This document shows positions 1 to 64,000 of a stretch of 64,000 nt of DNA, piece after piece. The position numbers and the translations under genes are program-made. Location: the NCBI GenBank assembly GCA_964606775.1, contig CAZSGW010000001.1, forward strand, positions 24,002 to 88,001, given 5' to 3'. Below the pieces are notes generated by a model that worked only from the letters and a program-made list of their open reading frames with translations, searched no databases and was not told the DNA's origin. Positions within the stretch are counted from its first letter, which is position 1, and the number at the start of each line of letters is the position of its first letter. Origin of the DNA: Candidatus Woesearchaeota archaeon. GTDB lineage: Archaea; Nanobdellota; Nanobdellia; Pacearchaeales; GW2011-AR1.

Positions 1-3000
1 GGGTAGGCACCATCAATAACGCCCTCATTTGAATAAGAAGATAAATCTTTAACAAGCGTGCTATTCTCTCCCAAAGAAGAAACATTATCAAAATTCATAA
101 ATAATTTTACAGTTTCATCATAAAAAGTATAATTTATTCCATCAAAATCCAATATAGTACTAGTTAGATTAGAAGCAGAAATAGAAGCATTAATTTCAAA
201 AAAATCATAGATTATATTTTCATTATCTGAAGGAGTAGGAGAAACAAAACTTATATTTTGATCAACAAATGAAAGGTTATATGAAAATATCATCTCTCCA
301 GGAAGAGAAAATTCTCCAGTTTCACGAGGAACATTTGCTTCTTGGGCATCATTACTACTTCCTAAACTAATTACAGATCCCTCATTTAAAGCAGTGTTAA
401 GATTCAAAATCAAAGTACTCCCACCAACAGACGAACTAGTAATATTCGAATCAGTTAAAACAATTCCTCCATCAACAATTCTCCAACCTTCAGAACCTGA
501 ACTCACATTCAAATTTTTATCAAATTCCAAAGTAATCTTATTTGAACTTAAATCAAATTGCGCACTCTGAATTCGGGGACCTCTCTCAAAACTTCCACCA
601 TAATAATGAGTGGATAAAGCAGCCCACCATCTATCTGCAAATTCCTGTAATTGCTCGTCTGTCTTAAAATGCAAATTATCTGGAAGTAAACCAATATCAT
701 AAGTAACGGGACCATATTTAACATTGGAATTTTCATCCCATAATTCCTGTTGAGCCTTTCTTATATTATCATTGGTTGTCCTATTTCCGTTTGGTTGATG
801 ATCTATCTGACCCACAATAACCGCATCAGCATTCAAATCAGAAATTAAATCATCCGTAAACTGACTCAAATTATTTTTAAAACAATCATAATTACCATAA
901 CAGCCTGCATCAGTTCTTGCATCTCTCTCACCTTGAAACCAAATAACTGCTTTTATTCTTCTAGTACCTCCTGTTGCCTCATCAATTTGATCCACTAAAT
1001 GATCATAATATGAATCTCCTCTTTGCCATTCCAAAATTGAAGAACCTCCTGCAGCTGCGCTAATATATCCAATAGGGATTCCAGTATTTTCAACCAAATG
1101 ATTTGCCAAAAGAGGCCATGAACTTCCATCACTTGAAGTAGAATGAATTGGATCATTCGCAATCTTCCAAGCATCATCTTCTCGATAAACAGTCGCGTTT
1201 ATTCCAAGAGAAGTATTATAATTCTGTAGATTATAACCTGTCATTCTCGCATTTGATTGACCTGAAATCGCATACAAATCTCCGATACCAATCTGTTCAA
1301 CAGAATCCACAATTGAATTATTATTTGAAAATCTAACTTCTAAAATTCCCTGGCCCACACTCTGATTAGTCAGATTACCTTCAAAACTCCCTCCATCCGG
1401 AGAAGAAACAATTTCACTCCAATCTCCTCCATTAAACCTTGCCTCAATAGTGCTGGGATTCCCAGTATAGCTTCCAGAAATTGAAATATTAGATTTATTC
1501 TCTGAATCCCGCTGAACAATGGTATATTTAACCGGAGTTGAAATAGTGATAGTTCCTGAAACAGACTCTGTAACATTTCCAACATTAAGCGTCCTAATTT
1601 CGGTAGAAATCAAATTATTTAAAGAATCTCTCGCATAAATAGAATAATTATACGAAGTATCATTACACAAATCCTGAACATTTGAATAAAAAACCCAATT
1701 AGTAGAATCATATTTATACAAATTAGAATAATAATGTTGTTGAAGTTCCTCTTCGCTTATTGCCTTTTTATGTATTGCTAAATTATCAATATTTCCACCA
1801 AGATAATATTCGTTAGCAAAGGTCTCATCTCGAATATAACCAATCTTAAAATTATCACTTGAAGAAATATCTGTAGCAGAAGCAGAAGAAATGTCTTCTG
1901 TATAACTCAAAACACCATTCTTATAAAAACTAATATTCCCATCTCTATCTGCAATAACTGCTATATGAGTCCACCCATCTGAAGGAAGAAAACTCAAACC
2001 AGAAACACTGCTCGTGTCAATTGCATCACTCTCCGCTCTTAACCTTATTTTATTTCCTGAAGATGTTGCAGTAAAAAACAAGCCAAATCCCTCTGCATCA
2101 AAAGTTCCCTTAGATAAAATACCATTAGGTCCTGAATCATCAATACTTCTATTAACCCAAAACAGAATTGAAAAATCATTAGTCCCAAAATTCAAATCAC
2201 CTTCATCTTCAACATCAACATGATCATCTGTAGCATCAAGATAAACGGAATTCCCATATTTACCTGACTCGATAAATGCTCCATTTTTTAAAATCCCCTC
2301 ATTCGTCAAATTAGTCAAATCTTTAACAAGCGTGCTATTCTCTCCCAAAGAAGAAACATTATCAAAATTCATAAATAATTTTGTATTACTATCATAAATA
2401 GTATAATTTAAATCATTCCAATTAAAAATTAATTCATTTAACTGTCCAACATCTGTTGTTGCATTTATCTCAACTGAACTTTCATTGATAGTATCTCCAT
2501 CGCTAGGAGTGGGTGAAACAAACGAAATAGAATGATTAATACCCGAATAAGTTATACTAACATTATAAAGCAAAGGAAAATAAGAAGTATTCTCCGTTTC
2601 AAAAAGTCCCTTATATTGGATGTATCGATTATCAGTCAAGCTTAAATTTTGAGAAGAAACGTCATTAATGTCTGTCCAAGATTCGCCAGAACAAGAAAAA
2701 TCATCACAGCTCCTTACAGAAAAATCGATCGAATTTATACCTCTTCTATACAAACCACTAACTTCGGACTGAGAAAGAGATTTATTCCACAAAGAAATTT
2801 CATCAATAAATGCATTTAAATCTTGGTTATTTAAGGCCGTATTCTTACCTACTTTTATAACAGCATTTCTATCGTCATCTCCAGTAAAACCAGTATCAGT
2901 ACCTTGATTATCCACTTTAACAGAGTCCAAATAAATAGAAATACTTTCATTTCCAACACTTCCATTCCAAGTTGCAACAATCGAGTGCCATTCACCATCA

Positions 3001-4754
3001 AACAAATCAGTCGAAGAAGTTTCCCTCTGAATACTTCCCCCGTTACCAAATTTTGTATAGTAAATTTTCCCAGTACTTTTATCCGCAGAAAAATACCATT
3101 CTGTCTCTCCAAGATTGTCATACTTACTAATCAAATCCATCAAAACACTTGAAGAACCATTATCTTTGAACCATAGATGAACACTGAACCCTCCGGGATT
3201 ATAGAATTCAGAATCATCCTCAATTTGAAAATAATCTGTCTCATTAAAATAAACTGATTTATTGAACCTTCCTTCATACGAATAATCAACACCGTGATTA
3301 GTTGCATTATTGCCATAACCAGAATAATCAATAAAATTCCCACTCTCTTCATTTAAATGCAAGAGCAAAATATTATCTTCTAAACCAGAATCTAATTCTC
3401 CCATAGGGCTGGATATCCAAGAAAAAATATCCCACGAGACAAGAGAAGTTGCATCAAAAACCTGACTCAAGAATAATCCGCTAGAAGAATTTAATTCAAG
3501 AGCATCAACCGAATTATTAAAACTAACATTCATTAAAGTTCCAGAAAGAAAACTATATCTTGTACTTCCTTCGTTAATCAAATATGTACCTGAATCACCT
3601 TCTGTAACAAGTTCACTATAATCAACACTCACATTATAAAGTTTAGGGATATAATTTACATTAGGGGTTGTAAAATTGAACAAATATTGAAAATACCTAT
3701 TATCACTCACGCTTAAACTCTGAGGAGAACTATCACTCACATCAATCCAAGATTCGCCAGAACAAGAAGAATCATTACAACTTCTCACCGATAAATTAAG
3801 TCTTTGTATACCTCTTGCATAATGCTCTCCAATTTCGTCCTCGGATAAAGTACGATTATAAACAACAAACTCGTCCATATCTCCATCAAAAAAATAATCC
3901 TTATCTCCGGCACCATTAATAATATACCCTAAACTAAAATTATCGCTTGATGAAATATCTGTAGTAGAAGCAGAAGAAATATCTTCTATATAAGTCAAGG
4001 AAGCATTTTTATAAAAACTAATATTCCCGTCCCTATCTGCAACAACTGTAACATGCGTCCAACCATCAGAAGGAGTAAATGAATAAGTTCCATCAGCAGG
4101 ATCAGTGGGAGCATCAATAACATCACTCTCCGCTCTTAACCTTATTTTGTCTTGGCCAGTAAAAAACAATCCAAATCCTTCCGCATCAAAAGTCCCTTTT
4201 GAAGTCAAACCTTGCGTCCCAGTACTATCTCTTTTAATCCAGAAACTAATAGAAAAATCATCGGTTCCAAAATTTAAATCCCCACTATCATTTATACTAA
4301 TTAAATCATCCGAACCATCAAAACCAATTGCAGAATTTATTTGACCCTCTTGATTGTACAAAGCACCGTTATAACTTCCATTATTTGAATTACTTGAATA
4401 ATCTATTATTGTTCCAGATTGTTCATTTAAATGCATAAGTAAAATATTTCCACTTAATCCAACATCAAACTCTCCGTCATCACTTCCCCACAAAATAGAG
4501 CTCCAAGTTGAATTCTCTCCTGCATCAAAAATTTCACTAGCATAAGAACCTTTTAAAAAACTAGAATTCAAAACAACCGCGTTAAAAGTAGAATTATAAG
4601 AAGTGTTCACATAAATCCCATTTTCAAAATCAGATTCAGTATTATCCAAAAAATTTCCCGCATAAACAGATGTAAGAAGTAAAACAAAAAGCAACAAAAA
4701 AACTAAATTATATTTATGATTAACAAAGAACTTCCCAGATTTATCAAACAACAT
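1..4754 (-). CDS. Giant secreted modular surface protein, 5' part only (ATG at 4754..4752; runs off the window at position 1, >1580 aa): signal peptide, at least 3 LamG/ConA-like lectin units and an embedded SASA/SGNH-type carbohydrate O-acetylesterase domain
   Basis: Manual translation of the minus frame (codons starting at coordinates = 0 mod 3) is open from 4754 down to 1. It is missing from the ORF track because there is no stop in the window, and all listed minus ORFs here are in a different frame. The N-terminus MLFDKSGKFFVNHKYNLVFLLLFVLLLTSVYAGN is a signal peptide. Recurring motifs GDLNFGT(D/N)DFSI(S/L)FW(I/V) and FSVRSC(N/D)D(S/F)SCSGESW..DNRY.QY fit LamG_3/ConA-like units of about 370 aa. 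Region about 1380..540 encodes ..AISGQSNARM..GSSWPLLANHL..AAAGGSSILEWQ..AVIWFQGERDA..LPDNLHFKTDEQLQEFADRWW, i.e. the GQSN and W(F/Y)QGE motifs of the sialate O-acetylesterase (SASA, PF03629) family. Codon-by-codon checks were done at 1..62 and 840..1380. Confidence 0.6.
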   Translation of the reverse strand, partial: MLFDKSGKFFVNHKYNLVFLLLFVLLLTSVYAGNFLDNTESDFENGIYVNTSYNSTFNAVVLNSSFLKGSYASEIFDAGENSTWSSILWGSDDGEFDVGLSGNILLMHLNEQSGTIIDYSSNSNNGSYNGALYNQEGQINSAIGFDGSDDLISINDSGDLNFGTDDFSISFWIKRDSTGTQGLTSKGTFDAEGFGLFFTGQDKIRLRAESDVIDAPTDPADGTYSFTPSDGWTHVTVVADRDGNISFYKNASLTYIEDISSASTTDISSSDNFSLGYIINGAGDKDYFFDGDMDEFVVYNRTLSEDEIGEHYARGIQRLNLSVRSCNDSSCSGESWIDVSDSSPQSLSVSDNRYFQYLFNFTTPNVNYIPKLYNVSVDYSELVTEGDSGTYLINEGSTRYSFLSGTLMNVSFNNSVDALELNSSSGLFLSQVFDATSLVSWDIFSWISSPMGELDSGLEDNILLLHLNEESGNFIDYSGYGNNATNHGVDYSYEGRFNKSVYFNETDYFQIEDDSEFYNPGGFSVHLWFKDNGSSSVLMDLISKYDNLGETEWYFSADKSTGKIYYTKFGNGGSIQRETSSTDLFDGEWHSIVATWNGSVGNESISIYLDSVKVDNQGTDTGFTGDDDRNAVIKVGKNTALNNQDLNAFIDEISLWNKSLSQSEVSGLYRRGINSIDFSVRSCDDFSCSGESWTDINDVSSQNLSLTDNRYIQYKGLFETENTSYFPLLYNVSITYSGINHSISFVSPTPSDGDTINESSVEINATTDVGQLNELIFNWNDLNYTIYDSNTKLFMNFDNVSSLGENSTLVKDLTNLTNEGILKNGAFIESGKYGNSVYLDATDDHVDVEDEGDLNFGTNDFSILFWVNRSIDDSGPNGILSKGTFDAEGFGLFFTATSSGNKIRLRAESDAIDTSSVSGLSFLPSDGWTHIAVIADRDGNISFYKNGVLSYTEDISSASATDISSSDNFKIGYIRDETFANEYYLGGNIDNLAIHKKAISEEELQQHYYSNLYKYDSTNWVFYSNVQDLCNDTSYNYSIYARDSLNNLISTEIRTLNVGNVTESVSGTITISTPVKYTIVQRDSENKSNISISGSYTGNPSTIEARFNGGDWSEIVSSPDGGSFEGNLTNQSVGQGILEVRFSNNNSIVDSVEQIGIGDLYAISGQSNARMTGYNLQNYNTSLGINATVYREDDAWKIANDPIHSTSSDGSSWPLLANHLVENTGIPIGYISAAAGGSSILEWQRGDSYYDHLVDQIDEATGGTRRIKAVIWFQGERDARTDAGCYGNYDCFKNNLSQFTDDLISDLNADAVIVGQIDHQPNGNRTTNDNIRKAQQELWDENSNVKYGPVTYDIGLLPDNLHFKTDEQLQEFADRWWAALSTHYYGGSFERGPRIQSAQFDLSSNKITLEFDKNLNVSSGSEGWRIVDGGIVLTDSNITSSSVGGSTLILNLNTALNEGSVISLGSSNDAQEANVPRETGEFSLPGEMIFSYNLSFVDQNISFVSPTPSDNENIIYDFFEINASISASNLTSTILDFDGINYTFYDETVKLFMNFDNVSSLGENSTLVKDLSSYSNEGVIDGAY
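43..108. repeat. 66-bp exact direct repeat, copy A (copy B at 2317..2382; period 2274 bp) inside the giant gene
   Basis: aaatctttaacaagcgtgctattctctcccaaagaagaaacattatcaaaattcataaataatttt is identical at both positions, and the flanking sequence is similar but diverged. Confidence 0.9.
2317..2382. repeat. 66-bp exact direct repeat, copy B (copy A at 43..108)
   Basis: Same 66-mer as at 43..108. A further diverged repeat relationship lies between 2014..2223 and 4105..4344 (offset about 2091 bp), visible as two similar antisense ORFs in the ORF track. Confidence 0.9.
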
Positions 4755-4925
4755 TTTCACCTCTAAAAAAGAAAAGAAAAATAGTATTTAAATGTTAAGA
4801 TTAACAACGACAAAGTAACAAAATTTTAAAAAAAATCTCCACAAAAGTTTTATTTTTAAATTCAAAATATACAAAAAATTTCCTGTATGAAAAAAATACT
4901 AAAAGAAAAATCAAACAAATAAAAA

Positions 4926-5084
4926 TTATTTCTTAGAATCAGCCAAAGATTTTTCAAGTCTTTCTTTAAGTTTATCTAAATTGTAGTCTCCATCTATAAG
5001 ACTAAAAGATTTAGATTTCTTAGTTTTAAGGTCTGTTATTTGAACTCTAAACCTTATATCCTCTTTTTTCAACACTTTCAACAT
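4926..5084 (-). CDS. Small basic hypothetical protein (52 aa: MLKVLKKEDIRFRVQITDLKTKKSKSFSLIDGDYNLDKLKERLEKSLADSKK)
   Basis: Complete ORF below the 60-aa ORF-track cutoff. A TATA-like tttaaaaat (minus strand, plus coordinates 5106..5114) is centred about 26 nt upstream of the ATG, matching leaderless archaeal promoter geometry seen elsewhere in the window. No recognisable family. Confidence 0.35.
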   Translation of the reverse strand: MLKVLKKEDIRFRVQITDLKTKKSKSFSLIDGDYNLDKLKERLEKSLADSKK

Positions 5085-5192
5085 TCAGTATAAAGGGGAA
5101 ATGTATTTTTAAACTTTTTTATCCACGCAAAATTCACTTCCATCAAAAATAAAATAATTATTAAAAAATATCCAAAAAATTTTTTCAAAATA

Positions 5193-5200
5193 TTTATATA
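5193..5200 (+). promoter_or_regulatory. TATA box (tttatata) centred about 25 nt upstream of the ATG at 5222, consistent with a leaderless transcript
   Basis: AT-rich archaeal TATA consensus. The same spacing recurs upstream of metG, valS, the aRF1 gene and tfb. Confidence 0.4.
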
Positions 5201-5221
5201 TGAACAAATCAACTAAATAAC

Positions 5222-6016
5222 ATGAAAAAGAACGTAATCTTTGTATTTTGTATTATTCTATTAATCTCTCCAATAATGGCTCAAGAATATAATCTTGACA
5301 TTTCAACTAGCAAAGACATTTTCAAAGCAGGAGAGGATATAGTGTTAAAAGTAACGCTTCGAGACTCTTCAAATGATCTAATACAAGATAACATTTCTGT
5401 AAAGTTAGAAGATGCAGAAAGAAAAATAAATTTAAAAAAAACTATTCCTGCAAACGAATTCGTTAATTTGGAAATAGGTGACCATGCAAGTCACGGACAA
5501 GGAACTATTACTGCACAATACAAAGATTCGAGCACAACGGGAATTTTTACAATCGAAATAAAAGAATTGGCAAGATTTGATTTAGACAAAGATATTTTAA
5601 CAATAACAAATATTGGAAATACAAAATACTCAAAATCAGTTCAAATTAATATAGGGGAAACAACTGGAATAAAACAACCTAAATTATTTGCGGGGGAAAG
5701 TGTTTCATATAGATTAATTGCTCCCGAAGGAACATACAACATAAAAATAACTGATGGAAAAACAACGTTAGAAAAAGAAAACATGCAGCTTTCAAGTGGC
5801 GGACTAACCGGAAAAAGTATCGGAATAATTAATGAAAGAGATTCTGACCAAACTACAATCACAGGAGGGATAAGTCCTGATGAAGAAAAAGAAGATGCAA
5901 TTTTAAACTATATGAAAAATAGCAAATCGATTTATATTTTCGTTATGGCAATTTTTGGAATAATGATTTTATTAGCAATTGAAAGAAAATACTCCAAAAA
6001 GAAATCTAAAAAGTAA
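5222..6016 (+). CDS. Secreted protein with N-terminal signal peptide and C-terminal TM anchor plus basic tail (archaeal surface-protein topology)
   Basis: MKKNVIFVFCIILLISPIMAQEYN is a signal peptide; the C-terminal IYIFVMAIFGIMILLAIERKYSKKKSKK is a TM helix with a Lys tail. Divergent from the giant surface gene. Confidence 0.55.
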   Translation: MKKNVIFVFCIILLISPIMAQEYNLDISTSKDIFKAGEDIVLKVTLRDSSNDLIQDNISVKLEDAERKINLKKTIPANEFVNLEIGDHASHGQGTITAQYKDSSTTGIFTIEIKELARFDLDKDILTITNIGNTKYSKSVQINIGETTGIKQPKLFAGESVSYRLIAPEGTYNIKITDGKTTLEKENMQLSSGGLTGKSIGIINERDSDQTTITGGISPDEEKEDAILNYMKNSKSIYIFVMAIFGIMILLAIERKYSKKKSKK

Positions 6017-6021
6017 TTTAT

Positions 6022-6435
6022 TTATTCTCCAACAACTTTAACCAAAACTTGTTTATCTCTCTGCCCATCAAATTCTCCATAAAAAATTTCCTCCCATCTT
6101 CCAACATCCAAATCATTATTTGAAATAGAAATAGTCGTTTCTCTCCCCATCACCGTCCTCCACAAATGAGCAAAACCATTGTCCTCGCCTGTTTGATGAT
6201 GGTGATAGTCCTTTTCCTTCGGCGCAAGTTTTTCTAACCACTCCTCAAAATCTTTCAGCAAACCAGATTCATTATCATTTACAAAAACAGAAGAAGTAAT
6301 ATGCATAGGATTTATCAAAGCAATCCCTTCTTTCACTCCAGATTCTTTCACAACATTTCTAACTTTTTCAGTGATATTTACAAAATCTATTCTCTTTTGA
6401 GTCTTAATTGTTATCTTTTTAAGATAAGTTTTCAT
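6022..6435 (-). CDS. YjbQ/UPF0047 family protein (secondary thiamine-phosphate synthase-like)
   Basis: The fold-family motifs ..GIALINPMHITSSVFVNDNESGLLKDFEEWLEKLAP..YHHHQTGEDNGFAHL..GRWEEIFYGEFDG match the YjbQ family. Confidence 0.7.
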   Translation of the reverse strand: MKTYLKKITIKTQKRIDFVNITEKVRNVVKESGVKEGIALINPMHITSSVFVNDNESGLLKDFEEWLEKLAPKEKDYHHHQTGEDNGFAHLWRTVMGRETTISISNNDLDVGRWEEIFYGEFDGQRDKQVLVKVVGE

Positions 6436-6485
6436 AAAAATACCAAGAAAAAAAGATTTATAAATCCTATCAGATTAGATTTCTT

Positions 6486-6719
6486 ATGGCAGATTGGAAA
6501 ACATACCTCATAATTTATTTCGGAACAAAAGAAACAAAACCAACCGAAGTAGCAAAAAAACTTGAAGAAATTGGATTTGAAACTTCATTTGGGCCAGTAG
6601 ATTTTATCTACGAATGGGAAGAAAAACCTTCAAAAGAACAAGTTTTAGAACTAGCAGATAAAATATCTGAATCCCTAAAAGAATCGGGAGTGATTTTTAA
6701 TTTAGATACTCACGATTAA
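6486..6719 (+). CDS. Small hypothetical protein (77 aa)
   Basis: ORF with K/E-rich composition typical of this genome; no recognisable motif. Confidence 0.35.
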   Translation: MADWKTYLIIYFGTKETKPTEVAKKLEEIGFETSFGPVDFIYEWEEKPSKEQVLELADKISESLKESGVIFNLDTHD

Positions 6720-6776
6720 TTTCTAAAAAATATTTTTATTTTTACAATTAGTTGTAACTCCCAAAAAAGATTATAA

Positions 6777-6849
6777 AGCGGAGGGTGGGACTCGAACCCA
6801 CGAAAAATCGGGTTGCAGCCGATTGCAGTAGCCGCTGTGCCACCTCCGC
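6777..6849 (-). tRNA. tRNA-Cys (anticodon GCA)
   Basis: Minus-strand cloverleaf: acceptor GCGGAGG/CCTCCGC, anticodon loop CUGCAAC, T-arm GTGGG-TTCGAGT-CCCAC, discriminator U73 as expected for tRNA-Cys. The D-stem is only 3 bp. Confidence 0.8.
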
Positions 6850-6923
6850 ATAGAAATTAAAGAAAGTTCGAACTTTTAAAGTTAATTATCTGAATATAAG
6901 AAAATAGTAACAACGGAGTATAT

Positions 6924-7994
6924 CTATTTTTTCAAATGCAAAGCATCAACTGGACAAATTTCCATACAACAAAAACATCTAATACATTTCTTCTTATCGA
7001 TAACAGGATAAGGCTTTAAAGTGATTGCGTCAACAGGACATTTCTTCGCACAAGTTCCACACTGAATACATTTTTTCTCATTACAAATAATCGGCTTCTG
7101 TGCAAACGCTCTTCTCAACCTACTCTGATGAAGTTTACAAGGAGGCTTCTTAAAGTGAATTTTCGGTAATTTTTTCAAACCAACCAACTCAAATTTATAA
7201 TCTGGATATAAACCTCTCTTTATTGCAAAATTTATCGCAAAAATCTTTTTAGGGCTACACCCTATAATACCACTTCCAGCAATATCCAAAGCAACAGCAT
7301 CTTTTGAAGCTAAGATTATTTTGGAATTAACAGGACTTCCCGAAGTGGGACCATGTCCTTGCATTCCAACTACCCCCTCCATAATATTTAATTCAGGTTT
7401 TATATTTTGATAAATATCAACTAATAAATTAGAAAATTTTTTCTCTCCTTTTGCATCATTATGTAATTTCTGTTTCAAACCCCCTGGAATAACCCCATAC
7501 AAATTTTTTATCGCTCCAGTATACTTAGTTAAAATATGAGTTTTTAATTTCGGAACATTTATTATTAAATCCATTTCCTTAAAAGTTTTAGAAACTGGGA
7601 ACTCTTTCAAAACCTTGTTCTTAGGATTTTTAATTTTAGACAATTTATCTTGCTCAAAAATAACTACCTTAGCACCATACTTTTTCGCAACCTTTTCAAT
7701 GCCCGACTTCTTGAAGAACTCATCAGTATCCATAAACGAAGATTCCCCGATAAAAATCTTACATTTATTTTTCTTCAATATCTTACAAATTGCATCAATG
7801 ATTTGTGGCTGAGTATATGTAGCTTTTTTATTCTTGACATTTGCTGTAACTATATTGGGCTTTATCATAACCCTTGAATTTTTCTTAAACTCAAAACCAA
7901 TTAAATCTATAGATTCCTTAACAGCCTTATCGACTTCTTTCTGAGAATAAGAATTACATTTTACAACGGAAACTTTTTCAACCTCTTTCTTCAT
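6924..7994 (-). CDS. DUF362 domain protein with C-terminal 2x[4Fe-4S] ferredoxin domain
   Basis: The C-terminus carries two CxxCxxCxxxCP motifs (CIQCGTCAKKCP and CIRCFCCMEICP). The N-terminal 280 aa resemble DUF362 iron-sulfur-associated proteins. Confidence 0.65.
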   Translation of the reverse strand: MKKEVEKVSVVKCNSYSQKEVDKAVKESIDLIGFEFKKNSRVMIKPNIVTANVKNKKATYTQPQIIDAICKILKKNKCKIFIGESSFMDTDEFFKKSGIEKVAKKYGAKVVIFEQDKLSKIKNPKNKVLKEFPVSKTFKEMDLIINVPKLKTHILTKYTGAIKNLYGVIPGGLKQKLHNDAKGEKKFSNLLVDIYQNIKPELNIMEGVVGMQGHGPTSGSPVNSKIILASKDAVALDIAGSGIIGCSPKKIFAINFAIKRGLYPDYKFELVGLKKLPKIHFKKPPCKLHQSRLRRAFAQKPIICNEKKCIQCGTCAKKCPVDAITLKPYPVIDKKKCIRCFCCMEICPVDALHLKK

Positions 7995-8048
7995 AATATA
8001 TATAGAAATAGAAAACTTTTAAACCTTATTAATCAACAAATTACTAGA

Positions 8049-8122
8049 GCCCCGGTAGCTCAGCTGGATAGAGCGACTGCCTTCTAAGCAGTAGGTCGCA
8101 GGTTCGAATCCTGTCCGGGGCA
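8049..8122 (+). tRNA. tRNA-Arg (anticodon TCT)
   Basis: GCCCCGG..CCGGGGC acceptor, anticodon loop CTTCTAA, T-loop GGTTCGAATCC, discriminator A. Confidence 0.9.
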
Positions 8123-8170
8123 TAATTTCAAAAAAGCAAAATTCTAAAAGAAATATGTTTTAACAAAAAA

Positions 8171-8794
8171 TTAATTTTCTTGAAATTCCAAAATTAATTT
8201 TCCTTTCTCAATATTTTGACTTACAATTTCCATATTAAAGGGAATAAATTTGTAATACGCTTTTTTATCACTAATAGCTTTTATCTCAATACTGCTTTCC
8301 AAAGCAACAATCTGAACATCTTCAATACTTTTTAGTCCAGGCATATAAATTTCGTAAAGAATTTTATTACCTAGTCTTTTCAAATTTGTCTTAGCTTCTT
8401 CCCTTGGCAAACTAGAGAATTTGCTAAGTTTTTCCTCATCAAAAAATCTAAGAGTCTTCTTCTTAGGTTCCTTTTTAGGTTTCGGAGACTGTTGATTATT
8501 CAATTTAACTTCCTTCCCATTAATCATCAATTTAAAATTAGAATTTGGTTGAGGTTGTATTCTCCCTCCTTCCTTCTTCATTTCTTTCTCAAGCATTTTA
8601 AGAGTACTATTAAGCATCCTTCCTAACATTCCTCCTCCCATCCCTTCAAAAACTTCTTTAGAATCATCAAAATCATTTTTGCCTAACATTCCCCACTCTT
8701 CTTTTCGGTAAAGGGGAGTTCCACAATTAGGGCAAAAATTAAACTTTCCAGACAATTTTTCTTTACATTTTTTACAAGACTTCTTATTCAACAT
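8171..8794 (-). CDS. Zinc-ribbon protein with C-terminal Hsp20/alpha-crystallin-like domain
   Basis: N-terminal CKKCKEKLSGKFNFCPNCG zinc ribbon; the C-terminal ..ILYEIYMPGLKSIEDVQIVALESSIEIKAISDKKAYYKFIPFNMEIVSQNIEKGKLILEF resembles an sHSP ACD beta-sandwich. Confidence 0.4.
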   Translation of the reverse strand: MLNKKSCKKCKEKLSGKFNFCPNCGTPLYRKEEWGMLGKNDFDDSKEVFEGMGGGMLGRMLNSTLKMLEKEMKKEGGRIQPQPNSNFKLMINGKEVKLNNQQSPKPKKEPKKKTLRFFDEEKLSKFSSLPREEAKTNLKRLGNKILYEIYMPGLKSIEDVQIVALESSIEIKAISDKKAYYKFIPFNMEIVSQNIEKGKLILEFQEN

Positions 8795-8829
8795 ACTTAA
8801 AATTTAGATGAAAGCATTTAAATTTCTTA

Positions 8830-10209
8830 CTATTTAGAAAAATACTTCTTTATAGACATTATTTGATGTACTTCCTCGAAAAGTGTCGGTTTAAATCCTC
8901 GAAAAATATTTTTTAATGCCTTCTTTCCATCAAAATTTTTGGTTTTTCTAACTTCTTTAAACTTTAAAAGAAAAAGATGGACTACCAACATTCTAACCAA
9001 AGATCCAAATATGAATATAGCAACAATTGGCTCAACCAAACTAATAGTCCAGAATCTTATCAAAATTGCTCCAAGACCTGCACCCAAAAAAATCCCTACA
9101 CCAATCAAAATATTAAGATAAGAAACAGTAAGTGCTCTTCGAGAATCAGAAACATTATCATATACAAAGTTACCAGAGCACAAAACAAAACCTCCTCCTA
9201 AAACACCCGTAATAAACAAAGCAACAAGCATCAAATAAATTGGGTTAGTTGAAATAATCCACAAAATAGGTATAACCGGCAATAACAAACTTATAATTGA
9301 AATAGTCTTATAATTCCCATATTTATCTGCCAATTTACCCCATAATTCCAAAGTAAACAATGAGACAACATGACCGCCCATGATAATTACCATGTAAGTA
9401 ACATAACTAAATTCTAAATTTCTCAAAAGATAAATAGCAATCAAAGGAGATGTTATTGCTACAGAAAACGCAACCAAACTACGATAAATTGCAAATTTAC
9501 CAAAATTATTCTTAGAGATATTTCTTAAAAATTCCCAAAATGAAAAATAATGGTCTTTCTCCAGTTTTAATTCAGGACAATACATTTTCTTAAAAGTATT
9601 CCAAGAAAACAACCTAAAAATGAAAGCAAATCCAAAAAGTAAAACAAATCCAAACATCGTCATACTTTTATGTTTAAAATAATCCAACAAAAAGGAAGAA
9701 ATTATTGCAAAAACAAAAGAAGTAAAACCAATCATCAAATTTCTCTTAGAAAAATATCTTCCCCTGTAATTATCACTAACCAAGTCGCCCATCCAGGAAA
9801 ACCATGCTGGATGACTTAAATTAGACAAAATCATAAACATTGAAAAAGTCAAAAAGGTTGCCAAAGGCAAAAAAGAAGTAAGAATATCAAAATAAAATAA
9901 CAAAGCAATTCCAATCAAGGGAAGCCAAATCAAAGCCTCCAAAAACACTGCCTTTCTCACAACATTCCTTCTAGAATCTTTCTCAATTAATTTTGAACCA
10001 TATATCTGACTTATAGGTCCCAACAAACCCCCAACCGAACTTAACAAAGCAACAACCGAATTACTTGCGTTAACAGCTATTGCAAAGGGAGAAAAATACC
10101 TATCTCCAAAAGAAGTTCTTCCAGACCAAAAAAGCCCCTCTTTTATGCTGGCTCTCCTAGTTTTATATTTTTTAGCCTTAACTAAAGGGCTTTCTTTTGT
10201 TGTCACCAT
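8830..10209 (-). CDS. Polytopic membrane transporter, MFS-like
   Basis: 459 aa with about 12 predicted TM helices and an internal duplication pattern; composition typical of major facilitator permeases. Confidence 0.5.
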   Translation of the reverse strand: MVTTKESPLVKAKKYKTRRASIKEGLFWSGRTSFGDRYFSPFAIAVNASNSVVALLSSVGGLLGPISQIYGSKLIEKDSRRNVVRKAVFLEALIWLPLIGIALLFYFDILTSFLPLATFLTFSMFMILSNLSHPAWFSWMGDLVSDNYRGRYFSKRNLMIGFTSFVFAIISSFLLDYFKHKSMTMFGFVLLFGFAFIFRLFSWNTFKKMYCPELKLEKDHYFSFWEFLRNISKNNFGKFAIYRSLVAFSVAITSPLIAIYLLRNLEFSYVTYMVIIMGGHVVSLFTLELWGKLADKYGNYKTISIISLLLPVIPILWIISTNPIYLMLVALFITGVLGGGFVLCSGNFVYDNVSDSRRALTVSYLNILIGVGIFLGAGLGAILIRFWTISLVEPIVAIFIFGSLVRMLVVHLFLLKFKEVRKTKNFDGKKALKNIFRGFKPTLFEEVHQIMSIKKYFSK

Positions 10210-10250
10210 CTTTCAATAAAATTTAAAAATCATTCGAAGTTTTAAAGATT

Positions 10251-10595
10251 ATGTTTAACACAGAAAAACATTTTTGCTACAATCATTTAGACAGAAAAAA
10301 GGAGTGGTATTTCTTGATTGTAAATAAAGAAAACCAAATAAACGAAGTTGAAAATGATTTAATAAAACTATTCAATCCAGAAAACCTCATAAAAAGCTTT
10401 TCAGGAAAAATTAAGGACTCGGAACTAAAATACAAAGCATTATTTTTCAAATCACAGAAAGAAATAGATTCCTGGGGATTAAAAGAAAAATACCCCGAAA
10501 TTATAAGAGATACAAATTTTTTTGGATACAAAAAAGATTTTGAAGGAATAAAGAAAGATCTTTTTGAAGAACTAGAGATGGGAATAAGCAAATAA
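10251..10595 (+). CDS. Hypothetical protein (114 aa)
   Basis: K/E-rich ORF co-directional with metG. The overlapping minus-strand ORF is low-complexity (S/F-rich) and was rejected. Confidence 0.35.
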   Translation: MFNTEKHFCYNHLDRKKEWYFLIVNKENQINEVENDLIKLFNPENLIKSFSGKIKDSELKYKALFFKSQKEIDSWGLKEKYPEIIRDTNFFGYKKDFEGIKKDLFEELEMGISK

Positions 10596-10596
10596 G

Positions 10597-10605
10597 TTTT
10601 TATAC
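10597..10605 (+). promoter_or_regulatory. TATA box (tttttatac) about 25 nt upstream of the metG ATG
   Basis: Consensus-like AT element at fixed distance from the start codon. Confidence 0.35.
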
Positions 10606-10625
10606 TATTTCTTTCTAAAATTTTA

Positions 10626-12509
10626 ATGACTAAAGAAAAATTTTATGTTACGACTGCAATTGATTATCCCAATGCTGAACCGCATATTGGACATGCGTAC
10701 CAGAAAATTATAGCGGATGTTCTAGCTAGATGGAATAAAATTCTTGGAAAAGATGTTTGGTTTTTGACTGGAACTGATGAGCATGGGAAAAAAATCCAAG
10801 AAGCTGCTGAGAAAAAAGGAAAAACTGCTCAAGAGTTGGTTGACGAAGTTTCTGAAAAATTCAAGGAGGCGTGGAAGGCTTTGAATATTTCTCCAAGTCG
10901 TTTTATTAGAACTACTGATTCAGACCATGAAGAACTTGTTAAGGAAGTTATTGAGAAGTGTAATGAGAATGGAGATATTTACAAAGGAGAGTATGAAGGT
11001 TTGTATTGTACTGGATGTGAAGCATATTATACTGAAAAAGATTTGGAAGATGGTTGTTGTCCTCTACACAATAAACCTGTTGAGAAGATTAAAGAGGAAA
11101 GTTATTTTTTTAAGTTAAGTGAATATAAAGATTTTTTATTGAATTGGTATGAGGAGCATCCTGAATTTATTCAACCTAAAGAGAGAAGAAACGAAATTAT
11201 TAATCGTGTTAAAGAAGGTTTGAAGGATCTAAGTATTTCTCGAACCTCTTTTGATTGGGGAATTCCTTTTCCTTTAGATAAGAAACATATAACTTATGTT
11301 TGGTTTGATGCTTTATTTAATTATTATTCTGGTTCGGGAGAGAATCATAAATACTGGCCTGCTAATTTACATTTGCTTGGTAAGGATAATTCGTGGTTCC
11401 ATTGCGTTTACTGGCCTGCATTTTTGAAGTCTGCTGGAATTGAATTACCTCAAACAGTTTTTGTTCATGGGTTTTTGAGTTTTAATGGACAGAAAATTTC
11501 AAAGTCCTTAGGAAATGCAATTTCTCCGAAGGTTCTTGTTGATAAGTATGGTGCTGATGCTGTTCGGTATTTTGTTTGTCGTCAGTTTCCTTTTGCTGAA
11601 GGAAATGATGGGGATTTTAATGAGGATTCTTTGGTTGACAGATATAATAATGAGTTGGCAAATAAGTTGGGTAATTTGGTTTCACGTGTTTCTGGGTTGA
11701 TTGAGAAGAATGATGTTGAAAAATGTGAAAATTCCTTATTGAAAAAATTAAAGTTAAAGAAAATCGAAGAGTTATTTCAAAATTATGAATTGGATAAAGT
11801 TTTGAATGAAGTTTTTGCTTTTATTGATGTTTGTAATGAGTATGTTCAAGAGAAGAAACCTTGGGAGACTAAGGATAAGAAAGTTCTTTATGAAGTTGCT
11901 AATGCTATTAAGAAGATTTCAATTTTGTTATACTCTTTTATTCCTGAAACTTGTGAAGAGATTGCCAAGAAATTTGGTGGTTGGAAATTTACTCGCGAAG
12001 AATTCGAAAAAGATTTAGATGAAAATGTAATTGTTAAGAAAGGAAAAAATTTGTTTGAGAAAATTGAGTTGAAAGACGGATTAAAAAAATCAACAACTGA
12101 TTCTAGTTTAAAGGATGGGTTGAATAAAAGTAAAGTTATTAAAGAGCCTGAAGTTAAAGAGATTATGGAAGGAGTTGGACAAGCGAACTTTGAAGATTGG
12201 GAGAAACTTGATTTGAGAGTTGCTAAAATTGAAAATGCTGAAGATATCAAAGGTGCAGATAAATTGTATAAATTGAGTTTGAATGTTGGTGAGCTTGGTG
12301 AGAGAACAATCTGTGCAGGAATTAAAGAGTTTTATAAGAAAGAAGATTTAATTGGAAAAAAAATTATTTATTTTTCAAACTTGAAGCCTCGGAAGATGAG
12401 AGGAATTGAATCTCAGGGAATGTTACTTGCAGCTTCGAATAAAGATCATACGAAAATCGTTATTATTTCTCCAGAAGGAGATATTGAAGAAGGAAGTGTT
12501 GTTGGTTAA
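10626..12509 (+). CDS. metG: Methionyl-tRNA synthetase, bacterial (Thermus/Bacillus) type, with C-terminal tRNA-binding (Trbp111/EMAP-like) domain
   Basis: PHIGHAY (HIGH motif), FLTGTDEHGKKIQ, KISKS (KMSKS), Cys-knuckle CTGCE..CCPLH; the C-terminal ..LDLRVAKIENAEDIKGADKLYKL.. is an OB-fold tRNA-binding domain. Confidence 0.9.
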   Translation: MTKEKFYVTTAIDYPNAEPHIGHAYQKIIADVLARWNKILGKDVWFLTGTDEHGKKIQEAAEKKGKTAQELVDEVSEKFKEAWKALNISPSRFIRTTDSDHEELVKEVIEKCNENGDIYKGEYEGLYCTGCEAYYTEKDLEDGCCPLHNKPVEKIKEESYFFKLSEYKDFLLNWYEEHPEFIQPKERRNEIINRVKEGLKDLSISRTSFDWGIPFPLDKKHITYVWFDALFNYYSGSGENHKYWPANLHLLGKDNSWFHCVYWPAFLKSAGIELPQTVFVHGFLSFNGQKISKSLGNAISPKVLVDKYGADAVRYFVCRQFPFAEGNDGDFNEDSLVDRYNNELANKLGNLVSRVSGLIEKNDVEKCENSLLKKLKLKKIEELFQNYELDKVLNEVFAFIDVCNEYVQEKKPWETKDKKVLYEVANAIKKISILLYSFIPETCEEIAKKFGGWKFTREEFEKDLDENVIVKKGKNLFEKIELKDGLKKSTTDSSLKDGLNKSKVIKEPEVKEIMEGVGQANFEDWEKLDLRVAKIENAEDIKGADKLYKLSLNVGELGERTICAGIKEFYKKEDLIGKKIIYFSNLKPRKMRGIESQGMLLAASNKDHTKIVIISPEGDIEEGSVVG

Positions 12510-13274
12510 TTAGTTTCTACCAAAAATTCTTTTCCAAAAAGAAACTTTATCTTTATTGGAATCATAATCGATATTAAGAATTGAAGCCGCAATTTCTTTA
12601 TACGCTCTTGAGGATTTTGAAGTAGGATGAGTATGGATAACCGCATCTTTTAAATTTTGAGATTGTTTAACAGAAATATCTTCAGGGATCATTCCTATAA
12701 CAGGCGTTTCTAACATATCCTTAACCACATCTGGTTGCATTTCAATTTTATCTTTCTTAACTCGAGTCATGATGACTCCAGATACAGGTTTCTTCATTTG
12801 TTCTGCAACCTTTATCGCCTTAAGTGCATCAGTAATTGCAGGCATTTCGGGATTAGTTACAACAACAATTTCATCTGCTAAATTCATTATAGATGTTGCC
12901 TCTTCGCCAAGACCTGCCGCACAATCAACCACAACGTAATCAGACAATTTCTTAAATTCTTCTTTGAAATTTTTTATTTTATCAAACTTTAGTTTCTTTA
13001 ACTCTTTTATAGATAAAGAAGCAGGAATTATCTTCAAACCAGAACCATGTTCATACATAGCTTCGAAAGCCTCTGCTTTCTTAGTCAAAACATGATTTAA
13101 ACAAACTGGAACTTCAGGAGAATTCAAGTGCAAACCAATATTTGGAGTAGTTACATTTCCGTCAATAATCAAAACATCCTTCCCAAAAGAATTTATCGCC
13201 GCACCTAAGTTTATCGCGGTTGTAGTTTTACCCACGCCCCCTTTTCCAGATGTAATTACTATTAATTTTGCCAT
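12510..13274 (-). CDS. MinD/ParA-family P-loop ATPase (archaeal MinD-like)
   Basis: The deviant Walker A IVITSGKGGVGKTTTAINLGAA and overall MinD similarity. Confidence 0.85.
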   Translation of the reverse strand: MAKLIVITSGKGGVGKTTTAINLGAAINSFGKDVLIIDGNVTTPNIGLHLNSPEVPVCLNHVLTKKAEAFEAMYEHGSGLKIIPASLSIKELKKLKFDKIKNFKEEFKKLSDYVVVDCAAGLGEEATSIMNLADEIVVVTNPEMPAITDALKAIKVAEQMKKPVSGVIMTRVKKDKIEMQPDVVKDMLETPVIGMIPEDISVKQSQNLKDAVIHTHPTSKSSRAYKEIAASILNIDYDSNKDKVSFWKRIFGRN

Positions 13275-13305
13275 TTAATCCAATAGATTTCAAATACGAA
13301 ATCTC

Positions 13306-13749
13306 TTATTTAGATAGTAGAAATTGTTTTGTTTTACTTATAAAGTTTTCTAAGAGTTCAGCCGTCTCTTTCAATTTTTCAAGATTAAAATTGATTTCTT
13401 TCCCCTGATAAAAAATTCTCAAATTAACATTCTTTCGAAACTCTCCAATTCGTTCTTTCCTCAACTCCTCAACCTTTCTTAACATTTCGTACAAATCTAT
13501 AACTTTCAAAAAATCCTTATCCTTCTTAAAAAGACCTCTAATAACCTCTATTTTCTTAACATTATTTTCAGGAACCTTAGAAATCTTCTTTTTCTTTTTT
13601 GCTTTTTCAAGTACGCCGTCGATACTTGTTTCTATCATTTTTCTCCACCTCAAAAGCAAATTCAAAATAACGTCACATGTCTTAGTGTATTTCAAACTTA
13701 CATGGAGGAGATGATCCGCGCTTATTTTTTCTTGTATTATATCTTCCAT
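13306..13749 (-). CDS. Hypothetical protein (147 aa), immediately upstream of the minD-like gene
   Basis: Complete ORF with a K-rich linker; no family recognised. Confidence 0.45.
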   Translation of the reverse strand: MEDIIQEKISADHLLHVSLKYTKTCDVILNLLLRWRKMIETSIDGVLEKAKKKKKISKVPENNVKKIEVIRGLFKKDKDFLKVIDLYEMLRKVEELRKERIGEFRKNVNLRIFYQGKEINFNLEKLKETAELLENFISKTKQFLLSK

Positions 13750-13821
13750 ATTTATCCCTTTTTTATAACATTAGAAGTATGATTTACAATGAAAAAGAGG
13801 TTTAAATACTTTTTTCTTTTT

Positions 13822-14022
13822 TCAGGAGTAAAAAGAACTATAAAAAACGTGACAATTCTCAGAATCTCTTTCGGACCTTGCGTTCTTTAGAATATAATCT
13901 CTCTTACTCTTTTCTAAAGATTTGTTCATTATTTCCGTTGCACGCAAATGTCTAGGTTTATCTAAAAATTCAGAAGACAAACTCTTTTCTAAGTGTTCTA
14001 TCCTGTTTAATCTTTTAATCAT
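13822..14022 (-). CDS. Small basic hypothetical protein (66 aa)
   Basis: Complete ORF between NAC and the 147-aa ORF; weak support. Confidence 0.3.
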   Translation of the reverse strand: MIKRLNRIEHLEKSLSSEFLDKPRHLRATEIMNKSLEKSKRDYILKNARSERDSENCHVFYSSFYS

Positions 14023-14030
14023 TTTAAAAC

Positions 14031-14363
14031 CTATTCAGATAACTTAATAATTGCCTCAGTCAAATCACCAGTTTCTTCAAGTGCTTCTTTTGCCTCTCCC
14101 TCAGAACATCCTGTTTTCTCAACAATAACCTGAACATCCTCTTCAGAAATCCCTACCTCAGCAGACTCCTCAGAAATATCTCCTGCAATCTGAAAAGTTT
14201 CGTTTCCTTGCATTTTTATTTTTTGGACAGAAGGATTATCAATTGTTATCTTGGAACCATCCGATTTCTCAATAATAACCTTAGAAGCATTTACTTCTTC
14301 CTGAGAAATTCCCATCTGCTTCATCATTGCCTGCATTCTTTTAGGATTCATTCCACCAAACAT
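14031..14363 (-). CDS. nac: Nascent polypeptide-associated complex alpha subunit
   Basis: The N-terminus MFGGMNPKRMQAMMKQMGI, a NAC domain, and a C-terminal UBA-like ..EEDVQVIVEKTGCSEGEAKEALEETGDLTEAII. Confidence 0.8.
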   Translation of the reverse strand: MFGGMNPKRMQAMMKQMGISQEEVNASKVIIEKSDGSKITIDNPSVQKIKMQGNETFQIAGDISEESAEVGISEEDVQVIVEKTGCSEGEAKEALEETGDLTEAIIKLSE

Positions 14364-14364
14364 C

Positions 14365-14520
14365 TTACACTAAAAAAGGAATTAAAACCCTCATCCCAAT
14401 TATGAAAAGAATAAACACTATAACATGTGTAGGTTTCAAATTAAATTTACTTTCGTACCCTTCCCCATATCGAGTCAATCCGCTAAATCCTGCGGGCATA
14501 TTCGTTTGTTGTTGAGCCAT
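14365..14520 (-). CDS. secG: Preprotein translocase Sec61-beta/SecG (51 aa), not in the ORF track
   Basis: MAQQQTNMPAGFSGLTRYGEGYESKFNLKPTHVIVFILFIIGMRVLIPFLV has the GL.RY motif followed by a single C-terminal TM helix, as in archaeal Sec61-beta. Its stop lies 1 nt before the NAC start, giving an operon. Confidence 0.55.
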   Translation of the reverse strand: MAQQQTNMPAGFSGLTRYGEGYESKFNLKPTHVIVFILFIIGMRVLIPFLV

Positions 14521-14541
14521 ATTTATTTGAGAAAGAGATAG

Positions 14542-14550
14542 TTTTTAAAA
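14542..14550 (+). promoter_or_regulatory. TATA box (tttttaaaa) about 26 nt upstream of the valS ATG
   Basis: Position and consensus. Confidence 0.35.
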
Positions 14551-14571
14551 GTTTGGTGAGAATGTTCTAGT

Positions 14572-16956
14572 ATGGCATTTAAAGACATAAAAAACTGGTC
14601 TGTTGAATTAGAAAAGCCAATAACAGAAGAATGGAAAAAATCAGAACAATTCAAATTTGATAAAAATTCAAAAAAGAAAGTTTATTCTATTGACACGCCT
14701 CCTCCTTATGTTAACGCTTCAGTACATATTGGACAAGCAATAACATACTGCTACATGGATTTCTTTGCACGTTATAAAAGAATGAAAGGATTTGATGTAA
14801 TTTTTCCACTGGGATTAGATAGAAATGGTCTGCCTATCGAAATGGCTGCCGAGAAAAAATTCAAAATAAGTCCATTTAAAGACGGGAGAGAAAAATTCAT
14901 CGAAGCATGCAAAAAGCTCTTAGAGCAAACCTCGCATGAAACTCAAGATAGTTTCGCAAAACTAGGAATTTCATTTACTTCCTATAATGAAGGAAATCAT
15001 TTGGGTGCTGTATACAAAACGGACTCTCCAGAATATCGTTCTGTAACCCAGGCAACATTCTTAGAACTATTCAAAAAAGGTTTAATCTACGAAGACACAA
15101 GAATAAATAATTGGGACCCTAAACTTAGGACCACACTTGCTGATTCAGAAATAGATTACAAAGATATTGAAAGTTACTTCAATGATGTTATTTGGAAAGT
15201 TAAAGAAACAGGTGAAGAAATAATAATCGGAACAACACGACCGGAGCTTATTTGCACATGCGGGATGGTAATTTTTAACCCCGAAGACAAAAGATATGCT
15301 CATCTAGAAGGCAAAACAGCAATATCTCCCATATTCGAAAAAGAAATTCCGATAAAAGCCCATCCCCTAGCAGACATAGAAAAAGGAACAGGAATCGTGA
15401 TGATGTGTTCAGCGGGAGATTTATCAGACATTCAATTTTTCAGGGAAATGAATATAGAACCAAAAATAGCCATTGAAAAAGATGGAAAAATGAATTCAAT
15501 TGCAGGTATTTTAGAAGGTCTGAAAGTTAAAGATGCTCGAAAAAAAATTATAGAAATACTAAACAAAGAAGGATTGTTAACAAAGCAAGAAAAAATTTTA
15601 CATAGAACTCCAGTTTCCGAAAGAAGTGGCGCAGAAATTGAATTCATTGAAATGCCTGAATATTATCTAAAACAAGTTAAATTTAAAGATAACATAAAAA
15701 AAATTGCCAACAAAATTAATTTTTATCCAAATGAAGCAAAAAAAATACTAGACGATTGGATTGAATCAGTTTCGATAGACTGGCCAATTTCCCGTAGAAG
15801 ATTCTATGCAACATCAATCCCTCTTTGGACTTCTGAAATAAAGGGGAAAAAAGCATACGCATTAGGAGAAATTGGAGAATATCACGAACCATGGAAAGAA
15901 GAACCTAAAGAAACTTACGAAGTTTATTCTGAAGGAAAAAAAATAGGCCTAGTAAAAGATTTCCCTAAATCAAAATTCATTGGAGAAGAAAGAGTCTTTG
16001 ACACCTGGATGGATTCTTCAATTTCGGAACTAGTTTTATTAAAGTACAACTCAGATAAAGATTTTTTTAAGGAAAATTTCCCATGTAGTTTAAGACCTCA
16101 AGGAAAAGAAATAGTTAGAACTTGGTTATATTATACATTATTAAGAGGATATTTGGAAACAAAAAAACCTGCGTTCGATGATGTTTGGGTTAATCAACAT
16201 ATTCTGGATGGAAAAGGATACAAAATGTCAAAGTCTAAAGGAAATATTATTGACCCTCAAAAATTATTGAAAAATTATGGTGCCGAAGCAATAAGATTCT
16301 GGGCCGCTACCGAAGGAGATTTATCAAAATCAGATTTGAAATGCTCAGAAGAAAGGATAAATGCAGAAAGAAAAACAATCAACAAACTACTCAACATCTC
16401 TAAATTTGTCATGCTTTTTGAGAAACCAAAGAAAAAATATAAACTAACACTTTTGGATGAACTATTTATAGATTACATAGGAAATCTAACATCCCGTATC
16501 GAAAAAGATTACGAAAAATATAATTTTTACAATCCTGCACTAGAACTTAGAGAATTGATCTGGAATATTTTTGCATCACATTATATTGAATTGGTTAAAA
16601 AAAGGGCATACAATCAAGAAGGAAAATTCTCTGATGACGAAAGCCATTCTGCAAAATGGACACTTCATTTCATATTAGAAAGAATTTTACACCTGCTTTA
16701 TCCAATTATTCCTCAAGTCACTTCTTTAATCGCTAAAGAAAAAGAAATTAATTTACTAAAATCTGAATGGCCAAAAAAAGAGAATTCAGAAAAAGATGTC
16801 AGTTTATTTCAAAAAATAATGGAGTTCAATTCCAAAATTTGGAAAGAAAAAAAAGATAAAGGAATTTCATTAAGAGATGAGATTAAAATAAAAATTCCCG
16901 AAGAATTGAAAGCTTTTGAAAAAGATTTAAAGGAGTGTCACAACTTAAAAATATAA
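14572..16956 (+). CDS. valS: Valyl-tRNA synthetase (archaeal type, compact 794 aa)
   Basis: SIDTPPPYVNASVHIGQA (HIGH region), GLDRNGLP, KMSKSKGN, and an editing domain. The size and motifs fit ValRS better than IleRS. Confidence 0.7.
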   Translation: MAFKDIKNWSVELEKPITEEWKKSEQFKFDKNSKKKVYSIDTPPPYVNASVHIGQAITYCYMDFFARYKRMKGFDVIFPLGLDRNGLPIEMAAEKKFKISPFKDGREKFIEACKKLLEQTSHETQDSFAKLGISFTSYNEGNHLGAVYKTDSPEYRSVTQATFLELFKKGLIYEDTRINNWDPKLRTTLADSEIDYKDIESYFNDVIWKVKETGEEIIIGTTRPELICTCGMVIFNPEDKRYAHLEGKTAISPIFEKEIPIKAHPLADIEKGTGIVMMCSAGDLSDIQFFREMNIEPKIAIEKDGKMNSIAGILEGLKVKDARKKIIEILNKEGLLTKQEKILHRTPVSERSGAEIEFIEMPEYYLKQVKFKDNIKKIANKINFYPNEAKKILDDWIESVSIDWPISRRRFYATSIPLWTSEIKGKKAYALGEIGEYHEPWKEEPKETYEVYSEGKKIGLVKDFPKSKFIGEERVFDTWMDSSISELVLLKYNSDKDFFKENFPCSLRPQGKEIVRTWLYYTLLRGYLETKKPAFDDVWVNQHILDGKGYKMSKSKGNIIDPQKLLKNYGAEAIRFWAATEGDLSKSDLKCSEERINAERKTINKLLNISKFVMLFEKPKKKYKLTLLDELFIDYIGNLTSRIEKDYEKYNFYNPALELRELIWNIFASHYIELVKKRAYNQEGKFSDDESHSAKWTLHFILERILHLLYPIIPQVTSLIAKEKEINLLKSEWPKKENSEKDVSLFQKIMEFNSKIWKEKKDKGISLRDEIKIKIPEELKAFEKDLKECHNLKI

Positions 16957-16969
16957 TCTGACCCCAAAC

Positions 16970-16977
16970 TTTAAAAT
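16970..16977 (+). promoter_or_regulatory. TATA box (tttaaaat) about 26 nt upstream of the aRF1 start
   Basis: Position and consensus. Confidence 0.35.
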
Positions 16978-16998
16978 CTGAACATATCTTCTATTATC

Positions 16999-18087
16999 AT
17001 GGCAATACTCTCTAAAGATGAATTATTAGAAGTTGTTGAAGAACTATCGGAATACAAAGGTCGAGCAACAGAACTTATTTCGGTTTACGTTTCAGAAGGC
17101 TATGATGTAAATACTGTTCAGAAACAACTTGAGGCAGAAGGTTCTACTGCCAAGAATATTAAATCCACTTCTACTCGTAAAAATGTTACAGAGGCCTTAG
17201 AAAAAATTGTTCGTTATCTGAAAGACTTGAAAAAAACTCCCGAAAATGGTTTAGCTCTTTTTGCAGGAAATGTTTCAAAAGTTGAAGGTCAAGACGACAT
17301 GCAAATTTGGGCAATCGAACCTCCTCAACCATTAAAAGTTAGGTTATACAGATGTGACAAAGAATTTGTTTTGGAACCGCTTGAAGAACAACTCGAAGCA
17401 GACGAAATTTATGGTCTCTTAGTTATGGACAGAAAAGAAGCAACAATTGGAATGTTAATAGGGAAAAGGATTGAATTACTACACCACATGACTTCAGGAA
17501 TTCCTTCAAAAGTTCGTGCAGGAGGACAATCGTCCCAAAGATTCCACAGAATTACCGAGGGATTAACAAAAGACTTCTACAAAAGAATAGCGAATGAAAT
17601 GAAAAAATCATTCTTCGAAAATAAAAAACTGAAAGGAATTTTAGTTGGAGGACCGATACCGACGAAAGACGAATTTTTAGACAACGATTATCTAACAACC
17701 CAGCTACAAGAAAAAGTTATCGGAAGAATAGATATTGGCGACACAGACGAATCAGGACTATATGAACTAGTGGAAAAATCCCAGGAGATTTTAGCATCAC
17801 AAGAAATTATTAGAGAGAAAAAATTACTAGAAAGATTTTTTGAAACGTTAGGAGCTGAACCAGATAAAGCAGTTTACAAAGAAGAAGATTTAAGAAAAGC
17901 TTTAGAATATGGTGCAGTAGAAATAATCCTTTTATCAAAAGAACTAAATAAAGAAAAAATAAAAGAACTAAAAAAAATAGCTCAAGACATCGGCTCAGAT
18001 GTAGAAATGATTTCAACAGAAACAACAGAAGGTCAACAATTTCAACAACTTTCTGGAATGGGTGCTATTTTAAGATTTAAGATTTAA
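16999..18087 (+). CDS. prf1: Peptide chain release factor aRF1
   Basis: NIKS motif (AKNIKSTSTRKN) and GGQ motif (RAGGQSSQRF). Confidence 0.85.
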   Translation: MAILSKDELLEVVEELSEYKGRATELISVYVSEGYDVNTVQKQLEAEGSTAKNIKSTSTRKNVTEALEKIVRYLKDLKKTPENGLALFAGNVSKVEGQDDMQIWAIEPPQPLKVRLYRCDKEFVLEPLEEQLEADEIYGLLVMDRKEATIGMLIGKRIELLHHMTSGIPSKVRAGGQSSQRFHRITEGLTKDFYKRIANEMKKSFFENKKLKGILVGGPIPTKDEFLDNDYLTTQLQEKVIGRIDIGDTDESGLYELVEKSQEILASQEIIREKKLLERFFETLGAEPDKAVYKEEDLRKALEYGAVEIILLSKELNKEKIKELKKIAQDIGSDVEMISTETTEGQQFQQLSGMGAILRFKI

Positions 18088-18112
18088 AAACTCAGATTAC
18101 TTCTTAAAAACA

Positions 18113-18667
18113 ATGGTTTCAGAAAAAACAATAAAAGAGATTGATGAATCTAGAGAGGTTGAGAGTTTAAAATTATTAGAGGCTGTCCTTTTTGTCTCAG
18201 GAAGATTTCTAAACATGCAAGAATTAATTTCACTAACAGACTTAAGCCCAATTCTTATTTCAGATTTAATAGAAAGATTAAAGGAAAAATACAAAGATTC
18301 TGCTTTAGAGATTGTTGAAAAAAACCAAATGTGGAAAATGGACGTGCAACAAGAATATTCAGATATAATAAATAAGCTAGCAACAGGGAACTCAGAATTC
18401 ACAAAAGCTGAACAAGAAACACTTGCAATCATTGCATACAAACAACCTGTAAAACAATCAGTCATAATCAAAATAAGAGGAAACAAATCTTACGACCACA
18501 TAAAAAAATTTGTAGATTTAAATCTTGTAAAAAAGAAAAAAATGGGGCACACTCACGAGCTAAGCTTAAGTGATGAATTTTACGATTATTTTAGTGTTGC
18601 TGAACCTTCAGAAGAAAACGTTCTAAAAAGTATTGAATCACAGGAATCTTTAAAAGAACAGGAATAA
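18113..18667 (+). CDS. scpB: Segregation and condensation protein B (ScpB)-like winged-helix protein
   Basis: ..LLEAVLFVSGRFLNMQELISLT.. and a second WH ..QETLAIIAYKQPVKQSVI..IRG are typical of the ScpB tandem WH. No scpA or smc gene is in the window. Confidence 0.65.
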   Translation: MVSEKTIKEIDESREVESLKLLEAVLFVSGRFLNMQELISLTDLSPILISDLIERLKEKYKDSALEIVEKNQMWKMDVQQEYSDIINKLATGNSEFTKAEQETLAIIAYKQPVKQSVIIKIRGNKSYDHIKKFVDLNLVKKKKMGHTHELSLSDEFYDYFSVAEPSEENVLKSIESQESLKEQE

Positions 18668-18677
18668 AGAAAATATT

Positions 18678-19907
18678 ATGGATTTTATAACAGGAGTTTT
18701 TTTAGTATATTCATTCATAGCATTCTATTTTCTATTTCTATTTTTATTAACCTATTTTCAAAACAAAAAGGAGGTCTTCGAAGTCCCTCCGCTAACAAAA
18801 GAATATTCTCTAAGCATAATAATTCCCTGCTATAACGCAGAAAAAGTAATAGAAAATACAATAAAGAATGTATTAAAAAACGGATATAACGGATTAAAAA
18901 AGGTTGTCGTTGTAGACGATTGCTCCACAGATAATTCTTGGAAAATCATAAAAAAATGTGCACAAAAATACGAAAAAGTTGAGGCAGTTCAAACTCCAAA
19001 AAATACTGGAAATGCTGCAGGAGCAAAAAACTATGGTGCAAAATTCGTAGACACTGAACTTATAGGATTCACTGATGATGATTCATATCCAAAAAAAGGC
19101 GCAATAGAAAAAATGGTGGGTTTCTTCGACAATAAAAAAGTAGGGGCCGTTACTTCAACAGTTTTGGTTAAAAATAGAAATAATTTCATATTAAAACTAC
19201 AATCTTTAGAATACAAAGTAATAAAATTTTCCAGAAAACTTTTAGAATTTTTAGATTCAATTTATGTGACTCCAGGACCATTAGGAATATATAGAAAATC
19301 CGCATTCGATAAAATCGGAGGGTTCGACGAGAAAAACCTAACTGAAGATATTGAAATTACATGGCACTTACAACACGCAGGCTACAAAGTAAAAATGGCG
19401 ATTCCTGCAAGAACATATAGTATTGCCCCTTCTTCTATTAAAGCTTGGATTCACCAAAGAAATAGATGGAACATTGGAGGCTTACAAACAATCATGAAAT
19501 ACCGAAAAAACTTCCTGAAAAAAGGAATGCTTGGATTTTTTATTCTACCCTTCTTTGTCTTATCTTGGGTCGTTGGATTATTTGGGTTGGGAATTCTAGG
19601 TTACAGATTATTCAGGACTATTTTCATAAGGTCGTTATCCGCTTCATATTCAATTAAAACTCAAACTGCAATACTTTCTTTTGGAGACATTAGTATAGTT
19701 CCGAGCGCATTAGTTTTCTTTGGAATTGCAGTATTCATCTTAAGCCTAACATTCACTCTTATAGCAATATTAAATGTTAGAGAGAAAGAATACAAAAGAG
19801 AAAACTTTTTTTCAATAGCTTTTTATATGTTCTTTTACTTGCTGGCATATCCGATAATTTTATTAATCTCGTCTTACAGATTTTTAAAAGGAGATCTCAA
19901 ATGGTAA
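18678..19907 (+). CDS. Family 2 glycosyltransferase, membrane-embedded processive type (cellulose/chitin-synthase-like)
   Basis: IIIPCYNAE, VVVVDDCSTDNS, TDDD, and HQRNRWNIGG (QxxRW), flanked by N- and C-terminal TM helices. Confidence 0.75.
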   Translation: MDFITGVFLVYSFIAFYFLFLFLLTYFQNKKEVFEVPPLTKEYSLSIIIPCYNAEKVIENTIKNVLKNGYNGLKKVVVVDDCSTDNSWKIIKKCAQKYEKVEAVQTPKNTGNAAGAKNYGAKFVDTELIGFTDDDSYPKKGAIEKMVGFFDNKKVGAVTSTVLVKNRNNFILKLQSLEYKVIKFSRKLLEFLDSIYVTPGPLGIYRKSAFDKIGGFDEKNLTEDIEITWHLQHAGYKVKMAIPARTYSIAPSSIKAWIHQRNRWNIGGLQTIMKYRKNFLKKGMLGFFILPFFVLSWVVGLFGLGILGYRLFRTIFIRSLSASYSIKTQTAILSFGDISIVPSALVFFGIAVFILSLTFTLIAILNVREKEYKRENFFSIAFYMFFYLLAYPIILLISSYRFLKGDLKW

Positions 19908-20557
19908 AAAACAAAAAACGAGTATTTTTAGAAGCTCTACTACTAACGCTCCTAGTCTTTCTAATTGGAATACTTGTGGGAATTTTATTTGAAGAAAAAA
20001 GAGTAGATGTTGTTCAAGAATATTATGCCGAGACTGAAATAGATATGTTAGATATTTATGCGCTCAGTAACCTTGTAGAGACAGGAAATGTGGGTTGTGA
20101 TGCCCTATGGGAAGCAAACAGACAACTCGCAGACAAAATATATGAAGAGGCAAAATTACTTGAGAAATATGAAGATGCAGGTAGAATCAGTGATGATATG
20201 CGTATCCTCCACAGAAAATACGATGTCTTGAGAACGCTCTTATGGGAAAATGTTATAGAAACGAAAAAAGTTTGTCCTGGAGAAGTATCTTCAGTAGTTT
20301 ATCTATACAACTACAACCCAGAAGATTTAACCGAAAACGCGAAACAAAACGTGTGGGCAAAAATACTTATGGAGCTAAAACAAGAGAAAGGCAACGAAAT
20401 AATCTTAATACCTATCGCAGTTAATAGTGATTTAATCTCCTTAGAAAGTCTAATAGAATCATATGAAATTGAAGAATATCCTGTTTTGATTATAAACGAA
20501 GAAACAGTAGTTAATGAAATGACTTCATTAGAGGACTTAAAGCAATATATGAAATAG
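19901..20557 (+). CDS. Membrane-anchored hypothetical protein, translationally coupled to GT2 (7-nt overlap)
   Basis: N-terminal TM LEALLLTLLVFLIGILVGILF followed by a soluble domain. Confidence 0.5.
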   Translation: MVKNKKRVFLEALLLTLLVFLIGILVGILFEEKRVDVVQEYYAETEIDMLDIYALSNLVETGNVGCDALWEANRQLADKIYEEAKLLEKYEDAGRISDDMRILHRKYDVLRTLLWENVIETKKVCPGEVSSVVYLYNYNPEDLTENAKQNVWAKILMELKQEKGNEIILIPIAVNSDLISLESLIESYEIEEYPVLIINEETVVNEMTSLEDLKQYMK

Positions 20558-20605
20558 ACATTTCATCACACAAATATTAAAAAATAAATAATTTCTTGAT
20601 TTTCT

Positions 20606-21523
20606 ATGAATGGATGTATAAAATGTGGTGCTTCTGAAGATATGGCTATAATTTACGATGCAATCAGTGAAGAGGGCATTGTGAAAATTTGCAAAGATTG
20701 TGCTCTAAAAGAAAGTATTCCAATAATAAGAAATGTCAAAAAAAGAGATGAAAAGGAAAAATCTGTATATGACAGACTATCAAAAATAGCCGGACTAAAT
20801 CCAGAAGAACATAAGAGAAAATTCATAGAAAATAATTCTAACCTGGATAATCAAGAAACTTCCCTAAGAGAAGTAGTTGAAAAAAATTTTAAACAACAAG
20901 TAGAAAAAACATCAAGAGACTACCCCAAACTAAAAGAAATAGTTGCTGAAGAAAAATTTGATTTAATAGAACACTACAACTGGAAAATTTTAAAGGCTCG
21001 TAGAGCAAGAAAAATAAGCTACAAAGAACTAGCAAAAGAAATAAACGAACCAGAACCAGTAGTAAGATTAGCGGAAAGAGGAATTCTACCAAATAGCTAC
21101 CAATCACTTATAAGAAAAATAGAAACAGCACTGGGAATAAATTTATTAAAACAACCCCAAACAGAAAATAAAGAAGTTACATTTGATCCAGCAACAACAA
21201 AAAGAATAACAATTTCGGAACTTAAAGAAATGGATGAAGAAGAGAAAAAAGAAAAAAAATCTTTTTTCCCATACTGGAAAGAAAAACTAGGATTTGGTAG
21301 AAAGAAAAGAGACGAAGAGGATTTGAATCTGAGCGAAGAAGATTTTGACTATGAAGAAGACGTTTCAGTAAACGTTAAGGAAAAAGATTCAGAGGAAGGA
21401 GAAACAATCCTTGAAGATATTGAAAAATACGAAAAAGCAAAAGAAGTTAAAGAAAATGTAAAAAAGGATCCTGGAAGAGATTTAACAAAAGAAGAGATTG
21501 ATAAAATCCTTTACGGAAAATAA
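20606..21523 (+). CDS. Zn-ribbon + XRE-type HTH protein (aMBF1-like) with long K/E/D-rich C-terminal extension
   Basis: N-terminal CIKCG..CKDC zinc ribbon; the central ..ARRARKISYKELAKEINEPEPVVRLAERGILPNS..IRKIETALGINL is a Cro/C1-type HTH. Confidence 0.45.
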   Translation: MNGCIKCGASEDMAIIYDAISEEGIVKICKDCALKESIPIIRNVKKRDEKEKSVYDRLSKIAGLNPEEHKRKFIENNSNLDNQETSLREVVEKNFKQQVEKTSRDYPKLKEIVAEEKFDLIEHYNWKILKARRARKISYKELAKEINEPEPVVRLAERGILPNSYQSLIRKIETALGINLLKQPQTENKEVTFDPATTKRITISELKEMDEEEKKEKKSFFPYWKEKLGFGRKKRDEEDLNLSEEDFDYEEDVSVNVKEKDSEEGETILEDIEKYEKAKEVKENVKKDPGRDLTKEEIDKILYGK

Positions 21524-21571
21524 TTATAAAAAGAAAAAATAAAAACCCCAGAAAAACTAGGGCTTTAAAAA

Positions 21572-22651
21572 TTAAAATACTTCTATACCTAAATCAGACA
21601 TTTCTCTTGATGTAGGTGCCTGTTGCATTTCAGAATCTTTTCCTAAAACATAAGGTGAATTAACACCTGTCATAATAGTAATAACTCGAACCTTACCAGT
21701 AAATTCTTTACTAATTCTTGCCCCAATTATTACTTGTGCATCAGAACCAAGATTTTCCGAAACAGTTTTACCTATAACATCAAATTCTTCCAATTTTAAG
21801 TCAGGACCACAAGTTACATGAATCAAAGCTCCACTAGCACCTTTATAATCCACGTCAAGTAGAGGATGTGTAAGGGCCTGTCGCACAGCTTCATTAACTT
21901 TGTCCGAACTAGAATCGCTTTCACCAATACCAATAACTGATACTCCTCCATTTTTCATAATTGAAGAAACATCCGCATAATCTAGATTAATTAAACTTGG
22001 TAAAGTAATTGTTTCTACAATACCTTTAATCATAGTTGAAACAAGTTCGTTTGCAACAGCAAAAGCTTGTTCAATTGGTAATTGTCCTGCGATATCTACA
22101 AGTCTATTATTATCTAAAACAATACATGTGTCTGTAACATCTCTTAACTCTTGTAATCCAAATTCAGCTTTATCAATTCTAGCTTTTTCAGATTCAAAAG
22201 GCATTGTAACAACTGCAATTACTACTGCACCTGCTTCTTTAGCAAGTTGAGCAACAACTGGAGCCGCACCAGTACCTGTTCCACCACCTAAACCAGCACA
22301 AACAAAAACCATGTCCGCACCAGCAACAGCCTTTTTAACATCCACCAAAGCTTCTTTTGCAGCTTCTTTACCAATATTTGGTTTTCCACCAGCACCAAGT
22401 CCTTTAGTAAGTTCTTTACCAATCAGAATTTTTTCATCTGCTTTAGTTACACTTAGATGTAAAGCATCTGTATTCGCAGCATACACACTAGCACCATTAA
22501 TACCTTTGTTAAAGAGCCAAGTAATCATATTACCTCCGCATCCACCACTTCCAATAACTTTAATACTTGCTTTTCCAGCTTTCAATTCATCAAAGTTAAT
22601 ACTATGGCTATCTGCGTTTTGTACTGCCTCTTTTGCAAAATCTAATACCAC
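21572..22651 (-). CDS. ftsZ: Cell division GTPase FtsZ
   Basis: GGGTGTG tubulin signature (AGLGGGTGTGAAPVVAQ). Likely GTG start preceded by an AGGAGGT SD. Confidence 0.9.
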   Translation of the reverse strand: MVLDFAKEAVQNADSHSINFDELKAGKASIKVIGSGGCGGNMITWLFNKGINGASVYAANTDALHLSVTKADEKILIGKELTKGLGAGGKPNIGKEAAKEALVDVKKAVAGADMVFVCAGLGGGTGTGAAPVVAQLAKEAGAVVIAVVTMPFESEKARIDKAEFGLQELRDVTDTCIVLDNNRLVDIAGQLPIEQAFAVANELVSTMIKGIVETITLPSLINLDYADVSSIMKNGGVSVIGIGESDSSSDKVNEAVRQALTHPLLDVDYKGASGALIHVTCGPDLKLEEFDVIGKTVSENLGSDAQVIIGARISKEFTGKVRVITIMTGVNSPYVLGKDSEMQQAPTSREMSDLGIEVF

Positions 22652-22778
22652 TTTTTTTAACCTCCTTATAATTGTTTTTTTGTTCTACTAAGTAGAACCT
22701 CCCTATAAAAAATTTAGGAGAAATCGCTTTATAAGAATTATTACAATAAAAAATAAGAATAAAAAATAAAAAATCAGA

Positions 22779-23192
22779 TTATCCGAAGAATTTCTTGGAT
22801 TGTTTATGGAACAGAAGATACCATCCAATCAACAGATGAGCTGCTAAGTTAACAACACTAGTAAATACTCCAGCAAAAAGAGATGCAAGAGCACCAAGTA
22901 TTCCTAAAGCAGCAAAGATTACTGCCACAATTCTTGCCCAATTCTGTCCTCTCCACAATCCTCTACCCATAAAGAATCCGAGAACAGCAAAAGCCAACAT
23001 AATTACAGCAAAAAACAATCCTAATCCAATACCTCCAAGAGCACCGAGACCACCAAGAGTCGCTAATAAACCTCCTCCTGCAAAAGCCATAATGGCACCA
23101 ATTAATGCAAAAGCAGCACCAATATAGTACAAGATGGAAATAACCTTAACTCCCATTGGAGGGGTTTTTGATTTTGTTTTAGTTTTAATCAT
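22779..23192 (-). CDS. Glycine-zipper membrane protein (137 aa)
   Basis: Three to four TM helices rich in GxxxG/A. Confidence 0.45.
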   Translation of the reverse strand: MIKTKTKSKTPPMGVKVISILYYIGAAFALIGAIMAFAGGGLLATLGGLGALGGIGLGLFFAVIMLAFAVLGFFMGRGLWRGQNWARIVAVIFAALGILGALASLFAGVFTSVVNLAAHLLIGWYLLFHKQSKKFFG

Positions 23193-23254
23193 ATTTTTTC
23201 ACCTCCTTTTAATTCTATATAATTTATTTAGTGATTTTTATTATAAAAACGTTC

Positions 23255-23803
23255 CTAAATATCTTTTTTTAGCTTCTCAATCTTATCCCAACCCTTTTTC
23301 AAGTTATTATTTGCCTTTTCTAAAACAATCTTCAAAAAATCCTCTGAAACTAAAAGATTCCCTTTATCAACTAATGGAAATTCTATTTTCTCAGTGCTAA
23401 TTAATTCAACAACAACATTCTTTCCTAAAGAAATAATTCCAGAACGTTTCCAACCAATCTCTCGAGCTTTATTCAATATTTCCTCAGCACTTTCTAAATC
23501 AAGACACGAAACATGCAAAATTGGAGGTTCCGATTTAAATTTTAAATTTCCTTTCAGAGAAATATTTTTCATAAGAATATCAAAATCAACTAAATCATGA
23601 CTCACAAACTCAAATAATCCAGGACCTTTTTTATCCTGATCTACCATCACAATAATCCGCCCAGAACAAGAAGAAGTTGTGTAATAGTTTTCTTTTTTAT
23701 TTATTTTATCACAAAATTGTTTTATTTTTTTATCCCATCCTCCAATCGAAGATTTATCTTCCTTAGACAAAATATCTTTTTTTCTTTGTTGAAAATTATT
23801 CAT
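23255..23803 (-). CDS. taw3: tRNA wybutosine-synthesizing protein 3 (Taw3/TYW3 family methyltransferase)
   Basis: The conserved YYTTSSCSGRI motif of the TYW3 family; length about 180 aa. Confidence 0.6.
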   Translation of the reverse strand: MNNFQQRKKDILSKEDKSSIGGWDKKIKQFCDKINKKENYYTTSSCSGRIIVMVDQDKKGPGLFEFVSHDLVDFDILMKNISLKGNLKFKSEPPILHVSCLDLESAEEILNKAREIGWKRSGIISLGKNVVVELISTEKIEFPLVDKGNLLVSEDFLKIVLEKANNNLKKGWDKIEKLKKDI

Positions 23804-24768
23804 TCTCTATTAATTCCAATTTTATCAATAACCTCTAAAACTTTTTCTTTTGCTTGTTCTATCGTTACATCTTTTAAAGAAGCTGAAGCAGCTAATTTAT
23901 GTCCTCCACCTCCAAGTTCTTTTGCAAATAAAGAAACATCTATGTTTGAACTTCTGAAAGAAATTTTCATTCCTTCTTCAACATCTGAGATAGTAAAAAC
24001 AATATCTAATTCTTTGATATTTCTTAATTCTCCTATACCTTGTCTAACTTCTGAAAGATTTAAATCAAATTCTTTTATTTTTTCTTGAGGCAGATAGGCC
24101 CAACCAATGTTATTTTTAACTTCTAGATTAGAGATTAAATAAGCATTGTATTTTTTTATTTTTAAAGAATAAGAATTTAGTTTTTCTATGATTTCTAAGT
24201 AATTTGCACCTTTTTCAACAACTTTAACTGCATCTCTTAAAGCACCTAAGGCATTTCTATTTACAAAACCTCCCGAATCAGAATAAATACCAATTAATAA
24301 TCTTGAAGCAATTTCTTCATCAATTTCAATCTTCAATTTTTCAAACAAATCCAATAAAACAGAACAAGTAGAACACTTTGAAGAATCAACATAATTTAAA
24401 TTGCCATAAGAATCATTTGTTTCGTGATGGTCAATATTTATAATAAATCCTTTTTTCAGAAATTCTCCTGAAGTTTTAATCTGAAACGGAGAACCAGAAT
24501 CTAAAAGCAATACAACATCAAACTCATTTAAATCAAAATCTTCTAATTTCTTTCCAAATTTAATCTCTTCAACAAAACTAAAATTACTTATATGTTCAGA
24601 AAGTTCATCATAACCAATAAGAGTAACCTTTTTTCCTAATTTCTCTAAATAATACTTCATTGCTCCACAACTTCCTAAAGAATCTCCATCAGGACCTTTG
24701 TGTAACGTCATTAATATTTTTTGAGAATTGTTCAACTTTTCAAAAATTTCTTGAGGAGAACTATTCAT
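23800..24768 (-). CDS. DHH-DHHA1 phosphoesterase (NrnA-like nanoRNase/pAp phosphatase)
   Basis: The DHH motif LHKGPDGDSLGS and the DHHA1 motif GGGGHKLAASA. Confidence 0.75.
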   Translation of the reverse strand: MNSSPQEIFEKLNNSQKILMTLHKGPDGDSLGSCGAMKYYLEKLGKKVTLIGYDELSEHISNFSFVEEIKFGKKLEDFDLNEFDVVLLLDSGSPFQIKTSGEFLKKGFIINIDHHETNDSYGNLNYVDSSKCSTCSVLLDLFEKLKIEIDEEIASRLLIGIYSDSGGFVNRNALGALRDAVKVVEKGANYLEIIEKLNSYSLKIKKYNAYLISNLEVKNNIGWAYLPQEKIKEFDLNLSEVRQGIGELRNIKELDIVFTISDVEEGMKISFRSSNIDVSLFAKELGGGGHKLAASASLKDVTIEQAKEKVLEVIDKIGINRE

Positions 24769-25429
24769 TTTTCAATAGAACCTCACATTTAATTCCTTCA
24801 TCCTCACAAATTTCAACAAACTCCTCCGGAGTTTCAGCAGTACCTTCAACACTTCCATAATGCATCGGAATAACAACATCTGGTTTAATAGCTTTCACAG
24901 CTTCCACTGCCTCTTCCGCACTCATTGTAAATCTCCCTCCAATCGGAAGCAAAGCAACAAATTTTTTTCCTTGTTGTTTATATCCCGTAAGCTTCTGCAT
25001 CTCTGGAACAAAATCTGTATCCCCTGCATGATAAATTAAAGCATCATTCATTTTAATCAAATAACCAACCCAATCATTATCCTTTGGATGAAAATGTTTA
25101 TCTACATTATACGCAGGCAAAGTAGAAATTTTTATATCCCCAAAATTTAACTCTTGATTCGGCTCAATCAACTTAATATTTATAGAAGACTCAAAACGCG
25201 TTATTTTACTCTGACAATCTGCGGGCATAATTATCTTCGTTCCCTCTTGAATTATTTTCTTAATATCTTCAACACTGCAATGATCAAAATGAGAATGAGT
25301 AATCAAAATCAAATCTGCCTTCTCAGAATTCTCTTTTATTTTATAAGGATCAATATAAATTTTTTTAGAGTTCTTAATAAAAAAACCGGAATGACCCAGC
25401 CAATTTATCTCCAAATTTTCAAAATCCAT
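24761..25429 (-). CDS. MBL-fold metallo-hydrolase
   Basis: The HxHxDH motif LILITHSHFDHC; 8-nt overlap with the DHH gene. Confidence 0.75.
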   Translation of the reverse strand: MDFENLEINWLGHSGFFIKNSKKIYIDPYKIKENSEKADLILITHSHFDHCSVEDIKKIIQEGTKIIMPADCQSKITRFESSINIKLIEPNQELNFGDIKISTLPAYNVDKHFHPKDNDWVGYLIKMNDALIYHAGDTDFVPEMQKLTGYKQQGKKFVALLPIGGRFTMSAEEAVEAVKAIKPDVVIPMHYGSVEGTAETPEEFVEICEDEGIKCEVLLKNE

Positions 25430-25502
25430 TCTCTAAAAAATAAAGATAGGTTTTTAAGCATTTTTATAAAAAAACAAAAAAGATAAATAAAAATCAGAAG
25501 AA

Positions 25503-25583
25503 TTACTCTTCGTCTTCTTCATCAGACATATCTTCATCTTCTTCCATGTCTTCATCCATAGTTTCTTCCATTTCTTCTTCCAT
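25503..25583 (-). CDS. Poly-acidic micro-ORF (26 aa, MEEEMEETMDEDMEEDEDMSDEEDEE) with canonical SD
   Basis: GGAGGT lies 6 nt upstream of the ATG; an in-frame stop lies 10 codons upstream; upstream AT-rich TATA-like elements are present. There is no homology support, so it is speculative. Confidence 0.25.
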   Translation of the reverse strand: MEEEMEETMDEDMEEDEDMSDEEDEE

Positions 25584-25687
25584 CTTGAAACCTCCGAATT
25601 TAAATAAAACTAACTATCTCCCTCATTTTTAAATATAACTATACACTCAAAAATGAAACAATTTATAAGAAATATTTATAAAAGAAA

Positions 25688-26998
25688 TTAAGGATTCAAC
25701 CGAGTAATGCTCCTTGGAAAAGGTATTGCATCTTTTATATTGTCTAAACCGCAAATCCAAGAAATAATCCTCTCAACACCCATCCCATAACCTCCATGGG
25801 GCACACTCCCATACCTCCGAGTATCTAAATAAAAATCATAATTTTTCAAATCTTCTCCCTGTTTTTTAAGATTATCCTTAATTTTTTCTATGTCTTCTTC
25901 TCTTTGTGACCCTCCAATCAATTCCCCATATCCTTCAGGACCAATCATATCAAAACCTAAAACAACCTTTCCTTCTTTTGGTTGCTCAGAATCAGGAGCC
26001 TCTTTCATATAAAATGCTTTAACTTCCTTAGGATAATTTGTAACAAGAATCGGAGTTTCATACATTTCAGAAAGTTTGTCTTCTTCAAGAGTTCTCAAAT
26101 CCTTGCCCCATTTAATATTCATTTTTTTATCTTTCAAAATCTTCAAAGCTTCAGTATAACTCATTCTAGGAAACTTTTTCTTCAAAACAGGTTCTAACTT
26201 TTTAACATCCCTTTCCAAAATTTCTAATTCAGATTTATTTAATTCTAAAACCTTTTTAACAATATGTTTAGTTAACTCCTCTGCATCATCCTGCAACATT
26301 TCAAAATTACTCCAAGCAACTTCCATTTCTGCCATCCATAACTCAGACAAATGCCTAGAAGTTTTAGATTTCTCTGCTCTAAACGCAGGTTGAATTGTAA
26401 AAATTTTTTCTAATGCAAAAATTGCTGGTTCTGCATGAAGTTGCCACGTCTGAGATAAGTAAGCGGGTTTTCCATAATAATCTACTTCAAACAATGTTGA
26501 ACCTCCCTCACAAGAAGCACCCAAAATTTCAGGGCTATGAAATTCGACAAAACCCTTTTTCAACCAGTGTTCTCTCATTGCTTGCAAAATAGTTGAACGA
26601 ATTTTCAAAATCGCAGTCATTTTTCTTGAACGTAACCACAAATGCCTTCTATCTCCCAAAAGTTCTTCATTCAAATCCTTATTAATCGGAAAATCTTCAG
26701 CAATATGAACAACATTTACTTTAGAAACCTGAATCTCATAACCTGTTGGTGCCCTTTTATCTTCATTAATCTCTCCTTCTAATTCAACCGAACTTTCGAC
26801 AAGTAACTTATCAACTTTCGCCCAAGTTTCATCATCAAAATTTTCTCTCTTCAAAACACACTGAATAATATTTGTAGAATCTCTTAAAACAATAAACTTA
26901 AACTTATTCGAACCTCTCTCCCGATAAACCCATCCTCTCACGGCTACCTTGCCTTTTCCTTTCTTCATAGCTTCTTTTATTGAAATATACTTAGTCAT
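25688..26998 (-). CDS. asnS: Asparaginyl-tRNA synthetase (class IIb; alternative: archaeal-type AspRS)
   Basis: EGGSTLFEVDYYGKPAYLSQTWQL, FRAEKSKTSRHLSELWMAEME (motif 2), GGSQREED, and PHGGYGMGVERI (motif 3). Confidence 0.65.
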   Translation of the reverse strand: MTKYISIKEAMKKGKGKVAVRGWVYRERGSNKFKFIVLRDSTNIIQCVLKRENFDDETWAKVDKLLVESSVELEGEINEDKRAPTGYEIQVSKVNVVHIAEDFPINKDLNEELLGDRRHLWLRSRKMTAILKIRSTILQAMREHWLKKGFVEFHSPEILGASCEGGSTLFEVDYYGKPAYLSQTWQLHAEPAIFALEKIFTIQPAFRAEKSKTSRHLSELWMAEMEVAWSNFEMLQDDAEELTKHIVKKVLELNKSELEILERDVKKLEPVLKKKFPRMSYTEALKILKDKKMNIKWGKDLRTLEEDKLSEMYETPILVTNYPKEVKAFYMKEAPDSEQPKEGKVVLGFDMIGPEGYGELIGGSQREEDIEKIKDNLKKQGEDLKNYDFYLDTRRYGSVPHGGYGMGVERIISWICGLDNIKDAIPFPRSITRLNP

Positions 26999-27025
26999 TT
27001 TAATAATTAGGATAAAGGGTTTAAA

Positions 27026-28390
27026 TTAATTTTTGTTTTTATCCAACTTCAAACCAGCTTCTTTTAATTGTTCTTTAGAAACTTCAGAAGGAGCATCAAG
27101 CATAACATCTCTTCCAACTTTGTTCTTTGGAAAAGGAATAACTTCACGAATATTATCTTCACCCACCATCAATTGAACCAATCTATCCAAACCTAAAGCT
27201 AACCCTCCGTGAGGCGGAGCACCATATTTCAATGCTTCAAGTAAAAAACCAAATTTCTTCTTAGCTTCCTCTTTAGAAACTTTCAAAATATCAAAAATCT
27301 TCTCCTGAATTTCAGTATCATGAATTCTAATCGAACCACCACCAATCTCAGAACCATTCAAAACAATATCATAAGCAAAAGATTTTGATTTCTCTGTAAC
27401 ATCTTTTCCATCAACAGGCATTGTAAATGGATGATGTGTAGATTTATACCTTTTTTCATCCTCTGAATATTCAAAATTAGGAAAATCAACAACCCAGCAA
27501 AAAGCAAATTCCTCTTTATCTTCTAGATTTTTCCTCAAATCAGGATTATCTCTCCCATATTTCTCCATTGATTCTTCATAACTAATTCTCTTAAACGGAA
27601 TTTTCAAATCAACATTTTTAACTTTCTTAAAAACATGTTTCATTAATCTTTCAATAACATCAATAACATCATCCTGTTCTACAAAACTCATTTCAACATC
27701 TACTTGAGTGAATTCTGGTTGCCTATCTTTTCTCAAATCCTCATCCCTAAAACATTTCGCAATCTGAATATACTTATCAAAACCTGCAACTTGAGACAAC
27801 TGTTTAAAAATCTGGGGCGACTGAGGCAAAGCATAAAATTCTCCAGGATAATTTCTTGATGGAACAACATAATCTCTTGCACCCTCTGGAGTGGACTTAC
27901 CTAAAATCGGCGTTTCAAAATAAACAAACCCTTCTTTCTGAAAAAATTCCAAAACAGCACTAATAACTTCTCCACGAGTAACAATATTCTCTTGCATTCT
28001 CGAAGTTCTCAAATCCAAATAACGATTCTTCAATCTTGTTTCTTCTTCATTAGTATCATTCTTTAAATCAAAAGGTAAAACAGGACATAAATTAAAAATC
28101 TCTAAATTTTCAATCTCAATCTCCGCATCTTGACAAACACCCTCTGCTTGAACTTTTGCTTCTTTAACATTTCCTTCAATAGAAATACAAGATTCATTTG
28201 TAAGTTTCTTAGCCTCTTCAAAACCTTCCGACTTAGAATTAACAACACACTGAACTTTTCCATATCTATCTCTAATAATGACAAAAACCAAAGACTTCAA
28301 AACACGAACAGAATCAACCCATCCGCAAAGCTTAACCTTTTTTCCAACTAACTTAGAATTCACTTCAGAAATTTTATGTGTTCTTAGCAT
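27026..28390 (-). CDS. aspS: Aspartyl-tRNA synthetase, bacterial-type sequence without the GAD insertion (possibly non-discriminating)
   Basis: ARDYVVPSRNYPGEFYALPQSPQIFKQL, CFRDEDLRKDRQPEFTQVDVEMSF, and GAPPHGGLALGLDRLV. Confidence 0.85.
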   Translation of the reverse strand: MLRTHKISEVNSKLVGKKVKLCGWVDSVRVLKSLVFVIIRDRYGKVQCVVNSKSEGFEEAKKLTNESCISIEGNVKEAKVQAEGVCQDAEIEIENLEIFNLCPVLPFDLKNDTNEEETRLKNRYLDLRTSRMQENIVTRGEVISAVLEFFQKEGFVYFETPILGKSTPEGARDYVVPSRNYPGEFYALPQSPQIFKQLSQVAGFDKYIQIAKCFRDEDLRKDRQPEFTQVDVEMSFVEQDDVIDVIERLMKHVFKKVKNVDLKIPFKRISYEESMEKYGRDNPDLRKNLEDKEEFAFCWVVDFPNFEYSEDEKRYKSTHHPFTMPVDGKDVTEKSKSFAYDIVLNGSEIGGGSIRIHDTEIQEKIFDILKVSKEEAKKKFGFLLEALKYGAPPHGGLALGLDRLVQLMVGEDNIREVIPFPKNKVGRDVMLDAPSEVSKEQLKEAGLKLDKNKN

Positions 28391-28415
28391 AAAACAATTA
28401 GAATACTTTGGTTTA

Positions 28416-29870
28416 TTAAGATTTTGGGTTTATCTTTAAAAACTTCCCAATTATTTTCATCGCATCTCCACCAGAGATAGCACCTTTAAACTCTTTCATA
28501 ACCAATCCCATATACGCATTTGGATTCAACCCAGGTTTATCTTTAATTATCTTCATAATCTTCTCCTCAACATCTCCCAAATCCGCTTTCTCAATCTTAA
28601 TTGCATCCTCAAACTTCTTCCCTTCAACCAAAGCGGTCAAAACATCCTTCACATCAGATTCAAAAATTTTCTTTTTATTCAAAGCCAACAAAATATCTCC
28701 ATAATAATCCTCAAGCTTCTTCTCAACCTTGCTCAAATCCTTATCCAACTTAGAAGCAATCTCTTTTGGAAAAAGTAAAAACATCTTCGCAACAAAACTA
28801 ATCGAACCTTCATAAATTCCAATCAAATCCTTAAACTCATCAACCTTCCCCTGTTTCAATAACAACTTAATCATTTCCTGACTCAAACCTTTCTTCTTCA
28901 AATCCTCTTCAATCTCGCCTTTCAACAGAGGTAAATTCTTCTTAACATCATCAATCATCTGTCTAGAAATTTTCAACAAAGGCAAATCTGTTTCTGGATA
29001 CATACGAGCACTTCCAGGCAAAGGCCTCATAAAATCAGTCGTAGCATCAGGATTAACTTTTCTAACTTCCATCTCAACCGGCTTTTTAGAATCACTCAAC
29101 TTAACCTGCCTCTCAATCTCATTCTCAATAGCCTTAACAAAAACTTTCATATCCTGCATCCCTTTAATCTCAACTCTATTCTCTCCTCGAATAGAAACAT
29201 TAACATCCTGTCTAATTGTCCCAATACCTCTACGAACTTTACAACTTCTCAAAATTTCTCCAATCATCAAAGCAACTTCCTTAGCATGTTCAGGGTCCTT
29301 AATATCCGGAGCAGTAACAACCTCCACTAAAGGAATCCCCAATCTATCTAAATTGTAATAAATTTTATCTCCAGAAGCGTTAACCTTCCGAGCAGCATCC
29401 TCTTCAAGATAAATATAACTAATTCCAACTTTCCCTTTAGAAGTCTCCAAATAACCATCTCGAGCAATCAAAACAGTCCTCTGAAAACCCGAAACATTTG
29501 TCCCATCTAAAACAGTCTTCCTCATAATTTGAGTAACAGGCTGAATTTTACAATTCATTAAAAGAGCAATCTGCATTCCAACCCTCAAAGCATCCCGATT
29601 AATTTCATGGGGCGGTTCTTCATCTAATTCAACTAAACAAGAATTTTCATCATGTCCCTGATAAACAAAAATCTTTCCCAAACCAGCCTGAAATTTTGCA
29701 GCAACATCAACTTCCCCAGACTCTCCAGCAACAGCATGTAATTTACGTTCAACAGAAAAATCTGGCTCATCCGACCTCAAAACAGAAGGACAATTACAAA
29801 ACAACTTTCCAGTATCCAACTGCTGATGAATCTCCAACCCAGATTTAAATTTTAATTTTGAATAATCCAT
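28416..29870 (-). CDS. gatE: GatB/GatE-family tRNA-dependent amidotransferase catalytic subunit (GatE-like N-terminus, GatB-like length, with C-terminal GatB/YqeY domain)
   Basis: MDYSKLKFKSGLEIHQQLDTGKLFCNCPS matches the GatE N-terminal signature; the C-terminal ..NAYMGLVMKEFKGAISGGDAMKII.. is a YqeY-like domain. At 484 aa it is shorter than canonical GatE (about 620 aa). GatD is encoded 1.4 kb upstream. Confidence 0.7.
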   Translation of the reverse strand: MDYSKLKFKSGLEIHQQLDTGKLFCNCPSVLRSDEPDFSVERKLHAVAGESGEVDVAAKFQAGLGKIFVYQGHDENSCLVELDEEPPHEINRDALRVGMQIALLMNCKIQPVTQIMRKTVLDGTNVSGFQRTVLIARDGYLETSKGKVGISYIYLEEDAARKVNASGDKIYYNLDRLGIPLVEVVTAPDIKDPEHAKEVALMIGEILRSCKVRRGIGTIRQDVNVSIRGENRVEIKGMQDMKVFVKAIENEIERQVKLSDSKKPVEMEVRKVNPDATTDFMRPLPGSARMYPETDLPLLKISRQMIDDVKKNLPLLKGEIEEDLKKKGLSQEMIKLLLKQGKVDEFKDLIGIYEGSISFVAKMFLLFPKEIASKLDKDLSKVEKKLEDYYGDILLALNKKKIFESDVKDVLTALVEGKKFEDAIKIEKADLGDVEEKIMKIIKDKPGLNPNAYMGLVMKEFKGAISGGDAMKIIGKFLKINPKS

Positions 29871-29924
29871 AAAAGTAAAAAAGAAAAAGCCTTTATAATA
29901 TTTTTCAGAATAGAAATTACTTAA

Positions 29925-30734
29925 TTAAAGCAATAAATCTTTTTCCCTAAATTTAGGAACACTAGAATATAAACTTTCAGTTAAATACATCTGAATTTCA
30001 GAAATTTCGTCGGAAGAGACTAAGTTTTTCAACTTCTTTTTTCCAAGAGGATTTAAGGTAGTAATAACAAGAGAAGGAAGTCCCTCGACAAGCTCCCCAA
30101 AATTAACAATGGAGTAATTATCTGCTCCAATAACGTTTACTTTTTTAAGTTTTTTTAATTTCCTTTTATCCAAAAAATTTATTTTAGCAAAACCATTAGA
30201 CAACTTAAGATTTCCATCTAATGCGTTAACAAAACTACAACCTAAATCAATATACATAATTTTACACTTATCAGAAAAATCTGGCAAAACCCTATAATTT
30301 TGTCTTCTTCCAATAACATCCGAAACTTCTAAGCTATTCAGGTAAACTTTTTCTTCATTAATTTTTTTCAAAGCATGTTCATCTAAACTAGAATCTTCTT
30401 TTTGTATTTTAGAAATAAAATAGGACTTTCTTCCAGAATGTTCTCTCACATCACTCCCACAATTCACAAAATTCAAATTTCCATTTTCATTCAATAAAAC
30501 AAAATATTTTGAGGTAGCCAATCCCATTTTACGAACCAATTCAAAAGTCGTCGCCTCATAAAAAGGCTGATTTTCTGGAACAAAACTCGAAGGCGCCCTG
30601 ATATTAGAACCAATACAATATTTGAAATATCCTTCAAATTTATTTTTCCCATCGTTAAAAATACAATTACCTCCAGGGTTTCCGCCCTTTCTTTCACTAG
30701 TTATTTTAATTTCCAAATTCCGCATAAAATCCAA
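29925..30734 (-). CDS. Hypothetical protein (269 aa) embedded in the gatD..gatE..aspS..asnS gene string
   Basis: Complete ORF with no recognised motifs. Confidence 0.45.
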   Translation of the reverse strand: MDFMRNLEIKITSERKGGNPGGNCIFNDGKNKFEGYFKYCIGSNIRAPSSFVPENQPFYEATTFELVRKMGLATSKYFVLLNENGNLNFVNCGSDVREHSGRKSYFISKIQKEDSSLDEHALKKINEEKVYLNSLEVSDVIGRRQNYRVLPDFSDKCKIMYIDLGCSFVNALDGNLKLSNGFAKINFLDKRKLKKLKKVNVIGADNYSIVNFGELVEGLPSLVITTLNPLGKKKLKNLVSSDEISEIQMYLTESLYSSVPKFREKDLLL

Positions 30735-30830
30735 AACAAATAAGAATATATAAACCTTTCCTTTATGTAACTTAATAATAGTTACAAATTACCTAAAAAA
30801 CTTTATAATCTAACAAAACGTAAAACAAAT

Positions 30831-31247
30831 ATGAAAAAGAAGGTGGTAAAAAAGTCGAATGAAAAAAAGGGGCTAATCCATAAAATAACGCATCCAAATA
30901 TTCTTCCGAGAACCTTTGGAGAAAAAGCATCAGACAAATTAACCAGCGTTGCAGGTAGTTGGGGATTTATATTGTTTTTCGCAGGATTTCTAATATTATG
31001 GATGATACTAAACACCTCCTGGCTAATATTCGGAAAAGCATGGGACCCAAGACCCTTCATACTCCTAAACCTAATTTTATCTTGTCTAGCAGCATTTCAA
31101 GCACCAATAATTTTAATGAGTCAAAACAGACAAGCAAAAAAAGACCGGCTAAGGGCAGAATACGACTACGCGGTAAACAGAAAATCAGCAAGGGAAATTG
31201 AAGCACTTCAAAAACAACTCAATAGAATTGAAAGAAAACTAAAATAA
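30831..31247 (+). CDS. DUF1003 family membrane protein
   Basis: ..WDPRPFILLNLILSCLAAFQAPIILMSQNRQAKKDR.. matches the conserved DUF1003 core. Confidence 0.65.
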   Translation: MKKKVVKKSNEKKGLIHKITHPNILPRTFGEKASDKLTSVAGSWGFILFFAGFLILWMILNTSWLIFGKAWDPRPFILLNLILSCLAAFQAPIILMSQNRQAKKDRLRAEYDYAVNRKSAREIEALQKQLNRIERKLK

Positions 31248-32534
31248 TTATTCTAACAACCTATCATTAAACTCACCAGAAATATTTTCTAACATTTTTT
31301 CTTTAACATCCCAATCCGAGTGTCCTAAAACCCATCCCAATTTTACTAAGGCAGTTTCACTAAGCATATCCTCTAAGAAAATCAACCCAGTTTTCTCTAA
31401 CTCCCTTCCAGCAGAATAAACCAAAGGATCAACCCTTCCAAAAATACACTGGGAGGTCCCACAAACTACCAAGCCTTTATCCATAACTTCCTTCAATTTA
31501 CGAGTCCAAGAATTCCTAGATTCCGAAGTTGCAACATGACCTAACCCAGTCATTTCAATAACCAGTCCTTTATACTTATTCTTAACATAATAATCCAAAA
31601 TCGAAGGGTCTTGCCCAGGATAAAATTTTAACAACCCGACCTTTTCCTCAAACTTAGAATCACATTTAACTTTCTCCTTGTTCCTTAAATTACTTGTGCC
31701 CTTTAGAGTATAATCAGAAATTTTTTCTATTTTATTGCCTTCAGATGCAGAATAAATCTTTGCAAAAGGTTTATCATTAACAACCTTAAATGCATCTCTC
31801 CTAGAAGTATGCATCTTCTTAACTTTAGTCCCAGGCATAGCATGACAATGATCGTCGTCAGAATTAGCATGGCCAACCAACATAACTTCCGCAATATCAG
31901 AAATAGCCGCCAAAGCAGAACACTTTAAATTCAAATTCGCATCCGACGAAGCTCTATCAATACTCCTCTGAGAATAAGTAAGAACTACTGGCTTATTCAA
32001 CTTCCCAAGAAAAAAACTCAAAGCCACAGAAGTATAATGCAAAATATCCGTCCCATGTGTCACAATAACTCCTTCAATATCCGAATCATTCAAAAAACCC
32101 TCAACAATCTTCGCAATTTTTTTCCAATCTTTAAAATCCATATTTTCAGAACCTTTCATAAACGGAACCTCAACTTTTGAAACATTAACAACATCAAACA
32201 TTTCAGGATAAAATTTAAACAAACTTTCAGGAGAATCAAGCCATTTCACAGCGCCAGTCTTAGAATCATAACGGGAAGCAATTGTCCCTCCAGTAATAAC
32301 CATCGCAACATTAGGCTTAGAAGAATCTTTCTTAACTTCAATACCTCCCTTAACATCTTTCGCCTTTTCCAAAACCTTAATCTCAACAACTTCTTTTTTC
32401 TTCAGACCAATATTATAACCAGTTCCCAACTTCAATAAAACATAATCTTTCTCAGAACTCTCTAAAAGAACACCTTCATAAACTGTCTTCATTAAATGAA
32501 CTTCAACTAAATCTCCAGGATTTGCATTTTTCAT
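31248..32534 (-). CDS. gatD: Glu-tRNA(Gln) amidotransferase subunit D (asparaginase-like)
   Basis: N-terminal GatD-specific domain plus the asparaginase signatures VITGGTIAS and VTHGTDIL; 428 aa. Confidence 0.8.
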   Translation of the reverse strand: MKNANPGDLVEVHLMKTVYEGVLLESSEKDYVLLKLGTGYNIGLKKKEVVEIKVLEKAKDVKGGIEVKKDSSKPNVAMVITGGTIASRYDSKTGAVKWLDSPESLFKFYPEMFDVVNVSKVEVPFMKGSENMDFKDWKKIAKIVEGFLNDSDIEGVIVTHGTDILHYTSVALSFFLGKLNKPVVLTYSQRSIDRASSDANLNLKCSALAAISDIAEVMLVGHANSDDDHCHAMPGTKVKKMHTSRRDAFKVVNDKPFAKIYSASEGNKIEKISDYTLKGTSNLRNKEKVKCDSKFEEKVGLLKFYPGQDPSILDYYVKNKYKGLVIEMTGLGHVATSESRNSWTRKLKEVMDKGLVVCGTSQCIFGRVDPLVYSAGRELEKTGLIFLEDMLSETALVKLGWVLGHSDWDVKEKMLENISGEFNDRLLE

Positions 32535-32571
32535 GTATTAAAAAATAAGAACAACATTAAAAACTTGTTGG

Positions 32572-32820
32572 TTAAGGTTTAATATTTTCCCTAATTTCAA
32601 TAGCTTTTTCTAAATTTGAAATTGCCGACTTAAAATTTTTCAAAACTTCTTCGTCCTTCTTAACTAATTTTTTAGGAACCGAATCAAGAATAGAATACCA
32701 TTCCTCAAGCTTCCCATTTAATTGAGATGCATGAGATTCCGGACTAAACGAAATAATATATTTAGCAAGATCATACGATTTCATAAAACTCAAAACTTGT
32801 TTAGACCCATATTTTGCCAT
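32572..32820 (-). CDS. Small hypothetical protein (82 aa)
   Basis: Complete ORF; no motif. Confidence 0.35.
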   Translation of the reverse strand: MAKYGSKQVLSFMKSYDLAKYIISFSPESHASQLNGKLEEWYSILDSVPKKLVKKDEEVLKNFKSAISNLEKAIEIRENIKP

Positions 32821-32859
32821 AAAAAAATAACTTAAAAACTATTTATAAAAATTTATATC

Positions 32860-33984
32860 TTACACAACAGCCAACCAAATCTCCCGAACAACTCCTGCAA
32901 TAAAAATTAAACTCAATAACGTAATTATAAGCCAATTAAGAGGGATAGAATATTTAGGTTTCAAATCTCCATTTTTCTTAGCTTTCCTAACCATAAATAA
33001 AGTTAATACTGCAACCAGTCCTCCCGAAACAACTCCTCCTATTGAGAGTATCTTTGTAAAAGAAAAAAAATCAAAAGACTGAACAATCAAAAAAAGAACT
33101 ATTGGAAAAATAGCGGAAAAAAACCAAGCTTTTTGATGTTTAAATTTTCTATCAAATAAGAATCCTTCCTCAAGAGCATTTCCTAAAGCTAAATATGAAG
33201 TGAACATAGTAAATATCCCCAGAAAAATAAAAATGGGTCCAAGTGCGAGTGTTGCAACATTGGGAGTATCCAATCCCTTAAAGCTTACAACAGCAAAAGT
33301 AAAAAGAATATAAAAAAGAACAGAAACAATAGAACCTGTCCATAAAATACGTTTCATAAGTTTCCTCTTCTTACCTAAAACAAAATTAACCTCGGGAATT
33401 GCATGAAATGAAAGCATCGCAAATAAAACAACTCCAAACGGCAAAAACATTTTATCCAAATTAAAATAAAACAAATTTGCCATATGAAAATCCTTAAAGA
33501 AGATAAACAAAATAACAATTAATAAAACAAGTATGGCTGTAACCCCCCACCTCTCAAATCTTTTTAAAGATGTTATTCCACTCCATAAAAGTCCAGACAT
33601 TAAAACTCCAAAAAAAACTCCAAATATAATATGCTGTCCTGCCCCTCCTGTAATCAAAAAACTCAAACTTTCTCCCACTCCAGTCATATATGCAATCAAA
33701 GCAGAATAAATACCAAATAAAACAGCAAAAGACATTAATCTCTTACCCTTCTTACCTAAATACCTTTCAGCATAACCTGTTAACTGGTGTTTCTTTTTAG
33801 TTCTAATAATCACCTCTCCAAGATAAAGATTAATTGTTAAGATAATTGCTCCAACTATCAAGATGTATGCAAGAGCAATTAAAAAACCAGATTGTGCAGC
33901 AACATACGGAATACCCAAAACTCCTGCACCAATACACGTCCCAATAAGTATGGAAGTTCCAGTCAAATACTTTTTATTCACCAT
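32860..33984 (-). CDS. Amino acid permease (Aa_trans/aromatic amino acid transporter-like)
   Basis: 11 TM helices; the N-terminus ..GTSILIGTCIGAGVLGIPYVAAQSG is typical of Trp/Tyr-type permeases. Confidence 0.55.
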   Translation of the reverse strand: MVNKKYLTGTSILIGTCIGAGVLGIPYVAAQSGFLIALAYILIVGAIILTINLYLGEVIIRTKKKHQLTGYAERYLGKKGKRLMSFAVLFGIYSALIAYMTGVGESLSFLITGGAGQHIIFGVFFGVLMSGLLWSGITSLKRFERWGVTAILVLLIVILFIFFKDFHMANLFYFNLDKMFLPFGVVLFAMLSFHAIPEVNFVLGKKRKLMKRILWTGSIVSVLFYILFTFAVVSFKGLDTPNVATLALGPIFIFLGIFTMFTSYLALGNALEEGFLFDRKFKHQKAWFFSAIFPIVLFLIVQSFDFFSFTKILSIGGVVSGGLVAVLTLFMVRKAKKNGDLKPKYSIPLNWLIITLLSLIFIAGVVREIWLAVV

Positions 33985-34028
33985 CTTTTATACTTAATAA
34001 ATTCAAACAATTATAAAGTTATTGTGAA

Positions 34029-34100
34029 CGGGCGTACGAGGAATCGAACCTCGACTTACAGGGCCGAAACCTGTCGTTCTATCCGTTGAACTATACGCCC
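34029..34100 (-). tRNA. tRNA-Arg (anticodon TCG)
   Basis: Minus strand: GGGCGUA acceptor, anticodon loop UUUCGGC, T-arm CGAGG-TTCGATT-CCTCG. Confidence 0.8.
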
Positions 34101-34155
34101 ACAAAAATAAATAATAAAAAACCTTTTTATAGTTTAAGTTTCTCGTAAAATAGAA

Positions 34156-35010
34156 ATGGGGTTGAAAAAACACCACAAATGGGTGATAGGAGGTTTTAGT
34201 TCTCTTGTAATTATTTATATAATTGTGAGTGCCATTTTATTAAACGGAATAATCGTCAAACAAACCATAAACCACCATCAACTACAAAATGAAATAGAAG
34301 AACTAAAAATAGACACTTCTACAAAAATAAACGAGCTAAGTAATACGCTCCTCGAAACAAAAACAGAGGTAAAGAAAAGCAAAAAAGATATCTCCTTATT
34401 AAAGGCATCTGCAAGTGAAGGATTTTCAGATATAATTGAGGAGTCAATTGAATCAGTAGTCACAATAAAAACAGATTTTGGACAAGGAACCGGATTCGTA
34501 ATTCAAAAAGAAGGATTCATAATAACAAACGCACACGTTCTAACTGATTATACAGGATACCTTGCACCAAAAATAAATGCCTTGACATACAAACAAGAAT
34601 CACTTCCAGCAAATTTTATAGGCTATAATGCAAAATTGGATCTGGCATTACTAAAAGTCGATGAAACTTTCGATGCATTAGAATTAGAAAACTCTGAAGA
34701 AATTAAAATTGGTGAAAAAGTAATCGCAATAGGAAATCCCTTGGGACTACAATTCTCAGTCTCAGAAGGAATAGTTTCGGCAGTACATCGAAGAGGACTA
34801 AACAATTTAGAAGCATACATTCAAACCGATACAGCACTAAACCCTGGGAACTCTGGAGGACCACTAATAAACAAAGAAGGAAAAGTAATCGGAATAAATA
34901 ATTTCAAAGTAGGAGGAGAAAATTTAGGCTTTGCTCTAGAATCAAATTATGTTAAAGATGCAATTAATGAAATTTCAGAGAAAACTTTGAATCAAAGTTT
35001 ATTAGGTTGA
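34156..35010 (+). CDS. Membrane-anchored trypsin-like serine protease (S1C/HtrA core without PDZ)
   Basis: N-terminal TM plus coiled coil; the catalytic motifs TNAHV (His), DLALLK (Asp) and GNSGGPL (Ser). Confidence 0.75.
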   Translation: MGLKKHHKWVIGGFSSLVIIYIIVSAILLNGIIVKQTINHHQLQNEIEELKIDTSTKINELSNTLLETKTEVKKSKKDISLLKASASEGFSDIIEESIESVVTIKTDFGQGTGFVIQKEGFIITNAHVLTDYTGYLAPKINALTYKQESLPANFIGYNAKLDLALLKVDETFDALELENSEEIKIGEKVIAIGNPLGLQFSVSEGIVSAVHRRGLNNLEAYIQTDTALNPGNSGGPLINKEGKVIGINNFKVGGENLGFALESNYVKDAINEISEKTLNQSLLG

Positions 35011-35068
35011 TTAATTTGTTTAATTCAAACAAATAAATTCTTATAAATGAAAAAGAAATAAGTATTTT

Positions 35069-35401
35069 ATGAAAAAATTAGTAAATAAATTACTCTCTGA
35101 GGGAGAAGTAGATTTATTCAGAGAAAAAAGTAGAGACCTTCCTTCTGAAGAAAAAGAAATTTTATTCAAAAGAGTAGGCGCAAAAATACTTGAAGGAAAA
35201 GTGAATAAAGTTATAACAATAAATCTCTATCATGAAGTTGACCCATTAGATAATAACGGAAACATAATCCCTAATGAAACTGATTGTTATGAATCAGAAG
35301 AAGTATATAGAATTCCATATACAGAAAATAAAAAATTATTAAACAAAGTTTTCAAGATTGCAAAAGAAAAAATACATTCATACAATGCAAATAGAGTTTA
35401 A
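35069..35401 (+). CDS. Hypothetical protein (110 aa)
   Basis: Complete ORF; no motif. Confidence 0.35.
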   Translation: MKKLVNKLLSEGEVDLFREKSRDLPSEEKEILFKRVGAKILEGKVNKVITINLYHEVDPLDNNGNIIPNETDCYESEEVYRIPYTENKKLLNKVFKIAKEKIHSYNANRV

Positions 35402-35446
35402 TAAACCAAACATTAATTTAATAAATCTATTTTATTTCTATAAAAC

Positions 35447-36886
35447 ATGGCAAAAAAATCTCAAGAAGGAATCACAATAAAAAAAGAGGAAAACTTCACG
35501 GAATGGTTTACTCAATTAATGATTAAAGCTGAACTTGCAGATTACTCTTCTGTTTCTGGTTGCATAATTTTTAGACCAAGAGCATATAAACTTTGGGAAA
35601 AAATAAAACAATCTTGTGACGAAGAATTCAAAAAAATTGGAGTAGAGAATTGCTACTTTCCATTATTCATTCCAGAAAAATCTTTCGAAAGAGAGAAAAA
35701 ACACGTTGAAGGATTTGCACCAGAAGTAGCATGGGTGACTCAAGCAGGGAAAACAAAACTAAACGAAAAACTTGCAGTCCGTCCAACATCCGAAGCAATA
35801 ATGTATGAATCGTACTCAAAATGGATAAGAAGTTGGAGAGACTTGCCTTTATTACTAAACCAATGGAATAATGTAGTTCGTTGGGAATTTAACAACCCAG
35901 TTCCATTTTTTAGAACAAGAGAATTTCTATGGAACGAAATGCACACAGCATTTGCAACAGAAAAAGAAGCATTAGATCACGGAAAAAAAGTCATGAAAGC
36001 GTACCATAAAATAACTGAGAAAATAATGGGGCTTCCAGGAATCTACGGAAGAAAAACCGAAAATGAAAAATTCGCAGGAGCAGAATTCACTGAAAAAACA
36101 CATCACTACTTGCCAAACGGAAGGATAATCGAAGGGACTTGTTTTCATTATGACGGACAGAACTTTTCAAAAGCATACGGAATAAAATTCTTAGACCAAG
36201 AAGAAAAAGAACAAGCAGTTTTCCAAAACACCCATGCAATTTCAACAAGAATGCTTGGAACAATGTTCGCTATGCATTCAGACAACTCTGGTTTAGTAAT
36301 ACCTCCAAAAATAGCAGAAAACAAAGTTGCAATAATCCCTCTATTATTCAAAGGGAAAGAGAAAAAAGTTTTAGAAGAAGCAGAAAAAATAAAGAAAGAA
36401 CTAAAATCATTAAACCCAATTTTAGACGCTCGTGAAGATTACTCTCCTGGATGGAAATACTCTGAGTGGGAACTAAAAGGAATCCCCTTAAGAATAGAAA
36501 TCGGTCCAAGAGATTTAGAAAACAAATCTGTAATGATCAAAACAAGAATTGGAAAAGAAAAACAACAAATAAAAATCAAAGATTTGAAAAAAGAAATTCC
36601 AAAAATTCTTGACAAAATGCAAGAAGAACTTTACAAAAGTGCAGAAAAAGAATTAGAAAACTCAATTACAGAAACAACAGACAAAAAAGAATTAATTCAA
36701 TTCATCAAAAACAAAAAAATGGTTAAAGTCCCATTATGTAATTCAAAAAAAGCCGAAGAGCAATTAAAATCAGAAACAGGTGGAGCAAAAACTTTATTCA
36801 TCGATTCTAAAAAAATCGAGGATGAAAAATGCATAATCACAGGAAACAAAGCAGACTACTGGGTTTATGTTGGTAAAACATACTAA
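35447..36886 (+). CDS. proS: Prolyl-tRNA synthetase, archaeal/eukaryotic type
   Basis: Class IIa motifs with the archaeal-type C-terminal extension ending in Tyr (..YWVYVGKTY); 479 aa. Confidence 0.9.
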   Translation: MAKKSQEGITIKKEENFTEWFTQLMIKAELADYSSVSGCIIFRPRAYKLWEKIKQSCDEEFKKIGVENCYFPLFIPEKSFEREKKHVEGFAPEVAWVTQAGKTKLNEKLAVRPTSEAIMYESYSKWIRSWRDLPLLLNQWNNVVRWEFNNPVPFFRTREFLWNEMHTAFATEKEALDHGKKVMKAYHKITEKIMGLPGIYGRKTENEKFAGAEFTEKTHHYLPNGRIIEGTCFHYDGQNFSKAYGIKFLDQEEKEQAVFQNTHAISTRMLGTMFAMHSDNSGLVIPPKIAENKVAIIPLLFKGKEKKVLEEAEKIKKELKSLNPILDAREDYSPGWKYSEWELKGIPLRIEIGPRDLENKSVMIKTRIGKEKQQIKIKDLKKEIPKILDKMQEELYKSAEKELENSITETTDKKELIQFIKNKKMVKVPLCNSKKAEEQLKSETGGAKTLFIDSKKIEDEKCIITGNKADYWVYVGKTY

Positions 36887-36930
36887 AAAACATATTAACA
36901 AATATGAGAAAGGGTAAAAAATAAGACACC

Positions 36931-37041
36931 TTAGTTCTGTACCATTGCACAATTCAATTCTTCCTCAAGCCTTAGAGTTACTTCTAACAAATAACTCAAT
37001 TCCTTGTCGAGGTTTTCTTTTTCCATCTCTTTGTTTTCCAT
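36931..37041 (-). CDS. Possible 36-aa helical micro-ORF (MENKEMEKENLDKELSYLLEVTLRLEEELNCAMVQN) in an otherwise unexplained 385-bp convergent gap
   Basis: Complete ATG..TAA ORF; very weak support. Confidence 0.15.
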   Translation of the reverse strand: MENKEMEKENLDKELSYLLEVTLRLEEELNCAMVQN

Positions 37042-37271
37042 TTTACGGATTTAATTTTCGAGTAGGTTGCCCAAATTTTTGAAGAACTATTACCTTCTTA
37101 ATTCAAGCGGGTTTAACTCGAACTAATTAAAGGTATTTAATAGAGCTAATAAAGACTAAAATAGATGAGTTCTTCCAACACATATTCTTTAGTCCTTCAG
37201 CCATGTAAAATAAAAGTCTCTTTTCTTTTTAAGAGTTTCTATATTTATTTCTTAGTAAAGAGTAGTAAAAG

Positions 37272-38303
37272 TTACTCGATTTTCTCCCTCAAGAAATTCT
37301 CAAATCTCTCCAAATCTTTTTTCATAATTCTTGCCCCAATCGCTCTTTCATGTCCTCCTCCTTTTGCGTTTTCAAATTCAGGCAAAACTTGTTTCAAAAT
37401 TTTCAAAACATTTTCTCCTCTTCCCGAAAGATTAACATTTCCCTGAGAAATATAACCAACAAAAATAGTTTTATCGGGATATAGATATTTCAGATGATTA
37501 GAAACCTCGGAACTCATACTCGTATCTCCTCCATAAGTAAAAAAGAGTAATTGAGAATCTGTAACATTTTCCTTAGCCTTATTCAACAATTTATTGATTT
37601 TCTTTTCTAATTCCTTAAACCTCTCATACATCTCCTCATTTTTCGAAGACTCCTCTAAAATTTCATAAGGGGTTTTAACAGCAGATAAAAACTTTATCAT
37701 CTTCAAAACATTTGTAGTTTTATCCTTTAATCCGAAAGCAAAAATCTGTGCAATCTTTCCCAATTGAGAATTATAATAAATCTCTGTTGCATCATCAGAA
37801 TCTATAGACAAATCAGGAAATTCATCTTTCACATCTTGCCAAAAGTCTGGAACATATTTATCTGAAACACATCCAACAACTGCCAACCAATCATCTCTCT
37901 CAACAACTTGATGACACAAATAAGTTACGGGTTCATTATTCTTATCTTCATTTAACAGAGGATTATAATAATTAACATAATCTGGAAGTTTCTCTTTTTC
38001 AAGTGCATGGTGGTCTATCCAGACAATAGGAATATTAAACTTTTCAAGTTCTCTAAAGAACTCGGGAGTTATCTCAGGAACATCCAAAACAAAAATATAA
38101 TCCGGAGATAATTCATTCACCTTCCGAAAATATCCTTCGTCCATTGGAGAACTTTTCACTGCAACCGCTTTCCCTCTCCCAAGATACCTCTGCAAAAGTA
38201 AAAAACTACAAAGCCCATCCTGATCATTATCAAAGAAGAACAAAGGATTTTGAGCATTATTCAAATGTTCCCTAATTTCACTAATTTGTTTTTTATTCAA
38301 CAT
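37272..38303 (-). CDS. DHH-DHHA1 phosphoesterase, second copy (RecJ/NrnA-like)
   Basis: FFFDNDQDGLCS (DHH) and KGGGHERAIGA (DHHA1). The start is placed at the internal Met (MLNKKQ..); the 33-aa extension in the ORF track overlaps the upstream gene. Confidence 0.7.
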   Translation of the reverse strand: MLNKKQISEIREHLNNAQNPLFFFDNDQDGLCSFLLLQRYLGRGKAVAVKSSPMDEGYFRKVNELSPDYIFVLDVPEITPEFFRELEKFNIPIVWIDHHALEKEKLPDYVNYYNPLLNEDKNNEPVTYLCHQVVERDDWLAVVGCVSDKYVPDFWQDVKDEFPDLSIDSDDATEIYYNSQLGKIAQIFAFGLKDKTTNVLKMIKFLSAVKTPYEILEESSKNEEMYERFKELEKKINKLLNKAKENVTDSQLLFFTYGGDTSMSSEVSNHLKYLYPDKTIFVGYISQGNVNLSGRGENVLKILKQVLPEFENAKGGGHERAIGARIMKKDLERFENFLREKIE

Positions 38304-38325
38304 TTTAAAATAAGAAATATATAAT

Positions 38326-39381
38326 TTAAAAATCCTCCATAATTTCCGTTTGAAGCTTTTTGTAACCAAAAAAATCAGTAGCATAATTATAAGCCCCTGC
38401 ATTCAGAAATACAATCTCCTCACCAACATCAACTGAAGAATCAAGTTTAACTCTATACCTAAAAATATCATCACGAGTAGGGGAATTCCCCTTAATCAAA
38501 AAATAAGAACCTTCCTCGCAATCACTCTTCTCACCCTCAACAAACATCTTAGTATTTGTTAATAAATTATCCAAAGAACAATTATAAATTGAAACATTCA
38601 AAATCAAATTACCTTCATACTTTTGAATTATTTTTGTAACAAGTTTTACACATGGGGCAGCAACAAATCTTCCAGGTTCTATAACCGAACTAATTCCTTT
38701 ATCAGCAAGCCAATCAACAGCATCCTTCAACTTAGCAAAGATATAATCAAAAACATCAACACTAGAACTTCTATAAACCGAGGGTAAACCCCCTCCAAGA
38801 TTAACTAAATTCAATCTCTTCAAACTATCTTCTGTCAAAGAATCTTCCAAATCAGAAACAATATCCCATTCAGAAGTATTCTGACTTTTCCTATGAATGT
38901 GGACTCCAAGAAGGCCAATAAATTCATTATCCTTAATTTCCGAAATAAACTCATTAACTTTTGAAGAAGACATCCCATAAACAAAATATTTTCCAGTTCC
39001 AATTCTATGCTCTTGAAATTTCATTCTTAAAGACAAATTTATTTTAATTTTTTCAGATTCAATAACTCGTAACAACCTCCTAAAATCAACCTCGTTATCA
39101 ACAACAAAATTCCTCACTCCTTCAAAAAGAATTTTTTTCAAATCCTCAAAAGATTCAGCCTGATTAAAAAACCAAATCTTATTCTTTTCCTTAATATCCT
39201 TAATCTCATCCTCAGAATGAATAGAATAATCAACATCGTTACATTCAGGCATTTCCTGAAGAACATTTCCAACTTCACGATTTGTCTTATATGAATAAGA
39301 AACTTTCAAACCAATTTCTTCAAGCTTCCTAACTTGTTCCAAAAGAACTTTCTTAGACAAAACAAATTTAGCATCATCCAT
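38326..39381 (-). CDS. Fold-type III PLP-dependent decarboxylase (Orn/Arg/DAP decarboxylase family, compact 351 aa)
   Basis: PLP-lysine motif SYSYKTN (compare FYAVKCN), glycine-rich loop GGGLP, and EPGR. Confidence 0.7.
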   Translation of the reverse strand: MDDAKFVLSKKVLLEQVRKLEEIGLKVSYSYKTNREVGNVLQEMPECNDVDYSIHSEDEIKDIKEKNKIWFFNQAESFEDLKKILFEGVRNFVVDNEVDFRRLLRVIESEKIKINLSLRMKFQEHRIGTGKYFVYGMSSSKVNEFISEIKDNEFIGLLGVHIHRKSQNTSEWDIVSDLEDSLTEDSLKRLNLVNLGGGLPSVYRSSSVDVFDYIFAKLKDAVDWLADKGISSVIEPGRFVAAPCVKLVTKIIQKYEGNLILNVSIYNCSLDNLLTNTKMFVEGEKSDCEEGSYFLIKGNSPTRDDIFRYRVKLDSSVDVGEEIVFLNAGAYNYATDFFGYKKLQTEIMEDF

Positions 39382-40315
39382 CTAAAAGCCCTTCCTTTTT
39401 CATTTCATCTAAAACACCAACCATCATTAAAGGAAAAGTTATACAAACATCTCCGTTAACTGTTGCAGCTTCACCATCATCCTTAATCTTACCCCAAGAC
39501 TTGGCTTCCTGTGTGGTGGCTCCAGACATAGAACCCGAAGAAGAATGACTTGTAGTAAGATAAACTGCATAATCAAAACCTCCAGAAAGAAGCGAAGAAA
39601 AAACGGCATAATGTTTTGAAATACTTCCTCCCAAAGAAATCAAACCCTTCCTCTCATCAAAACTTAGATCTTCTGTAACTCTTTTCATATCTAAAAGAGT
39701 ATCTACAATAAAATCAGGGTGTTTTTGTTGAAACATATAAAGCTGAAAACCAAAACTCGAATCAGCAATACCGGGACAATAAATTGGAATATTATTCTTT
39801 GCCGCTTGATACAAAATAGAACCCTCATCATCAATCATCAAACCAATTTCATAAAGCAATTCTGAAACAGGAATTCTCTTTTTCTTTCCATAAATTTTTT
39901 CTAAAAACTTACTCATACTATCTTCAAACTTCATATAACTTTTAGTATGAATCAAGATGTTGCCCACCCTATTTTCTCCTCTTTCATGTAAAGCAGTATC
40001 ATCAGAATTAAACGAAACAACCTCAAAATCTTCTCCAAAAGACTTCATAATGTCCTCTTCTATAGCTCCAGAAGTTGTAACCAAAATATTTGGAATTTTC
40101 TCTTTACATAATTGAGCAAAAAAACCTCTTAAACCAGAGGTAACCATATTTGAAGTAAATGTCAAAAAAATCTTTGCACCAGACCTCTTCATTTTCAAAA
40201 CAACTTTCGCCGCTTCCGACAACTCAACAGCCTGATAACCTAAAGAGCCATAGCTATCCAAAAGTTCAGATACTTTCATTCCCCCATGCCACAAAAAATC
40301 TTTAACCTTTTTCAT
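39374..40315 (-). CDS. dys: Deoxyhypusine synthase
   Basis: ..IFLTFTSNMVTSGLRG.., ..GGSISKHY.. and overall DHS length (313 aa); 8-nt overlap with the decarboxylase gene. Confidence 0.85.
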   Translation of the reverse strand: MKKVKDFLWHGGMKVSELLDSYGSLGYQAVELSEAAKVVLKMKRSGAKIFLTFTSNMVTSGLRGFFAQLCKEKIPNILVTTSGAIEEDIMKSFGEDFEVVSFNSDDTALHERGENRVGNILIHTKSYMKFEDSMSKFLEKIYGKKKRIPVSELLYEIGLMIDDEGSILYQAAKNNIPIYCPGIADSSFGFQLYMFQQKHPDFIVDTLLDMKRVTEDLSFDERKGLISLGGSISKHYAVFSSLLSGGFDYAVYLTTSHSSSGSMSGATTQEAKSWGKIKDDGEAATVNGDVCITFPLMMVGVLDEMKKEGLLDG

Positions 40316-40477
40316 TTTATAAAGAAGTCCAGACTAGAATTATAGAATTGGTATAGCCAAACAAATCCTAAATTCTCTTATCATACAACAGCTAAAAACA
40401 TCCCATTTTTAAGGGTTTCGAAACATCTTTTTCTTCACGAAAATCTTTTTAAACTAAAGTAAAGTCATAATTCTACA

Positions 40478-40663
40478 ATGAATAAAATATTAAGCGTTTT
40501 AATCGGGCTAATCCTTTTGGTAATTCCTATATATGCGTGGGTTATGAACTCGTACGGGCTAGGAAATGCTGCGATGCTTTTCCTCAAGGGAGGAATCATG
40601 TGGGGAGTTATATTAATTGGTTTAGTATTAATCCTCCTAGGATTAAATAGTCTTAGCGACTAA
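40478..40663 (+). CDS. Small two-TM membrane protein (61 aa)
   Basis: Two hydrophobic helices; weak support. Confidence 0.3.
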   Translation: MNKILSVLIGLILLVIPIYAWVMNSYGLGNAAMLFLKGGIMWGVILIGLVLILLGLNSLSD

Positions 40664-41244
40664 CTTAACGAAATTAAAATACCTTCTATAACAGCTGCAA
40701 AAATTAAAAGGGGAACAATAAATAGTACGAAGACCTTTATTGATTTTTTTAAACGTTCCAAAAATATCTTCTGATTTTTATTAAAAACACTTGCCCCAAT
40801 TCTTAAGCCTAAACCAAAGGAAACTATTATGGCGGGCAACTCAAAAATCCCGTGGGGAAAAAGTCTCCATAAGGATAATATTCCCGAAGATTGGACAGAC
40901 ATAGAAGCGACAAAGCCCAAAACATAACCATTAATAAGAGTATAAATAATAGGAAAAATTCCGAAGAAAATTCCAAAAACCATCCCAAAGAAACCACTTT
41001 TCAGATTATTAAAGAAAATAAAATTAATCAATTCTAAAGAAGACATTCCAGAAGTTTTATCCAAGAGGTCTGAAATAAACACAATGATTTGATTCAATAC
41101 AGCTTCAGGAGGAGAAATAAAAAAACCAATCAAACTCGAAAACAAAAAAAGTCCGCAGATTATCCAAATAAATTTTCTAGACTCTCGAAGATAATTCCAC
41201 GCTTCAATATACTCCTTTTTCAAATTAAATCTCTTTTTCATCAA
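40660..41244 (-). CDS. SpoIIM/DUF95-family membrane protein
   Basis: ..LFPHGIFELPAIIVSFGLGL.. is the conserved core of the stage II sporulation protein M family; 5 TM helices. Confidence 0.6.
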   Translation of the reverse strand: MMKKRFNLKKEYIEAWNYLRESRKFIWIICGLFLFSSLIGFFISPPEAVLNQIIVFISDLLDKTSGMSSLELINFIFFNNLKSGFFGMVFGIFFGIFPIIYTLINGYVLGFVASMSVQSSGILSLWRLFPHGIFELPAIIVSFGLGLRIGASVFNKNQKIFLERLKKSIKVFVLFIVPLLIFAAVIEGILISLS

Positions 41245-41921
41245 CTAAAATGTTTGCCGATTCTTTTTATTTTATTTCTATAATTATGCCTAAGATAAAT
41301 TCCATAAATCAAACCAGTAATCAAACCCCCCAAATGTGCAGTATTCCCAATAGGAATGTCTGCTGCTGCAGATATTCCCCATAAAGCCAAAAGCAACCCT
41401 GGAGCCGCATACTTCAATTTTATCGGAATTGGAACAAACATAACATAAACGGGAAGATTAGGAGTCAAAAGCATTAAAGTTCCGACCAAACCAAACAAAG
41501 CCCCCGAAGCACCAACAGCATAAGTATTCAAAGCAGAAGGATTAAAAAAATAAGTAATCAAAACAAAAAACAATCCCGCAAATAAACCAGCAATCAAATA
41601 AAAATAAAGATACCTTTTCTGTCCCAAAATTCTCTGGAGTAAACTCCCAACAAAAAACAAAGAAAGCATATTCACAAATAAATGAAAAATCATGTTCGGG
41701 CTATGCATAAACATGCTTGTTAAAAAAGTCCAGAGATATTTTCCTTGAAGAACATTTGAAGGATTCAAAGCAATATGATTAAGAGTCAAAATTTTTGTAG
41801 ACATTAAAATAAAAAAAGCAATAAAGAAGATAACATTAGCCAAAATAATCCAAGTATTTACACTCAAACTTCCAAAAATATTTCTTTTTTTCTTAGGAGA
41901 AATCTCATAACTATAATCCAT
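41241..41921 (-). CDS. Rhomboid-family intramembrane serine protease
   Basis: The GASGALFGL catalytic Ser motif and the TM6 His in NTAHLGGLITG. Confidence 0.8.
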   Translation of the reverse strand: MDYSYEISPKKKRNIFGSLSVNTWIILANVIFFIAFFILMSTKILTLNHIALNPSNVLQGKYLWTFLTSMFMHSPNMIFHLFVNMLSLFFVGSLLQRILGQKRYLYFYLIAGLFAGLFFVLITYFFNPSALNTYAVGASGALFGLVGTLMLLTPNLPVYVMFVPIPIKLKYAAPGLLLALWGISAAADIPIGNTAHLGGLITGLIYGIYLRHNYRNKIKRIGKHFS

Positions 41922-41951
41922 AAAAAACTAACATACTCTCAATTTATAAAA

Positions 41952-42707
41952 CTATTTTTTCTTCGAAGTTTTCTTCTTAGCTACTTTCTTTTTAGATGTC
42001 TCTTTCTTCGCAACTTTTTTCTTCGAAGTTTTCTTCTTAGCTACTTTCTTTTTAGATGTCTCTTTCTTCGCAACTTTTTTCTTTGTTGTCTTCTTAGCAG
42101 TAGCCTTCTTTTTAGCAGCTCTCTTATCTGCCTTTTCCTTAGCCAATTTCTTCTTTTCTTTTTCCTTAATCTTCTCCTCTTTTTCTAGTTCTTTATTAAT
42201 TTCCTCCTCAACTAAAACCAATTTCTTTTCATACTTATCCTTGTTTCTTTTTAATTCCCTTAATAATTTGGCATTATCCTTTAAAGTAAAAACATCTCCA
42301 CATTCAGAACAAAGAAAATTCTGTAATAAAGCATTATCTTCGTTGAATTCAATCCCGCACCTCTCACAAACATAAAATTGTTTAGTTTCTCTATTACTTA
42401 TCTGTTGATTAAAGATATTTAGTCTTTTAATTAAAATTTCTTTCAAATACTCTAATGCTTTTAGCTTTTCTATTTTCCAAAAATAAGTATACCACCCTTT
42501 CTTTTTATCTTTCTTCCTTATCGAAGAAACTAAACCCTGGTCAGAAAATTTATACAAAAGATTCCTTATCTGGTTTATAGTCATATCGGTTTTTTTTGCA
42601 AGTATAAATTCGTTAACATGTTTCTTAGAATTAAGCAAATCTGCCATCGGTTCCGCGGGCTTTCCAGCGACGTCGACAACCACCTCTTTAAGAAACTCAT
42701 CAATCAT
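41952..42707 (-). CDS. tfe: Transcription factor E alpha (TFE/TFIIE-alpha homolog) with a Lys-rich repeat tail
   Basis: Winged helix ..INQIRNLLYKFSDQGLVSSIRKKDKKKGWYTYFWKI..; zinc ribbon CERCG..CSECG; a C-terminal 80 aa of (KKKVAKKETSKKKVAKKKTS)n. The start is placed at the internal MIDEF; the upstream 68 codons in the ORF track look non-coding. Confidence 0.6.
   Translation of the reverse strand: MIDEFLKEVVVDVAGKPAEPMADLLNSKKHVNEFILAKKTDMTINQIRNLLYKFSDQGLVSSIRKKDKKKGWYTYFWKIEKLKALEYLKEILIKRLNIFNQQISNRETKQFYVCERCGIEFNEDNALLQNFLCSECGDVFTLKDNAKLLRELKRNKDKYEKKLVLVEEEINKELEKEEKIKEKEKKKLAKEKADKRAAKKKATAKKTTKKKVAKKETSKKKVAKKKTSKKKVAKKETSKKKVAKKKTSKKK
41961..42080. repeat. Perfect 60-bp tandem duplication (2 copies, plus a diverged third) encoding the Lys-rich tail of TFE
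   Basis: 41961..42020 and 42021..42080 are identical: cttcgaagttttcttcttagctactttctttttagatgtctctttcttcgcaactttttt. Confidence 0.9.
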
Positions 42708-42830
42708 AACTGATATAAAAAAGATTATTATTAAATACCTTTCGGTCAGACATTTTCGAATAAACTCCCTGAGACAATAAAAAAAAACATTTTTAAACCT
42801 ATATTCTATCATATATATAATAAAAAAGAG

Positions 42831-43391
42831 ATGTTCAAACATACAATGGGTTTGTTTAATAAAAAAAAGAAGGTGAAAAAAATTTCTATGTCTGAAAACG
42901 AAGTTCCCCAATTACCTAGATTAGATCTTCCAAAATTTAAAGAGCCAATTCATCAATTACCTCAACTACCTTCAAACTCAGTAGGAGAAAGATTTTCTCA
43001 GAACTCTATAAAAGAAAGTGTTGCTGGGGGAAAAGAGGATGAGTTGGAAGAGGAAGATTTCGAGCAAATAAGTAGTCCTCTTTCAGCTCCAAGAGGGATT
43101 ACTGAAGAAATATCGGAACCTCCAGCAATAAGAACGCCTACAAGAACAACTAACTCAAGAACTAAATCTCCAAAAGAACCAATATTTGTTAGAATTGACA
43201 AATTCGAGGAAGGCTTAGAAATATTTGAAAAATCACGAGATAAAATTCACGAGATGGAAAAAATACTTCAAGACATAAAAAAACTTAAAGACGAAGAACA
43301 AAAAGAAATAGAAATGTGGGAACAAGAAATATCTACAATGAAAAGTCAGATTGAAAAAGTAGATAAAGATATTTTTTCTAGAATAAAATGA
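42831..43391 (+). CDS. Hypothetical protein with Pro/Thr-rich disordered middle region and C-terminal coiled coil (186 aa)
   Basis: ORF divergent from tfe. Confidence 0.4.
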   Translation: MFKHTMGLFNKKKKVKKISMSENEVPQLPRLDLPKFKEPIHQLPQLPSNSVGERFSQNSIKESVAGGKEDELEEEDFEQISSPLSAPRGITEEISEPPAIRTPTRTTNSRTKSPKEPIFVRIDKFEEGLEIFEKSRDKIHEMEKILQDIKKLKDEEQKEIEMWEQEISTMKSQIEKVDKDIFSRIK

Positions 43392-43744
43392 CTGAAAATC
43401 TTCATGTAAGAGTAGAATACGAAGAACTATACAACTCAAAAAAAGACGTTCTAATATTGCAAGCAAGTATTTTAAGAGGATTGCAAAATTTAAAGAAATA
43501 CAAAGAGTCAAGAGCAACAGAACTAAAAAAGAAAAATAATCTTCTAAGAAACCTCAAATCAGTAAAAAGTAATTTCACAAAATTAAAACAAACACTTCCA
43601 AAAGTTGAAGAACCAAAAAGTTCAAAGGAAGAAGATAAAGAGCTTCCAAAACTTCCAAGAAACAAAACAAAAGATAAAGAGCAAAATAAGATTGAATCAG
43701 AATTAGAAAAAATACAAAAGAAACTTAGGCAACTAGGCGGCTAA
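43388..43744 (+). CDS. Coiled-coil hypothetical protein (118 aa), translationally coupled (ATGA overlap) to the preceding ORF
   Basis: Heptad-rich K/E sequence. Confidence 0.4.
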   Translation: MTENLHVRVEYEELYNSKKDVLILQASILRGLQNLKKYKESRATELKKKNNLLRNLKSVKSNFTKLKQTLPKVEEPKSSKEEDKELPKLPRNKTKDKEQNKIESELEKIQKKLRQLGG

Positions 43745-43797
43745 TTTAAAACAAATCCCACAAAAAAGAATATAAAACATAATTCTCTTAGAAAAAT

Positions 43798-45492
43798 ATG
43801 AAAAGAACAGAACTCATTAAAAAATACATAGAATTTTTCAAGGCAAAAGGACACAAGGAAATATCAAATTCTTCGTTAATCCCAAAAGATGACCCGACGG
43901 TATTATTTACAACTGCCGGAATGCACCCTCTTGTACCTTTCCTACTCGGACAAAATCATCCCTCTGGAAAAAAATTATGTAACGTCCAAAGATGTATTAG
44001 AACAGGAGACATCGAAGAAGTAGGTGACGAAACACACCACACATTTTTTGAAATGTTGGGGAATTGGAGTTTAGGTGAATACTGGAAAAAAGAATCAATA
44101 GAATATAGCTACGATTTTCTTAAAAACAAATTAAATATTCCCAAAGAAAAAATTTCAGTTACTTGTTTTAAAGGAGAAGGAAAAATACCTAAAGACAAGG
44201 AAGCAGAAGAAACTTGGAAATCCCTTGGAATTGCAAAAGAAAAAATAAAATTCCTTGGAAAAAAAGACAACTGGTGGGGACCAGCAGGAACGACGGGACC
44301 ATGTGGGCCAGACACAGAAATTTTTGTAGACGGAATAGAAATATGGAACAATGTTTTTATGCAATACAAAAAAGATAAAGAAGGAAATTATAAACCGGCA
44401 AAACAAAAAAACATAGACACAGGAATGGGTGTTGAAAGGACTCTTGCATTCTTAAATAATACAAAAGACAACTATTTGGGGGAAACGTTCAAGCCAATAA
44501 TAGAAAAGATAGAAAAAATATCAAAGAAAAAATATTTGGAAAACAAAAAAGAAATGAGAATAATAGCGGACCATATTAAAGCAGCTGTTTTCATAATTGC
44601 CGACGGAATAATTCCTTCAAATAGAGAACAAGGTTATGTTCTGAGAAGATTAATCAGAAGAGCAATAAGATACGGAAGAGAATTAAAATTAGAAAATTTC
44701 GTTACTAAAATCGCAGAACCAGTTTTCGAAATTTATACTGATTACGAAATCCTAAAAGAATTTAAAGAGAAAATCACAGACGAATTAAAAAGAGAAGAAG
44801 AAAAATTCAACAAAACAATAGAAAAGGGACTAAAAATATTTAAAAAAATAACAAAAGGAAAAAAAGAATTGGGATGTGAAGATTCATTCTTACTATACCA
44901 AAGTTATGGATTTCCCAGTGAAATGATTGAAGAAGAATGCAAAAAAAATAAAATAAAATTCTCAATAAAATCCTTTGAGAAAGAATGTAAAAAGCATCAA
45001 GAACTATCAAGAACAGCATCGGCAGGAAGATTCAAATCTGGATTAGCAGATGATTCAGAACGAACAAAAAAATTACACACCGCAACACATTTACTACACG
45101 CAGCACTAAAGATAGTTCTAAAAGACAAAAATATAATTCAAAAAGGTTCGAACATAAATCCAGAAAGATTGAGATTCGATTTTAATTTTCCAAGAAAGTT
45201 AACAAAAGAAGAAATAAAAGAAATTGAAGACTTAGTAAATTCAGAAATACAAAATTCTTGTGAGATAAAAAGAGAAGAAATGACTCCCGAAGAAGCAAAA
45301 GTCTCAGGTGCTTGTGGAATATTCGATAAAAAATACGGAGAAAAAGTTTCAGTATACTCAATTGGAAATTTTTCAAAAGAAATTTGTACCGGGCCTCATG
45401 TAAAAAATACTTGCGAATTAGGAAAATTCAAAATCAAAAAAGAAGAATCTTCAAGTTCTGGTGTTAGAAGAATTAAAGCTATTTTAAAATAA
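43798..45492 (+). CDS. alaS: Alanyl-tRNA synthetase, short form (catalytic + tRNA-recognition + editing core; no C-Ala domain)
   Basis: FTTAGMHP, QRCIRTGDIEEVGDETHHTFFEMLGNWSLGEY, editing HxxxH (TATHLLH) and CTGPHV; only 564 aa. Confidence 0.8.
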   Translation: MKRTELIKKYIEFFKAKGHKEISNSSLIPKDDPTVLFTTAGMHPLVPFLLGQNHPSGKKLCNVQRCIRTGDIEEVGDETHHTFFEMLGNWSLGEYWKKESIEYSYDFLKNKLNIPKEKISVTCFKGEGKIPKDKEAEETWKSLGIAKEKIKFLGKKDNWWGPAGTTGPCGPDTEIFVDGIEIWNNVFMQYKKDKEGNYKPAKQKNIDTGMGVERTLAFLNNTKDNYLGETFKPIIEKIEKISKKKYLENKKEMRIIADHIKAAVFIIADGIIPSNREQGYVLRRLIRRAIRYGRELKLENFVTKIAEPVFEIYTDYEILKEFKEKITDELKREEEKFNKTIEKGLKIFKKITKGKKELGCEDSFLLYQSYGFPSEMIEEECKKNKIKFSIKSFEKECKKHQELSRTASAGRFKSGLADDSERTKKLHTATHLLHAALKIVLKDKNIIQKGSNINPERLRFDFNFPRKLTKEEIKEIEDLVNSEIQNSCEIKREEMTPEEAKVSGACGIFDKKYGEKVSVYSIGNFSKEICTGPHVKNTCELGKFKIKKEESSSSGVRRIKAILK

Positions 45493-45501
45493 TAATCGCA
45501 A

Positions 45502-46530
45502 TTACAAACCGTAATTAAGTTTCAATGACTCATACTGCTTCTTTTGAAAATAATTTAGCTTGTTACCATCCAAAATTTTACTTCTATACTTCGTCCATTT
45601 TTCCGCATCTTCATATTCATAAATCACTGGTAACTTAGCTCCAGAAGAAATTTTAAAGCTCTGAGGGTCTGAAGAAAGGTAGCCAAACCAAGAATAATAA
45701 CCATTATCAAAAGTAATAATAGAAGGAGTTGTAGTTTCAACAAAACATCTCTCCTTCTCCTCACAACCAATCCAAACCGCTTCATGATTCTCAATAGGAT
45801 AATAAAAAAATCCTGATTCATAATCTAACTTCTTCAATAAAAACAACAACAATGCAGATTTCTCTCCACAAATTCCTTTTTCATCATACAAAACCTCGTA
45901 AGGATATCTTGAATGAATCAGAACCGAATTAGAAAACTGAGAAGTCTTATTTGAAAAGCCGTAAGGAATATTTTGAACAAGACTAACAGCAATCCTGGCC
46001 TGGTCAATTTTATCCGAAGTAATATTTTGAATTTTAATTACCAACTCAGATAAAAAAACATCCTGAACCTCCTCTCCAATAAAATTTTCCTTAAAATCTT
46101 TCCTTGTAACTTCCTGTCCATCAGAATAAATATTTCTCGGCAATTCTGAAAGATAATCATTAAGCCCCCTATAAACTTCAAGATTAACAAAATCTTTTTT
46201 CCCTCTCAAAATATAATTTAAGCTAAGAGGTTTACCTCCAGTTTGGTAATCTGATCTACATGAACCATCCGCCATCTCATCAAAAAACTCTGGGCACCCA
46301 CAAGAATAATTTATCTCTAAACTTCCATTATTACAATAATAAGGTTTCGTAAAAGAACACCTCCCAAACAAAGTTCCGTCTCCACATGAATCATTCACCT
46401 TAACAAGTTCTTTTGGTTCGGCAATATTAAAATACAAAATACCTACAAGAAGAAACAATCCCAAAAGAATTATCCAAAACCGATTTATTCCCGGCCTTTT
46501 CTCTTCTTTATCACTCTTTTTTTTACTCAT
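45502..46530 (-). CDS. Membrane-anchored transglutaminase-like cysteine protease superfamily protein with Cys-rich ectodomain
   Basis: N-terminal TM; GICGEKSALLLFLL (catalytic Cys) ..NHEAVWI (His) arranged as in the TGase-like core; 4-nt overlap with leuS. Confidence 0.45.
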   Translation of the reverse strand: MSKKKSDKEEKRPGINRFWIILLGLFLLVGILYFNIAEPKELVKVNDSCGDGTLFGRCSFTKPYYCNNGSLEINYSCGCPEFFDEMADGSCRSDYQTGGKPLSLNYILRGKKDFVNLEVYRGLNDYLSELPRNIYSDGQEVTRKDFKENFIGEEVQDVFLSELVIKIQNITSDKIDQARIAVSLVQNIPYGFSNKTSQFSNSVLIHSRYPYEVLYDEKGICGEKSALLLFLLKKLDYESGFFYYPIENHEAVWIGCEEKERCFVETTTPSIITFDNGYYSWFGYLSSDPQSFKISSGAKLPVIYEYEDAEKWTKYRSKILDGNKLNYFQKKQYESLKLNYGL

Positions 46531-48977
46531 TCTAAATAAATTCCAGGTTTTCCAGGTTTAGCTTTCTTAGAAACATTATTAGGATCAAATTTTTCAGAAT
46601 CGTTAACTGCAAAAATTTTAACCGCTTTCCCAACCCTTTTACACACTTCAGTTTCATCATAAAACTCTCTCTCATGTGGAAGAACATAGACAAATACCTT
46701 TTCTTTTTTCTCGCCCTTAGTACCCATAATTTTCAAAATATTAACAATATCTGAAACTAATTTTTCTTGAGCTTGTTCTTGTTTCTCAAAAGTTTCATCA
46801 ATCTTTTTTTCTTCTGCTTCTGGCCATTTTGATAAACTAATTAATTTTTTATTTCCTATTTTTTCCCAAAGTTCCTCTGTGATATGTGGACAAAAAGGAT
46901 GTAATAATTTCAGAGATTTTTCTAAAACTTCTTTTGAAGTGTTTTTTGGAAGAGAATTAAATAACTCTCTAATTTTAATAATTGCTAAATTGTATTTGAA
47001 ATTATCAATTTGATTTGTTACTTCTTTAATGACTTTATTTAATTTGCTTTCTGTTTTTGCATCTGCTTCTGAAGCTTCAAAATTTTCAAAATAATTCATT
47101 ACTTTGCTCAAAAACTTCTGGCTCCCAATTAAAACTTTCTCATCCCAATTTGTATCTGAATTAGGAGAGGCAAAACTCATTAATGCCAATCTCAAAGAAT
47201 CTGAACCATAAACTCTAATAACATCTAAAGGATTAATAACATTTCCTCGAGATTTTGACATTTTTTCTCCATCTTCTCCGTGGAGCATTCCTTGATTAAA
47301 TAAACTTTGAAAAGGTTCATCAAAGTTTAAGAAGCCTAAATCTCTCAAAGCTTTTGTGAAAAATCTTGCATAAATCAAATGCATGCATGCGTGTTCTGCA
47401 CCTCCAATGTATTGGTCAACTGGCATCCAGTATTTTACTTTGTCTTTTGAAAATGCATTTGAAGTATTCTCTGGATCACAATATCTTAGATAGTACCAAG
47501 AAGAGTCAAAAAAGGTATCCATTGTGTCTGTTTCTCTTTTAGCATCACCTCCACATTTCGGACACGCGACATTAACCCAATCTTCATTTGTCTCCAAAGG
47601 ATTTCCTTCACCAAATTTAACCTCTTTAGGAAGTTCAACAGGCAATTCTTCTTCAGGAACTGGAACAGCTCCGCATTTTTCGCAATGTATTACTGGAATT
47701 GGAGTTCCCCAGTATCTTTGTCTTGAAACTAACCAATCTTTTAATTTAAATTGAACAGCTTCTTTTCCTAGTTTACTCTCTTCTAAATAATCCGTAATTT
47801 TTTTCTTTGCTTCTTGATTATCTAATTCATTAAAATTTCCTGAATTAATTAATTGTCCTTCACCCGTGTAGGCTTCAGCTTCATCCCATTCAAAATCTTT
47901 TGGATCAATTACTTGTTTAATCTCAATACCATACTTCTTTGCAAAAGCAAAATCTCTTTTATCATGAGCAGGAACTGCCATAACCATTCCAGAACCATAA
48001 TCAGCAACTACAAAGTTTCCTGCATAAATTGGAACTTTTTCATTGTTTATTGGATTAATTGCATATGAACCTGTGAAAACGCCTTCTTTTTCTAAATTCT
48101 CTAATTCCTTTTCAGAAACTGATTTTAATTTTTTAAGAAATTTTTCAACTTCTGGTTTTTGTTCTGGTGTTACTATGTCCATTAGTTTTTCGTGTTGTGC
48201 GGAAATAACCACGAAAGTTACTCCGAAAATTGTATCGGGACGAGTTGTGAAAACAGGCCATTTTTCCCCTTCAATATCAAAATCAATCTCAGTTCCATAA
48301 CTCTTTCCAATCCAATTTTTTTGCATAGTTTTAATTCTATGGGGCCAATCTAAATCATCTAATTTATCCAAAAGTTCATCAGCATAATCTGTTGTTTTTA
48401 TGAACCACTGCTCCAAAGGTTTAATTTCCACTTCAACATCTTCATGTCTCCAACACTTCCCATTTTGGACCTGTTCATTTGCTAAAACAGTTTCACATTT
48501 CGGACACCAATTAACATTAGCTTTCTTTCTATACACCAGCCCTTTTTCTAAAAACTTCAAAAACAAAAATTGATTCCACCTATAATACTCTAGCGAAGAG
48601 GTACTAACCATCCTTGACCAATCATAACTTAAACCCAAAGATTTTTGTTGCTGAATAAAATTAGAAATTGAATTTTCAGTATAATATTTAGGATGCTCGC
48701 CCGCCTTTATAGCTGCATTCTCAGCCGGAAGTCCAAAAGAGTCATAACCCATTGGATAAAGAACATTAAAATTCTGCATTCTTTTGAATCTAGCACGAAT
48801 ATCACCGATGGTATAATTCAAGGCATGACCCATATGCAAACCACTTCCTGAAGGATAAGGAAACATTTCAAGAACATAATATTTTTCTCTATCTGAATTA
48901 TCAACAACACGAAAAATTTCTTCCTCTTCCCACTTTTTCTGCCACTTTTTTTCTATTTCCTGAAAGTCGATTTCCAT
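46527..48977 (-). CDS. leuS: Leucyl-tRNA synthetase, bacterial type
   Basis: MFPYPSGSGLHMGH, GYDSFGLPAENAAIK, NWCPKCETVLANEQV, NWIGKS and KMSKS, collinear with E. coli LeuS. Confidence 0.9.
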   Translation of the reverse strand: MEIDFQEIEKKWQKKWEEEEIFRVVDNSDREKYYVLEMFPYPSGSGLHMGHALNYTIGDIRARFKRMQNFNVLYPMGYDSFGLPAENAAIKAGEHPKYYTENSISNFIQQQKSLGLSYDWSRMVSTSSLEYYRWNQFLFLKFLEKGLVYRKKANVNWCPKCETVLANEQVQNGKCWRHEDVEVEIKPLEQWFIKTTDYADELLDKLDDLDWPHRIKTMQKNWIGKSYGTEIDFDIEGEKWPVFTTRPDTIFGVTFVVISAQHEKLMDIVTPEQKPEVEKFLKKLKSVSEKELENLEKEGVFTGSYAINPINNEKVPIYAGNFVVADYGSGMVMAVPAHDKRDFAFAKKYGIEIKQVIDPKDFEWDEAEAYTGEGQLINSGNFNELDNQEAKKKITDYLEESKLGKEAVQFKLKDWLVSRQRYWGTPIPVIHCEKCGAVPVPEEELPVELPKEVKFGEGNPLETNEDWVNVACPKCGGDAKRETDTMDTFFDSSWYYLRYCDPENTSNAFSKDKVKYWMPVDQYIGGAEHACMHLIYARFFTKALRDLGFLNFDEPFQSLFNQGMLHGEDGEKMSKSRGNVINPLDVIRVYGSDSLRLALMSFASPNSDTNWDEKVLIGSQKFLSKVMNYFENFEASEADAKTESKLNKVIKEVTNQIDNFKYNLAIIKIRELFNSLPKNTSKEVLEKSLKLLHPFCPHITEELWEKIGNKKLISLSKWPEAEEKKIDETFEKQEQAQEKLVSDIVNILKIMGTKGEKKEKVFVYVLPHEREFYDETEVCKRVGKAVKIFAVNDSEKFDPNNVSKKAKPGKPGIYLE

Positions 48978-49029
48978 AAAATAACAACAGCTTAGGAACT
49001 TTTAAATATTCCTCCAACCTATCACAACC

Positions 49030-49542
49030 ATGATAAAAACCCAACTAACAAAAGAGATAATTTCTACAAACGAGGCTGAAGCTTTCTCTTTACATAAAAA
49101 ATCTAATTTCGGAGAACCAATTGGAGAAAAAATTCAATACACTCTTTCAGAAGCAATTTACCTCGTAGAAAAAAACAAAATAGAAATTTATTCCAGAAAT
49201 AAAAAAATTCCAAAAAAAGAAGTATTACAAAAATTACAAAGAATAGACAAAAGAATTCAAACAAAATATCCTGTCTTTAAAGATTTAAGAAACAAAGGAT
49301 ATGTCGTAAAAACAGCACTGAAATTTGGAGCAGATTTCAGAGTTTATGACAAAGGTTCCAAACCCGGAAAATCCCACGCAAAATGGTTAGTATTTTGCGA
49401 ACATGAATCAAGGAAAAATTCTTGGCAAGATTTTTCAGCAAAAAACAGAGTAGCACACTCAACAAAAAAGAAACTTCTTTTAGCAATAGTAGACGAAGAA
49501 TCTGACGTTCTATACTACGAAGTCAATTGGATAAAGCCATAA
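49030..49542 (+). CDS. endA: tRNA-splicing endonuclease EndA (single-subunit homotetramer type)
   Basis: Catalytic C-domain GYVVKTALKFGADFRVYDKG..SHAKWLV..AHSTKK with the Tyr/His/Lys triad. Confidence 0.8.
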   Translation: MIKTQLTKEIISTNEAEAFSLHKKSNFGEPIGEKIQYTLSEAIYLVEKNKIEIYSRNKKIPKKEVLQKLQRIDKRIQTKYPVFKDLRNKGYVVKTALKFGADFRVYDKGSKPGKSHAKWLVFCEHESRKNSWQDFSAKNRVAHSTKKKLLLAIVDEESDVLYYEVNWIKP

Positions 49543-49576
49543 AAATCTTTATAACTCCATTAATTCTAAAAATATC

Positions 49577-50521
49577 ATGCCACAAAAAGATACAACTCAA
49601 CTAAAAGAAAAAATAATATCCTTTATCCAAAATAGAGGTCCAAGTCTTCCAGTTCACATCGCAAGTCATATCGGAATGAGCATGTTATTCACATCTGCTT
49701 TTTTATCCGAACTTCTATCTGAAAAAAAACTAAAGATGTCAAACATGAAAATAGGAAGCTCTTCACTTTACCTTATTCCGGGACAAGAAGAAAAATTAAC
49801 AAACTTTTCACAGCACCTAAAAAGCAAAGAAAGGGATGCGTATGAAATTTTAAAAGGAAAAGAAATCCTAAAAGACTCCGAACAAGAGCCTGCAATAAAA
49901 GTTGCACTAAGAGCAATAAAAGACTTCGCAATTCCAATTCAGGAAAATAATGAATTATATTGGAAACACATAAAATCAGAAAAAAAAGTAAGTCCTCAAA
50001 AAACTGAACCTCTGAAAGAAGATTCTCCAAGACAAGAACCCGAAGAGAAAGAGGAAAACGGATTCATAGGTTCAGTAAAACAAGAATTCCAAAGACAAGA
50101 ACAAACAAAAGAACAAGAAGAAATCCAAAAAACTCCAAAAGAAAACTCCTCCGAAGAGAAAAAAGAAACACAAAAGAAAAAAACCACAAATAAAAAAACA
50201 CGTAAAACATCCAATAAAAAAAATGAGCAATTCTTCAATAAAGTGAAAGAATATCTCTCAAGAAAGAATATAGAAATTTCCGACATAATAAGTTTCAATA
50301 ACAAAGAACTAATATTAAAAGTTTTAAAAGAAGAAAGAGAGAAATTAATTGTAGCTCACAACAAAAAAAGGATTGATGAAAAAGATCTAATAAATGCCCA
50401 TAAAAAAGCTGAAGAACATAATTTAAAATATATGATATTTTGTCTGGGAGACCCATTAAAAAAAATAACCTCCTTGATAGACGCTATTAGAAGTTTAGAA
50501 AAAATTGAAAAAATAGAATAG
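49577..50521 (+). CDS. Hypothetical protein with predicted N-terminal winged helix and K/E-rich linker (314 aa)
   Basis: N-terminal ..IISFIQNRGPSLPVHIASHIGMS..KIGSSSLYLIP has a WH-like pattern; the rest is unknown. Confidence 0.4.
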   Translation: MPQKDTTQLKEKIISFIQNRGPSLPVHIASHIGMSMLFTSAFLSELLSEKKLKMSNMKIGSSSLYLIPGQEEKLTNFSQHLKSKERDAYEILKGKEILKDSEQEPAIKVALRAIKDFAIPIQENNELYWKHIKSEKKVSPQKTEPLKEDSPRQEPEEKEENGFIGSVKQEFQRQEQTKEQEEIQKTPKENSSEEKKETQKKKTTNKKTRKTSNKKNEQFFNKVKEYLSRKNIEISDIISFNNKELILKVLKEEREKLIVAHNKKRIDEKDLINAHKKAEEHNLKYMIFCLGDPLKKITSLIDAIRSLEKIEKIE

Positions 50522-50944
50522 TTACAATTCAGTTTCATAACCAGCATCTATCCATGCTTGATAATTTCCTTCTAACCTATAAACATTTTGAAATCCTGCA
50601 TCAACAAGTTTATTTGCTCCAGCTATTGAAGCACTATCAACATGACAATAGACAAGATAAGTATCATTAGGATTTAAAGAAGGTATAGCCTCGTCCAAAG
50701 AACCATCTCCCACATAATAATTAACCGCTCCAGGCAAATGTCCCTCATCATATTTTGGAGAAACATCAATTATAATCAATTCAGGATTAGAATCAATCAA
50801 ATTTTTTGCTTCCTCAGGAGAAACATCCACATAATCTTGACCAACCATAATTTCCTTGGTAACAGGTTTCTCATAAAAGAAAAGAAACCCAACTAAACCA
50901 ATCACCAAAATTCCAACGATTACATAAATTAATTTTTTATTCAT
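50522..50944 (-). CDS. Membrane-anchored rhodanese-domain sulfurtransferase
   Basis: N-terminal TM plus a rhodanese fold with the active-site CHVDSAS. Confidence 0.7.
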   Translation of the reverse strand: MNKKLIYVIVGILVIGLVGFLFFYEKPVTKEIMVGQDYVDVSPEEAKNLIDSNPELIIIDVSPKYDEGHLPGAVNYYVGDGSLDEAIPSLNPNDTYLVYCHVDSASIAGANKLVDAGFQNVYRLEGNYQAWIDAGYETEL

Positions 50945-51443
50945 CTTTAAACATTAAAAATAACAAGGTTATCCCATTTATTGCAAACATCCTAAATGCA
51001 GCATCCTGCCCATTCCAAATATCAGACTGCCACATTGCAAACCACTCTCCTCCAATTGTTATGAATGCCAAAAACCACAACAACAATCCAAAAGTTAAAC
51101 CAACAATTCCAGGTCTCAATCCCCATTCAAATTTTTTATCTTTATAAAATCTAAAACAATTTGCAGTTCCAATCCAACAATAAACTGCAACCAGTAACTC
51201 CCATGCAATAATTATCCAATAAAAAATATTATGAATAACAGGATTAGTAATTGCTCTCCACATTAAATTATTTCCTTCAAAAGTTGTATCCATCGAAAGA
51301 ACATGTTCAACAAATTGATAATTTGAGTTATAATCTATTAAATTATTAAAAACAACAAGAGTAAAAAATATAGCAGTGGATAATAGCAATAATGTTTTAG
51401 AAAAACGAATCGCCTCTTTTCTAGACCACTTTTTCCAAGCCAT
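50937..51443 (-). CDS. Small integral membrane protein (DUF2165-like)
   Basis: Four TM helices, Trp-rich. Confidence 0.45.
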   Translation of the reverse strand: MAWKKWSRKEAIRFSKTLLLLSTAIFFTLVVFNNLIDYNSNYQFVEHVLSMDTTFEGNNLMWRAITNPVIHNIFYWIIIAWELLVAVYCWIGTANCFRFYKDKKFEWGLRPGIVGLTFGLLLWFLAFITIGGEWFAMWQSDIWNGQDAAFRMFAINGITLLFLMFKDE

Positions 51444-51483
51444 AAGAACCTATAGGCTCTAATCTTTTTAAATGTATTCTAAT

Positions 51484-52092
51484 TTATCTTTTGCCATTCA
51501 AAAATAATTCATTAACTTTATCCCAATTAATTAAATTAAAAAAATTATCCACATAATCTCCCTTTTTATTCTGATATTTCAGATAATAAGCGTGCTCCCA
51601 CATATCAATCACCAAAAGAGGAATCATTCCATTACTGATTGGATTTTCATGCCCTGCAGTATTTAAAATTTCTAATTGATTATTATTCAAGACCAACCAA
51701 GTCCAACCACTTCCAAAAACTTTTGTTGCAGATTCTTTAAAATGTGTTTTAAATTGTTCGAGATTTCCAAACTTTTGTTTAATTTCCGTCAAAATTTCCT
51801 TTCCACCAATTTCACTTCCTTTATTCAAGATACTCCAAAAAAAAGTATGATTCAGATGTCCTCCTCCATTATTCCTCACAGAAACTCTTATTTCATCAGA
51901 AATATTACCAATATTTCTTATTAACTCTTCAAGGGGTTTATCTATTAATTCGGGATATTTTTCTAATGATTTATTCAATTTATCCACATACCCTTGATGA
52001 TGTTTATCATGATGAATCTTCATTGTTTGTTCATCTATTTCTGGTTCTAAAAAATCATATTCATAAGGCAAAGGCCCTAATTCATAACTCAT
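51484..52092 (-). CDS. sod: Fe/Mn superoxide dismutase
   Basis: HHDKHHQGYV, and the metal ligands in DMWEHAYY. Confidence 0.9.
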   Translation of the reverse strand: MSYELGPLPYEYDFLEPEIDEQTMKIHHDKHHQGYVDKLNKSLEKYPELIDKPLEELIRNIGNISDEIRVSVRNNGGGHLNHTFFWSILNKGSEIGGKEILTEIKQKFGNLEQFKTHFKESATKVFGSGWTWLVLNNNQLEILNTAGHENPISNGMIPLLVIDMWEHAYYLKYQNKKGDYVDNFFNLINWDKVNELFLNGKR

Positions 52093-52370
52093 TTTGAAAG
52101 CTCTTCAACTTCTTTCTTCCCTTCTTCAAGCTCTTTAACTTGTTCCTCATCTAATTCAAGAAGAAGAGTTTGAAATTCTCCAACATGTGTCTTCTCCTCT
52201 CTTGCAACATCAAGCATAATTTCCTTAACCTTTTTACTTTTAGCCTTAGCCGCAAGTTGCTCATAAAGATTAACCGCATCAAGTTCAGCAATCATTCCTA
52301 ATCTAAGAATTTCTTTATCAACATCTTTAGAAGACAATTTATCTAAATCAATCGGCTCTTTTGATAACAT
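52089..52370 (-). CDS. Ferritin-like/rubrerythrin-like diiron four-helix protein (93 aa)
   Basis: E..H metal motifs (AELDAVNLYEQLA ..REEKTHVGEF); translationally coupled (ATGA) to sod. Confidence 0.45.
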   Translation of the reverse strand: MLSKEPIDLDKLSSKDVDKEILRLGMIAELDAVNLYEQLAAKAKSKKVKEIMLDVAREEKTHVGEFQTLLLELDEEQVKELEEGKKEVEELSK

Positions 52371-52421
52371 AAGTTATAAAACAAAAAGGGGTTTTTAATT
52401 GTTTGTCTATGTCAAAAAGTA

Positions 52422-53684
52422 TTAATCTTCAATAAAAGAAATAGGTTTCAAATATTGTTCAATCATTTTATCTGTAAATGGATACCCCAAAATTTTCTGA
52501 AAAAAAGTGTTTCTAACCTTTGAGTAAACAAACCTTGTCTGATAAGTTTCTTCTTTCATTCCAACAATTGGAAGCTCCTCCCCTCCTCTTTCATAAGGTA
52601 AAACCATTCCACCTATAATCTTCTCATTTTGAGAATTATGTTTTGTTTTATTATCAACAAAATCCGCATACCTCACAAGATAATTATCTGCTTTAATTCG
52701 AGCAAGTGCAAGTGATTTTCTAGCTTCCGGAGAAGAATAAAGGGGATTTGCTCCAGAATTCTTAAAATTCACAACCACCAAAATTTGGTCATCGTATCTA
52801 TAAAAACCTTCTTCCAAAGTATCTCCTTTAGAACATTCTGGAAAACCACCCAAATAAGAAAAATTATCTTTCAAATCAGACTCTTCCGACTCCCCCATTT
52901 TTTCCGAAACAACTCCCTGTAAATAATTATTCTGTCTTTCAATAAATGAATTACTCAAAGAATTATTCGCATGGTTACAATATTTCTCGGCATCAACCAG
53001 AAAAAATGTGGCATTTTGCATATCTCCTTTTCTAATATATTTCTTCAATTTAGATTTAAACTTTCTCTTCGCAAAATTTCCTTTGGTGTATTTTTCTAAG
53101 TCATATTTACTATCTGCATCTATTTTTCTAGCCTCAAGCTCATGTTTATATCTATTCAACAAAGATTTGTCTTCTTTTTGTTCTTCGAGATATAATTCCA
53201 AATCCTCCAAAAAAATCTCTGCCTCTTTAAACGTACTTTCATCTTCTAAATCCACAATAGAATTAAACCTATTTTCCATATTCTCTGGAGTATAAACTTT
53301 CAAAAAATCCTCACTACGAAATTTGATTCTCTCCTCAATATCCTCTTTATATTTTTTATATCTTTTTTCAAAAATAGTTCCAGTGTTTGAAGGGTCATAA
53401 TATTCATCGTAAACAACATTCTTAGCTTCAAAATATCTATGCTCTTTAATGAGTCTTGCATACTCAAGATTAAAACGTTTTGAAGCCAACTCCATTCTTT
53501 TAAAAGAAGCGGGGCCAGCATTCTTTAAGACACCTTCCAAAGAATCAACTTTCTGCTTCAGCTCAGTAGTATCCAAACAAATATCCGATTTAACCTTCTT
53601 AGGAGAATAAACCTGATTGGAAGCACATCCTGTAAGAATCCCGGTGGAAATAGCCAAGCCATACATGAAATTTTTTATTGTCAT
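52422..53684 (-). CDS. Predicted lipoprotein (lipobox LTGC) of unknown function, 420 aa
   Basis: MTIKNFMYGLAISTGILTGCASNQ is a basic n-region plus h-region plus L-T-G-C lipobox. Confidence 0.45.
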   Translation of the reverse strand: MTIKNFMYGLAISTGILTGCASNQVYSPKKVKSDICLDTTELKQKVDSLEGVLKNAGPASFKRMELASKRFNLEYARLIKEHRYFEAKNVVYDEYYDPSNTGTIFEKRYKKYKEDIEERIKFRSEDFLKVYTPENMENRFNSIVDLEDESTFKEAEIFLEDLELYLEEQKEDKSLLNRYKHELEARKIDADSKYDLEKYTKGNFAKRKFKSKLKKYIRKGDMQNATFFLVDAEKYCNHANNSLSNSFIERQNNYLQGVVSEKMGESEESDLKDNFSYLGGFPECSKGDTLEEGFYRYDDQILVVVNFKNSGANPLYSSPEARKSLALARIKADNYLVRYADFVDNKTKHNSQNEKIIGGMVLPYERGGEELPIVGMKEETYQTRFVYSKVRNTFFQKILGYPFTDKMIEQYLKPISFIED

Positions 53685-53730
53685 TATAAAATAGTTATAA
53701 ACACTCTTTAAAAATTTTTCGAGACTAAAA

Positions 53731-54303
53731 CTATTTCCCTTTACGTTTTCCAGCTCTCACAGAAGGACGATTTTTATTCTCAGAACTTTTACTTCTCAAT
53801 CCACGAGATTTTCTTCCAGAAGAAGTTTTACCTTTCAAAGTTCTCTTTTTATTAGCACCATTTCCAATCCAAGAAAAACTTTTGTCATTCTTTATTTCAG
53901 GTCTTTGAGGATCAACACAAATTACCTCATAGAAATAATTCATTCCATCTTTTCCAATATTGTAAGAATTAAGAACTTCCAAATTCTTAAACTTATTCTG
54001 AACTCTATTTTCGGCAATCCACTTATAAGACATCTTCAAATTCTTTCTAGTATGCATTCTCTTACTTCTTCTTCCCTTATTCGGCCTCGGACGTCTATGC
54101 CCCCCTCTCTTAACTCTAACTCTAATTACAACAAATCCTTTTTTATCTTTATAACCCAAAGCTCTCGCTCTATCTAATCTTAAAGGTTTATCAACTCGAG
54201 TAAAAACGCCAGATTTTCTCCATTCAATCATCCGATTCCTCAAAGTTTCCTTATCTGGTTTTTTCCATGCTTGCTTAATGTAATTATACAATCCTTTTAC
54301 CAT
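53731..54303 (-). CDS. rpl15e: Ribosomal protein L15e
   Basis: MVKGLYNYIKQAWKKP..VRVKRGGHRRPRPNKGRR matches the universal L15e signature. Confidence 0.9.
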   Translation of the reverse strand: MVKGLYNYIKQAWKKPDKETLRNRMIEWRKSGVFTRVDKPLRLDRARALGYKDKKGFVVIRVRVKRGGHRRPRPNKGRRSKRMHTRKNLKMSYKWIAENRVQNKFKNLEVLNSYNIGKDGMNYFYEVICVDPQRPEIKNDKSFSWIGNGANKKRTLKGKTSSGRKSRGLRSKSSENKNRPSVRAGKRKGK

Positions 54304-54355
54304 AGAATATGAATAGAAATTTGATTTTTAAAGCTTGGGGTTATGTTTTAGAGAA

Positions 54356-54430
54356 TGAGGCTGCACGGATTTGAACCGTGGACCCCTACCTTATCAGAGT
54401 AGTGCTCTGACCAGACTGAGCTACAGCCTC
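54356..54430 (-). tRNA. tRNA-Ile (anticodon GAT)
   Basis: Minus strand: GAGGCUG acceptor, D-arm GCUCAGUCUGGUCAGAGC, anticodon loop CUGAUAA, T-arm CACGG-TTCAAAT-CCGTG. Confidence 0.85.
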
Positions 54431-54508
54431 ATGGAAATCCTACCAAAAACTGATTTATAAAACTTATGAAACACCAAAATTTAAAAAATAGAAAGAATTA
54501 GAAAACAA

Positions 54509-55024
54509 ATGAAAGCAAAAAAAGGCATAACAATAACAATAATAATTCTGGTATTAGTTACAAGTATTTTTCTAATTTCAAGTAACGAGGAAAATCAAAA
54601 ATCAACTTCAAAAACAAAAACATCTTCTGAAACAAAACAGGAAAAAACAAAACCTTCAAAAGTTCCATTAACAAATTCTGAGAAAGAAAAAATAGAAGAC
54701 GCATTACTGTCAAGCCAATTCATCAAAGACATCCCAACAAAAAATCCAATTTCAATAAGATTCTTCTATTTCGAAAACGGCTCAAGAATTTGGCAAGATA
54801 GATTTTACATGGCTGATGGAGAATTAATTGATAAAACTTCGACAGGAATAGAAATAATAATCCACTCAAAATACATAGAAGATTTAGGAACAAAAGAACT
54901 TTGTTCAGTTATACAAGATGCAAGAAACAAAGGGGATTTAGGCACCGAAACAGAATACAGTCAAACAAAATTAGCTTGGAAATACAAAGGCATGCTAAAA
55001 CACAAAGCTTGTTTTGGATTATAA
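54509..55024 (+). CDS. Membrane-anchored hypothetical protein (171 aa)
   Basis: N-terminal TM, Ser/Thr/Lys-rich linker, and a C-terminal globular domain. Confidence 0.4.
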   Translation: MKAKKGITITIIILVLVTSIFLISSNEENQKSTSKTKTSSETKQEKTKPSKVPLTNSEKEKIEDALLSSQFIKDIPTKNPISIRFFYFENGSRIWQDRFYMADGELIDKTSTGIEIIIHSKYIEDLGTKELCSVIQDARNKGDLGTETEYSQTKLAWKYKGMLKHKACFGL

Positions 55025-55921
55025 CTCAAAACTCTCTAAATCTTTCACAACCTTCGAATTTTCAAAAATTTCTTTAGCCTCATTCTCAATTTTTTCCATA
55101 TTATTCTCATACCTGCCACTAATATGTGTTAAATATAATTGTTTAACCTTCGCCTTCTTTGCAATCTCTCCTGCATCTTTAGAAGTTAAATGCCTATATT
55201 CTTCGGCTTGCTCTTGCAATTCACTTCCAAAAGTAGATTCACAAACCAATAAATCAGCATCTTTAACAAAGGGAACAATTTTGTCATTCATTTTAGTGTC
55301 TAAAACAAAAGAAATCTTTTTACCTTCTTCAACATAAGTTAAATTTTTTGAGCTATATTTTTTACCCTCATGAACAACATCCTCTCCATTTTTCAATTTT
55401 TGTAACAATGGACCTGCAGGAATACTCGTTTTTTCCAACTTCCCCTTATCTATTCTTCTCTGTTCTTTAACTACAAAATTATAAGCATTACAAAACGTTC
55501 CATGGTTCATCTTTTCACATTCTAAATAAAAATCATCATTCTCAAAAAATCTTCCCGAAACATCCTTAACTGCCAAATTATGATCTGCAACAAATTTAAA
55601 GGCATCTAAGATTCTCCCAATATAATCCTCAGTATATTTTGGACCATGAATATACAGTTTTTTATTATACTCGCTTAGAGCAAAAGTCTGCAAAATTCCC
55701 GGAATTCCTAAAATATGGTCTCCATGCCAGTGAGTAATCAAAATGCGGCTAAGTTTTAAAGGATTCAAACCCGCTTTCCTGAATTGTCTCTGAGTTCCTT
55801 CTCCACAATCAATCAAAATATTCTCATCTTTATATTGCAAATAAATCGCAGTATGATTTCTCTTTGCAGTTGGCACTGCATCTCCAGTTCCTAAAAAAGT
55901 TAATTTTATTTTTTCTGCCAT
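55019..55921 (-). CDS. rnz: Ribonuclease Z (tRNA 3' endonuclease, MBL fold)
   Basis: ILITHWHGDHILG (HxHxDH); 300 aa with RNase Z-like termini. Confidence 0.8.
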   Translation of the reverse strand: MAEKIKLTFLGTGDAVPTAKRNHTAIYLQYKDENILIDCGEGTQRQFRKAGLNPLKLSRILITHWHGDHILGIPGILQTFALSEYNKKLYIHGPKYTEDYIGRILDAFKFVADHNLAVKDVSGRFFENDDFYLECEKMNHGTFCNAYNFVVKEQRRIDKGKLEKTSIPAGPLLQKLKNGEDVVHEGKKYSSKNLTYVEEGKKISFVLDTKMNDKIVPFVKDADLLVCESTFGSELQEQAEEYRHLTSKDAGEIAKKAKVKQLYLTHISGRYENNMEKIENEAKEIFENSKVVKDLESFEL

Positions 55922-56378
55922 TATTTAATTAAATAATTAGAATATTTAAAACCAACGATACTGTATATAAAACGTTGTGAATAGAAGCAGGAATTTTGAA
56001 TTTCCCGAAAAAATGATTAGAGGAAGGGATTTGGTTTTAGAAGAAAGTAAGCAATGTTTTATTATGCATTTTCCCAAACTCCATCCTCTTTTCCCTCATA
56101 ATTCGGCCATCTTTGGCTGTTGAATTTTATGTAAAAACTCGTCATACTGATTTGAATTTTCCATATAAGAAAAAACCTTCAACATAGAAGCAATTAAATC
56201 ATTGTAAGTTTGCCTAGGATATTCTTTAGCATTCTTCAATATTTCAAATTAATCTTTTTATCCAGAAGTATTGTTAATTGTTCCATTATGTATTGACTAT
56301 GTATGCACTAGGTATAAACTTTTTCAAAGTTCCAACTAATTCAAACTTTTGATACGCGGAAAATAAATAAAAACGCAA

Positions 56379-56636
56379 CTACTCTGACTTCAAAGCTGTC
56401 GAAGCCGGAGAAATATAGATGATTGTGTCACCTCTCAAAAAAGTTAAGCCCAAATTTTTCTTAACTTCTCCGTTTTCCATTTGTTTTACATTTTCCAACA
56501 CTAAATTAATGTGGATATCAAAAGCCAACAAAGTTCCAGTAAACTGCTTGTCACCCTTCAAGGTAACCAACACTTCTTTTCCTTTAGAGTTGTTCAACAA
56601 ATCCAAAGGTCTTTCAATTCCGTTAGCCATAACCAT
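56379..56636 (-). CDS. lsm: Sm-like archaeal protein (SmAP/LSm)
   Basis: Sm1 ..KEVLVTLKGDKQFTGTLLAFDIHINLVLENV.. and Sm2 ..FLRGDTIIYI. The true start is probably the Met in MANG. Confidence 0.8.
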   Translation of the reverse strand: MVMANGIERPLDLLNNSKGKEVLVTLKGDKQFTGTLLAFDIHINLVLENVKQMENGEVKKNLGLTFLRGDTIIYISPASTALKSE

Positions 56637-56742
56637 ACGGAGTACATTTTGTTTTTAAACATTTCCATTCCGAAAAATAATAAATAAAAATTTTAAAAAA
56701 CAAGATAAAAACATTTATAAACAAAATTTCAATTCCTCTAAC

Positions 56743-57102
56743 ATGAAGCTCGGAAAAAAACTAACCGGTGGAAAGTACATTAAACGAAGAAAAATGAAGA
56801 AGTACGAAAGAGCTGGGCAAAAGACAACCACAAAATTAGGGGAAGAAAAAAAGAAAACAAAAAAAACAAGAGGTGGAAACAAAAAGACACGAATATTGAA
56901 AGGAAAAATAATCAACATTAAAGATAAAGACAAGATAAAAAAAGCAGAAATAAAAAATGTTATAGAAACTCCTTCAAACAGATTCTTAGCAAGACAAAAT
57001 ATTCTAACAAAAGGAACAATTATTGAAACAGAATTAGGAAAAGCAAAAATAACTAACCGTCCAACCCAACAGGGAATGATTAACGGAATTTTAGTTGAAT
57101 AA
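56743..57102 (+). CDS. rps8e: Ribosomal protein S8e
   Basis: ..TGGKYIKRRKMKKYERAGQKTTTKLGEEKKKTKKTRGGNKKTRIL.. matches the archaeal S8e pattern. Confidence 0.75.
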   Translation: MKLGKKLTGGKYIKRRKMKKYERAGQKTTTKLGEEKKKTKKTRGGNKKTRILKGKIINIKDKDKIKKAEIKNVIETPSNRFLARQNILTKGTIIETELGKAKITNRPTQQGMINGILVE

Positions 57103-57155
57103 TTTTACTTCTCAAGGATGATGATATAAACCGAAACCTTTTTAAACGCAATTCC

Positions 57156-57164
57156 TTTTTAAAT
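57156..57164 (+). promoter_or_regulatory. TATA box (tttttaaat) about 25 nt upstream of the tfb ATG
   Basis: Position and consensus. Confidence 0.35.
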
Positions 57165-57184
57165 CTTACGGAAAAGTTCTAAAA

Positions 57185-58120
57185 ATGGCTTCAATAAAAA
57201 AGTGTCCAGAATGCGAAAGTATAAATTTAACTTACGATTCACACCTTGGAGAAATAATTTGCAATGATTGTGGATTAGTTGTTGAAGAAAAAATGGTTGA
57301 TACAGGTATTGACCTTTCTGGAAAATTTGATAAAACAGAAAAAAAAGGTCGTGGTGGAGCTCCAATTTCAAGACAAAAATTCGATCAGGGTCTAACAACC
57401 AATGTAGGCGAAATATCAGATATTTACAAATTAGACCCAAAACAAACAAGAAAATTCCTAAGGTTAAAAAAATGGCAAGAAAGAGTTTCAACCTCAATTG
57501 AAAGAAATCTAAGACTTGCTATGGCTGAATTAAGAGTTATTTCTTCTTATTTACATCTTCCAAACGTAGTTAGAGATGAAGCTTCAAGAATTTACAATTA
57601 TGTCCTACAAAGAGGTTTAGTTCGTGGAAGAAGTATGGAATCTGTAATCGCAGCTTGTTTATACGCCGCTTGTAGAAGTTACAATATTCCAAGAACTCTC
57701 GACGAAATGGCAACAGCATCAGATGTTGAAAGAAAAGAAATAGGACGAACATACAGATTCATAATAAGAAAATTAGGCATCAAAGTAAAACAATCCTCTC
57801 CAAAAGATTACATCTCAAGATTTTCTTCTGTACTAAAACTATCTCCAAAAACTCAAAACGAAGCATTAAAATTATTGAAAGATGCAGACAAAGTTGAACT
57901 AACATCTGGAAGAGGGCCAGCTGGAATTGCAGCAGCAGCACTTTACGTAGCAGCATTAATGAATGATGAGAAAAAAACACAAAGAGAAGTTGCTGATATT
58001 GCAGGAATAACAGAAGTAACAATTAGAAATAGATATAAAGAATTAATTGAAAAATTAGAATTAGAAGAAAAAATAAAACAAAAAGAAGCTGAATCAAAGA
58101 AAAAGAAAAAAGAAGAGTGA
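57185..58120 (+). CDS. tfb: Transcription initiation factor TFB (TFIIB)
   Basis: N-terminal Zn ribbon CPECES..CNDCG, B-finger, and two cyclin repeats. Confidence 0.9.
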   Translation: MASIKKCPECESINLTYDSHLGEIICNDCGLVVEEKMVDTGIDLSGKFDKTEKKGRGGAPISRQKFDQGLTTNVGEISDIYKLDPKQTRKFLRLKKWQERVSTSIERNLRLAMAELRVISSYLHLPNVVRDEASRIYNYVLQRGLVRGRSMESVIAACLYAACRSYNIPRTLDEMATASDVERKEIGRTYRFIIRKLGIKVKQSSPKDYISRFSSVLKLSPKTQNEALKLLKDADKVELTSGRGPAGIAAAALYVAALMNDEKKTQREVADIAGITEVTIRNRYKELIEKLELEEKIKQKEAESKKKKKEE

Positions 58121-58235
58121 TTAATTTCTCCGAATTATAAAAAGAAACTTATTGAATCTCTAAAAAGTAAACTTTTCAAAAACAAAAATCTAAAAAGACT
58201 AAACTTTTTATAATCTAATTATCTGAAATTTTTAT

Positions 58236-58319
58236 GCGGAGTTGCCGGAGCGGTCAAACGGGACGGACTCAAAATCCGTTGGCTCAGTGCCTACGTAGGT
58301 TCGAATCCTATACTCCGCA
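58236..58319 (+). tRNA. tRNA-Leu (anticodon CAA), class II with long variable arm
   Basis: GCGGAGU/ACUCCGC acceptor, anticodon loop CUCAAAA, variable arm UGGCUCAGUGCCUAC, T-arm GTAGG-TTCGAAT-CCTAT, discriminator A. Confidence 0.85.
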
Positions 58320-58426
58320 TAAATAAGATAGATTCGAAGCCTTGGGTTTCGTTCATTTGAAAAATGAAAGACGTAAATAACTTGTTTCTTTGCATCGGTG
58401 AAGAATCTTTAGATTGCTTCAGCGAC

Positions 58427-58467
58427 GTAGGTAACTTGATTACCTGCACGAATCCTATACTCCGCAT
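58427..58467 (+). other. Partial duplicate of the tRNA-Leu 3' portion (acgtaggt + 16-nt insert aacttgattacctgca + cgaatcctatactccgcat)
   Basis: A 19-nt exact match to 58301..58319, plus an 8-nt match to 58293..58300 of the upstream tRNA, interrupted in the T-loop; followed by a T6 run. Confidence 0.5.
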
Positions 58468-58546
58468 TTTTTACCTAAAAAATTAAACTTCAATAATTAT
58501 TTTTAAAAGAATAAATCCTTAAAAACAGAAAAGAAGTTAAAATTAT

Positions 58547-59110
58547 ATGGATAGAAGAAAATTTCTAAAAGAAATTGCAATGTCAATGACAGGCATATGT
58601 ATTTTTCCTATGACAAGTTTTAATTGGAAATCAGATATAGAATATGATAAAGATATAATAGATGTAAAAAAAATTTTCAGGAATAAAATTGCTTTCAGAA
58701 AAACATCCAAAAATGAGTTGGGAATGGAAGCATTTTATTGGGACAAAAAAATAGAAAAACAATTACAAGAAGATAACTTCTACAAACCCAAAGGAATATA
58801 CTCTCCAAAAAAAGTAAGAAAAAATGAAAAAACGATAAATGAATTAGAAATATTAACTACCGAATCCACAGGTATAAAAGAAGAAAGAGACCGAGCATAT
58901 GTTTGGGGTTGGAGACCCTTAAGCTCTGAGGACAAATATGGAATTTTTGACAAAGAATATTACCTCTTTGAAAAAGAAAACGAAGAAAAGAAAATGAATT
59001 TTTATTTAATTCCTAAACAAAATTCAACAACAAAAAACCTGACAAAAAGAAAAAGTACCCTCATAACTTCAGAAAAAGGGATTTATGAATTCATCAAAAA
59101 TGAACATTAA
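58547..59110 (+). CDS. Hypothetical secreted protein with twin-arginine-like signal (MDRRKFLKEIAMSMTGICIF)
   Basis: RRKFLK matches the Tat consensus (S/T)RRxFLK, followed by an h-region. Confidence 0.4.
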   Translation: MDRRKFLKEIAMSMTGICIFPMTSFNWKSDIEYDKDIIDVKKIFRNKIAFRKTSKNELGMEAFYWDKKIEKQLQEDNFYKPKGIYSPKKVRKNEKTINELEILTTESTGIKEERDRAYVWGWRPLSSEDKYGIFDKEYYLFEKENEEKKMNFYLIPKQNSTTKNLTKRKSTLITSEKGIYEFIKNEH

Positions 59111-59522
59111 GATGATGAAATTTTCTCTCATCCCAAACGCCATCTAAATCATAATCTATATATTCTATAACTTCTTTATCACTTTTATAAAAATATTTGG
59201 ATTTTCTAAAAATATTTCCTTCGGAATTGTAAGAATCTACTGAACAACGAGGAAGGCGTGAATTAGAACATTTCTTAACTTCTGTAACATCCAAAGAACC
59301 ATTAGATGAATAATCAATTCGCTTAATTTCATTCAAACTATCACTAAAATAAATAGCCATATCTCTCATCCTATCGTTATTACAATCCTCATAAAGAGTA
59401 TCAACAGAATAACCTCCATCGAAAAATTCCTCAGGACTTGGAACCTGGGCATTAACTTTCCCAACAGATAACTCCAAAAACAAAGGCAATCCAAAAAAAA
59501 TATTTTTACAAAGAGTTTTCAT
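59094..59522 (-). CDS. Small secreted Ca-binding-motif protein, paralog 1 (142 aa)
   Basis: Signal peptide ending GKVNAQVPSPEEFFDGG; D-x-D-x-D-G-like motifs (DYDLDGVWDE, DYSSNGSLD). Confidence 0.45.
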   Translation of the reverse strand: MKTLCKNIFFGLPLFLELSVGKVNAQVPSPEEFFDGGYSVDTLYEDCNNDRMRDMAIYFSDSLNEIKRIDYSSNGSLDVTEVKKCSNSRLPRCSVDSYNSEGNIFRKSKYFYKSDKEVIEYIDYDLDGVWDERKFHHLNVHF

Positions 59523-59540
59523 TTTAAATCCAGAAACAAA

Positions 59541-60020
59541 TTATCGGCCAAATCGATGATAAAGTGTGTTACGCGTTATTTTGTCCCACTCACCATCACC
59601 ATCATTGTCATAATAAGTTAAATAAATAGATTTATCGTCCTCAAAAGAAATTCTTTTTTCTTTTTTATGACTTAATAAATTTCCATTAATATCATATTTC
59701 TTTACAACTTCAAGAGGTGTCCGTCCAGATGTAAAAATAATTACATCAATATCTCCATCACCATAGTAATCAACATATTCAATCTTATCCGGAGAAAAAT
59801 CATAACCAGCACGAAGTGCTGTAACTTCATCATTCCCTATTCCATTCCCATTCATATCCGCAGAATAGTTTTCAGTATAATACTTGCCATCCTGAAAAAA
59901 TTTCTCTGGAGTAGGCATAGGCTCCTGAGCATTAACTTTTCCAATCAATAAACTACCTACTAAAGCTGTTCCCAAAATTAATTTTCTACCTAAATTTTTC
60001 ATATTATTTTTAAGAATCAA
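59541..60020 (-). CDS. Small secreted protein with three dockerin/EF-hand-like D-x-[DN]-G-[DN]-G motifs, paralog 2 (159 aa)
   Basis: Signal peptide ending GKVNAQEPMPTPEKFFQDG, then DMNGNGIGNDE, DYYGDGDIDV and DNDGDGEWDK. Confidence 0.5.
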   Translation of the reverse strand: MILKNNMKNLGRKLILGTALVGSLLIGKVNAQEPMPTPEKFFQDGKYYTENYSADMNGNGIGNDEVTALRAGYDFSPDKIEYVDYYGDGDIDVIIFTSGRTPLEVVKKYDINGNLLSHKKEKRISFEDDKSIYLTYYDNDGDGEWDKITRNTLYHRFGR

Positions 60021-60060
60021 AACTTTATAAATCTTTCTATTTGTAACTATTTAATAGTAA

Positions 60061-63000
60061 CTAAATTGAATCCGCAATTATTCCTTTCATAACACTTAAA
60101 TCATTTTTATTTGATTCAAGTCTACTCGCAACTTCTCCACTAAAAACCTCTTTAGAAACATAATACTGAATAAATACATCAACATCAAAATAATCTTGTT
60201 GTACAAAAGGGCTTTCTAAAACAGCCAAAGAACATTTAAGAGAATCTACTTCATCATCACAACCAGACAAACCAGCATTCTCGCTTTTATCTTTAATTTC
60301 TAGAATATTAAGCAAATATTTCATTGTCAATTCCTGCTTATTCAACAACTGATATTCTGAAGTAGAAATAACGTCACTCTCTCTTAAACTATTTAATAAA
60401 TACATATTTTCAATTATTTCATCTTCAAGTTCAGGGAACCCTTTTTTAACTTCTAAAATAGCCAAATTAAGATTCAAGCTACTTTTAGGTTCCAATGCCA
60501 AATAACCCTCTCTCTCAGCAATCGCTTTTCTAACTTCAATCAAATTCATTTCACCCTTCTCAATTTTTTTACACTTATCATCTTTCCAAATTTCCCACCA
60601 AGATTTTTTAAACAAAGGACCTTCATTAGAACAAATCTTTCTATTAATTATTGTTTTGAATTCAGCACATCCCCAATTGGCATCGCTTCTATCATTCAAA
60701 TTACAAGTATAATACATTCTATAACCAATCTGTCCATTAATCTCGTTAATATCATCAATAAGTCTATCCAACCTCTTAAAAGAACTATCTACCTTTTCAA
60801 ACTCTTCCAAAGTTTCAGAAGTTCCTAATTGTTTTTCCTCCAAAATTTTCCTTATCTCTAAAATATTAAAAGTGGCCTTATTCTCAAAACACTTTTCCGA
60901 AACAGAAGATGTGAAACCACTTCCAGAAGTTTCAGAAAAACAATAATTTCCTTTAACCAACTCACTTTCAGCCTCAGTAATAGTCACTCCTGATTTTTCC
61001 TCATCTTCCTTAATCTTATATTCTATAACACTCTCAAAAACTTCTTCTTCAACCAAATCATTAACTAACACTCTAAGCTTAGAATTAGTTAAATAATAAA
61101 CATCTTCCAAATTTTCTCCCTTGAATTGAAGTTCACTAATAAGGTTATTGATATCCTCTAATCCTTGTTCAATATTATTAAGCTTCTTCTTCTCAATTTG
61201 AATATTTGATTTAACCAAAGGAATTTGTTCCGTAGATTTAACATCTTCCCTTATAGAAACCACTACAACAGGAATTAAGTTATCCCCTTCAAACTCTCCA
61301 AGTGTCCTTTTTTGGATTGCCTTGCTTCCAAAATGCTCAGCAAAAATAAGCCTATCCAAATTATCCCTGCCAAGATAAATCAAATTATGAGTATACCTAA
61401 CTTTAGATTTTTTACCAGTTCCCTCTCCACATGACAACCTATCATCTTCAGGATTTTTACTAGATGCTCCAGGATTATAAGCACTACCAGGCCAATAAAC
61501 CCCTACAATCATTCCAGGTTTTAATTTTCCTTGCTCTTCCAAATTAGAAAGCATCTGAATACCATCATCCCTTAACCTATAAAAATCTGTCCGAGTTTCA
61601 CTCAAAGAATTAACTCCCACTGATTGTATCTCCTCATTTATTGCAACAAGCTTATCTTCAGCATCATTATCTACATCAAACAAATACCAAACTCTATCTC
61701 CATAATCCTCTAAATGTCTGCACCAAGCATTAACCCAACTAACTTTATCTCCAAATAAATTCAAATACAATCTAGAAACATAACCAGAACATCCTCCTAC
61801 TTCTTGTCCAATAAACGGAAGAGACTCTTGATTTTTCAAAATTTCCTCCAATAAAACATCCTTCTCAGAAATTTCCACCCTAAAACAAGGCGACCAAATT
61901 AACTTAACAGGATGCTCATCCAATAAATCATAACTTTTCAATTCAAATTTCTTATTATTCCCTCCAGGAAAAGAATAAACAAATGCAATTCTTTGTTGCT
62001 CATCTTTCCATTCCTTAAAAATAACATTATGTCCTCTAGTAGGAGAAGTATCGCTATAAACTTCAAGCATATCTCCCTTTCGAATTACACTAAAAACATG
62101 TTTGCCTGAATATTCTTTATAATTGTCCAGTCTTTTTCTAATCTCTTTATTATTTTCATTTTTCCATTTATAATTCTTAAAGTATGAATTCTCAAAAGTC
62201 AAATCTTGTCTATCATACCAAACACCATATGGATTAGCTCCCGCTTCAGCATAAATGCTTTTAACCCCATCATAACAACTAAATATAGATTCATCATTAT
62301 CATATTCTGAACTACAGCCCAACTCTCCAGGAATTTTTCCAGAATCAACAAAACTCTGAGCAGTTTCTATGATTTTATTTCTCATCTCTCCAGATTCACA
62401 CCGTAATTCATAAGTATCGCCACTATTTTCATCAACCAACCTCTTTGTCAAAGAAATTTTATAAGCATTCAAAGCCAAAACCCCGTGAGCATTTCCTCTT
62501 AAAAAAAGCAATTTAGCCTTTTGTTTATCCCAGAAAACTTTGTCAATTATATTATTAATTTTAGCAATCTGAACGCCAGGAGTTTTTTCAGTATTATCTT
62601 TAATATTATCTATTGTGCTCTTGAATTCCTCTTCACTTAAGTAATCTTCTTCACTCAACAGAATATCTGAATAATGTTTTCCTAAACCTTGCAAACTATC
62701 ATCCGCTAAACCTTCAATATTCTCGCCACCGCTTTTAGCAAACTCTCTCAAATTAGGAGAATCTATAACATCTTTAACACTCTCTGTATCTAACCAACAC
62801 TTAATTTTTTTATCTCCACAATAACCAACCTGAACCCAACGAGAACCATTCTTAGCAGCATTAGGATCAGTTCCAATACCAGGATTTTCAGTAGCACAAA
62901 TTCTTGTAATTCCTTTATTATAAATTTCAGGGTCAGCAAAATCTCCAGCTGTCTCCTGAACATTCAAACCCGAGTCAAGCAAGCTGTAAAAACTGGGAGT

Positions 63001-64000
63001 TCCAGAAATACATTCTGCTTCAGAACTTATATCTTTCTGTGAAGCTTGCTGATTAACATATTCGTCAGTAATGTAATTTTGTGCAAAGGAAGTTGATACT
63101 TCCTTAAATCCACATTCCTCTTGACCATTAACAACTATGCACATTTCATCATATCCTGAAGGAGCAGTAAAATCAACACTCTGAGATTCATAATCTCCCG
63201 TAGGAACATAACCCGAATCAACTATCTTCGAATAAGCAGTATCCTGAAAATAAGTACTCGAAGGAGAACCTTTCAAATAAACCCTATAATAAGATCCTCT
63301 ATCGTTTCCAGCATAAATATGGTAGAACACCTTATATTGCGAAACAGGAGGATTAGTTGCAGTGGTGTAAGGTATTTCTTCAAATCTTCCGTGAAACTGA
63401 GACGGAGAATCAGGTTCGGTGAGTGCATCTAAGAAATCCATTGCATTAGGATAAGCAATAGAAGAGTACGCTTTACAAATAGTCCCGCCTGCCTCTTCAA
63501 CAGAACGTGCCTTAAAAGCCTTGTATGAATTAGAGGCATAACTTTGCGTAAAGAAATTCATTGATTCACTTGCAGTTTGCCACGCATTCTGAACTCCCAA
63601 ATATTCTCCACCCCCTCTAACGTTCTGTCCTAAAAGAAGAGAAATAACTTTTGGAACACCTACCTTAACCAAAGGAATTCCTTGTCTCCATAAAAACTCA
63701 CACATATAAATACTATGAATCTGATCACAAATACCAACCGTTCTTCCAGTTTCCAAATTCTCTTGTAGGCAATCCCTATAAGATTCCTTAACTGCAATCC
63801 ACCCATCAACTCCTGCATGCAATCCAGACAAACAAACAGGAACATAAACTTCCCCGCCAAACGCTTTAAAATTAGGTAAACATAATGCTAAACTTCCAAT
63901 AATTCCAGACTGAACAGGATCACTAACAGGGTAGGCTCCTCCAAAATCACATCTCGATGCAGGACAAATTACAGGGTCACAAACATTAAACAAAAGTTTA
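60061..64000 (-). CDS. Giant Cys-rich extracellular protein of unknown function (>1310 aa; N-terminus beyond the window)
   Basis: The ORF-track start at 63993 is a TTG with no upstream stop before the window edge, so the gene continues beyond the window. Many Cys pairs are present; no recognised catalytic motif. Confidence 0.55.
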   Translation of the reverse strand, partial: KLLFNVCDPVICPASRCDFGGAYPVSDPVQSGIIGSLALCLPNFKAFGGEVYVPVCLSGLHAGVDGWIAVKESYRDCLQENLETGRTVGICDQIHSIYMCEFLWRQGIPLVKVGVPKVISLLLGQNVRGGGEYLGVQNAWQTASESMNFFTQSYASNSYKAFKARSVEEAGGTICKAYSSIAYPNAMDFLDALTEPDSPSQFHGRFEEIPYTTATNPPVSQYKVFYHIYAGNDRGSYYRVYLKGSPSSTYFQDTAYSKIVDSGYVPTGDYESQSVDFTAPSGYDEMCIVVNGQEECGFKEVSTSFAQNYITDEYVNQQASQKDISSEAECISGTPSFYSLLDSGLNVQETAGDFADPEIYNKGITRICATENPGIGTDPNAAKNGSRWVQVGYCGDKKIKCWLDTESVKDVIDSPNLREFAKSGGENIEGLADDSLQGLGKHYSDILLSEEDYLSEEEFKSTIDNIKDNTEKTPGVQIAKINNIIDKVFWDKQKAKLLFLRGNAHGVLALNAYKISLTKRLVDENSGDTYELRCESGEMRNKIIETAQSFVDSGKIPGELGCSSEYDNDESIFSCYDGVKSIYAEAGANPYGVWYDRQDLTFENSYFKNYKWKNENNKEIRKRLDNYKEYSGKHVFSVIRKGDMLEVYSDTSPTRGHNVIFKEWKDEQQRIAFVYSFPGGNNKKFELKSYDLLDEHPVKLIWSPCFRVEISEKDVLLEEILKNQESLPFIGQEVGGCSGYVSRLYLNLFGDKVSWVNAWCRHLEDYGDRVWYLFDVDNDAEDKLVAINEEIQSVGVNSLSETRTDFYRLRDDGIQMLSNLEEQGKLKPGMIVGVYWPGSAYNPGASSKNPEDDRLSCGEGTGKKSKVRYTHNLIYLGRDNLDRLIFAEHFGSKAIQKRTLGEFEGDNLIPVVVVSIREDVKSTEQIPLVKSNIQIEKKKLNNIEQGLEDINNLISELQFKGENLEDVYYLTNSKLRVLVNDLVEEEVFESVIEYKIKEDEEKSGVTITEAESELVKGNYCFSETSGSGFTSSVSEKCFENKATFNILEIRKILEEKQLGTSETLEEFEKVDSSFKRLDRLIDDINEINGQIGYRMYYTCNLNDRSDANWGCAEFKTIINRKICSNEGPLFKKSWWEIWKDDKCKKIEKGEMNLIEVRKAIAEREGYLALEPKSSLNLNLAILEVKKGFPELEDEIIENMYLLNSLRESDVISTSEYQLLNKQELTMKYLLNILEIKDKSENAGLSGCDDEVDSLKCSLAVLESPFVQQDYFDVDVFIQYYVSKEVFSGEVASRLESNKNDLSVMKGIIADSI

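Follow-up and report, generated by a model that had tools for sequence, protein, structure and literature searches.

What does the giant open frame that runs off one end of this 64,000-nt stretch of DNA (the window) encode, and what might its product do at the surface of an archaeal cell? Translating the reverse complement of 1..4754 from the ATG at 4752..4754 on the minus strand gave 1584 in-window codons with zero stops; that the gene continues past the edge of the window is the sole reason for its absence from the list of open reading frames. The full-length product, a protein of 2403 aa (P0001) encoded on a 152,714-bp NCBI contig, is 100% identical and begins at the same Met. The original prediction of an unlisted giant gene on the minus strand, free of in-frame stops, is thus borne out. 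A stop codon interrupts the frame 13 codons upstream of the ATG, and a Shine-Dalgarno-like GAGGTGA (4757..4763, minus strand) can be read just before the ATG. An AT-rich TTTAAATA at 4785-4792 is a TATA box candidate, in a 21%-GC spacer where similar motifs are frequent. Rfam and tRNA scans of the window returned five tRNAs in total, none of them within 1-4754.

The window carries the archaeal markers aRF1, GatD/E, aMBF1, TFB, TFE-alpha, L15e and deoxyhypusine synthase. Its aRF1 shares 73-78% identity with Pacearchaeota/Nanoarchaeota sequences, and the closest homologues of the giant protein are Woesearchaeota proteins. Judged by these sequences, the host is a DPANN archaeon of the Pacearchaeota/Nanoarchaeota type, in agreement with the reduced archaeon that had been proposed. 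The genes neighbouring the giant one are housekeeping genes and offer no functional hint. An MFS transporter gene lies ~4 kb from it, a GT2 glycosyltransferase is encoded inside the window, and the divergent neighbour at 5222-6016 specifies a signal peptide, a transmembrane helix and a Lys tail, the same topology as that of the giant protein.

Only two hydrophobic segments occur in the 2403 residues, an N-terminal signal and a C-terminal transmembrane helix. The first (aa 9-37) fits the signal peptide that had been claimed, which we predict to span aa 1-32 (4659..4754, minus strand), that is, MLFDKSGKFFVNHKYNLVFLLLFVLLLTSVYA with cleavage before G. The cleavage context, AYA followed by S or G, is common to homologues, and AYA followed by S is conserved in P0003 and P0004. 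Past the window, P0001 continues with Big_13-like Ig repeats, a Gly9 linker and two more beta-rich regions, and closes with the transmembrane helix at ~aa 2348-2368 and a Lys-rich (KKK) tail. Since the full sequence ends in this way, the protein should be regarded as membrane-anchored and not as the "secreted polyprotein" first described; there is also no sign of proteolytic processing. Known C-terminal sorting signals (PGF-CTERM and similar) were not found in the off-window tail. N-X-S/T sequons are frequent, 86 in the giant protein vs. 45.5 +/- 5.9 in shuffles. As read from its sequence, the product would be a type-I membrane-anchored cell-surface protein, probably with heavy N-glycosylation.

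A search with PF13385 (Laminin_G_3) found three in-window copies (1.4e-53), spanning aa 146-308, 504-666 and 840-1004; scans of the single copies gave E-values of 1e-16 to 1e-22. A fourth begins in the window and ends beyond it (P0001, Pfam 3e-18), so both the minimum of three LamG/ConA-like units and the fourth running off the window had been correctly anticipated. The domain order is LamG-LamG-LamG-esterase-LamG, with the esterase between units 3 and 4, and LamG and esterase domains are therefore not strictly alternating, as had been supposed.

The units are of two types. Units 1 and 2 belong to type A, in which a "prelude" precedes the LamG domain and a Cys-rich tail follows it. Unit 1 (aa 26-382; 3609..4679, minus strand) consists of a prelude at 26-108, LamG at 109-318 and a tail at 319-382 (C326, C331). 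Unit 2 (aa 382-739; 2538..3611, minus strand) has its prelude at 382-466, LamG at 467-675 and tail at 676-739 (C683, C688), and was located by self-similarity to unit 1, the Pfam match (4.5e-16) and local HMM mapping. The homologue set contains 56 type-A units, with both Cys invariant. Unit 3 (aa 739-1060; 1575..2540, minus strand) is of a different type, B: an Ig-like leader ("ISFVSPTPSD...", 739-802), LamG at 803-1014 and a 46-aa trailer. Its LamG domain is 46-63% identical to that of unit 1, and it has one unrelated Cys (C1030) and no Cys-rich tail. The Cys-rich motif said to close every unit thus closes units 1 and 2 but not unit 3, and unit lengths, given as ~370 aa, are 357 aa for each of the first two and ~322 aa for the third. 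The start of unit 4, also type B, occupies 1..266 (minus strand) with an Ig-like leader (aa 1497-1560) and the opening 24 residues of its LamG domain; the remainder lies off the window in P0001.

The AF2 model of unit 1 has a pLDDT of 81.6 and a pTM of 0.72. Its top Foldseek folds were clostridial neurotoxin receptor-binding domains (E ~1e-11, ~260 aligned columns), and in this search the jelly-roll part alone was recognised, the prelude and the Cys-rich tail being without a match. The likeness to the neurotoxin HC domains, at 13-22% identity, goes no further than membership of the ConA-like jelly-roll clan. Toxin_R_bind_N scores above threshold on the giant protein, but the beta-trefoil HCC half and the toxin domains of the neurotoxins are absent here. 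This Pfam match and one to "Sialidase N-terminal" overlap LamG and are clan-level hits, not evidence for sialic-acid binding. An NCBIfam hit to "TafC fimbrial protein", at 71 bits vs. a cut-off of 410, was rejected as a LamG-level resemblance. LamG domains can also contact other proteins or serve as spacers.

The segment between units 3 and 4 is a complete O-acetylesterase cassette of 438 aa (aa 1061-1498; 261..1574, minus strand), in which an SGNH/SASA core lies between two beta-sandwiches; it is supported by homology to free-standing enzymes, an AF2 model, Foldseek and profile alignment. PF03629 (SASA, a family that falls largely in CAZy CE6) covers aa 1159-1369 (nt 648-1280) and model positions 3-214 of 226, scoring 98-103 bits where the cut-off is 24.8 (E 7.3e-28 to 1.6e-29). 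The SASA-type domain was thus rightly called. Its core does lie in the ~1380..540 region to which it had been assigned, although the full module is larger, at nt 261-1574.

SASA enzymes are defined by a Block I GQS whose Gln serves an inverted oxyanion hole, a Block III (H)QGE that replaces the classical Asn, and a Block V DxxH (PMC9487903). Block I of the cassette is GQSN (aa 1165-1168; 1251..1262, minus strand), which aligns with the GQSN of 2apj, 1zmb and XAC1771 (7kmm) and contains the predicted nucleophile (S1167) and, as Q1166, the oxyanion Gln peculiar to SASA enzymes. In a 47-sequence alignment, each of its four residues is at least 90% conserved. Block III was recognised by alignment as WFQGERD (aa 1272-1278; 921..941, minus strand); here Q and G do not vary across the same alignment and E is conserved to at least 90%, while the position of the His is Phe in the cassette and Tyr in the family consensus. 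Block V, DNLH (aa 1359-1362; 669..680, minus strand), aligns with the SDNLH of 2apj and supplies the predicted catalytic D1359 and H1362, the His invariant and the Asp at least 90% conserved. The GQSN and WFQGE motifs noticed at the outset are therefore both present, and the Ser of the first and the Asp/His pair of DNLH are all kept. The AF2 model of the segment is confident (pLDDT 92.9, pTM 0.88), with strands at segment residues 29-126 and 356-458 flanking the core, and its SGNH fold matches 2apj, 1zmb and 3pt5 with a Foldseek probability of 1.00. Ranked by Foldseek, the structural relatives are XacXaeA (7kmm, 5e-24) and SIAE (1e-19), then CE20 structures, 2apj, 1zmb and NanS; the PDB sequences were also matched by profile. 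With its catalytic signatures all kept in sequence, the cassette is a complete and apparently active sugar O-acetylesterase.

In sequence, the best PDB match of the cassette is At4g34215 (2apj), at 1.3e-14 with the single sequence and 2.5e-22 with a profile. This protein, CAC0529 (1zmb) and E. coli NanS (3pt5), all SASA/CE6 enzymes, have the GQS, (H)QGE and DxxH blocks in common with the cassette. Unlike it, they are single-domain proteins of ~240-330 aa without flanking beta-sandwiches or lectin domains. The best structural match is XacXaeA (XAC1771) of Xanthomonas citri, a xyloglucan acetylesterase of broad specificity and the founding member of CE20 (PMC8245568), which aligns over ~460 columns with a TMq of 0.63. 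In both, an SGNH core lies between an N-terminal and a C-terminal beta-sandwich and has a Ser-His-Asp triad, predicted in the cassette from its motifs, and both are annotated "sialate O-acetylesterase". The CE20 pair of beta-sandwiches on an SGNH core is seen here in the strands of the model, in the full-length Foldseek alignments to 7kmm and 9ega, and in the profile match, which takes in both sandwiches. However, sequence identity to XacXaeA is only 17%, and the ~200-aa X448 insert in its catalytic core (PMC8245568) is absent here, the profile aligning to 7kmm residues 38-206 and 416-632. Because the X448 domain is missing, we class the cassette as CE20-like and not as CE20. XacXaeA is moreover a soluble enzyme of a polysaccharide-utilisation locus, whereas the cassette is a module of a lectin giant.

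Mammalian SIAE (8f9o, 8f9p, 8f9q, 8f9r) is structurally similar over its full length (E ~1e-19, TMq ~0.6) and is matched by the profile across the Block I-III region, at a sequence identity of 14-15%; nothing here points to a sialic-acid substrate. Nor does the SASA name establish one, since XacXaeA, the closest characterised structural relative, was annotated as a sialate 9-O-acetylesterase and acts on xyloglucan oligosaccharides; the "sialate" in the first reading of the domain should thus be dropped. In a ranking by identity, free-standing bacterial-type enzymes of ~460 aa are 30-46% identical to the cassette over ~90% of its length, which suggests a bacterial origin for it. A family review's tally of 4054 SASA sequences does not list archaeal members (PMC9487903), and the cassette would extend the family to archaea.

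Is this fusion peculiar to one genome? The esterase has 502 relatives with E<=1e-30. Among the 150 best esterase relatives, LamG is found in 31, and 61 are longer than 1000 aa. The four nearest (P0284, P0285, P0286 and P0291) all contain LamG, and the Woesearchaeota proteins P0002 and P0003 show the same order of LamG and esterase as the giant protein. Many relatives are ordinary bacterial enzymes, and free-standing homologues of the cassette are encoded in bacterial settings of an ordinary kind. The gene for one free-standing esterase of 461 aa (P0081) follows directly on two that encode LamG surface proteins, of 3709 and 1305 aa. Other DPANN giants, of 1671, 2747 and 5491 aa (in L002-L004), have the same IgA-LamG type-B unit as unit 3 without an esterase. 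By sequence comparison, then, the domain order is not unique and is met again in further DPANN assemblies and in numerous proteins of the databases. A literature search combining DPANN and acetylesterase returned nothing relevant, and we found no paper describing the domain order. The LamG-esterase fusion is a recurrent, uncharacterised variant of the large DPANN lectin proteins. As it is easily detected by standard domain searches and widespread in metagenomic proteins, it is best seen as an uncharacterised subfamily and not as a surprise in kind.

What might such a protein do? DPANN archaea abound in LamG surface proteins, for which a role as host-attachment factors has been proposed (PMC5498576, PMC7443923); the class consists of large exported proteins with LamG/ConA-like domains and many N-glycosylation sites (PMC7443923). 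These features are present here, in a DPANN host, with a signal peptide, four Laminin_G_3 domains and the 86 sequons, host binding being a proposal only. The giants of "Ca. Mancarchaeum acidiphilum" Mia14 and "Ca. Nanohalobium constans" are similarly large and secreted or anchored, with several LamG jelly-rolls and N-glycosylation sites, and are organism-specific and variable, as here (PMC5498576, PMC7443923). However, the DPANN giants in these two papers carry lectin, PKD or adhesion domains only, whereas a complete SGNH O-acetylesterase is built into this one.

Taking sequence and models together, we give a probability of roughly 0.55 to the reading of the protein as a glycosylated surface adhesin, in which LamG units bind glycans and the esterase removes their O-acetyl groups. 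A Sec-type signal peptide precedes an extracellular chain of four LamG units in which the esterase lies between units 3 and 4, and beyond the Ig-like spacers the single transmembrane helix, followed by the Lys-rich cytoplasmic tail, anchors the protein in the membrane. The LamG units may bind glycans on another surface, most plausibly those of the envelope of a partner or host, and this binding would keep the esterase close to that glycan layer, where O-acetyl esters would be hydrolysed by S1167, D1359 and H1362 together with the oxyanion hole of Q1166 and QGE. De-O-acetylation could expose the glycan for tighter binding or to other enzymes, or it could destroy the ligand and make the contact reversible. 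Recognition and remodelling of host glycans is plausible, in line with the literature proposals for DPANN LamG proteins. In DPANN host recognition the LamG giants are the usual suspects, without an assigned chemistry. An intact and assayable predicted O-acetylesterase offers a concrete handle, with a cassette that can be expressed alone, and its substrate would point to the surface glycan engaged and thereby to the partner organism.

A more specific form of the adhesin reading borrows from viruses. The haemagglutinin-esterases (influenza C HEF, corona- and torovirus HE) have an analogous logic, an anchored glycoprotein in which a jelly-roll lectin is paired with an SGNH O-acetylesterase, and their receptor-destroying activity makes attachment reversible (PMC3266934). 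The likeness is a functional analogy only: the viral proteins are ~400 aa long vs. 2403 aa here, and their esterase is split by the lectin and has the classical Asn oxyanion hole (PMC9487903), whereas here the core is contiguous and SASA-type (Gln/QGE), with the lectins outside it. As a cellular counterpart, the LamG units of an episymbiont would bind O-acetylated host glycans and its esterase would destroy that receptor, so that attachment becomes reversible and "walkable" or is limited to de-acetylated patches. We consider this doubtful. If true, O-acetylation of surface glycans, archaeal or bacterial, would be a host-range determinant for nanosized archaea.

The same domains could also serve nutrition. 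The LamG units would then be carbohydrate-binding modules tethering the cell to an acetylated polysaccharide (xylan, xyloglucan, mannan and similar), from which the esterase strips acetyls so that community glycosidases could digest the polymer, and the archaeon imports the products or acetate. Some polysaccharide-processing role is possible because XacXaeA acts on plant xyloglucan and because so many relatives are ordinary bacterial enzymes; acetylxylan esterases are also members of SASA/CE6 (PMC9487903), and the MFS transporter is near. A cell-bound scavenging enzyme nevertheless seems to us unlikely, if worth keeping in mind. No glycoside hydrolase or polysaccharide-utilisation genes were detected among the ORFs scanned in the 64-kb window, acetate is all that a lone esterase would release, and the cassette's closest relatives are found within LamG giants of a kind characteristic of DPANN/CPR episymbionts, not in polysaccharide loci.

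An improbable third reading is that of an S-layer-like structural protein of the archaeon's own envelope, whose LamG units organise the lattice while the esterase edits the O-acetylation of its own surface glycans. Archaeal envelope proteins are likewise very large and sequon-rich with a C-terminal transmembrane anchor, and both the neighbour with the same topology (5222-6016) and the GT2 glycosyltransferase would suit such a role. Profile searches of the giant protein, however, matched no known S-layer families or sorting signals. The architecture is also highly variable across related genomes, as the three giants without an esterase illustrate, and this variability fits fast-evolving interaction proteins better than a core lattice protein.

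Finally, a 134-nt repeat (22-155 vs. 2296-2429, 82% identity), which encodes an identical 22-aa peptide at both copies, brackets the LamG3-esterase segment, and an independent short-read contig of 5.7 kb (L001) ends inside the giant gene exactly at this repeat. Two further readings are nonetheless very improbable. In one, the cassette has lost catalysis and serves for binding alone, as a pseudoenzyme lectin, but its catalytic and oxyanion residues are all kept and conserved across the family. In the other, the LamG-esterase fusion arose in assembly, as a chimera at the repeat. This is unlikely when P0002 and P0285 also join the esterase to IgA and then LamG, P0079, P0285 and P0334 also pass from IgA-LamG into the esterase, the frame is continuous over all 1584 codons, and the GC of the segment, 0.35-0.37, falls inside the range of the whole gene.

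The translated reverse complement of window positions 1-4754 is open for 1584 codons with zero stops, and on sequence grounds such a frame cannot be a chance product at a genome GC of ~32%. This minus-strand gene starts at an ATG (4752-4754) preceded by GAGGTGA at 4757-4763, with an in-frame stop 13 codons upstream. The original prediction ascribed its absence from the ORF list to the missing in-window stop, and the mechanical list does omit it for the sole reason that the gene runs off the window. The full-length protein in the database, P0001 (2403 aa, from a 152,714-bp NCBI contig), is 100% identical to this giant, and the window therefore covers two thirds of the gene's length, counted from the N-terminal end. 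A charged, Lys-rich 52-aa ORF (4926-5084) with no family match lies ~170 nt upstream, also on the minus strand, and is a gene call in a Logan contig as well. The window encodes aRF1, GatD/GatE, aMBF1, FtsZ, TFB, TFE-alpha, ribosomal protein L15e, deoxyhypusine synthase and TYW3. Its aRF1, on the same 152,714-bp contig as P0001, is 73-78% identical to Pacearchaeota- or Nanoarchaeota-named sequences, and the closest homologs of the giant are Woesearchaeota proteins. The markers, the aRF1 identity and these homologs place the host among the DPANN archaea.

Scanned separately against Pfam, aa 146-308, 504-666 and 840-1004 each matched Laminin_G_3 (1e-16 to 1e-22) and aa 1159-1369 matched SASA (PF03629, E 1.6e-29), bearing out the proposed LamG and SASA domains. 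A fourth Laminin_G_3 domain and two Big_13-like Ig repeats were found by Pfam beyond the window in P0001. Using self-comparison and local HMMs, we could tell apart two kinds of lectin unit. Type A (aa 26-382 and 382-739) is a 'prelude', LamG and a Cys-rich tail; type B (aa 739-1060 and aa 1497 onward) is an Ig-like leader ('ISFVSPTPSD...'), LamG and a short trailer. The Cys-rich motif, thought earlier to close every unit, does so in units 1 and 2 (C326/C331 and C683/C688), because these carry the type-A tail, but not in unit 3, which has one unrelated Cys. The order in P0001 is signal peptide, A, A, B, esterase, B, Ig repeats, Gly9 linker, two beta-rich regions, TM helix and Lys-rich tail. Hydrophobic segments are limited to aa 9-37 and 2345-2372, which makes the giant a surface protein with a type-I anchor, not the secreted, released polyprotein first envisaged. 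A search of the giant for a known C-terminal sorting signal found none. P0001 has 86 N-X-S/T sequons vs. 45.5 ± 5.9 in shuffles, an excess that would be expected of a glycosylated archaeal surface protein. A small, divergently transcribed 264-aa protein (5222-6016, plus strand) with a signal peptide, a C-terminal TM helix and a Lys-rich tail (…ERKYSKKKSKK) has the topology and tail style of the giant and may be its small companion surface protein; its sole Pfam match, to MG2, is sub-threshold (23.4 bits vs. a cut-off of 32.8).

A search with aa 1040-1510 as query found 96 proteins, many of them free-standing ~460-aa enzymes annotated as sialate O-acetylesterase in Planctomycetes, Armatimonadota, Victivallales and Actinobacteria, 30-44% identical to the query in alignments covering ~90% of the segment. 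This alignment therefore sets the esterase module at aa 1061-1498 (nt 261-1574, minus strand). Local HMMs and AlphaFold2 divide it into an N-terminal beta-sandwich, an SGNH core and a C-terminal beta-sandwich, a predicted whole enzyme cassette. The AlphaFold2 model, from a 47-sequence alignment, has a pLDDT of 92.9 and a pTM of 0.88. Compared with PDB structures by Foldseek, it matched XacXaeA/XAC1771 (7kmm; E 5e-24, TMq 0.63, ~460 aligned columns), mammalian SIAE (E ~1e-19) and the CE20 enzymes 9ega and 9h4u (E ~1e-16), the last three over full length, and 2apj and 1zmb (E ~1e-12) and NanS (3pt5, E 1e-7) over the core alone. By sequence the best PDB match is 2apj (1.3e-14 with a single sequence, 2.5e-22 with a profile). 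XacXaeA and the cassette share the sandwich-core-sandwich layout, but the cassette lacks the X448 insert of XacXaeA, and the profile passes over 7kmm residues ~206-416.

We propose that the LamG units would bind glycans on the surface of another cell, and that the esterase would strip O-acetyl groups from the glycan layer so bound. This model fits the published view of DPANN LamG proteins as host-attachment factors (PMC5498576, PMC7443923). Viral haemagglutinin-esterases (PMC3266934) follow a parallel lectin-plus-esterase logic, which is an analogy only, because their esterase, unlike the SASA cassette, is split and has a different oxyanion hole (PMC9487903). The giant could instead serve polysaccharide scavenging. 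The SASA or sialate name cannot be read for substrate, since XacXaeA, once annotated as a sialate 9-O-acetylesterase, is an O-acetylesterase of broad specificity that acts on xyloglucan oligosaccharides (PMC8245568). The window ORFs that were scanned yielded neither a glycoside hydrolase nor a polysaccharide-utilization gene, and the genes around the giant are housekeeping. Self-envelope maintenance is a further alternative.

A dead enzyme would be at odds with the catalytic motifs. SASA is defined by Gln beside the Block I Ser, (H)QGE in Block III and DxxH in Block V (PMC9487903), and the cassette has 3/3, in GQSN (aa 1165-1168, nt 1251-1262), WFQGERD (aa 1272-1278, nt 921-941) and DNLH (aa 1359-1362, nt 669-680), all on the minus strand. 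The blocks align with those of solved enzymes, and GQSN, QGE and DxxH are invariant or at least 90% conserved in the 47-sequence alignment. The anticipated catalytic Ser and His/Asp are retained, which identifies the cassette, at the sequence level, as an intact SASA/CE20-like O-acetylesterase.

The fusion as an assembly artefact is an unlikely rival. An independent short-read contig, L001, begins at window position 2353 within a 134-nt repeat, a break of the ordinary kind in an assembly graph. The two copies of the repeat (22-155 and 2296-2429, 82% identity; aa 1550-1571 and 792-813) flank the LamG3-esterase segment, and L001 breaks exactly at the repeat; both copies encode the same 22-aa peptide, KLFMNFDNVSSLGENSTLVKDL, where leader meets LamG in units 3 and 4. 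The esterase segment has a GC of 0.35-0.37, inside the range of the giant gene. The esterase-IgA-LamG junction recurs in the Woesearchaeota homolog P0002 and in P0285, and the IgA-LamG-esterase junction in P0079, P0285 and P0334. An exhaustive cassette search of 1.84 billion cluster representatives (E≤1e-30) gave 502 relatives; among the best 150 of these, 61 are 1000 aa or longer, 23 are 1500 aa or longer and 9 are 2000 aa or longer, and a narrow local HMM found LamG in 31. The nearest, 44-55% identical in the cassette, all have Laminin_G_3 and SASA. The giant is shown to be a real, conserved, membrane-anchored multi-lectin protein. Through recombination at the 134-nt repeat, the cassette could be gained or lost.

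An unfused form of the LamG-esterase partnership is found on L005 (1-9386; ENA contig_40618, 216 kb), where P0081, a free-standing 461-aa esterase ~46% identical to the cassette, directly follows genes for a 3709-aa DUF2341/LamG and a 1305-aa Peptidase_M14/LamG protein, ending a same-strand run that also includes a 562-aa Metallophos protein. P0072, another close relative, has neighbors of an ordinary bacterial kind, including an ECF sigma factor and a Ser/Thr kinase. DPANN LamG giants and the SASA family are already known, and routine annotation places both domains together in many database proteins. Our literature search found no published description of an esterase-bearing LamG giant in DPANN archaea, and the SASA tally in a review of SGNH enzymes has no archaeal members (PMC9487903). 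The main value of the esterase is as an assayable entry point to the glycan ligands of DPANN LamG giants.

The type-A unit occurs 56 times among the giant's homologs, in DPANN archaea and CPR bacteria such as Moraniibacteriota, with both Cys invariant. The closest folds to its model (pLDDT 81.6, pTM 0.72) are the lectin-like receptor-binding domains of clostridial neurotoxins, a modeled resemblance at the level of a clan-wide jelly-roll that agrees with Pfam Toxin_R_bind_N matches. This ~360-aa prelude-LamG-Cys-tail unit, with motifs RSCDD..CSGESW and RYFQY (examples P0042 and P0052), appears to be a building block of surface proteins that the DPANN and CPR ultra-small episymbionts share. The type-B IgA-LamG unit makes up giants of 1671, 2747 and 5491 aa in three other DPANN genomes, which, in contrast, lack the esterase.

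A second very large ORF, of 1310 aa (60061-63993, minus strand), begins at the edge of the window, which probably truncates it. Its N-terminal part is rich in Cys; it has a single N-glycosylation sequon, no Pfam match and no hydrophobic segment, and bears no relation to the LamG giant. For glycan synthesis, just one gene was noticed in the window: it encodes a membrane GT2 glycosyltransferase (18678-19907, plus strand) resembling PgaC/IcaA-type processive synthases (172 bits; equivalog cut-off 422). Several tRNA synthetases are bacterial-type. The aminoacylation genes, close together on the minus strand (27026-28390, 25688-26998, 28416-29870, 31248-32534 and 46527-48977), are of mixed ancestry, with a bacterial-type AspRS, an AsnRS, the archaeal GatD/GatE and a LeuRS whose editing domain is of the bacterial type, suggesting that several synthetases were acquired horizontally. 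The AspRS probably lacks its insertion domain, since it has just 454 aa and matches a 590-position model in two stretches.

Follow-up and report, generated by a model that had tools for sequence, protein, structure and literature searches.

A conserved dys–decarboxylase gene pair as a candidate module for agmatine-dependent deoxyhypusine synthase chemistry in archaea

Hypusine or deoxyhypusine on a/eIF5A is the usual reason given for the essentiality of spermidine in eukaryotes and archaea. The use of agmatine instead of spermidine in some archaea was raised for Haloferax (Prunetti et al. 2016, PMC5178350), and whether an agmatine-dependent deoxyhypusine synthase (DHS) is encoded in archaea has been asked explicitly (Li et al. 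2026). The locus described here, part of a 64-kb stretch of DNA that was analysed as a whole (the window), poses this question in a concrete form: what links a gene for an archaeal-type DHS homolog (dys) to the PLP decarboxylase gene overlapping it, and which amine would the pair work with?

Gene layout and conservation of the pair

The locus comprises the following features:

37272..38303, minus strand: DHH/DHHA1 phosphoesterase, 343 aa (PF01368 and PF02272)
38326..39381, minus strand: compact PLP decarboxylase of the alanine-racemase (AR) fold, unnamed family, 351 aa (PF02784, 60.8 bits)
39374..39381, minus strand: 8 nt shared by the 3' end of dys and the 5' end of the decarboxylase gene, ATGGATGA (direct sequence reading)
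39374..40315, minus strand: dys, encoding a 313-aa deoxyhypusine synthase homolog of the archaeal type (PF01916, E=9e-92)
40339..40346, minus strand: TATA-like TCTATAAT preceding the dys ATG by 24-31 nt (sequence reading alone)

All three open reading frames were confirmed on the minus strand and match the Pfam families listed, and the SYSYKTN (Lys32), GGGLP and EPGR motifs of the decarboxylase given in the preliminary description are present. That description had the genes overlapping or closely spaced on one strand, which holds for dys and the decarboxylase, whose 8-nt stop/start overlap suggests translational coupling, and has to be revised for the DHH gene. The start of the latter is ATG 38303, backed by the gene caller, by homolog lengths of 343–357 aa and by the sequence itself, and the 376-aa frame from 38402 is over-extended. 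The DHH gene thus begins 22 nt past the decarboxylase stop and does not overlap it. TCTATAAT is a possible archaeal promoter, from which a leaderless dys–decarboxylase transcript could be made.

Translation genes crowd the window in a Pfam scan. The only polyamine family detected among all 46 ORFs of at least 150 aa is PF01916, i.e., dys itself; arginase-fold, aminopropyltransferase, AdoMetDC, pyruvoyl-ADC and TiaS families were not detected among these ORFs, and tblastn found no arginase-fold (ureohydrolase) gene in the 64 kb. For ORFs of this size, the earlier remark that the region otherwise lacks polyamine genes is borne out. Motif searches for the aIF5A hypusination loop were negative in the window and in the flanks of related loci.

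The pair is carried by about 70 related loci. Among the related genome loci, 53 have 900 nt or more of sequence ahead of the decarboxylase gene; dys precedes it on the same strand in all 53, with a gap of at most 60 nt in 42 of them and usually an overlap of 4–11 nt. The same order and strand recur in the seven more distant members of the decarboxylase family that were looked up (26–47% identity), and the five contigs among these with enough flank show four unrelated neighbourhoods. The adjacency is far beyond chance, and a functional tie of the decarboxylase to dys is supported. Dys is the better conserved partner, its best 120 homologs being 79–86% identical compared to 63–72% for the decarboxylase.

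The DHH phosphoesterase gene, previously counted as part of the same operon, does not belong to what is conserved. Among 61 close loci, 40 contain it, either downstream or upstream of the pair, and it is absent from the distant contexts with enough flank (L065, L072, L073 and L075); its linkage is lineage-specific synteny outside the conserved dys–decarboxylase module. The protein retains the invariant residues of motifs I–IV and of the DHHA1 GGGH motif (D25/D27/D29, D74, D97-H98-H99, D148 and G315-H318), and its AF2 model (pLDDT 93.1) matches best to Methanothermobacter thermautotrophicus RecJ-Cdc45 (7bjq, E=1.1e-16) and Methanocaldococcus jannaschii RecJ2 in Foldseek (TMq 0.70), followed by Pyrococcus furiosus RecJ, the DNA-replication-protein entries 5ghr/7e15 and the PAP phosphatase 8a8k. 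It scores 36–46 bits on the NCBIfam RecJ models, compared to cutoffs of 360–397, and is about 100 aa shorter than the RecJ/Cdc45 nucleases matched. Structurally, it would represent a minimal archaeal RecJ/Cdc45-like nuclease of the replication or repair type.

Substrate pockets of the DHS and its partner enzymes

The PF01916 match of the dys product spans profile positions 1-286 of 288. Its best NCBIfam matches are the archaeal DHS equivalogs, although it remains below both cutoffs (NF002294, 312.7 vs 350 bits; TIGR00321, 288.3 vs 304.25 bits); scores this close would fit a fast-evolving DPANN protein. The SpeY-type model NF002699 gives 109.4 bits compared to a cutoff of 500. The best PDB matches are also archaeal DHS, and the identity amounts to 37–39% to 8put, 7cmc and the Haloferax pHV3 DHS, compared to 23% to two bacterial SpeY proteins (from Trichormus and Sphingomonas). 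In an alignment to human DHS (7a6s), the dys product keeps Lys329 (SWGKI), His288, Glu323 and Trp327, all four of which are present in each of 57 decarboxylase-linked DHS homologs. Both bacterial SpeY have Asn in place of His288, together with an insertion that is also found in a SpeY-like DPANN type (L081, L082 and L127) and is missing from the dys product.

In human DHS, the N1 of spermidine is held by D316 and the N10 by D243 and N292, the latter two residues also holding putrescine (PMC7226451). The equivalents in the dys product are Met for D316 and Phe for both D243 and N292, so that none of the spermidine anchors is kept. Phe occupies position 243 in 57/57 of the linked DHS homologs, with M, L, F or I at 316, and position 292 is F, L or I in the eight that were aligned there; three further, distant linked copies carry F, F and M at 243. 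The controls have D (human and 7cmc), T (8put) or N (Haloferax pHV3 DHS) at 243, while the two bacterial SpeY carry F/L and F/C at positions 243/316. Leu is also found at 316 in the archaeal DHS controls 8put and 7cmc, and this position therefore does not discriminate. The pocket of the agmatine-homocoupling enzyme CdmS departs from that of human DHS only by Phe204 and Leu286 at the two Asp positions, D243 and D316 (PMC10981699). A connection between Phe243 and agmatine use is suggested by a docking model (PMC10981699) and a handful of control sequences, and by its residues the pocket of the dys product looks agmatine-type, not spermidine-type.

The decarboxylase reaches no NCBIfam cutoff. Its AF2 model (pLDDT 93.2) is about equally far from ODC, SbnH, L/ODC, PBCV-1 ADC, DOKDC and DAPDC in Foldseek (E about 1e-22 to 1e-24, 16–21% identity, TM 0.75–0.82 over the whole protein). 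Mapping by hhalign indicates that the PLP-binding residues Lys32, His163, Gly196-198, Glu235/Arg238 and Tyr331 are kept, whereas D88, D332, C360 and D361 of ODC correspond to Ser53, Val263, Pro301 and Thr302. Across the family, Cys360 is replaced by Pro, Asp361 by Thr, Asp or Cys, Asp332 by Val, Thr, Cys or Ala, and Asp88 by Ser, while Asp271, Asp305, Trp172 and Tyr203 are invariant. These alignments place the decarboxylase in a narrow, as yet unnamed family without the canonical Cys360/Asp361/Asp332 equivalents. The residue comparison proposed earlier for assigning its specificity disposes of the LysA signature (see below), but it gives no substrate: D332, D361 and C360, which in canonical enzymes set the specificity and donate the proton, are all exchanged, and substrates are not told apart by the fold search either.

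More can be learned from the related loci, in 10 of 61 of which (about 16%, or one in six) a ureohydrolase is encoded within 10 kb, either adjacent or fused. In P0025, P0051, P0060, P0122, L005 and L052, the decarboxylase is fused to a PF00491 domain whose Mn-ligand motifs are complete, and separate ureohydrolase genes are found in several arrangements in L029, L030, L039, L041, L047, L050, L053 and L059, as well as in L064, L077-L080, L088 and L132. The Mn-ligand motifs GGDHS, DAHxD and SxDxD are invariant in 11 sequences. The loop from DAHxD to the His aligns without gaps to the Escherichia coli agmatinase SpeB (probability 99.4%), and the SGNxH segment of arginase 6dkt, which we take to be the arginase alpha-carboxylate-binding motif, is missing. 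On TIGR01230 (agmatinase) the sequences score 66–132 bits against a cutoff of 174.3, and similarly on the arginase model. By its substrate loop, which has the length of that of agmatinase, the ureohydrolase appears agmatinase-like.

A proposed agmatine route and its alternatives

The explanation that we favour, with moderate confidence, is a translationally coupled dys–decarboxylase module for agmatine-dependent DHS chemistry, probably the deoxyhypusination of aIF5A. The decarboxylase would convert L-arginine to agmatine; its assignment as an arginine decarboxylase is inferred from the fusions to a ureohydrolase, the pocket of the linked DHS and precedents (PMC13625781). In the next step, the DHS would use NAD+ to oxidize agmatine, and its active-site lysine would take up the 4-guanidinobutyl group, as may be expected from the hydrophobic residues at the spermidine-amine sites, the retained Lys329 and His288 and the bacterial SpeY/CdmS precedent. 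The most likely acceptor is the conserved lysine of aIF5A, yielding N-epsilon-(4-guanidinobutyl)lysine, which the agmatinase-like ureohydrolase would trim to deoxyhypusine as in the Haloferax model (Prunetti et al. 2016, Fig. 1d). The DHS may also couple two agmatine molecules toward homospermidine, as a side reaction or in parallel. In relatives with a ureohydrolase, the module would consist of three genes instead of two. Clusters of ADC, a DHS homolog and agmatinase have been validated in bacteria, and DPANN MAGs contain such clusters with a non-homologous pyruvoyl ADC (PMC10407285, PMC13625781); in Sphingomonas, an AR-fold enzyme is encoded directly upstream of SpeY. The earlier proposal that the decarboxylase supplies the amine donor, by way of either agmatine or putrescine, is thereby narrowed: the enzyme is tied to dys and is not LysA, and the ureohydrolase partners, their agmatinase-length loop and the DHS pocket favour the agmatine route at the level of sequence.

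The main rival to the agmatine-dependent modification of aIF5A is homospermidine synthesis, in which the module would be purely a polyamine pathway, with the ureohydrolase yielding homospermidine and aIF5A being modified otherwise or remaining unmodified. We regard this as somewhat unlikely. The Phe243 pocket also occurs in the agmatine-coupling bacterial SpeY/CdmS (PMC10981699), bacterial clusters of ADC, SpeY and SpeB produce homospermidine (PMC13625781), and the DHS homolog of similar DPANN clusters was taken as SpeY by the authors describing them (PMC10407285); in addition, motif searches detected an aIF5A gene near none of the loci. Against this stands the kinship of the dys product itself, with 37–39% identity to archaeal DHS vs 23% to bacterial SpeY, scores of 312.7 (DHS equivalog NF002294) vs 109.4 bits (SpeY-type NF002699), a retained His288, no SpeY insertion and very strong conservation. 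A single DHS homolog would be expected in reduced DPANN genomes, where it would be required for aIF5A. A putrescine route, with the ureohydrolase being an arginase, the decarboxylase an ODC and putrescine or a derivative the DHS substrate, is improbable. A decarboxylase–arginase-fold fusion from Fusobacterium is indeed an ODC (PMC8503589), the arginase model gives slightly higher scores than the agmatinase model for the ureohydrolases of L050 and L053, 8d27 is the top match of the ureohydrolase search, and the best profile alignment of the decarboxylase family is to an ODC-type enzyme. However, the ureohydrolase loop is of agmatinase length and lacks the SGNxH of 6dkt, the residues that hold putrescine in human DHS (D243 and N292, PMC7226451) are both Phe, the decarboxylase lacks the D332 and D361 with which ODC binds the delta-amine of ornithine, and AR-fold ODC homologs adjoining DHS homologs have proved to be ADC in every tested case (PMC13625781).

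A third alternative retains a conventional DHS and has the decarboxylase act on carboxyspermidine or carboxyaminopropylagmatine, with an aminopropylagmatine ureohydrolase completing the route to spermidine. The known pathway also combines an AR-fold decarboxylase with a ureohydrolase (PMC10599626), and some distant family members show weak nspC matches (22–67 bits). The decarboxylase of the window has no nspC match, though, the linked DHS have lost all three spermidine anchors, and Pfam detects no CASDH/CAPADH-type dehydrogenase adjoining the pair in the window, L065, L072, L073 or L075, which makes this alternative very improbable. That an ordinary diaminopimelate decarboxylase (LysA) adjoins dys by chance is effectively refuted and retains a negligible probability. 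The lysA model TIGR01048 is the best NCBIfam match of the decarboxylase, but with 59.8 bits compared to a cutoff of 297.9, and the family aligns better to an ODC-type enzyme (hhalign score 179) than to E. coli LysA (127). In the LysA alignment, Pro301 and Thr302 stand opposite the Cys and Glu of the CESGD motif, and Leu270 stands opposite the RP-motif Arg. Furthermore, the gene is kept beside dys across unrelated contexts and down to 26% identity, so that neither outcome named beforehand as speaking against a link to dys, a grouping with DAP decarboxylases and a lack of conservation next to dys, was found.

Broader readings can also be considered. That agmatine is the native aIF5A donor across a broad DPANN set, with the DHS–decarboxylase pair serving as a self-contained "arginine to deoxyhypusine" kit, is an extension that we consider unlikely as it stands. 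Where a genome truly has no ureohydrolase, mature aIF5A may carry N-epsilon-(4-guanidinobutyl)lysine, a so far undescribed analogue of hypusine, and bacterial SpeY may have descended from such an agmatine-type archaeal DHS. The locus and its about 70 relatives offer a clean candidate system for agmatine-dependent archaeal DHS, in which an archaeal-type DHS with three hydrophobic anchors is combined with a dedicated decarboxylase and sometimes a ureohydrolase in minimal-genome hosts; the system is small, with three small proteins plus aIF5A. A compact decarboxylase family without the canonical active-site Cys/Asp also bears on the evolution of substrate specificity in the AR fold.

Relation to known systems

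The kind of module, ADC with a DHS homolog and a ureohydrolase, is known; what we infer to be new here is its composition from an archaeal-type DHS and an unnamed decarboxylase family. Bacterial SpeY/CdmS clusters likewise combine a decarboxylase, a DHS-family enzyme and, as in the relatives of this locus, a ureohydrolase, and their DHS homologs share Phe at human D243, a non-acidic residue at D316 (hydrophobic here) and the catalytic Lys. In the Sphingomonas SpeY locus, an AR-fold decarboxylase directly adjoins the DHS homolog as well. In contrast, the DHS studied here is archaeal-type (23% identity to SpeY, His288, no SpeY insertion), the gene order is DHS followed by decarboxylase, the decarboxylase is of a compact family of its own that lacks the canonical Cys/Asp, and the archaeal host depends on the modification of aIF5A.

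The speDA, speY and speB/aguAB clusters of DPANN archaea (Woesearchaeota and Diapherotrites) also bring an ADC together with a DHS homolog and a hydrolase that processes agmatine, but their ADC is a neofunctionalised, pyruvoyl-dependent AdoMetDC that has been assayed (PMC10407285), whereas the candidate ADC of this locus is a PLP-dependent AR-fold protein known from sequence. Compared to AR-fold decarboxylases such as eukaryotic-type ODC, PBCV-1 ADC, Vibrio L/ODC, SbnH and DAPDC, this protein has the same fold (TM 0.75–0.82) and keeps the PLP Lys, the stacking His, the Gly-rich phosphate loop, EPGR and the C-terminal Tyr. However, it is shorter (351 aa vs about 370–460 aa), reaches no curated cutoff, has Cys360/Asp361/Asp332/Asp88 replaced and possesses its own invariant Asp271, Trp172 and Tyr203.

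The closest mechanistic parallel is the Haloferax volcanii model, a proposal unproven in vitro, in which the lysine of aIF5A receives a group derived from agmatine through DHS, and the reaction is finished by an enzyme resembling agmatinase (Prunetti et al. 2016, PMC5178350). There, too, the spermidine-binding residues of DHS are not conserved and DHS and ureohydrolase are linked by gene neighbourhood. The systems differ in what is clustered: aIF5A, agmatinase and DHS in haloarchaea, with the pyruvoyl ADC elsewhere (PMC5178350), compared to a fixed pair of DHS and PLP decarboxylase here, with aIF5A not nearby.

Organization and conservation of the dys–decarboxylase pair

The locus comprises three open reading frames arranged head to tail on the minus strand, in line with the preliminary description, in which the three genes were reported to be closely spaced on one strand:

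39374..40315, minus strand: dys, the gene for the deoxyhypusine synthase (DHS) homolog (313 aa; PF01916, E = 9e-92)
38326..39381, minus strand: the decarboxylase, a PLP protein of the alanine-racemase (AR) fold (351 aa; sole Pfam match Orn_Arg_deC_N, 60.8 bits)
start at 38303, minus strand: the DHH/DHHA1 gene, 22 nt past the decarboxylase stop

The first two genes overlap by 8 nt (ATGGATGA). An alternative DHH start at 38402 was ruled out, as the gene caller, homolog lengths and sequence concur on 38303. A TATA-like TCTATAAT is located 24–31 nt 5' of the dys ATG, no more than a hint of a leaderless dys transcript. The window has a G+C content of about 32%, and in public records the proteins identical or close to those of the window bear the label Pacearchaeota or Nanoarchaeota (DPANN archaea).

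Scanning species-representative genomes yielded 61 decarboxylase loci; in 53 of these, the upstream sequence spans 900 nt or more. In all 53, dys is found upstream on the same strand, with a gap of at most 60 nt in 42 loci (mostly an overlap of 4–11 nt), a gap of 61–1000 nt in eight and an insertion of 2–2.7 kb in three. Since linkage among close loci could largely reflect shared ancestry, seven increasingly distant family members were also examined, namely P0126, P0130, P0144, P0156, P0164, P0175 and P0203, which share 42, 38, 32, 30, 31, 30 and 26–29% identity with the query decarboxylase, respectively. A DHS gene lies upstream of the decarboxylase in all seven; at locus L075 the distance is about 440 nt, with a 74-aa opposite-strand ORF in between. 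The five contigs with sufficient flank (L063, L065, L072, L073 and L075) represent four unrelated archaeal neighborhoods, with one aminoacyl-tRNA synthetase neighbor common to L065 and L073; contigs L064 and L068 were too short for this comparison. The dys–decarboxylase pair acts as a single unit across a wide evolutionary range, which is the strongest result of this analysis. The literature searched yielded no description of an AR-fold decarboxylase–DHS pair in DPANN. The same pair also occurs on two contigs filed under a Patescibacteria MAG (L040) and an 'uncultured Methanosarcinales' MAG (L045), both of which are probably mis-binned DPANN contigs.

The decarboxylase and the DHS pocket

Within the AR fold, the decarboxylase stands apart as a compact member. 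The preliminary description named grouping with DAP decarboxylases, together with a lack of conserved dys linkage, as the outcome that would speak against its proposal. The opposite was found: next to the linkage in 53 of 53 loci, the lysA model scores only 59.8 bits versus a cutoff of 297.9, and neither the Cys and Glu of the LysA CESGD motif nor the Arg of the RP motif is present, and a LysA identity was rejected. No curated family threshold is reached by the protein, and an NCBIfam search of ten distant relatives also gave no match above cutoff, so that no name can be transferred. Homologs are few: in an exhaustive search across 1.84 billion cluster representatives, only 43 clusters reached E≤1e-30 and 133 reached E≤1e-10.

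The AlphaFold model (pLDDT 93.2) superposes about equally well on ODC, SbnH, Vibrio L/ODC, PBCV-1 ADC, D-Orn/Lys decarboxylase and DAPDC at 16–21% identity, and a fold search assigned no substrate class, the scores for ODC, ADC, L/ODC, SbnH, DOKDC and DAPDC being alike. Profile–profile alignment ranks an ODC-type enzyme (179) above E. coli LysA (127) and E. coli SpeA (79). The PLP machinery is kept (Lys32, His163, Gly196-198, Glu235-Pro-Gly-Arg238 and Tyr331), whereas the residues responsible for catalysis and specificity in known AR-fold enzymes are replaced: in ODC numbering, Asp88 by Ser53, Asp332 by Val263, Cys360 by Pro301 and Asp361 by Thr302. Consequently, the substrate is not readable from the sequence and has to be inferred from context. 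A route via carboxyspermidine/CAPA decarboxylase was considered and rejected. The invariant residues specific to the family include Asp271 and Asp305, the former aligning with an Asp of the Sphingomonas SpeY-linked enzyme. The loop normally bearing the catalytic Cys (query positions 298–305 in the family alignment) differs by clade, with KGNSPTRDD in the clade of the window and KGCTPCSLD or KGCTPDSLD in intermediate clades. The canonical site itself is a conserved Pro, and Cys residues lie either one position downstream of it or two positions upstream.

In human DHS, Asp316 holds the N1 of spermidine, and Asp243 and Asn292 hold N10 (PMC7226451). The Thermus enzyme CdmS/SpeY, a bacterial DHS homolog joining two agmatines, has a pocket that departs from that of human DHS only in carrying Phe204 and Leu286 at those two Asp positions (PMC10981699). 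When aligned to solved DHS structures (human numbering), the window DHS carries Phe at both 243 and 292 and Met at 316, while keeping Lys329, His288, Glu323 and Trp327. All 57 decarboxylase-linked DHS sequences carry Phe at position 243, where three further distant copies have Phe, Phe and Met; position 316 is occupied by Met (38 of the 57), Leu (11), Phe (7) or Ile (1). The DHS homolog search returned close DPANN relatives only, and controls were taken from a plasmid collection, PDB alignments and E. coli.

Residues at positions 243 and 316 (human DHS numbering) in control proteins
Trichormus SpeY: 243 Phe, 316 Leu
Sphingomonas SpeY: 243 Phe, 316 Cys
Human DHS: 243 Asp, 316 Asp
Pyrococcus 7cmc: 243 Asp, 316 Leu
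Archaeal 8put: 243 Thr, 316 Leu
Haloferax pHV3 paralog: 243 Asn, 316 Leu

According to these controls, position 243 follows the agmatine enzymes but position 316 is uninformative. The pocket of the decarboxylase-linked DHS appears to be of the agmatine type. Judged by its sequence as a whole, the window protein is a DHS of archaeal type, with DHS equivalogs as its best NCBIfam models and 37–39% identity to archaeal DHS versus 23% to bacterial SpeY. Furthermore, two bacterial SpeY proteins have an Asn and an insertion at 288, in contrast to His288 in the window DHS. Among the top 120 homologs, DHS is more conserved (79–86% identity) than its decarboxylase partner (63–72%).

A third type of DHS-family protein, about 30% identical to all other DHS compared, is encoded on three DPANN-like contigs (L081:8720-9622, L082:9376-10281 and L127:7545-8456). 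Positions 243, 288 and 316 are occupied by Leu, Asn (accompanied by an insertion, GGGTPKNFIQQS) and Ser, and its gene directly adjoins one for a compact ureohydrolase. These loci have no AR-fold decarboxylase, and a Pfam search for a substitute ADC in the vacant slot found none; L081 retains the DHH...ProRS synteny of Pacearchaeota loci.

Ureohydrolase, DHH protein and other neighbors

In a minority of genomes, the dys–decarboxylase pair is accompanied by an agmatinase-like ureohydrolase (PF00491). It is fused to the C-terminus of the decarboxylase in four database proteins and two genome loci, and in many loci is a separate compact gene (~245 aa), located before dys, after or overlapping the decarboxylase, one to two genes off, or in divergent orientation. 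The Mn ligands show no variation. Agmatinase and arginase are not told apart by profile score, but the substrate loop aligns without gaps to the E. coli agmatinase SpeB, and the SGNxH segment of arginase 6dkt is absent. In bacterial and animal arginases, the SGNxH motif binds the alpha-carboxylate. The fused domain calls for caution, as a Fusobacterium decarboxylase–arginase-fold fusion is an ODC (PMC8503589). A tblastn search of the whole 64-kb window with the fused ureohydrolase domain gave no match to an arginase-fold gene. Homologs sharing 36–44% identity with the DHS-linked type are common, mostly on low-GC metagenome contigs where neither DHS nor decarboxylase is encoded within 8 kb, showing that the gene can sit elsewhere in a genome; these solitary compact homologs make up most of loci L083–L156. 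The genome of the window may encode a ureohydrolase elsewhere or lack one.

The catalytic motifs of the DHH protein are invariant, and the closest structural matches to its model (pLDDT 93.1) are archaeal RecJ-Cdc45, RecJ2 and two DNA-replication-protein entries, 5ghr/7e15, presumably T. kodakarensis GAN. The linkage, left unexplained in the preliminary description, does not extend to the module as a whole: 40 of the 61 close loci carry the gene at most 10 kb from the pair, downstream or upstream and always on the same strand, a frequency resembling that of ProRS and other syntenic neighbors, and it is absent from the contexts of the distant family members with sufficient flank. A functional role in the module was rejected, there being no evidence for it. 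A second, more canonical DHH/DHHA1 protein (23800..24768, minus strand; 322 aa; PF01368 56.7 bits, PF02272 49.8 bits) shares only 23% identity with the first, and its gene is flanked by those for a TYW3 methyltransferase and a metallo-beta-lactamase-fold protein.

Translation genes are unusually dense at 10626..32534 and 35447..50521, including MetRS, another class-I aaRS, eRF1, ProRS, AlaRS, LeuRS, tRNA-splicing endonuclease, TYW3, two adjoining class-II Asp/Lys/Asn-type aaRS paralogs followed by GatE- and GatD-like genes, and five tRNA genes. The AlaRS ORF (43798..45492, plus strand; only 564 aa) stops directly after the tRNA_SAD editing domain and seems to be missing the C-terminal (C-Ala) domain normally present. 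A TFE (TFIIE-alpha-like) protein (41952..42911, minus strand) has a long lysine-rich C-terminal tail with near-tandem repeats (KKKVAKKETSKKK...); its listed TTG start is probably set too far upstream, as homologs are 229–297 aa. A 1310-aa ORF (60061..63993, minus strand) has no Pfam match at E≤1e-4, and the same holds for several further ORFs of 170–420 aa, namely 8171..8794, 19901..20557, 20606..21523, 29925..30734, 45502..46530 and 52422..53684.

Donor and acceptor

The analysis establishes the gene identities, linkage statistics, residue patterns and folds, and from these we infer all enzymatic activities, the donor and the acceptor. In the most economical reading, arginine would be decarboxylated to agmatine, which DHS would take as 4-guanidinobutyl donor, and urea would then be removed by the ureohydrolase, where present. 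The acceptor could be a second agmatine, as in the homospermidine pathway of SpeY (PMC13625781). This is a serious rival, and for DPANN clusters with a pyruvoyl ADC, Michael and colleagues assumed the homospermidine pathway (PMC10407285). No credible aIF5A hypusination loop, and hence no direct aIF5A linkage, emerged when the window and every retrieved locus were searched with strict and loose motifs. We favor aIF5A as the acceptor, possibly alongside agmatine coupling, because of the archaeal-DHS character of the protein, its strong conservation and the small genomes.

If the aIF5A lysine is indeed the acceptor, the three-step pathway equals the model proposed by Prunetti et al. for Haloferax, which has the same acceptor (PMC5178350). 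Li et al. (2026) raised the question whether an agmatine-dependent DHS is encoded in archaea, and the dys–decarboxylase loci are candidates for such an enzyme.

Follow-up and report, generated by a model that had tools for sequence, protein, structure and literature searches.

The gene at positions 41952..42707 (minus strand) of the window, i.e. the whole 64,000-nt stretch of a Candidatus Woesearchaeota archaeon contig that was analysed (GCA_964606775.1 CAZSGW010000001.1:24002-88001), encodes TFE-alpha, the single-subunit basal initiation factor of this DPANN archaeon of the Pacearchaeota/Woesearchaeota/Nanoarchaeota group. TFE/TFIIE helps all archaeal and eukaryotic polymerases to open promoters, and DPANN archaea have very reduced genomes. 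Our main reading, to which we assign a probability of roughly 0.6, is that the protein is a divergent TFE-alpha with a lineage-typical, composition-constrained and duplication-driven extension in two parts, and that the Lys-rich tail ending this extension would act as a non-specific electrostatic DNA tether.

The identity of the core was supported by both sequence and structure comparisons. Pfam TFIIE_alpha (PF02002) matched aa 5-99 (4e-15, 56 bits versus a cut-off of 22.9), and the NCBIfam TFE models PRK06266 and TIGR00373 aligned over aa 3-165 (1e-29 and 2e-27, respectively). The latter two models scored below their equivalog cut-offs (103 versus 180 bits and 95.8 versus 149.5 bits), suggesting that this is a divergent TFE orthologue and explaining the "hypothetical protein" labels in NCBI records; the missed cut-offs are compatible with the Pfam and structural results. 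Among PDB sequences, the best hits were Pyrococcus/Thermococcus TFE structures (6pln at 6e-19 and 6kf4 at 1e-18, as well as 6kf9), and in the phmmer alignment to 6pln the LY, GWY and YxW motifs were conserved.

An AF2 model built from a 56-sequence alignment (mean pLDDT 90.9) comprised an extended winged helix (aa 1-80, 42468..42707, minus strand; pLDDT 97-98) that includes the clamp-binding GWYTYFW wing with W72 and Y75, a linker helix alpha-5 (aa 81-108, 42384..42467, minus strand; assigned by DSSP on the model), a zinc ribbon (aa 111-140, 42288..42377, minus strand) whose sequence holds C114, C117, C133 and C136, a helix spanning aa 146-222, and an end of low confidence. Foldseek placed T. 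kodakarensis TFE-alpha on top (6kf4_G, E=1.8e-10, target-normalised TM 0.77 over 162 aligned columns), followed by yeast and human TFIIE-alpha within PICs, and the comparison with the Pfu TFE-alpha eWH (6pln_B) gave a target-normalised TM of 0.88 at an rmsd of 1.7. The helices at aa 81-108 and from aa 146 onward flank the zinc ribbon, as expected for the TFE-alpha helical linker bundle, and a linker helix corresponding to aa 81-108 is present in Pfu/Tko TFE-alpha (PMC7704642). The canonical part of the post-ribbon helix (aa 146-165, 42213..42272, minus strand) was delimited by the start of the AF2 helix and by the end of the PRK06266 alignment at aa 165, which is also where the region common to ordinary TFE-alpha ends.

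Across alignment A1, G71, W72 and Y52 as well as the ribbon residues C114, C133 and C136 were invariant and Y73, Y75 and W77 nearly so, while a CxxC-x(8-30)-CxxC pattern was matched by 77/77 orthologues. The clamp-contacting patch of the T. kodakarensis protein (Y55, F65, W75 and Y78) is represented here by Y52, W72 and Y75, with Ile63 at the Phe position; in the Thermococcus model, the wing Trp of TFE-alpha stacks on the -9 non-template base (PMC7704642). The winged helix plus zinc ribbon TFE core proposed in the first-pass annotation was thus recovered by Pfam, the NCBIfam alignments, the PDB matches and AF2/Foldseek alike.

The open reading frame runs from an ATG at 42707 to a TAA at 41952-41954 and comprises 251 codons plus the stop. 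Stop codons are present on the strand opposite the 60-bp repeat described below, indicating that coding is on the minus strand. At 42728..42745 (minus strand), 20-37 nt 5′ of the ATG, lie a BRE-like CGAAA and, after it, a TATA box (TATTTAATAA), and CGAAA recurs at -35 to -38 from the TFE start codon in 61/68 orthologues. We infer the BRE and TATA assignments from archaeal promoter architecture, and the mRNA would probably be leaderless or carry a short leader. The longest mechanical ORF, a 319-aa frame with a TTG start, was rejected in favour of the ATG at 42707 on the basis of the homologue starts (the homologues share the TFE start residue and begin with MI/LxxFL) and of the BRE/TATA spacing. 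The 286-aa NCBI model (P0001) was rejected on the same basis; both frames begin 5′ of this ATG and read through the promoter (42708-42911). Conservation of the promoter DNA accounts for the same over-extended start (MEYRFKN...) in P0007, an orthologue of 71% identity. The long-tailed TFEs are mostly annotated as "hypothetical" in NCBI records, and some of the annotated starts lie too far 5′, so that the reading frame includes the promoter. Rfam and tRNA scans returned nothing that overlaps the TFE locus.

The gene resides within a strongly conserved five-gene block (window 40660-43744), the arrangement of which was found by tblastn in 63-75 of 80 species genomes (L001-L080). On the same strand, 3′ of TFE, lie a SpoIIM-like gene (40660-41241, minus) and a rhomboid protease gene (41241-41921, minus), and the two divergent-gene proteins of the block had no match to a Pfam or NCBIfam family. 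An RSTTTAAAAA element is located approximately 82 nt 5′ of the TFE start in 60/68 orthologues. In the present locus, an element of this type (AGGTTTAAAAA, 42790-42800, minus strand) lies approximately 92 nt upstream, in the intergenic region between TFE and the divergent gene, and it is embedded in a block of roughly 35 nt that different species have conserved; this element could serve as the TATA/BRE of the divergent gene or as the site of a regulator. This divergent gene is listed from an ATG at 42831 (MFKHTMGLF...), but its orthologues keep an ATGGG (MGLF...) equivalent to 42846, with a ATATATATAA box about 25-33 nt 5′ of that equivalent start, so that the shorter, leaderless start looks more likely.

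Beyond the canonical TFE core the protein continues for another 86 aa (166-251), in two parts of different character. The proximal part (aa 166-195, 42123..42212, minus strand) is a mixed-charge E/K segment delimited by the AF2 helix and by the charge profile of the orthologues, in which a mixed-charge zone (DE 0.20-0.41) was found 31-60 aa past the ribbon. The distal part (aa 196-251, 41955..42122, minus strand), delimited by charge, AF2 disorder and orthologue composition, is acid-poor and about 54% Lys (30/56), and the tail reaches a net charge of +16 in 30 aa. In the orthologues, the distal zone likewise has KR >=0.54 and DE <=0.02, and 73/77 terminate in K or R. The model shows one unbroken helix at aa 146-222, with pLDDT >=93 up to about aa 210 and below 50 for aa 224-239 of the Lys tail. 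A predicted helix of 77 residues in a low-complexity region may be an over-prediction. The E/K segment is possibly an ER/K single-alpha-helix (SAH) spacer, which would be a long isolated helix free of a hydrophobic seam; weak heptad hydrophobics (L, V and I) are present in it.

Among the 61 ORFs of the window, the TFE tail was the sole Lys-rich polycationic stretch. The other polycationic stretch belongs to ribosomal protein L15e (53731-54303, minus strand), which is Arg-rich, as expected of an r-protein. A genome-wide low-complexity habit was rejected as the origin of the tail, only TFE and the Arg-rich L15e being polycationic among these 61 ORFs.

The distribution of the extension was examined in several sequence collections. 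A query with the full protein yielded 1710 homologues, the best 120 of which were 227-323 aa long and had Lys-rich ends in 120/120 cases. As this query included the tail, a second search of 1.84 billion cluster representatives used only the core (aa 1-165) as query, and 120 full-length core matches were analysed, with phmmer setting the core boundaries of the distant representatives. An extension of at least 40 aa was found in 90/120 of these, with K >=0.30 in 72 of those 90, and the remaining 30/120 were of canonical length (about 165-210 aa). Searching one-genome-per-species contigs revealed a relative in at least 585 genomes, and the best 80 of these (52-71% identity) were Pacearchaeota, Woesearchaeota or Nanoarchaeota MAGs. 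All complete orthologues from distinct species genomes (76/76) were tailed, over 64-168 aa and with a K fraction of 0.27-0.56. Some tailed relatives share only about 30% identity, and the named distant tail-bearing representatives are listed as "Nanoarchaeota archaeon".

The tail is thus a lineage-wide, enlarged form of the short basic tail known from other archaeal TFEs. Its description as unusual is apt in relation to model archaea but not within the lineage (76/76 orthologues and 72/120 diverse relatives), and rather than a fusion of two modules, as had been suggested, it is an in-situ expansion of the C-terminus. No description of a long Lys tail on a DPANN TFE was found in full-text literature searches, which is weak evidence of novelty as most subscription journals lie outside that coverage.

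The end of the tail is encoded by a perfect tandem duplication (aa 209-251, 41955..42083, minus strand) consisting of two 60-bp units plus a 9-nt AAGAAAAAA microhomology. Direct comparison gave 41955..42083 as the maximal extent of perfect period-60 identity (129 bp, 2.15 copies), and TRF reported the same interval with a period of 60, 2.2 copies, 100% matches and a score of 258. On the coding strand the units read GTTGCG...AAGAAAAAA, and the same 9-nt AAGAAAAAA also occurs before the array, a pattern typical of tandem duplications that are bounded by microhomology. A second TRF row (41955-42115; period 60, 2.7 copies, 91% matches, 5% indels) revealed a diverged partial third copy at 42084..42115 (minus strand), left by an older duplication and carrying a 3-nt indel, and the tail moreover contains an older 30-bp (10-aa) sub-period that is 72% matched according to TRF. 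Against this 72% background, the chance of 69 consecutive matches is about 0.72^69, or ~1e-10, so that the perfect repeat is not a mere by-product of low complexity. The diverged third copy and the decayed sub-period indicate that at least three rounds of duplication are recorded in the tail, the latest of which is unblemished and added 20 residues and about +10 net charge.

These results bear out most of what had been noted of this repeat: the exact duplication (41961..42020 equalling 42021..42080), the diverged third copy (found here to extend to about 42115), and a tail that is both polycationic and repeat-built. For a duplication without mismatches, recent expansion is the most parsimonious interpretation, and we consider the 60-bp duplication most likely to be genuine and young. 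The repeat had been said to span the C-terminal 80 residues; it is real, but the Lys-rich part is confined to aa 196-251 and the perfect part to aa 209-251.

Similar events were seen throughout the family. Eight of 142 distinct orthologue tails contained a perfect in-frame tandem repeat of their own (periods of 15-57 bp), and many more contained decayed repeats. In pairs with cores at least 95% identical, tail length differed in 19/46, and in the alignments of near-identical pairs the cores were unchanged while the tails showed in-frame indels and differences at their ends; one 90%-identity cluster harboured 11+2-aa and 13-aa in-frame tail indels while the cores were invariant. Such length differences beside near-identical cores indicate that tail length polymorphism is real in the family. 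A 45-aa tail difference between two sequences (L151 and L154) was left out of this evidence as an anchoring artefact of an internal duplication in L154. The TFE cores of this pair are 100% identical, and L154 (metagenome contig Ga0209542_10034034) carries the duplication around its zinc ribbon (KEFKKNEEKFEKKLEMVNEENAML...); this duplication could have arisen in assembly, or it could be a genuine intragenic event that lies outside the tail. Overall, the tail turns over rapidly, as segments between short AAG/AAA microhomologies are tandemly duplicated or deleted in frame.

The coding sequence and composition of the tail in turn pointed to constraint. Lys codons in the extension are AAG in 54% of cases, versus 26% in the long ORFs of the window (Fisher p=2e-4), and the AAG fraction of the tail exceeded that of the flanking ORFs in 70/76 orthologues (p=9e-13). 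This enrichment is partly gene-wide, with the core at 0.29 versus 0.20 for the flanks and the tail exceeding the core in just 47/76 (p=0.002). The longest A-run in the tail did not exceed 9 nt and was below that simulated from local codon usage in 76/76. Together, the AAG enrichment and the short A-runs suggest selection against slippery poly-A and hence for in-frame translation of the tail. At the protein level, acidic residues were nearly excluded (DE <=0.02) and Asn amounted to 2.2% despite the AT bias. The tail is kept for its composition rather than for its sequence.

The proposed function builds on the Thermococcus RNAP-TFE-alpha complex, in which the winged helix occupies the tip of the clamp coiled-coil, where the bubble has its upstream edge, the ribbon is placed on the stalk, and the two linker helices form a bundle between winged helix and ribbon (PMC7704642). 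Given this bundle, the post-ribbon helix should return in the direction of the winged helix; the course of the extension was taken from this published structure and not from the coordinates of the AF2 model. The post-ribbon helix would then simply continue (aa 146-222 in the model) before giving way to the polycation, with the E/K helix serving as a spacer and the Lys tail as a non-specific electrostatic DNA tether close to the polymerase clamp and upstream promoter DNA. DNA is proposed as the ligand from the charge of the tail and its position in the homologous complex. Such a tether could raise the local affinity of TFE for promoter DNA and stabilise the PIC and the open complex, thereby extending what the short basic tail does in other archaeal TFE-alphas.

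The tail might in addition stand in for TFE-beta, whose contacts with DNA are lysine-rich. TFE-beta is reported to be absent from DPANN (PMC7289017), and in Sulfolobus its wing lysines have been implicated in DNA contacts, charge-reversal mutants being less stimulatory (PMC4495717), which together make a compensatory role of the tail plausible; the C-terminal tail of Sso TFE-alpha is itself the TFE-beta-binding element (PMC4495717). A more far-reaching version, in which TFE-alpha acquired a rod-plus-polylysine module in a large DPANN radiation (Pacearchaeota/Woesearchaeota/Nanoarchaeota), this module takes over the DNA contacts of TFE-beta or turns TFE into a linker-histone-like promoter coat, and rapid, repeat-driven changes in tail length tune promoter opening globally between strains, seems doubtful to us. 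If true, it would represent an analogue, within the basal machinery, of a contingency locus.

It is highly improbable that the 60-bp duplication is an assembly artefact of a MAG and that the true gene has one copy or more than two. The source is indeed a MAG-type contig (152,714 bp), and arrays with at least three copies may be collapsed by De Bruijn assemblers, but the repeated segment measures 69 bp within a 129-bp array, which a k-mer of at least 70 or a single 150-nt read would span. Moreover, perfect in-frame repeats of like kind occur in eight other species assembled by different pipelines, and the duplication maintains the frame and the stop codon and has its end precisely at the 9-nt microhomology. 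To look directly for polymorphism in copy number, a second copy of the species was sought by exact-protein lookup, which was empty, and by sequence clustering, which returned a single-member cluster; the best identity was 71% among GTDB species genomes and 70% among metagenome contigs, with no same-species copy in either. The possibility that the tail is a neutral, low-complexity tract of Lys codons, lengthened and shortened by replication slippage at a tolerant C-terminus and with the 60-bp duplication as its newest neutral event, we regard as rather unlikely. It would fit with an unconserved tail sequence, with lengths of 64-168 aa between species that also vary between near-identical strains, with an AT-rich genome (31.8% GC) and a proteome of 10.8% Lys, and with the 30/120 diverse relatives that are tailless; in model archaea, furthermore, the TFE core alone supports open-complex formation (PMC7289017). 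However, drift would not be expected to hold composition and frame so tightly: 76/76 orthologues (52-71% core identity) have a tail, as do distant relatives of about 30% identity, its two-part layout is conserved among the orthologues, acidic residues and Asn are kept low in spite of the AT bias, AAG is enriched and A-runs are capped in 76/76, and no further Lys-rich tail was found among the 61 ORFs of the window.

A functional tail could also act on another ligand or in another role, such as on nascent or bulk RNA near the stalk, on polyphosphate, or in a second capacity as an abundant nucleoid-associated, linker-histone-like protein. A polycation does not discriminate between polyanions, the zinc ribbon is positioned on the Rpo4/7 stalk, which is an RNA-binding module (PMC7704642), and bacterial H1-like Lys-rich proteins of the AlgP type associate with polyphosphate granules (PMC9239181). 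We nevertheless consider this quite improbable, as the post-ribbon helix heads off the stalk towards the winged helix and DNA, the known job of TFE is DNA melting, and binding of RNA or polyP is without evidence for any TFE. A tail that would tether TFE to promoter DNA is our preferred reading.

A constrained and lineage-wide polycationic extension suggests how a minimal initiation machinery compensates, and it bears as well on the short basic tail of model TFEs, which is mentioned without a functional test in PMC7704642. It also provides a clean natural case of a disordered tail evolving by tandem duplication, with selection on charge rather than on sequence.

Compared with known systems, the closest relative is the TFE-alpha of Thermococcales (6KF4, 6KF9, 6PLN and 6XJF), with which the protein shares its family and its fold of extended winged helix, two-helix linker bundle and zinc ribbon. 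The Thermococcus/Pyrococcus proteins end in a positively charged, disordered tail of 16 residues that could not be traced in cryo-EM (PMC7704642), whereas the protein described here has a near-pure Lys-rich tail of 56 aa preceded by the 30-aa E/K helix. The whole extension amounts to 86 aa, and up to about 170-190 aa in relatives, and is built from tandem repeats. In addition, the ribbon ligands are four Cys, versus three Cys and one His in Tko. With TFE-beta/TFIIE-beta/hRPC39 we propose a functional analogy only: clustered lysines close to where the bubble begins upstream contact DNA electrostatically and stimulate open-complex formation (PMC4495717). Homology is absent, TFE-beta being a separate folded protein with WH and 4Fe-4S domains, in contrast to the disordered extension of the alpha subunit considered here.

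Composition links the tail to the histone H1 CTD, Chlamydia Hc2 and Pseudomonas AlgP, which are likewise disordered polycations rich in Lys, Ala, Ser and Thr, and Hc2 also varies in length within a species through the copy number of its Lys-rich repeat units (PMC2848022). The protein that bears the tail, however, is a basal transcription factor rather than a chromatin protein, and the GH1 globular domain is missing, the only winged helix of the protein being of the TFIIE type. Matches of the protein to H1-like models were insignificant (PF07382 HC2, E=0.65, 10.5 bits versus a cut-off of 40; NF038053 hist_H1_lk_Burk, E=0.46, 10.7 bits versus 80), and homology to H1/Hc2 was rejected on these grounds. 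The label "histone-H1-like" in the first-pass annotation therefore holds for composition but not for family membership, and the resemblance is one of convergent composition. A further parallel is offered by M. smegmatis Ku, the C-terminal, low-complexity PAKKA repeats of which are Lys-rich and modulate DNA binding (PMC3553676). As in Ku, a conserved DNA-transaction protein has a Lys-rich repeat tail in certain lineages and lacks it in others, but the host protein, the domain of life and the repeat unit all differ. Similar Lys-rich tails are found on actinobacterial HU and topoisomerase I.

Follow-up and report, generated by a model that had tools for sequence, protein, structure and literature searches.

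The DNA analysed here, a stretch of 64 kb (henceforth the window), holds a tRNA-Leu(CAA) gene whose terminal 19 nt recur downstream beyond a non-coding segment of 128 nt (Table 1). Upstream of it lie genes for a superoxide dismutase (SOD), ribosomal protein L15e, an RNase Z homologue, LSm, S8e and transcription factor B (TFB), the last of which ends at 58120. The RNase Z homologue (55019-55921, minus strand) is a metallo-beta-lactamase protein with a match to the tRNase Z N-terminal domain (PF13691, 1.2e-7), and is the likely candidate for an enzyme that would trim the long 3' trailer of the tRNA-Leu transcript. In Pfam searches (E<=0.001), neither the three small ORFs at 58547-60020 nor the 1310-aa ORF at 60061-63993 (minus strand) obtained a match. 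The GC content is flat over the region, and the locus is set in a housekeeping context rather than in an island. The sequence-only reading had seen no integrase in the window, and the Pfam search of the neighboring genes concurs, with no recombinase found between 51.5 and 64 kb.

The 19-mer CGAATCCTATACTCCGCAT has two exact occurrences in the window, whereas the chance expectation for such matches is 0. The initial observation that the tail of the tRNA is duplicated downstream and then followed by a run of T is hence borne out to the letter (19/19 nt; TTTTTT). The search for a third copy, which had been recommended along with it, found none in the 64 kb even with up to three mismatches allowed. 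The other four tRNA genes of the window show A/T boxes at about -30 comparable to the one listed for tRNA-Leu. Two further features of the gene may be recorded here. Its acceptor stem runs on for 5 bp into the leader and trailer, so that TTTATGCGGAGT (58231-58242) and ACTCCGCATAAA (58312-58323) are complementary at 12/12 positions. Immediately upstream of the gene there is also a 32-nt tandem direct repeat with 75% identity between its copies (58155-58218), the second of which holds the TATA-like box, and this may be a duplicated promoter region.

The sequence-only reading had extended the duplication further to the left, and described the distal piece as a 3' portion of the tRNA with a 16-nt insertion in its T-loop. 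The 8-mer ACGTAGGT, which is found at 58293-58300 in the tRNA, is indeed present again downstream, but at 58425-58432, i.e. starting 2 nt before the position 58427 that had been given for it. Between this and the distal 19-mer there are 16 nt (AACTTGATTACCTGCA, 58433-58448); in the tRNA this place is occupied by one T only. However, the downstream 8-mer belongs to a hairpin that is typical of the insert family (58427-58447), and if the 16 nt were removed, the T-loop would be reduced to 6 nt and lack U55; the description as an interrupted tRNA piece therefore over-reads the similarity. At the matching place of a related insert, at the locus L049 (loci are numbered with the prefix L), ACGTAG is likewise found, and the tRNA of that locus lacks it. 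Because the 8-mer sits in a structural hairpin of the family, and because ACGTAG is also present in the L049 insert, we take the firm duplication at the window locus to be the 19 nt.

Table 1. Features of the tRNA-Leu(CAA) locus and its insert, in window coordinates.
Feature	Position	Strand	Basis
Putative archaeal promoter of tRNA-Leu, CTTTTTATAATC, with a TATA-like box at about -31 to -23 from G1	58204-58215	+	read from the sequence
Intact tRNA-Leu(CAA), type II, intronless	58236-58319	+	ARAGORN; Rfam RF00005, 58.7 bits
Proximal 19-nt direct-repeat copy, completing the tRNA; from C56 to one nt beyond the discriminator A73	58302-58320	+	exact 19-mer
Non-coding insert body of 128 nt, here named family D-W	58321-58448	+	no ORF, no Rfam match; nhmmer; alignment to relatives
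ATAG-ATTCGAA, an inverted short copy of the T-loop and of the 3' strand of the T-stem of the local tRNA, pairing with the start of either repeat copy	58328-58338	+	reverse complement; MFE fold
Two small hairpins	58336-58350, 58352-58368	+	MFE fold
Internal repeat unit A, GACGTAAATAACTTGTTTCTTTGCA	58370-58394	+	76% identical to 58424-58448
12-bp hairpin with a UUUA loop and the core motif AATCTTTAGATTGC	58395-58425	+	fold; common to other bodies
Internal repeat unit B, the repeat-adjacent hairpin (stem 58427-58434 / 58440-58447, loop in the AACUUGAUU region); contains ACGTAGGT at 58425-58432	58424-58448	+	repeats, fold
Distal 19-nt direct-repeat copy, the displaced or duplicated tRNA 3' end	58449-58467	+	exact 19-mer
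T6 run, likely transcription stop of the tRNA-plus-insert unit	58467-58472	+	first run of at least 4 T past the tRNA start

The insert body is rich in potential secondary structure. Near its start GATTCGAA, when reverse-complemented, matches TTCGAATC exactly (p=0.01 against shuffles), and a closing helix between 58326-58335 and 58450-58461, the latter at the start of the distal repeat, is found in both the MFE fold of 58321-58472 and the family consensus, which concur as well on the small hairpins, the 12-bp hairpin and the repeat-adjacent hairpin. The first of the small hairpins (58336-58350) is kept with base changes in the bodies at L049 and L033, and the position of the repeat-adjacent hairpin is kept across the family with compensatory changes. 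The window body is about 54 nt longer than these two relatives, at unit A, on account of an internal duplication (58370-58394 vs 58424-58448). The predicted fold of the trailer is somewhat more stable than those of shuffled sequences (z=-2.1, or z=-3.9 when the tRNA is included). A search of Rfam 15 over 58120-58560 (E<=10) returned the tRNA as the sole match, everything else having E>0.05 and lying far under the gathering scores. We also considered C/D-box small RNAs, and reading the bodies by eye revealed no consistent combination of C and D boxes.

To place this arrangement in a wider context we collected related loci from two sources. A query with the TFB protein recovered 80 loci from Pacearchaeota and Woesearchaeota assemblies at 86-94% identity (the best at 93-94%), and a scan of metagenomes with a tRNA-Leu(CAA)-type pattern contributed 24 further loci, in none of which was the window's own tRNA sequence found. 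All comparators are metagenome-assembled genomes of species other than that of the window, the closest having a TFB that is 93-94% identical, and an exact look-up of the window TFB protein returned no record. Among the 270 tRNAs predicted in 1.27 Mb of this DNA, with the window included, we recorded exact terminal copies of at least 12 nt within 1.6 kb of the gene. The outcome was strictly directional: all 30 copies of a tRNA 3' end lie downstream of their tRNA and all 14 copies of a 5' end lie upstream, with 0 in the opposite arrangement. Such copies are seen at genes for Leu, Arg, Cys, Met and Gly tRNAs, and about one in seven of the tRNA genes at the examined Pacearchaeota/Woesearchaeota loci has a module of this kind. 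The repeats are 12-28 nt long overall, and their start is constant within a family. The intervening bodies are mostly of 35-240 nt, non-coding and hairpin-rich, the exceptions being three of 1.07-1.25 kb, each with a small two-gene cassette. No repeat pairs at a distance of 1.6-10 kb were seen in about 100 loci, nor any integrase enclosed by a repeat pair in about 100 related loci. The threshold of 12 exact nucleotides missed shorter or decayed copies, for instance at L021, L100, L023 and L041. With these, the outer copies range from perfect ones to ones with several mismatches, which is the expectation for events of different ages.

The window feature is one case of a common architecture, in which an intact tRNA is flanked in the order promoter, 5' fragment, body, tRNA, body and 3' fragment. 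In genes with an upstream unit a TATA-like box is located about 25-30 nt before the outer 5' fragment and none before the intact tRNA; in the window a T-run follows the outer 3' copy and none follows the intact tRNA. These outer positions of promoter and T-run are what insertion into a pre-existing gene predicts. A comparison across genomes is afforded by tRNA-Leu(AAG), which is identical at L075 and L033: at the former a T-run comes directly after the tRNA, whereas at the latter the tRNA is followed by a body and a 19-nt copy. The TFB-linked tRNA-Leu(CAA) of L022, in a species other than that of the window, also has no insert. When TFB distances were compared with a view to vertical descent as against mobility, the pattern was star-like and uninformative.

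At most of the TFB loci there is a tRNA-Leu just 3' of TFB, mostly with the anticodon TAG, and otherwise with CAA, AAG or a tandem CAG and TAG pair. This synteny with a varying anticodon suggests anticodon switching or gene replacement at one locus. Three contigs with an archaeal TFB and tRNA-Leu (L044, L048 and L073) are filed under bacterial bins (Patescibacteria, Bacillota and Omnitrophota), and were probably mis-binned.

The bodies fall into families whose relationships cut across the identity of the tRNA. The window body aligns with those at the TFB-linked tRNA-Leu genes of L049, L033 and L062, and an nhmmer model built without the window has its sole match in the 64 kb at 58329-58388 (E=0.0019). 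It has CCTTGGGTTTCGTTC in common with the body at the tRNA-Gly of L097, and AATCTTTAGATTGC in common with the bodies of L001 and L063 (as 13-14-nt exact matches within the D bodies of these two). We assign it with modest confidence to D-W, as a divergent member with one copy in the 64 kb. D-W bodies are also present at tRNA-Gly(TCC) in L097 and at tRNA-Arg(CCT) in L093, the latter being close to that of L049. In the D-W members of the window, L049 and L033 (Leu), L097 (Gly) and L093 (Arg, with a slightly degenerate copy) the repeat invariably starts at C56; in other families it starts at T54 (DA and D1) or at A59/U60 (D3). A single family is found at tRNAs of different identity, and each time the repeat matches the local tRNA. 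In the DA family the bodies are about 85% identical over 60 nt at the tRNA-Arg(TCT) of L019 and the tRNA-Cys of L037, each with repeats matching the local gene. The same body occurs as its reverse complement upstream of the tRNA-Met of L017 (nhmmer E=7.7e-9; 59-nt local alignment), and relative to the end of the gene the polarity of the element is the same in L019, L037 and L017. The constancy of DNA polarity at all three DA sites points to an event at the level of DNA and not to a function of the sense transcript.

As would be expected of MITE-like non-autonomous elements, several genomes have similar copies at different sites, namely at Leu and Cys in L032, Leu and Arg in L053, and Leu and Arg in L019; the window has a single copy in its 64 kb. 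In L032 a tRNA-Leu (11440-11700, plus strand) is followed by a body and the tail of tRNA-Cys, and 3.6 kb away a tRNA-Cys (7700-7950, minus strand) is followed by a near-identical body and the tail of tRNA-Leu. The simplest reading of this reciprocal exchange of tails would be that two copies of the element within one genome recombined and thereby inverted 3.6 kb. Tandem units are present in L019, L053 and L062, and L001 appears to have arisen by deletion from the two upstream units that stand in tandem in L031. In this close pair the bodies are far better conserved than the flanking intergenic DNA, which fits recent mobility but also selection on a function. In L053 (5040-5790, minus strand) a tRNA-Arg(TCT) has an array on either side, each of two or more units, and the repeats are 100% identical; the region is partly N-masked, making the copy number uncertain.

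A further regularity concerns a segment near the start of the bodies. In 11 of 21 downstream bodies the first 45 nt contain an exact reverse complement, at least 7 nt long, of the local T-loop/T-stem; against shuffles all 11 have p<=0.06 and 10 of the 11 have p<=0.02. The segment tracks even unusual T-loops, being GGGACTC for the TTCGAGT of the L037 tRNA-Cys and TTTGAACC for the TTCAAAT of the L093 tRNA-Arg, and in the inverted unit of L017 it instead matches the D-arm region (GTAGC). Bodies that are 85% identical differ in this target-matching segment of 5-11 nt, which lies beside a conserved scaffold. An inverted copy of the local target is accounted for neither by an att site borne by the element nor by a plain duplication of the target site.

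Repeats of the end of a tRNA gene are a standard sign of integrated viruses and plasmids, and the repeat in the window would normally be filed as the scar of one; what it encloses is a tiny non-coding module. [quoted passage not shown] The intact gene would have been retained on the promoter side, with the module and the outer copy forming a 3' trailer that is presumably trimmed by RNase Z. Under this proposal the 128-bp hairpin-rich D-W module would be bounded on both sides by the gene's last 19 bp; of these two copies, the promoter-side one keeps the tRNA intact, while the outer one would be a by-product carrying what was probably the original T-run terminator. The module would be one of a set of small dispersed elements of Pacearchaeota/Woesearchaeota that insert at either end of tRNA genes, with the break in the T-loop or D-loop and with a polarity fixed relative to the gene end. 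The tRNA would then be transcribed with a structured 3' trailer of about 150 nt and freed from it by the RNase Z homologue encoded at 55019-55921, and for the trailer itself no function need be assumed. Searches of the window neighborhood, the cassette-bearing relatives and the viral contigs of IMG/VR revealed no recombinase, no transposase and no free form of the element. The 18-nt core CGAATCCTATACTCCGCA had 0 matches among these viral contigs, and a scan of them for a T-loop followed by an inverted T-loop gave six matches, which we attribute to chance because all are in unrelated high-GC DNA.

The alternative nearest to this, and one that we nevertheless regard as unlikely, is that the repeat is the scar of a large integrase-encoding virus or plasmid (SSV/pNOB8-type) in the T-loop of tRNA-Leu, either deleted down to 128 bp or having its other boundary past the window with the secreted-protein genes as cargo. 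Sites of the att type in tRNA genes usually consist of a repeat that begins in the T-loop and extends to the 3' end, and the archaeal precedents extend to 5' fragments upstream of a tRNA: in Caldiarchaeum a 5' fragment of tRNA-Thr upstream of the tRNA provides one for integrative elements (PMC3293823), and in the Thermococcaceae partial tRNA genes have been produced by element integration (PMC9897764). The three related loci with gene cassettes of 1.1-1.25 kb between the tRNA and its 3' copy could be taken in the same sense. However, the window has no third 19-mer, the downstream genes fall outside the repeat pair, neither the window neighborhood nor the cassettes yielded an integrase, and the absence of pairs 1.6-10 kb apart holds over about 100 loci. 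Moreover, random deletions would have spread the body sizes, which cluster at 35-240 nt, and bodies 85% identical at Arg, Cys and Met with locally matching repeats are awkward for an element that carries its own tRNA fragment. Hence, the att-type scar put forward in the sequence-only reading survives in one respect, namely that DNA was inserted into the 3' end of a tRNA gene with the distal copy as the repeat on its outer side, but not in its specifics of an integrase and a cargo; the secreted-protein locus lies beyond a repeat pair that encloses only 128 nt of non-coding DNA.

The resemblance to archaeal attL/attR pairs of the SSV1 and pNOB8 type is nonetheless real. In both, a direct repeat of the terminal part of a tRNA begins in a loop of the tRNA, one copy completes the gene and the other lies beyond foreign DNA, and 3' copies are downstream and 5' copies upstream. 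The present modules differ in that the enclosed DNA is of 35-240 bp (128 bp in the window) and non-coding, in the lack of an integrase in about 100 loci, and in that one body family serves different tRNAs with locally matching repeats and has an inverted copy of the target in each body. Casposons offer a second comparison: those of Methanosarcina insert at the 3' ends of tRNA-Leu genes, where they occur in tandem arrays and give rise to long duplications (PMC4779613). The modules share with them a target at the 3' end of a tRNA gene, often tRNA-Leu, repeats of at least 14 bp, tandem arrays with shared repeats, remnants, and the use of the site by other elements. Yet the duplications of casposons extend from the CGCA end of the tRNA into the flanking DNA, whereas the ones described here start in the T-loop and mostly stop at the end of the tRNA; and casposons occur in both orientations, while here the polarity to the gene is fixed. 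The modules are also without element-borne terminal inverted repeats, Cas1 and PolB: the bodies are non-coding, and the cassettes gave no such matches. Instead of the target duplication of fixed length and the terminal inverted repeats borne by the element that define a casposon, we find repeats of 12-28 nt and an inverted motif that changes with the target. A casposon-like mechanism was on these grounds set aside, as neither the position of the repeats nor the inverted repeats fit it.

Systems that act through a folded strand or a guide form a third group, comprising the attC sites of integrons, the guide sequences of IS200/IS605 and the bridge RNA of IS110; a long target duplication is not known as a feature of these. 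Like them, the modules have units of 60-130 nt closed by a helix, with structure kept more than sequence, and a segment complementary to the local target beside a scaffold. Unlike them, they show no attC R/L boxes, no associated integrase or transposase was found, and they have the long target duplication. That the inverted segment matches the local gene hints at a mode of targeting yet to be described. On this basis we raise, speculatively and in the awareness that it is doubtful, the idea that the modules might constitute an undescribed class of miniature non-autonomous elements, served by a recombinase, which home in a guide-like or folded-strand fashion to the T-arm or D-arm loop from either end of a tRNA gene by means of the 5-11-nt complement of the target, and duplicate 14-28 bp of it.

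Another explanation would dispense with mobility in favor of a functional RNA, i.e. a small RNA or co-transcribed 3' trailer that, through its closing helix and its mimic of the tRNA tail, regulates the maturation of tRNA-Leu or acts as a decoy. Read-through is to be expected, as there is no T-run before 58467, and the stability of the fold (z=-2.1 for the trailer, -3.9 with the tRNA), the retention of hairpins with some compensatory changes, and the inverted T-arm copy that tracks the local tRNA, unusual T-loops included (L037 Cys, L093 Arg), could all reflect selection on a transcript. On the other hand, upstream units contain the same body in reverse-complement form, the distribution is sporadic with empty sites, the distal copies have decayed in some loci, Rfam offers no match, and the counts of G-U against A-C pairs in the helices do not favor the sense strand. 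We therefore judge a dedicated RNA function improbable as the origin of the arrangement.

Somewhat less probable still is a purely local origin, in which the 3' region of the tRNA was duplicated in tandem, or a break was repaired with templated filler, and the product then diverged. The tandem units of L019, L053 and L065, where the repeat reaches into the flank, lend themselves to such an account, and simple tandem duplication fits these three loci but not the window, where the sequence past the distal copy is unlike the start of the body. Likewise, the inverted T-arm copies resemble the products of template switching; however, local templating cannot produce motifs and whole segments common to bodies across genomes and tRNA genes. 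We also considered a hidden second tRNA-Leu or decayed tandem gene, for which bodies of 35-53 nt are too short; the boundary of identity is also sharp.

The other reading that had been entertained from the letters, that the distal piece belongs to a split or intron-containing tRNA, as a 3' exon joined by the splicing endonuclease to the tRNA body or to an unseen 5' half, scarcely retains any credibility: although introns in the D- and T-loops of tRNAs occur in other archaea (PMC4033280), and a 4-bp helix UAGG/CCUG can be drawn between the T-arm of the tRNA and 58443-58449 with a 3-nt bulge on either side (UU|C and CA|C), by which U55 would be linked to C56', the recommended search for a bulge-helix-bulge (BHB) at the junctions of tRNA and insert, run systematically, found only this central helix in the window (H=4, h'=0, h=0), with the outer helix absent and the inner one starting with a mismatch; L049 and L033 lack even H=4, and only one of 23 scored downstream units reaches a relaxed 4/2/2; no 5' partner is at hand, the 5' acceptor strand GCGGAGT being nowhere else in the 64-kb window; splicing would only regenerate a tRNA already encoded intact, and excision of the 16 nt would leave a defective T-loop of 6 nt; upstream and downstream units co-occur inconsistently; and bodies of the same kind are found inverted at the 5' ends of other tRNA genes. 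The parallel with the split, permuted and multi-intron tRNAs of Nanoarchaeum, Caldivirga and the Thermoproteales is confined to breaks in the D- or T-loop with adjoining hairpins, as here the intact tRNA is always present, there is neither a conserved BHB nor a complementary partner for leader and trailer, and the pieces duplicate the gene rather than complement it. Trans-splicing of upstream and downstream pieces was considered separately on account of L001, where the trailer of the U unit pairs with the leader of the D unit, but the two unit types are not consistently found together.

If the insertion of small non-autonomous modules is the correct explanation, they would represent a type of small mobile element in the genome-reduced DPANN archaea, as well as a source of genome inversions. 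[quoted passage not shown]

Two other sets of units in the related loci deserve a description of their own. First, two-gene cassettes lie between a tRNA-Leu and its 3' copy at L002 (3866-5121), L034 (11159-12381) and L065 (3176-4245). Those of L002 and L034 are homologous and in opposite orientations, and code for a protein of 272-293 aa with a nucleotidyltransferase-like NDIDI motif and another of 81-113 aa; that of L065, where the repeat reaches into the flank, codes for a weakly MntA-like protein and one of 126 aa. When the cassette proteins were considered as candidate recombinases, the only matches were weak ones to nucleotidyltransferases (MntA/Pol-beta-like), which suggests a toxin-antitoxin-like cargo. 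Second, the upstream 'U1' units (L001 10665-10786, L019 10980-11078, L031, L060 and L006) have a strongly conserved motif, GTTCGGGTCAAAC(G/T)AGTTTTCC, which resembles the D-loop (GGTCAAAC) of the adjacent tRNA-Leu. As judged from this motif, the 5' fragment of U1 looks like nt 1-24 of the tRNA interrupted after nt 15.
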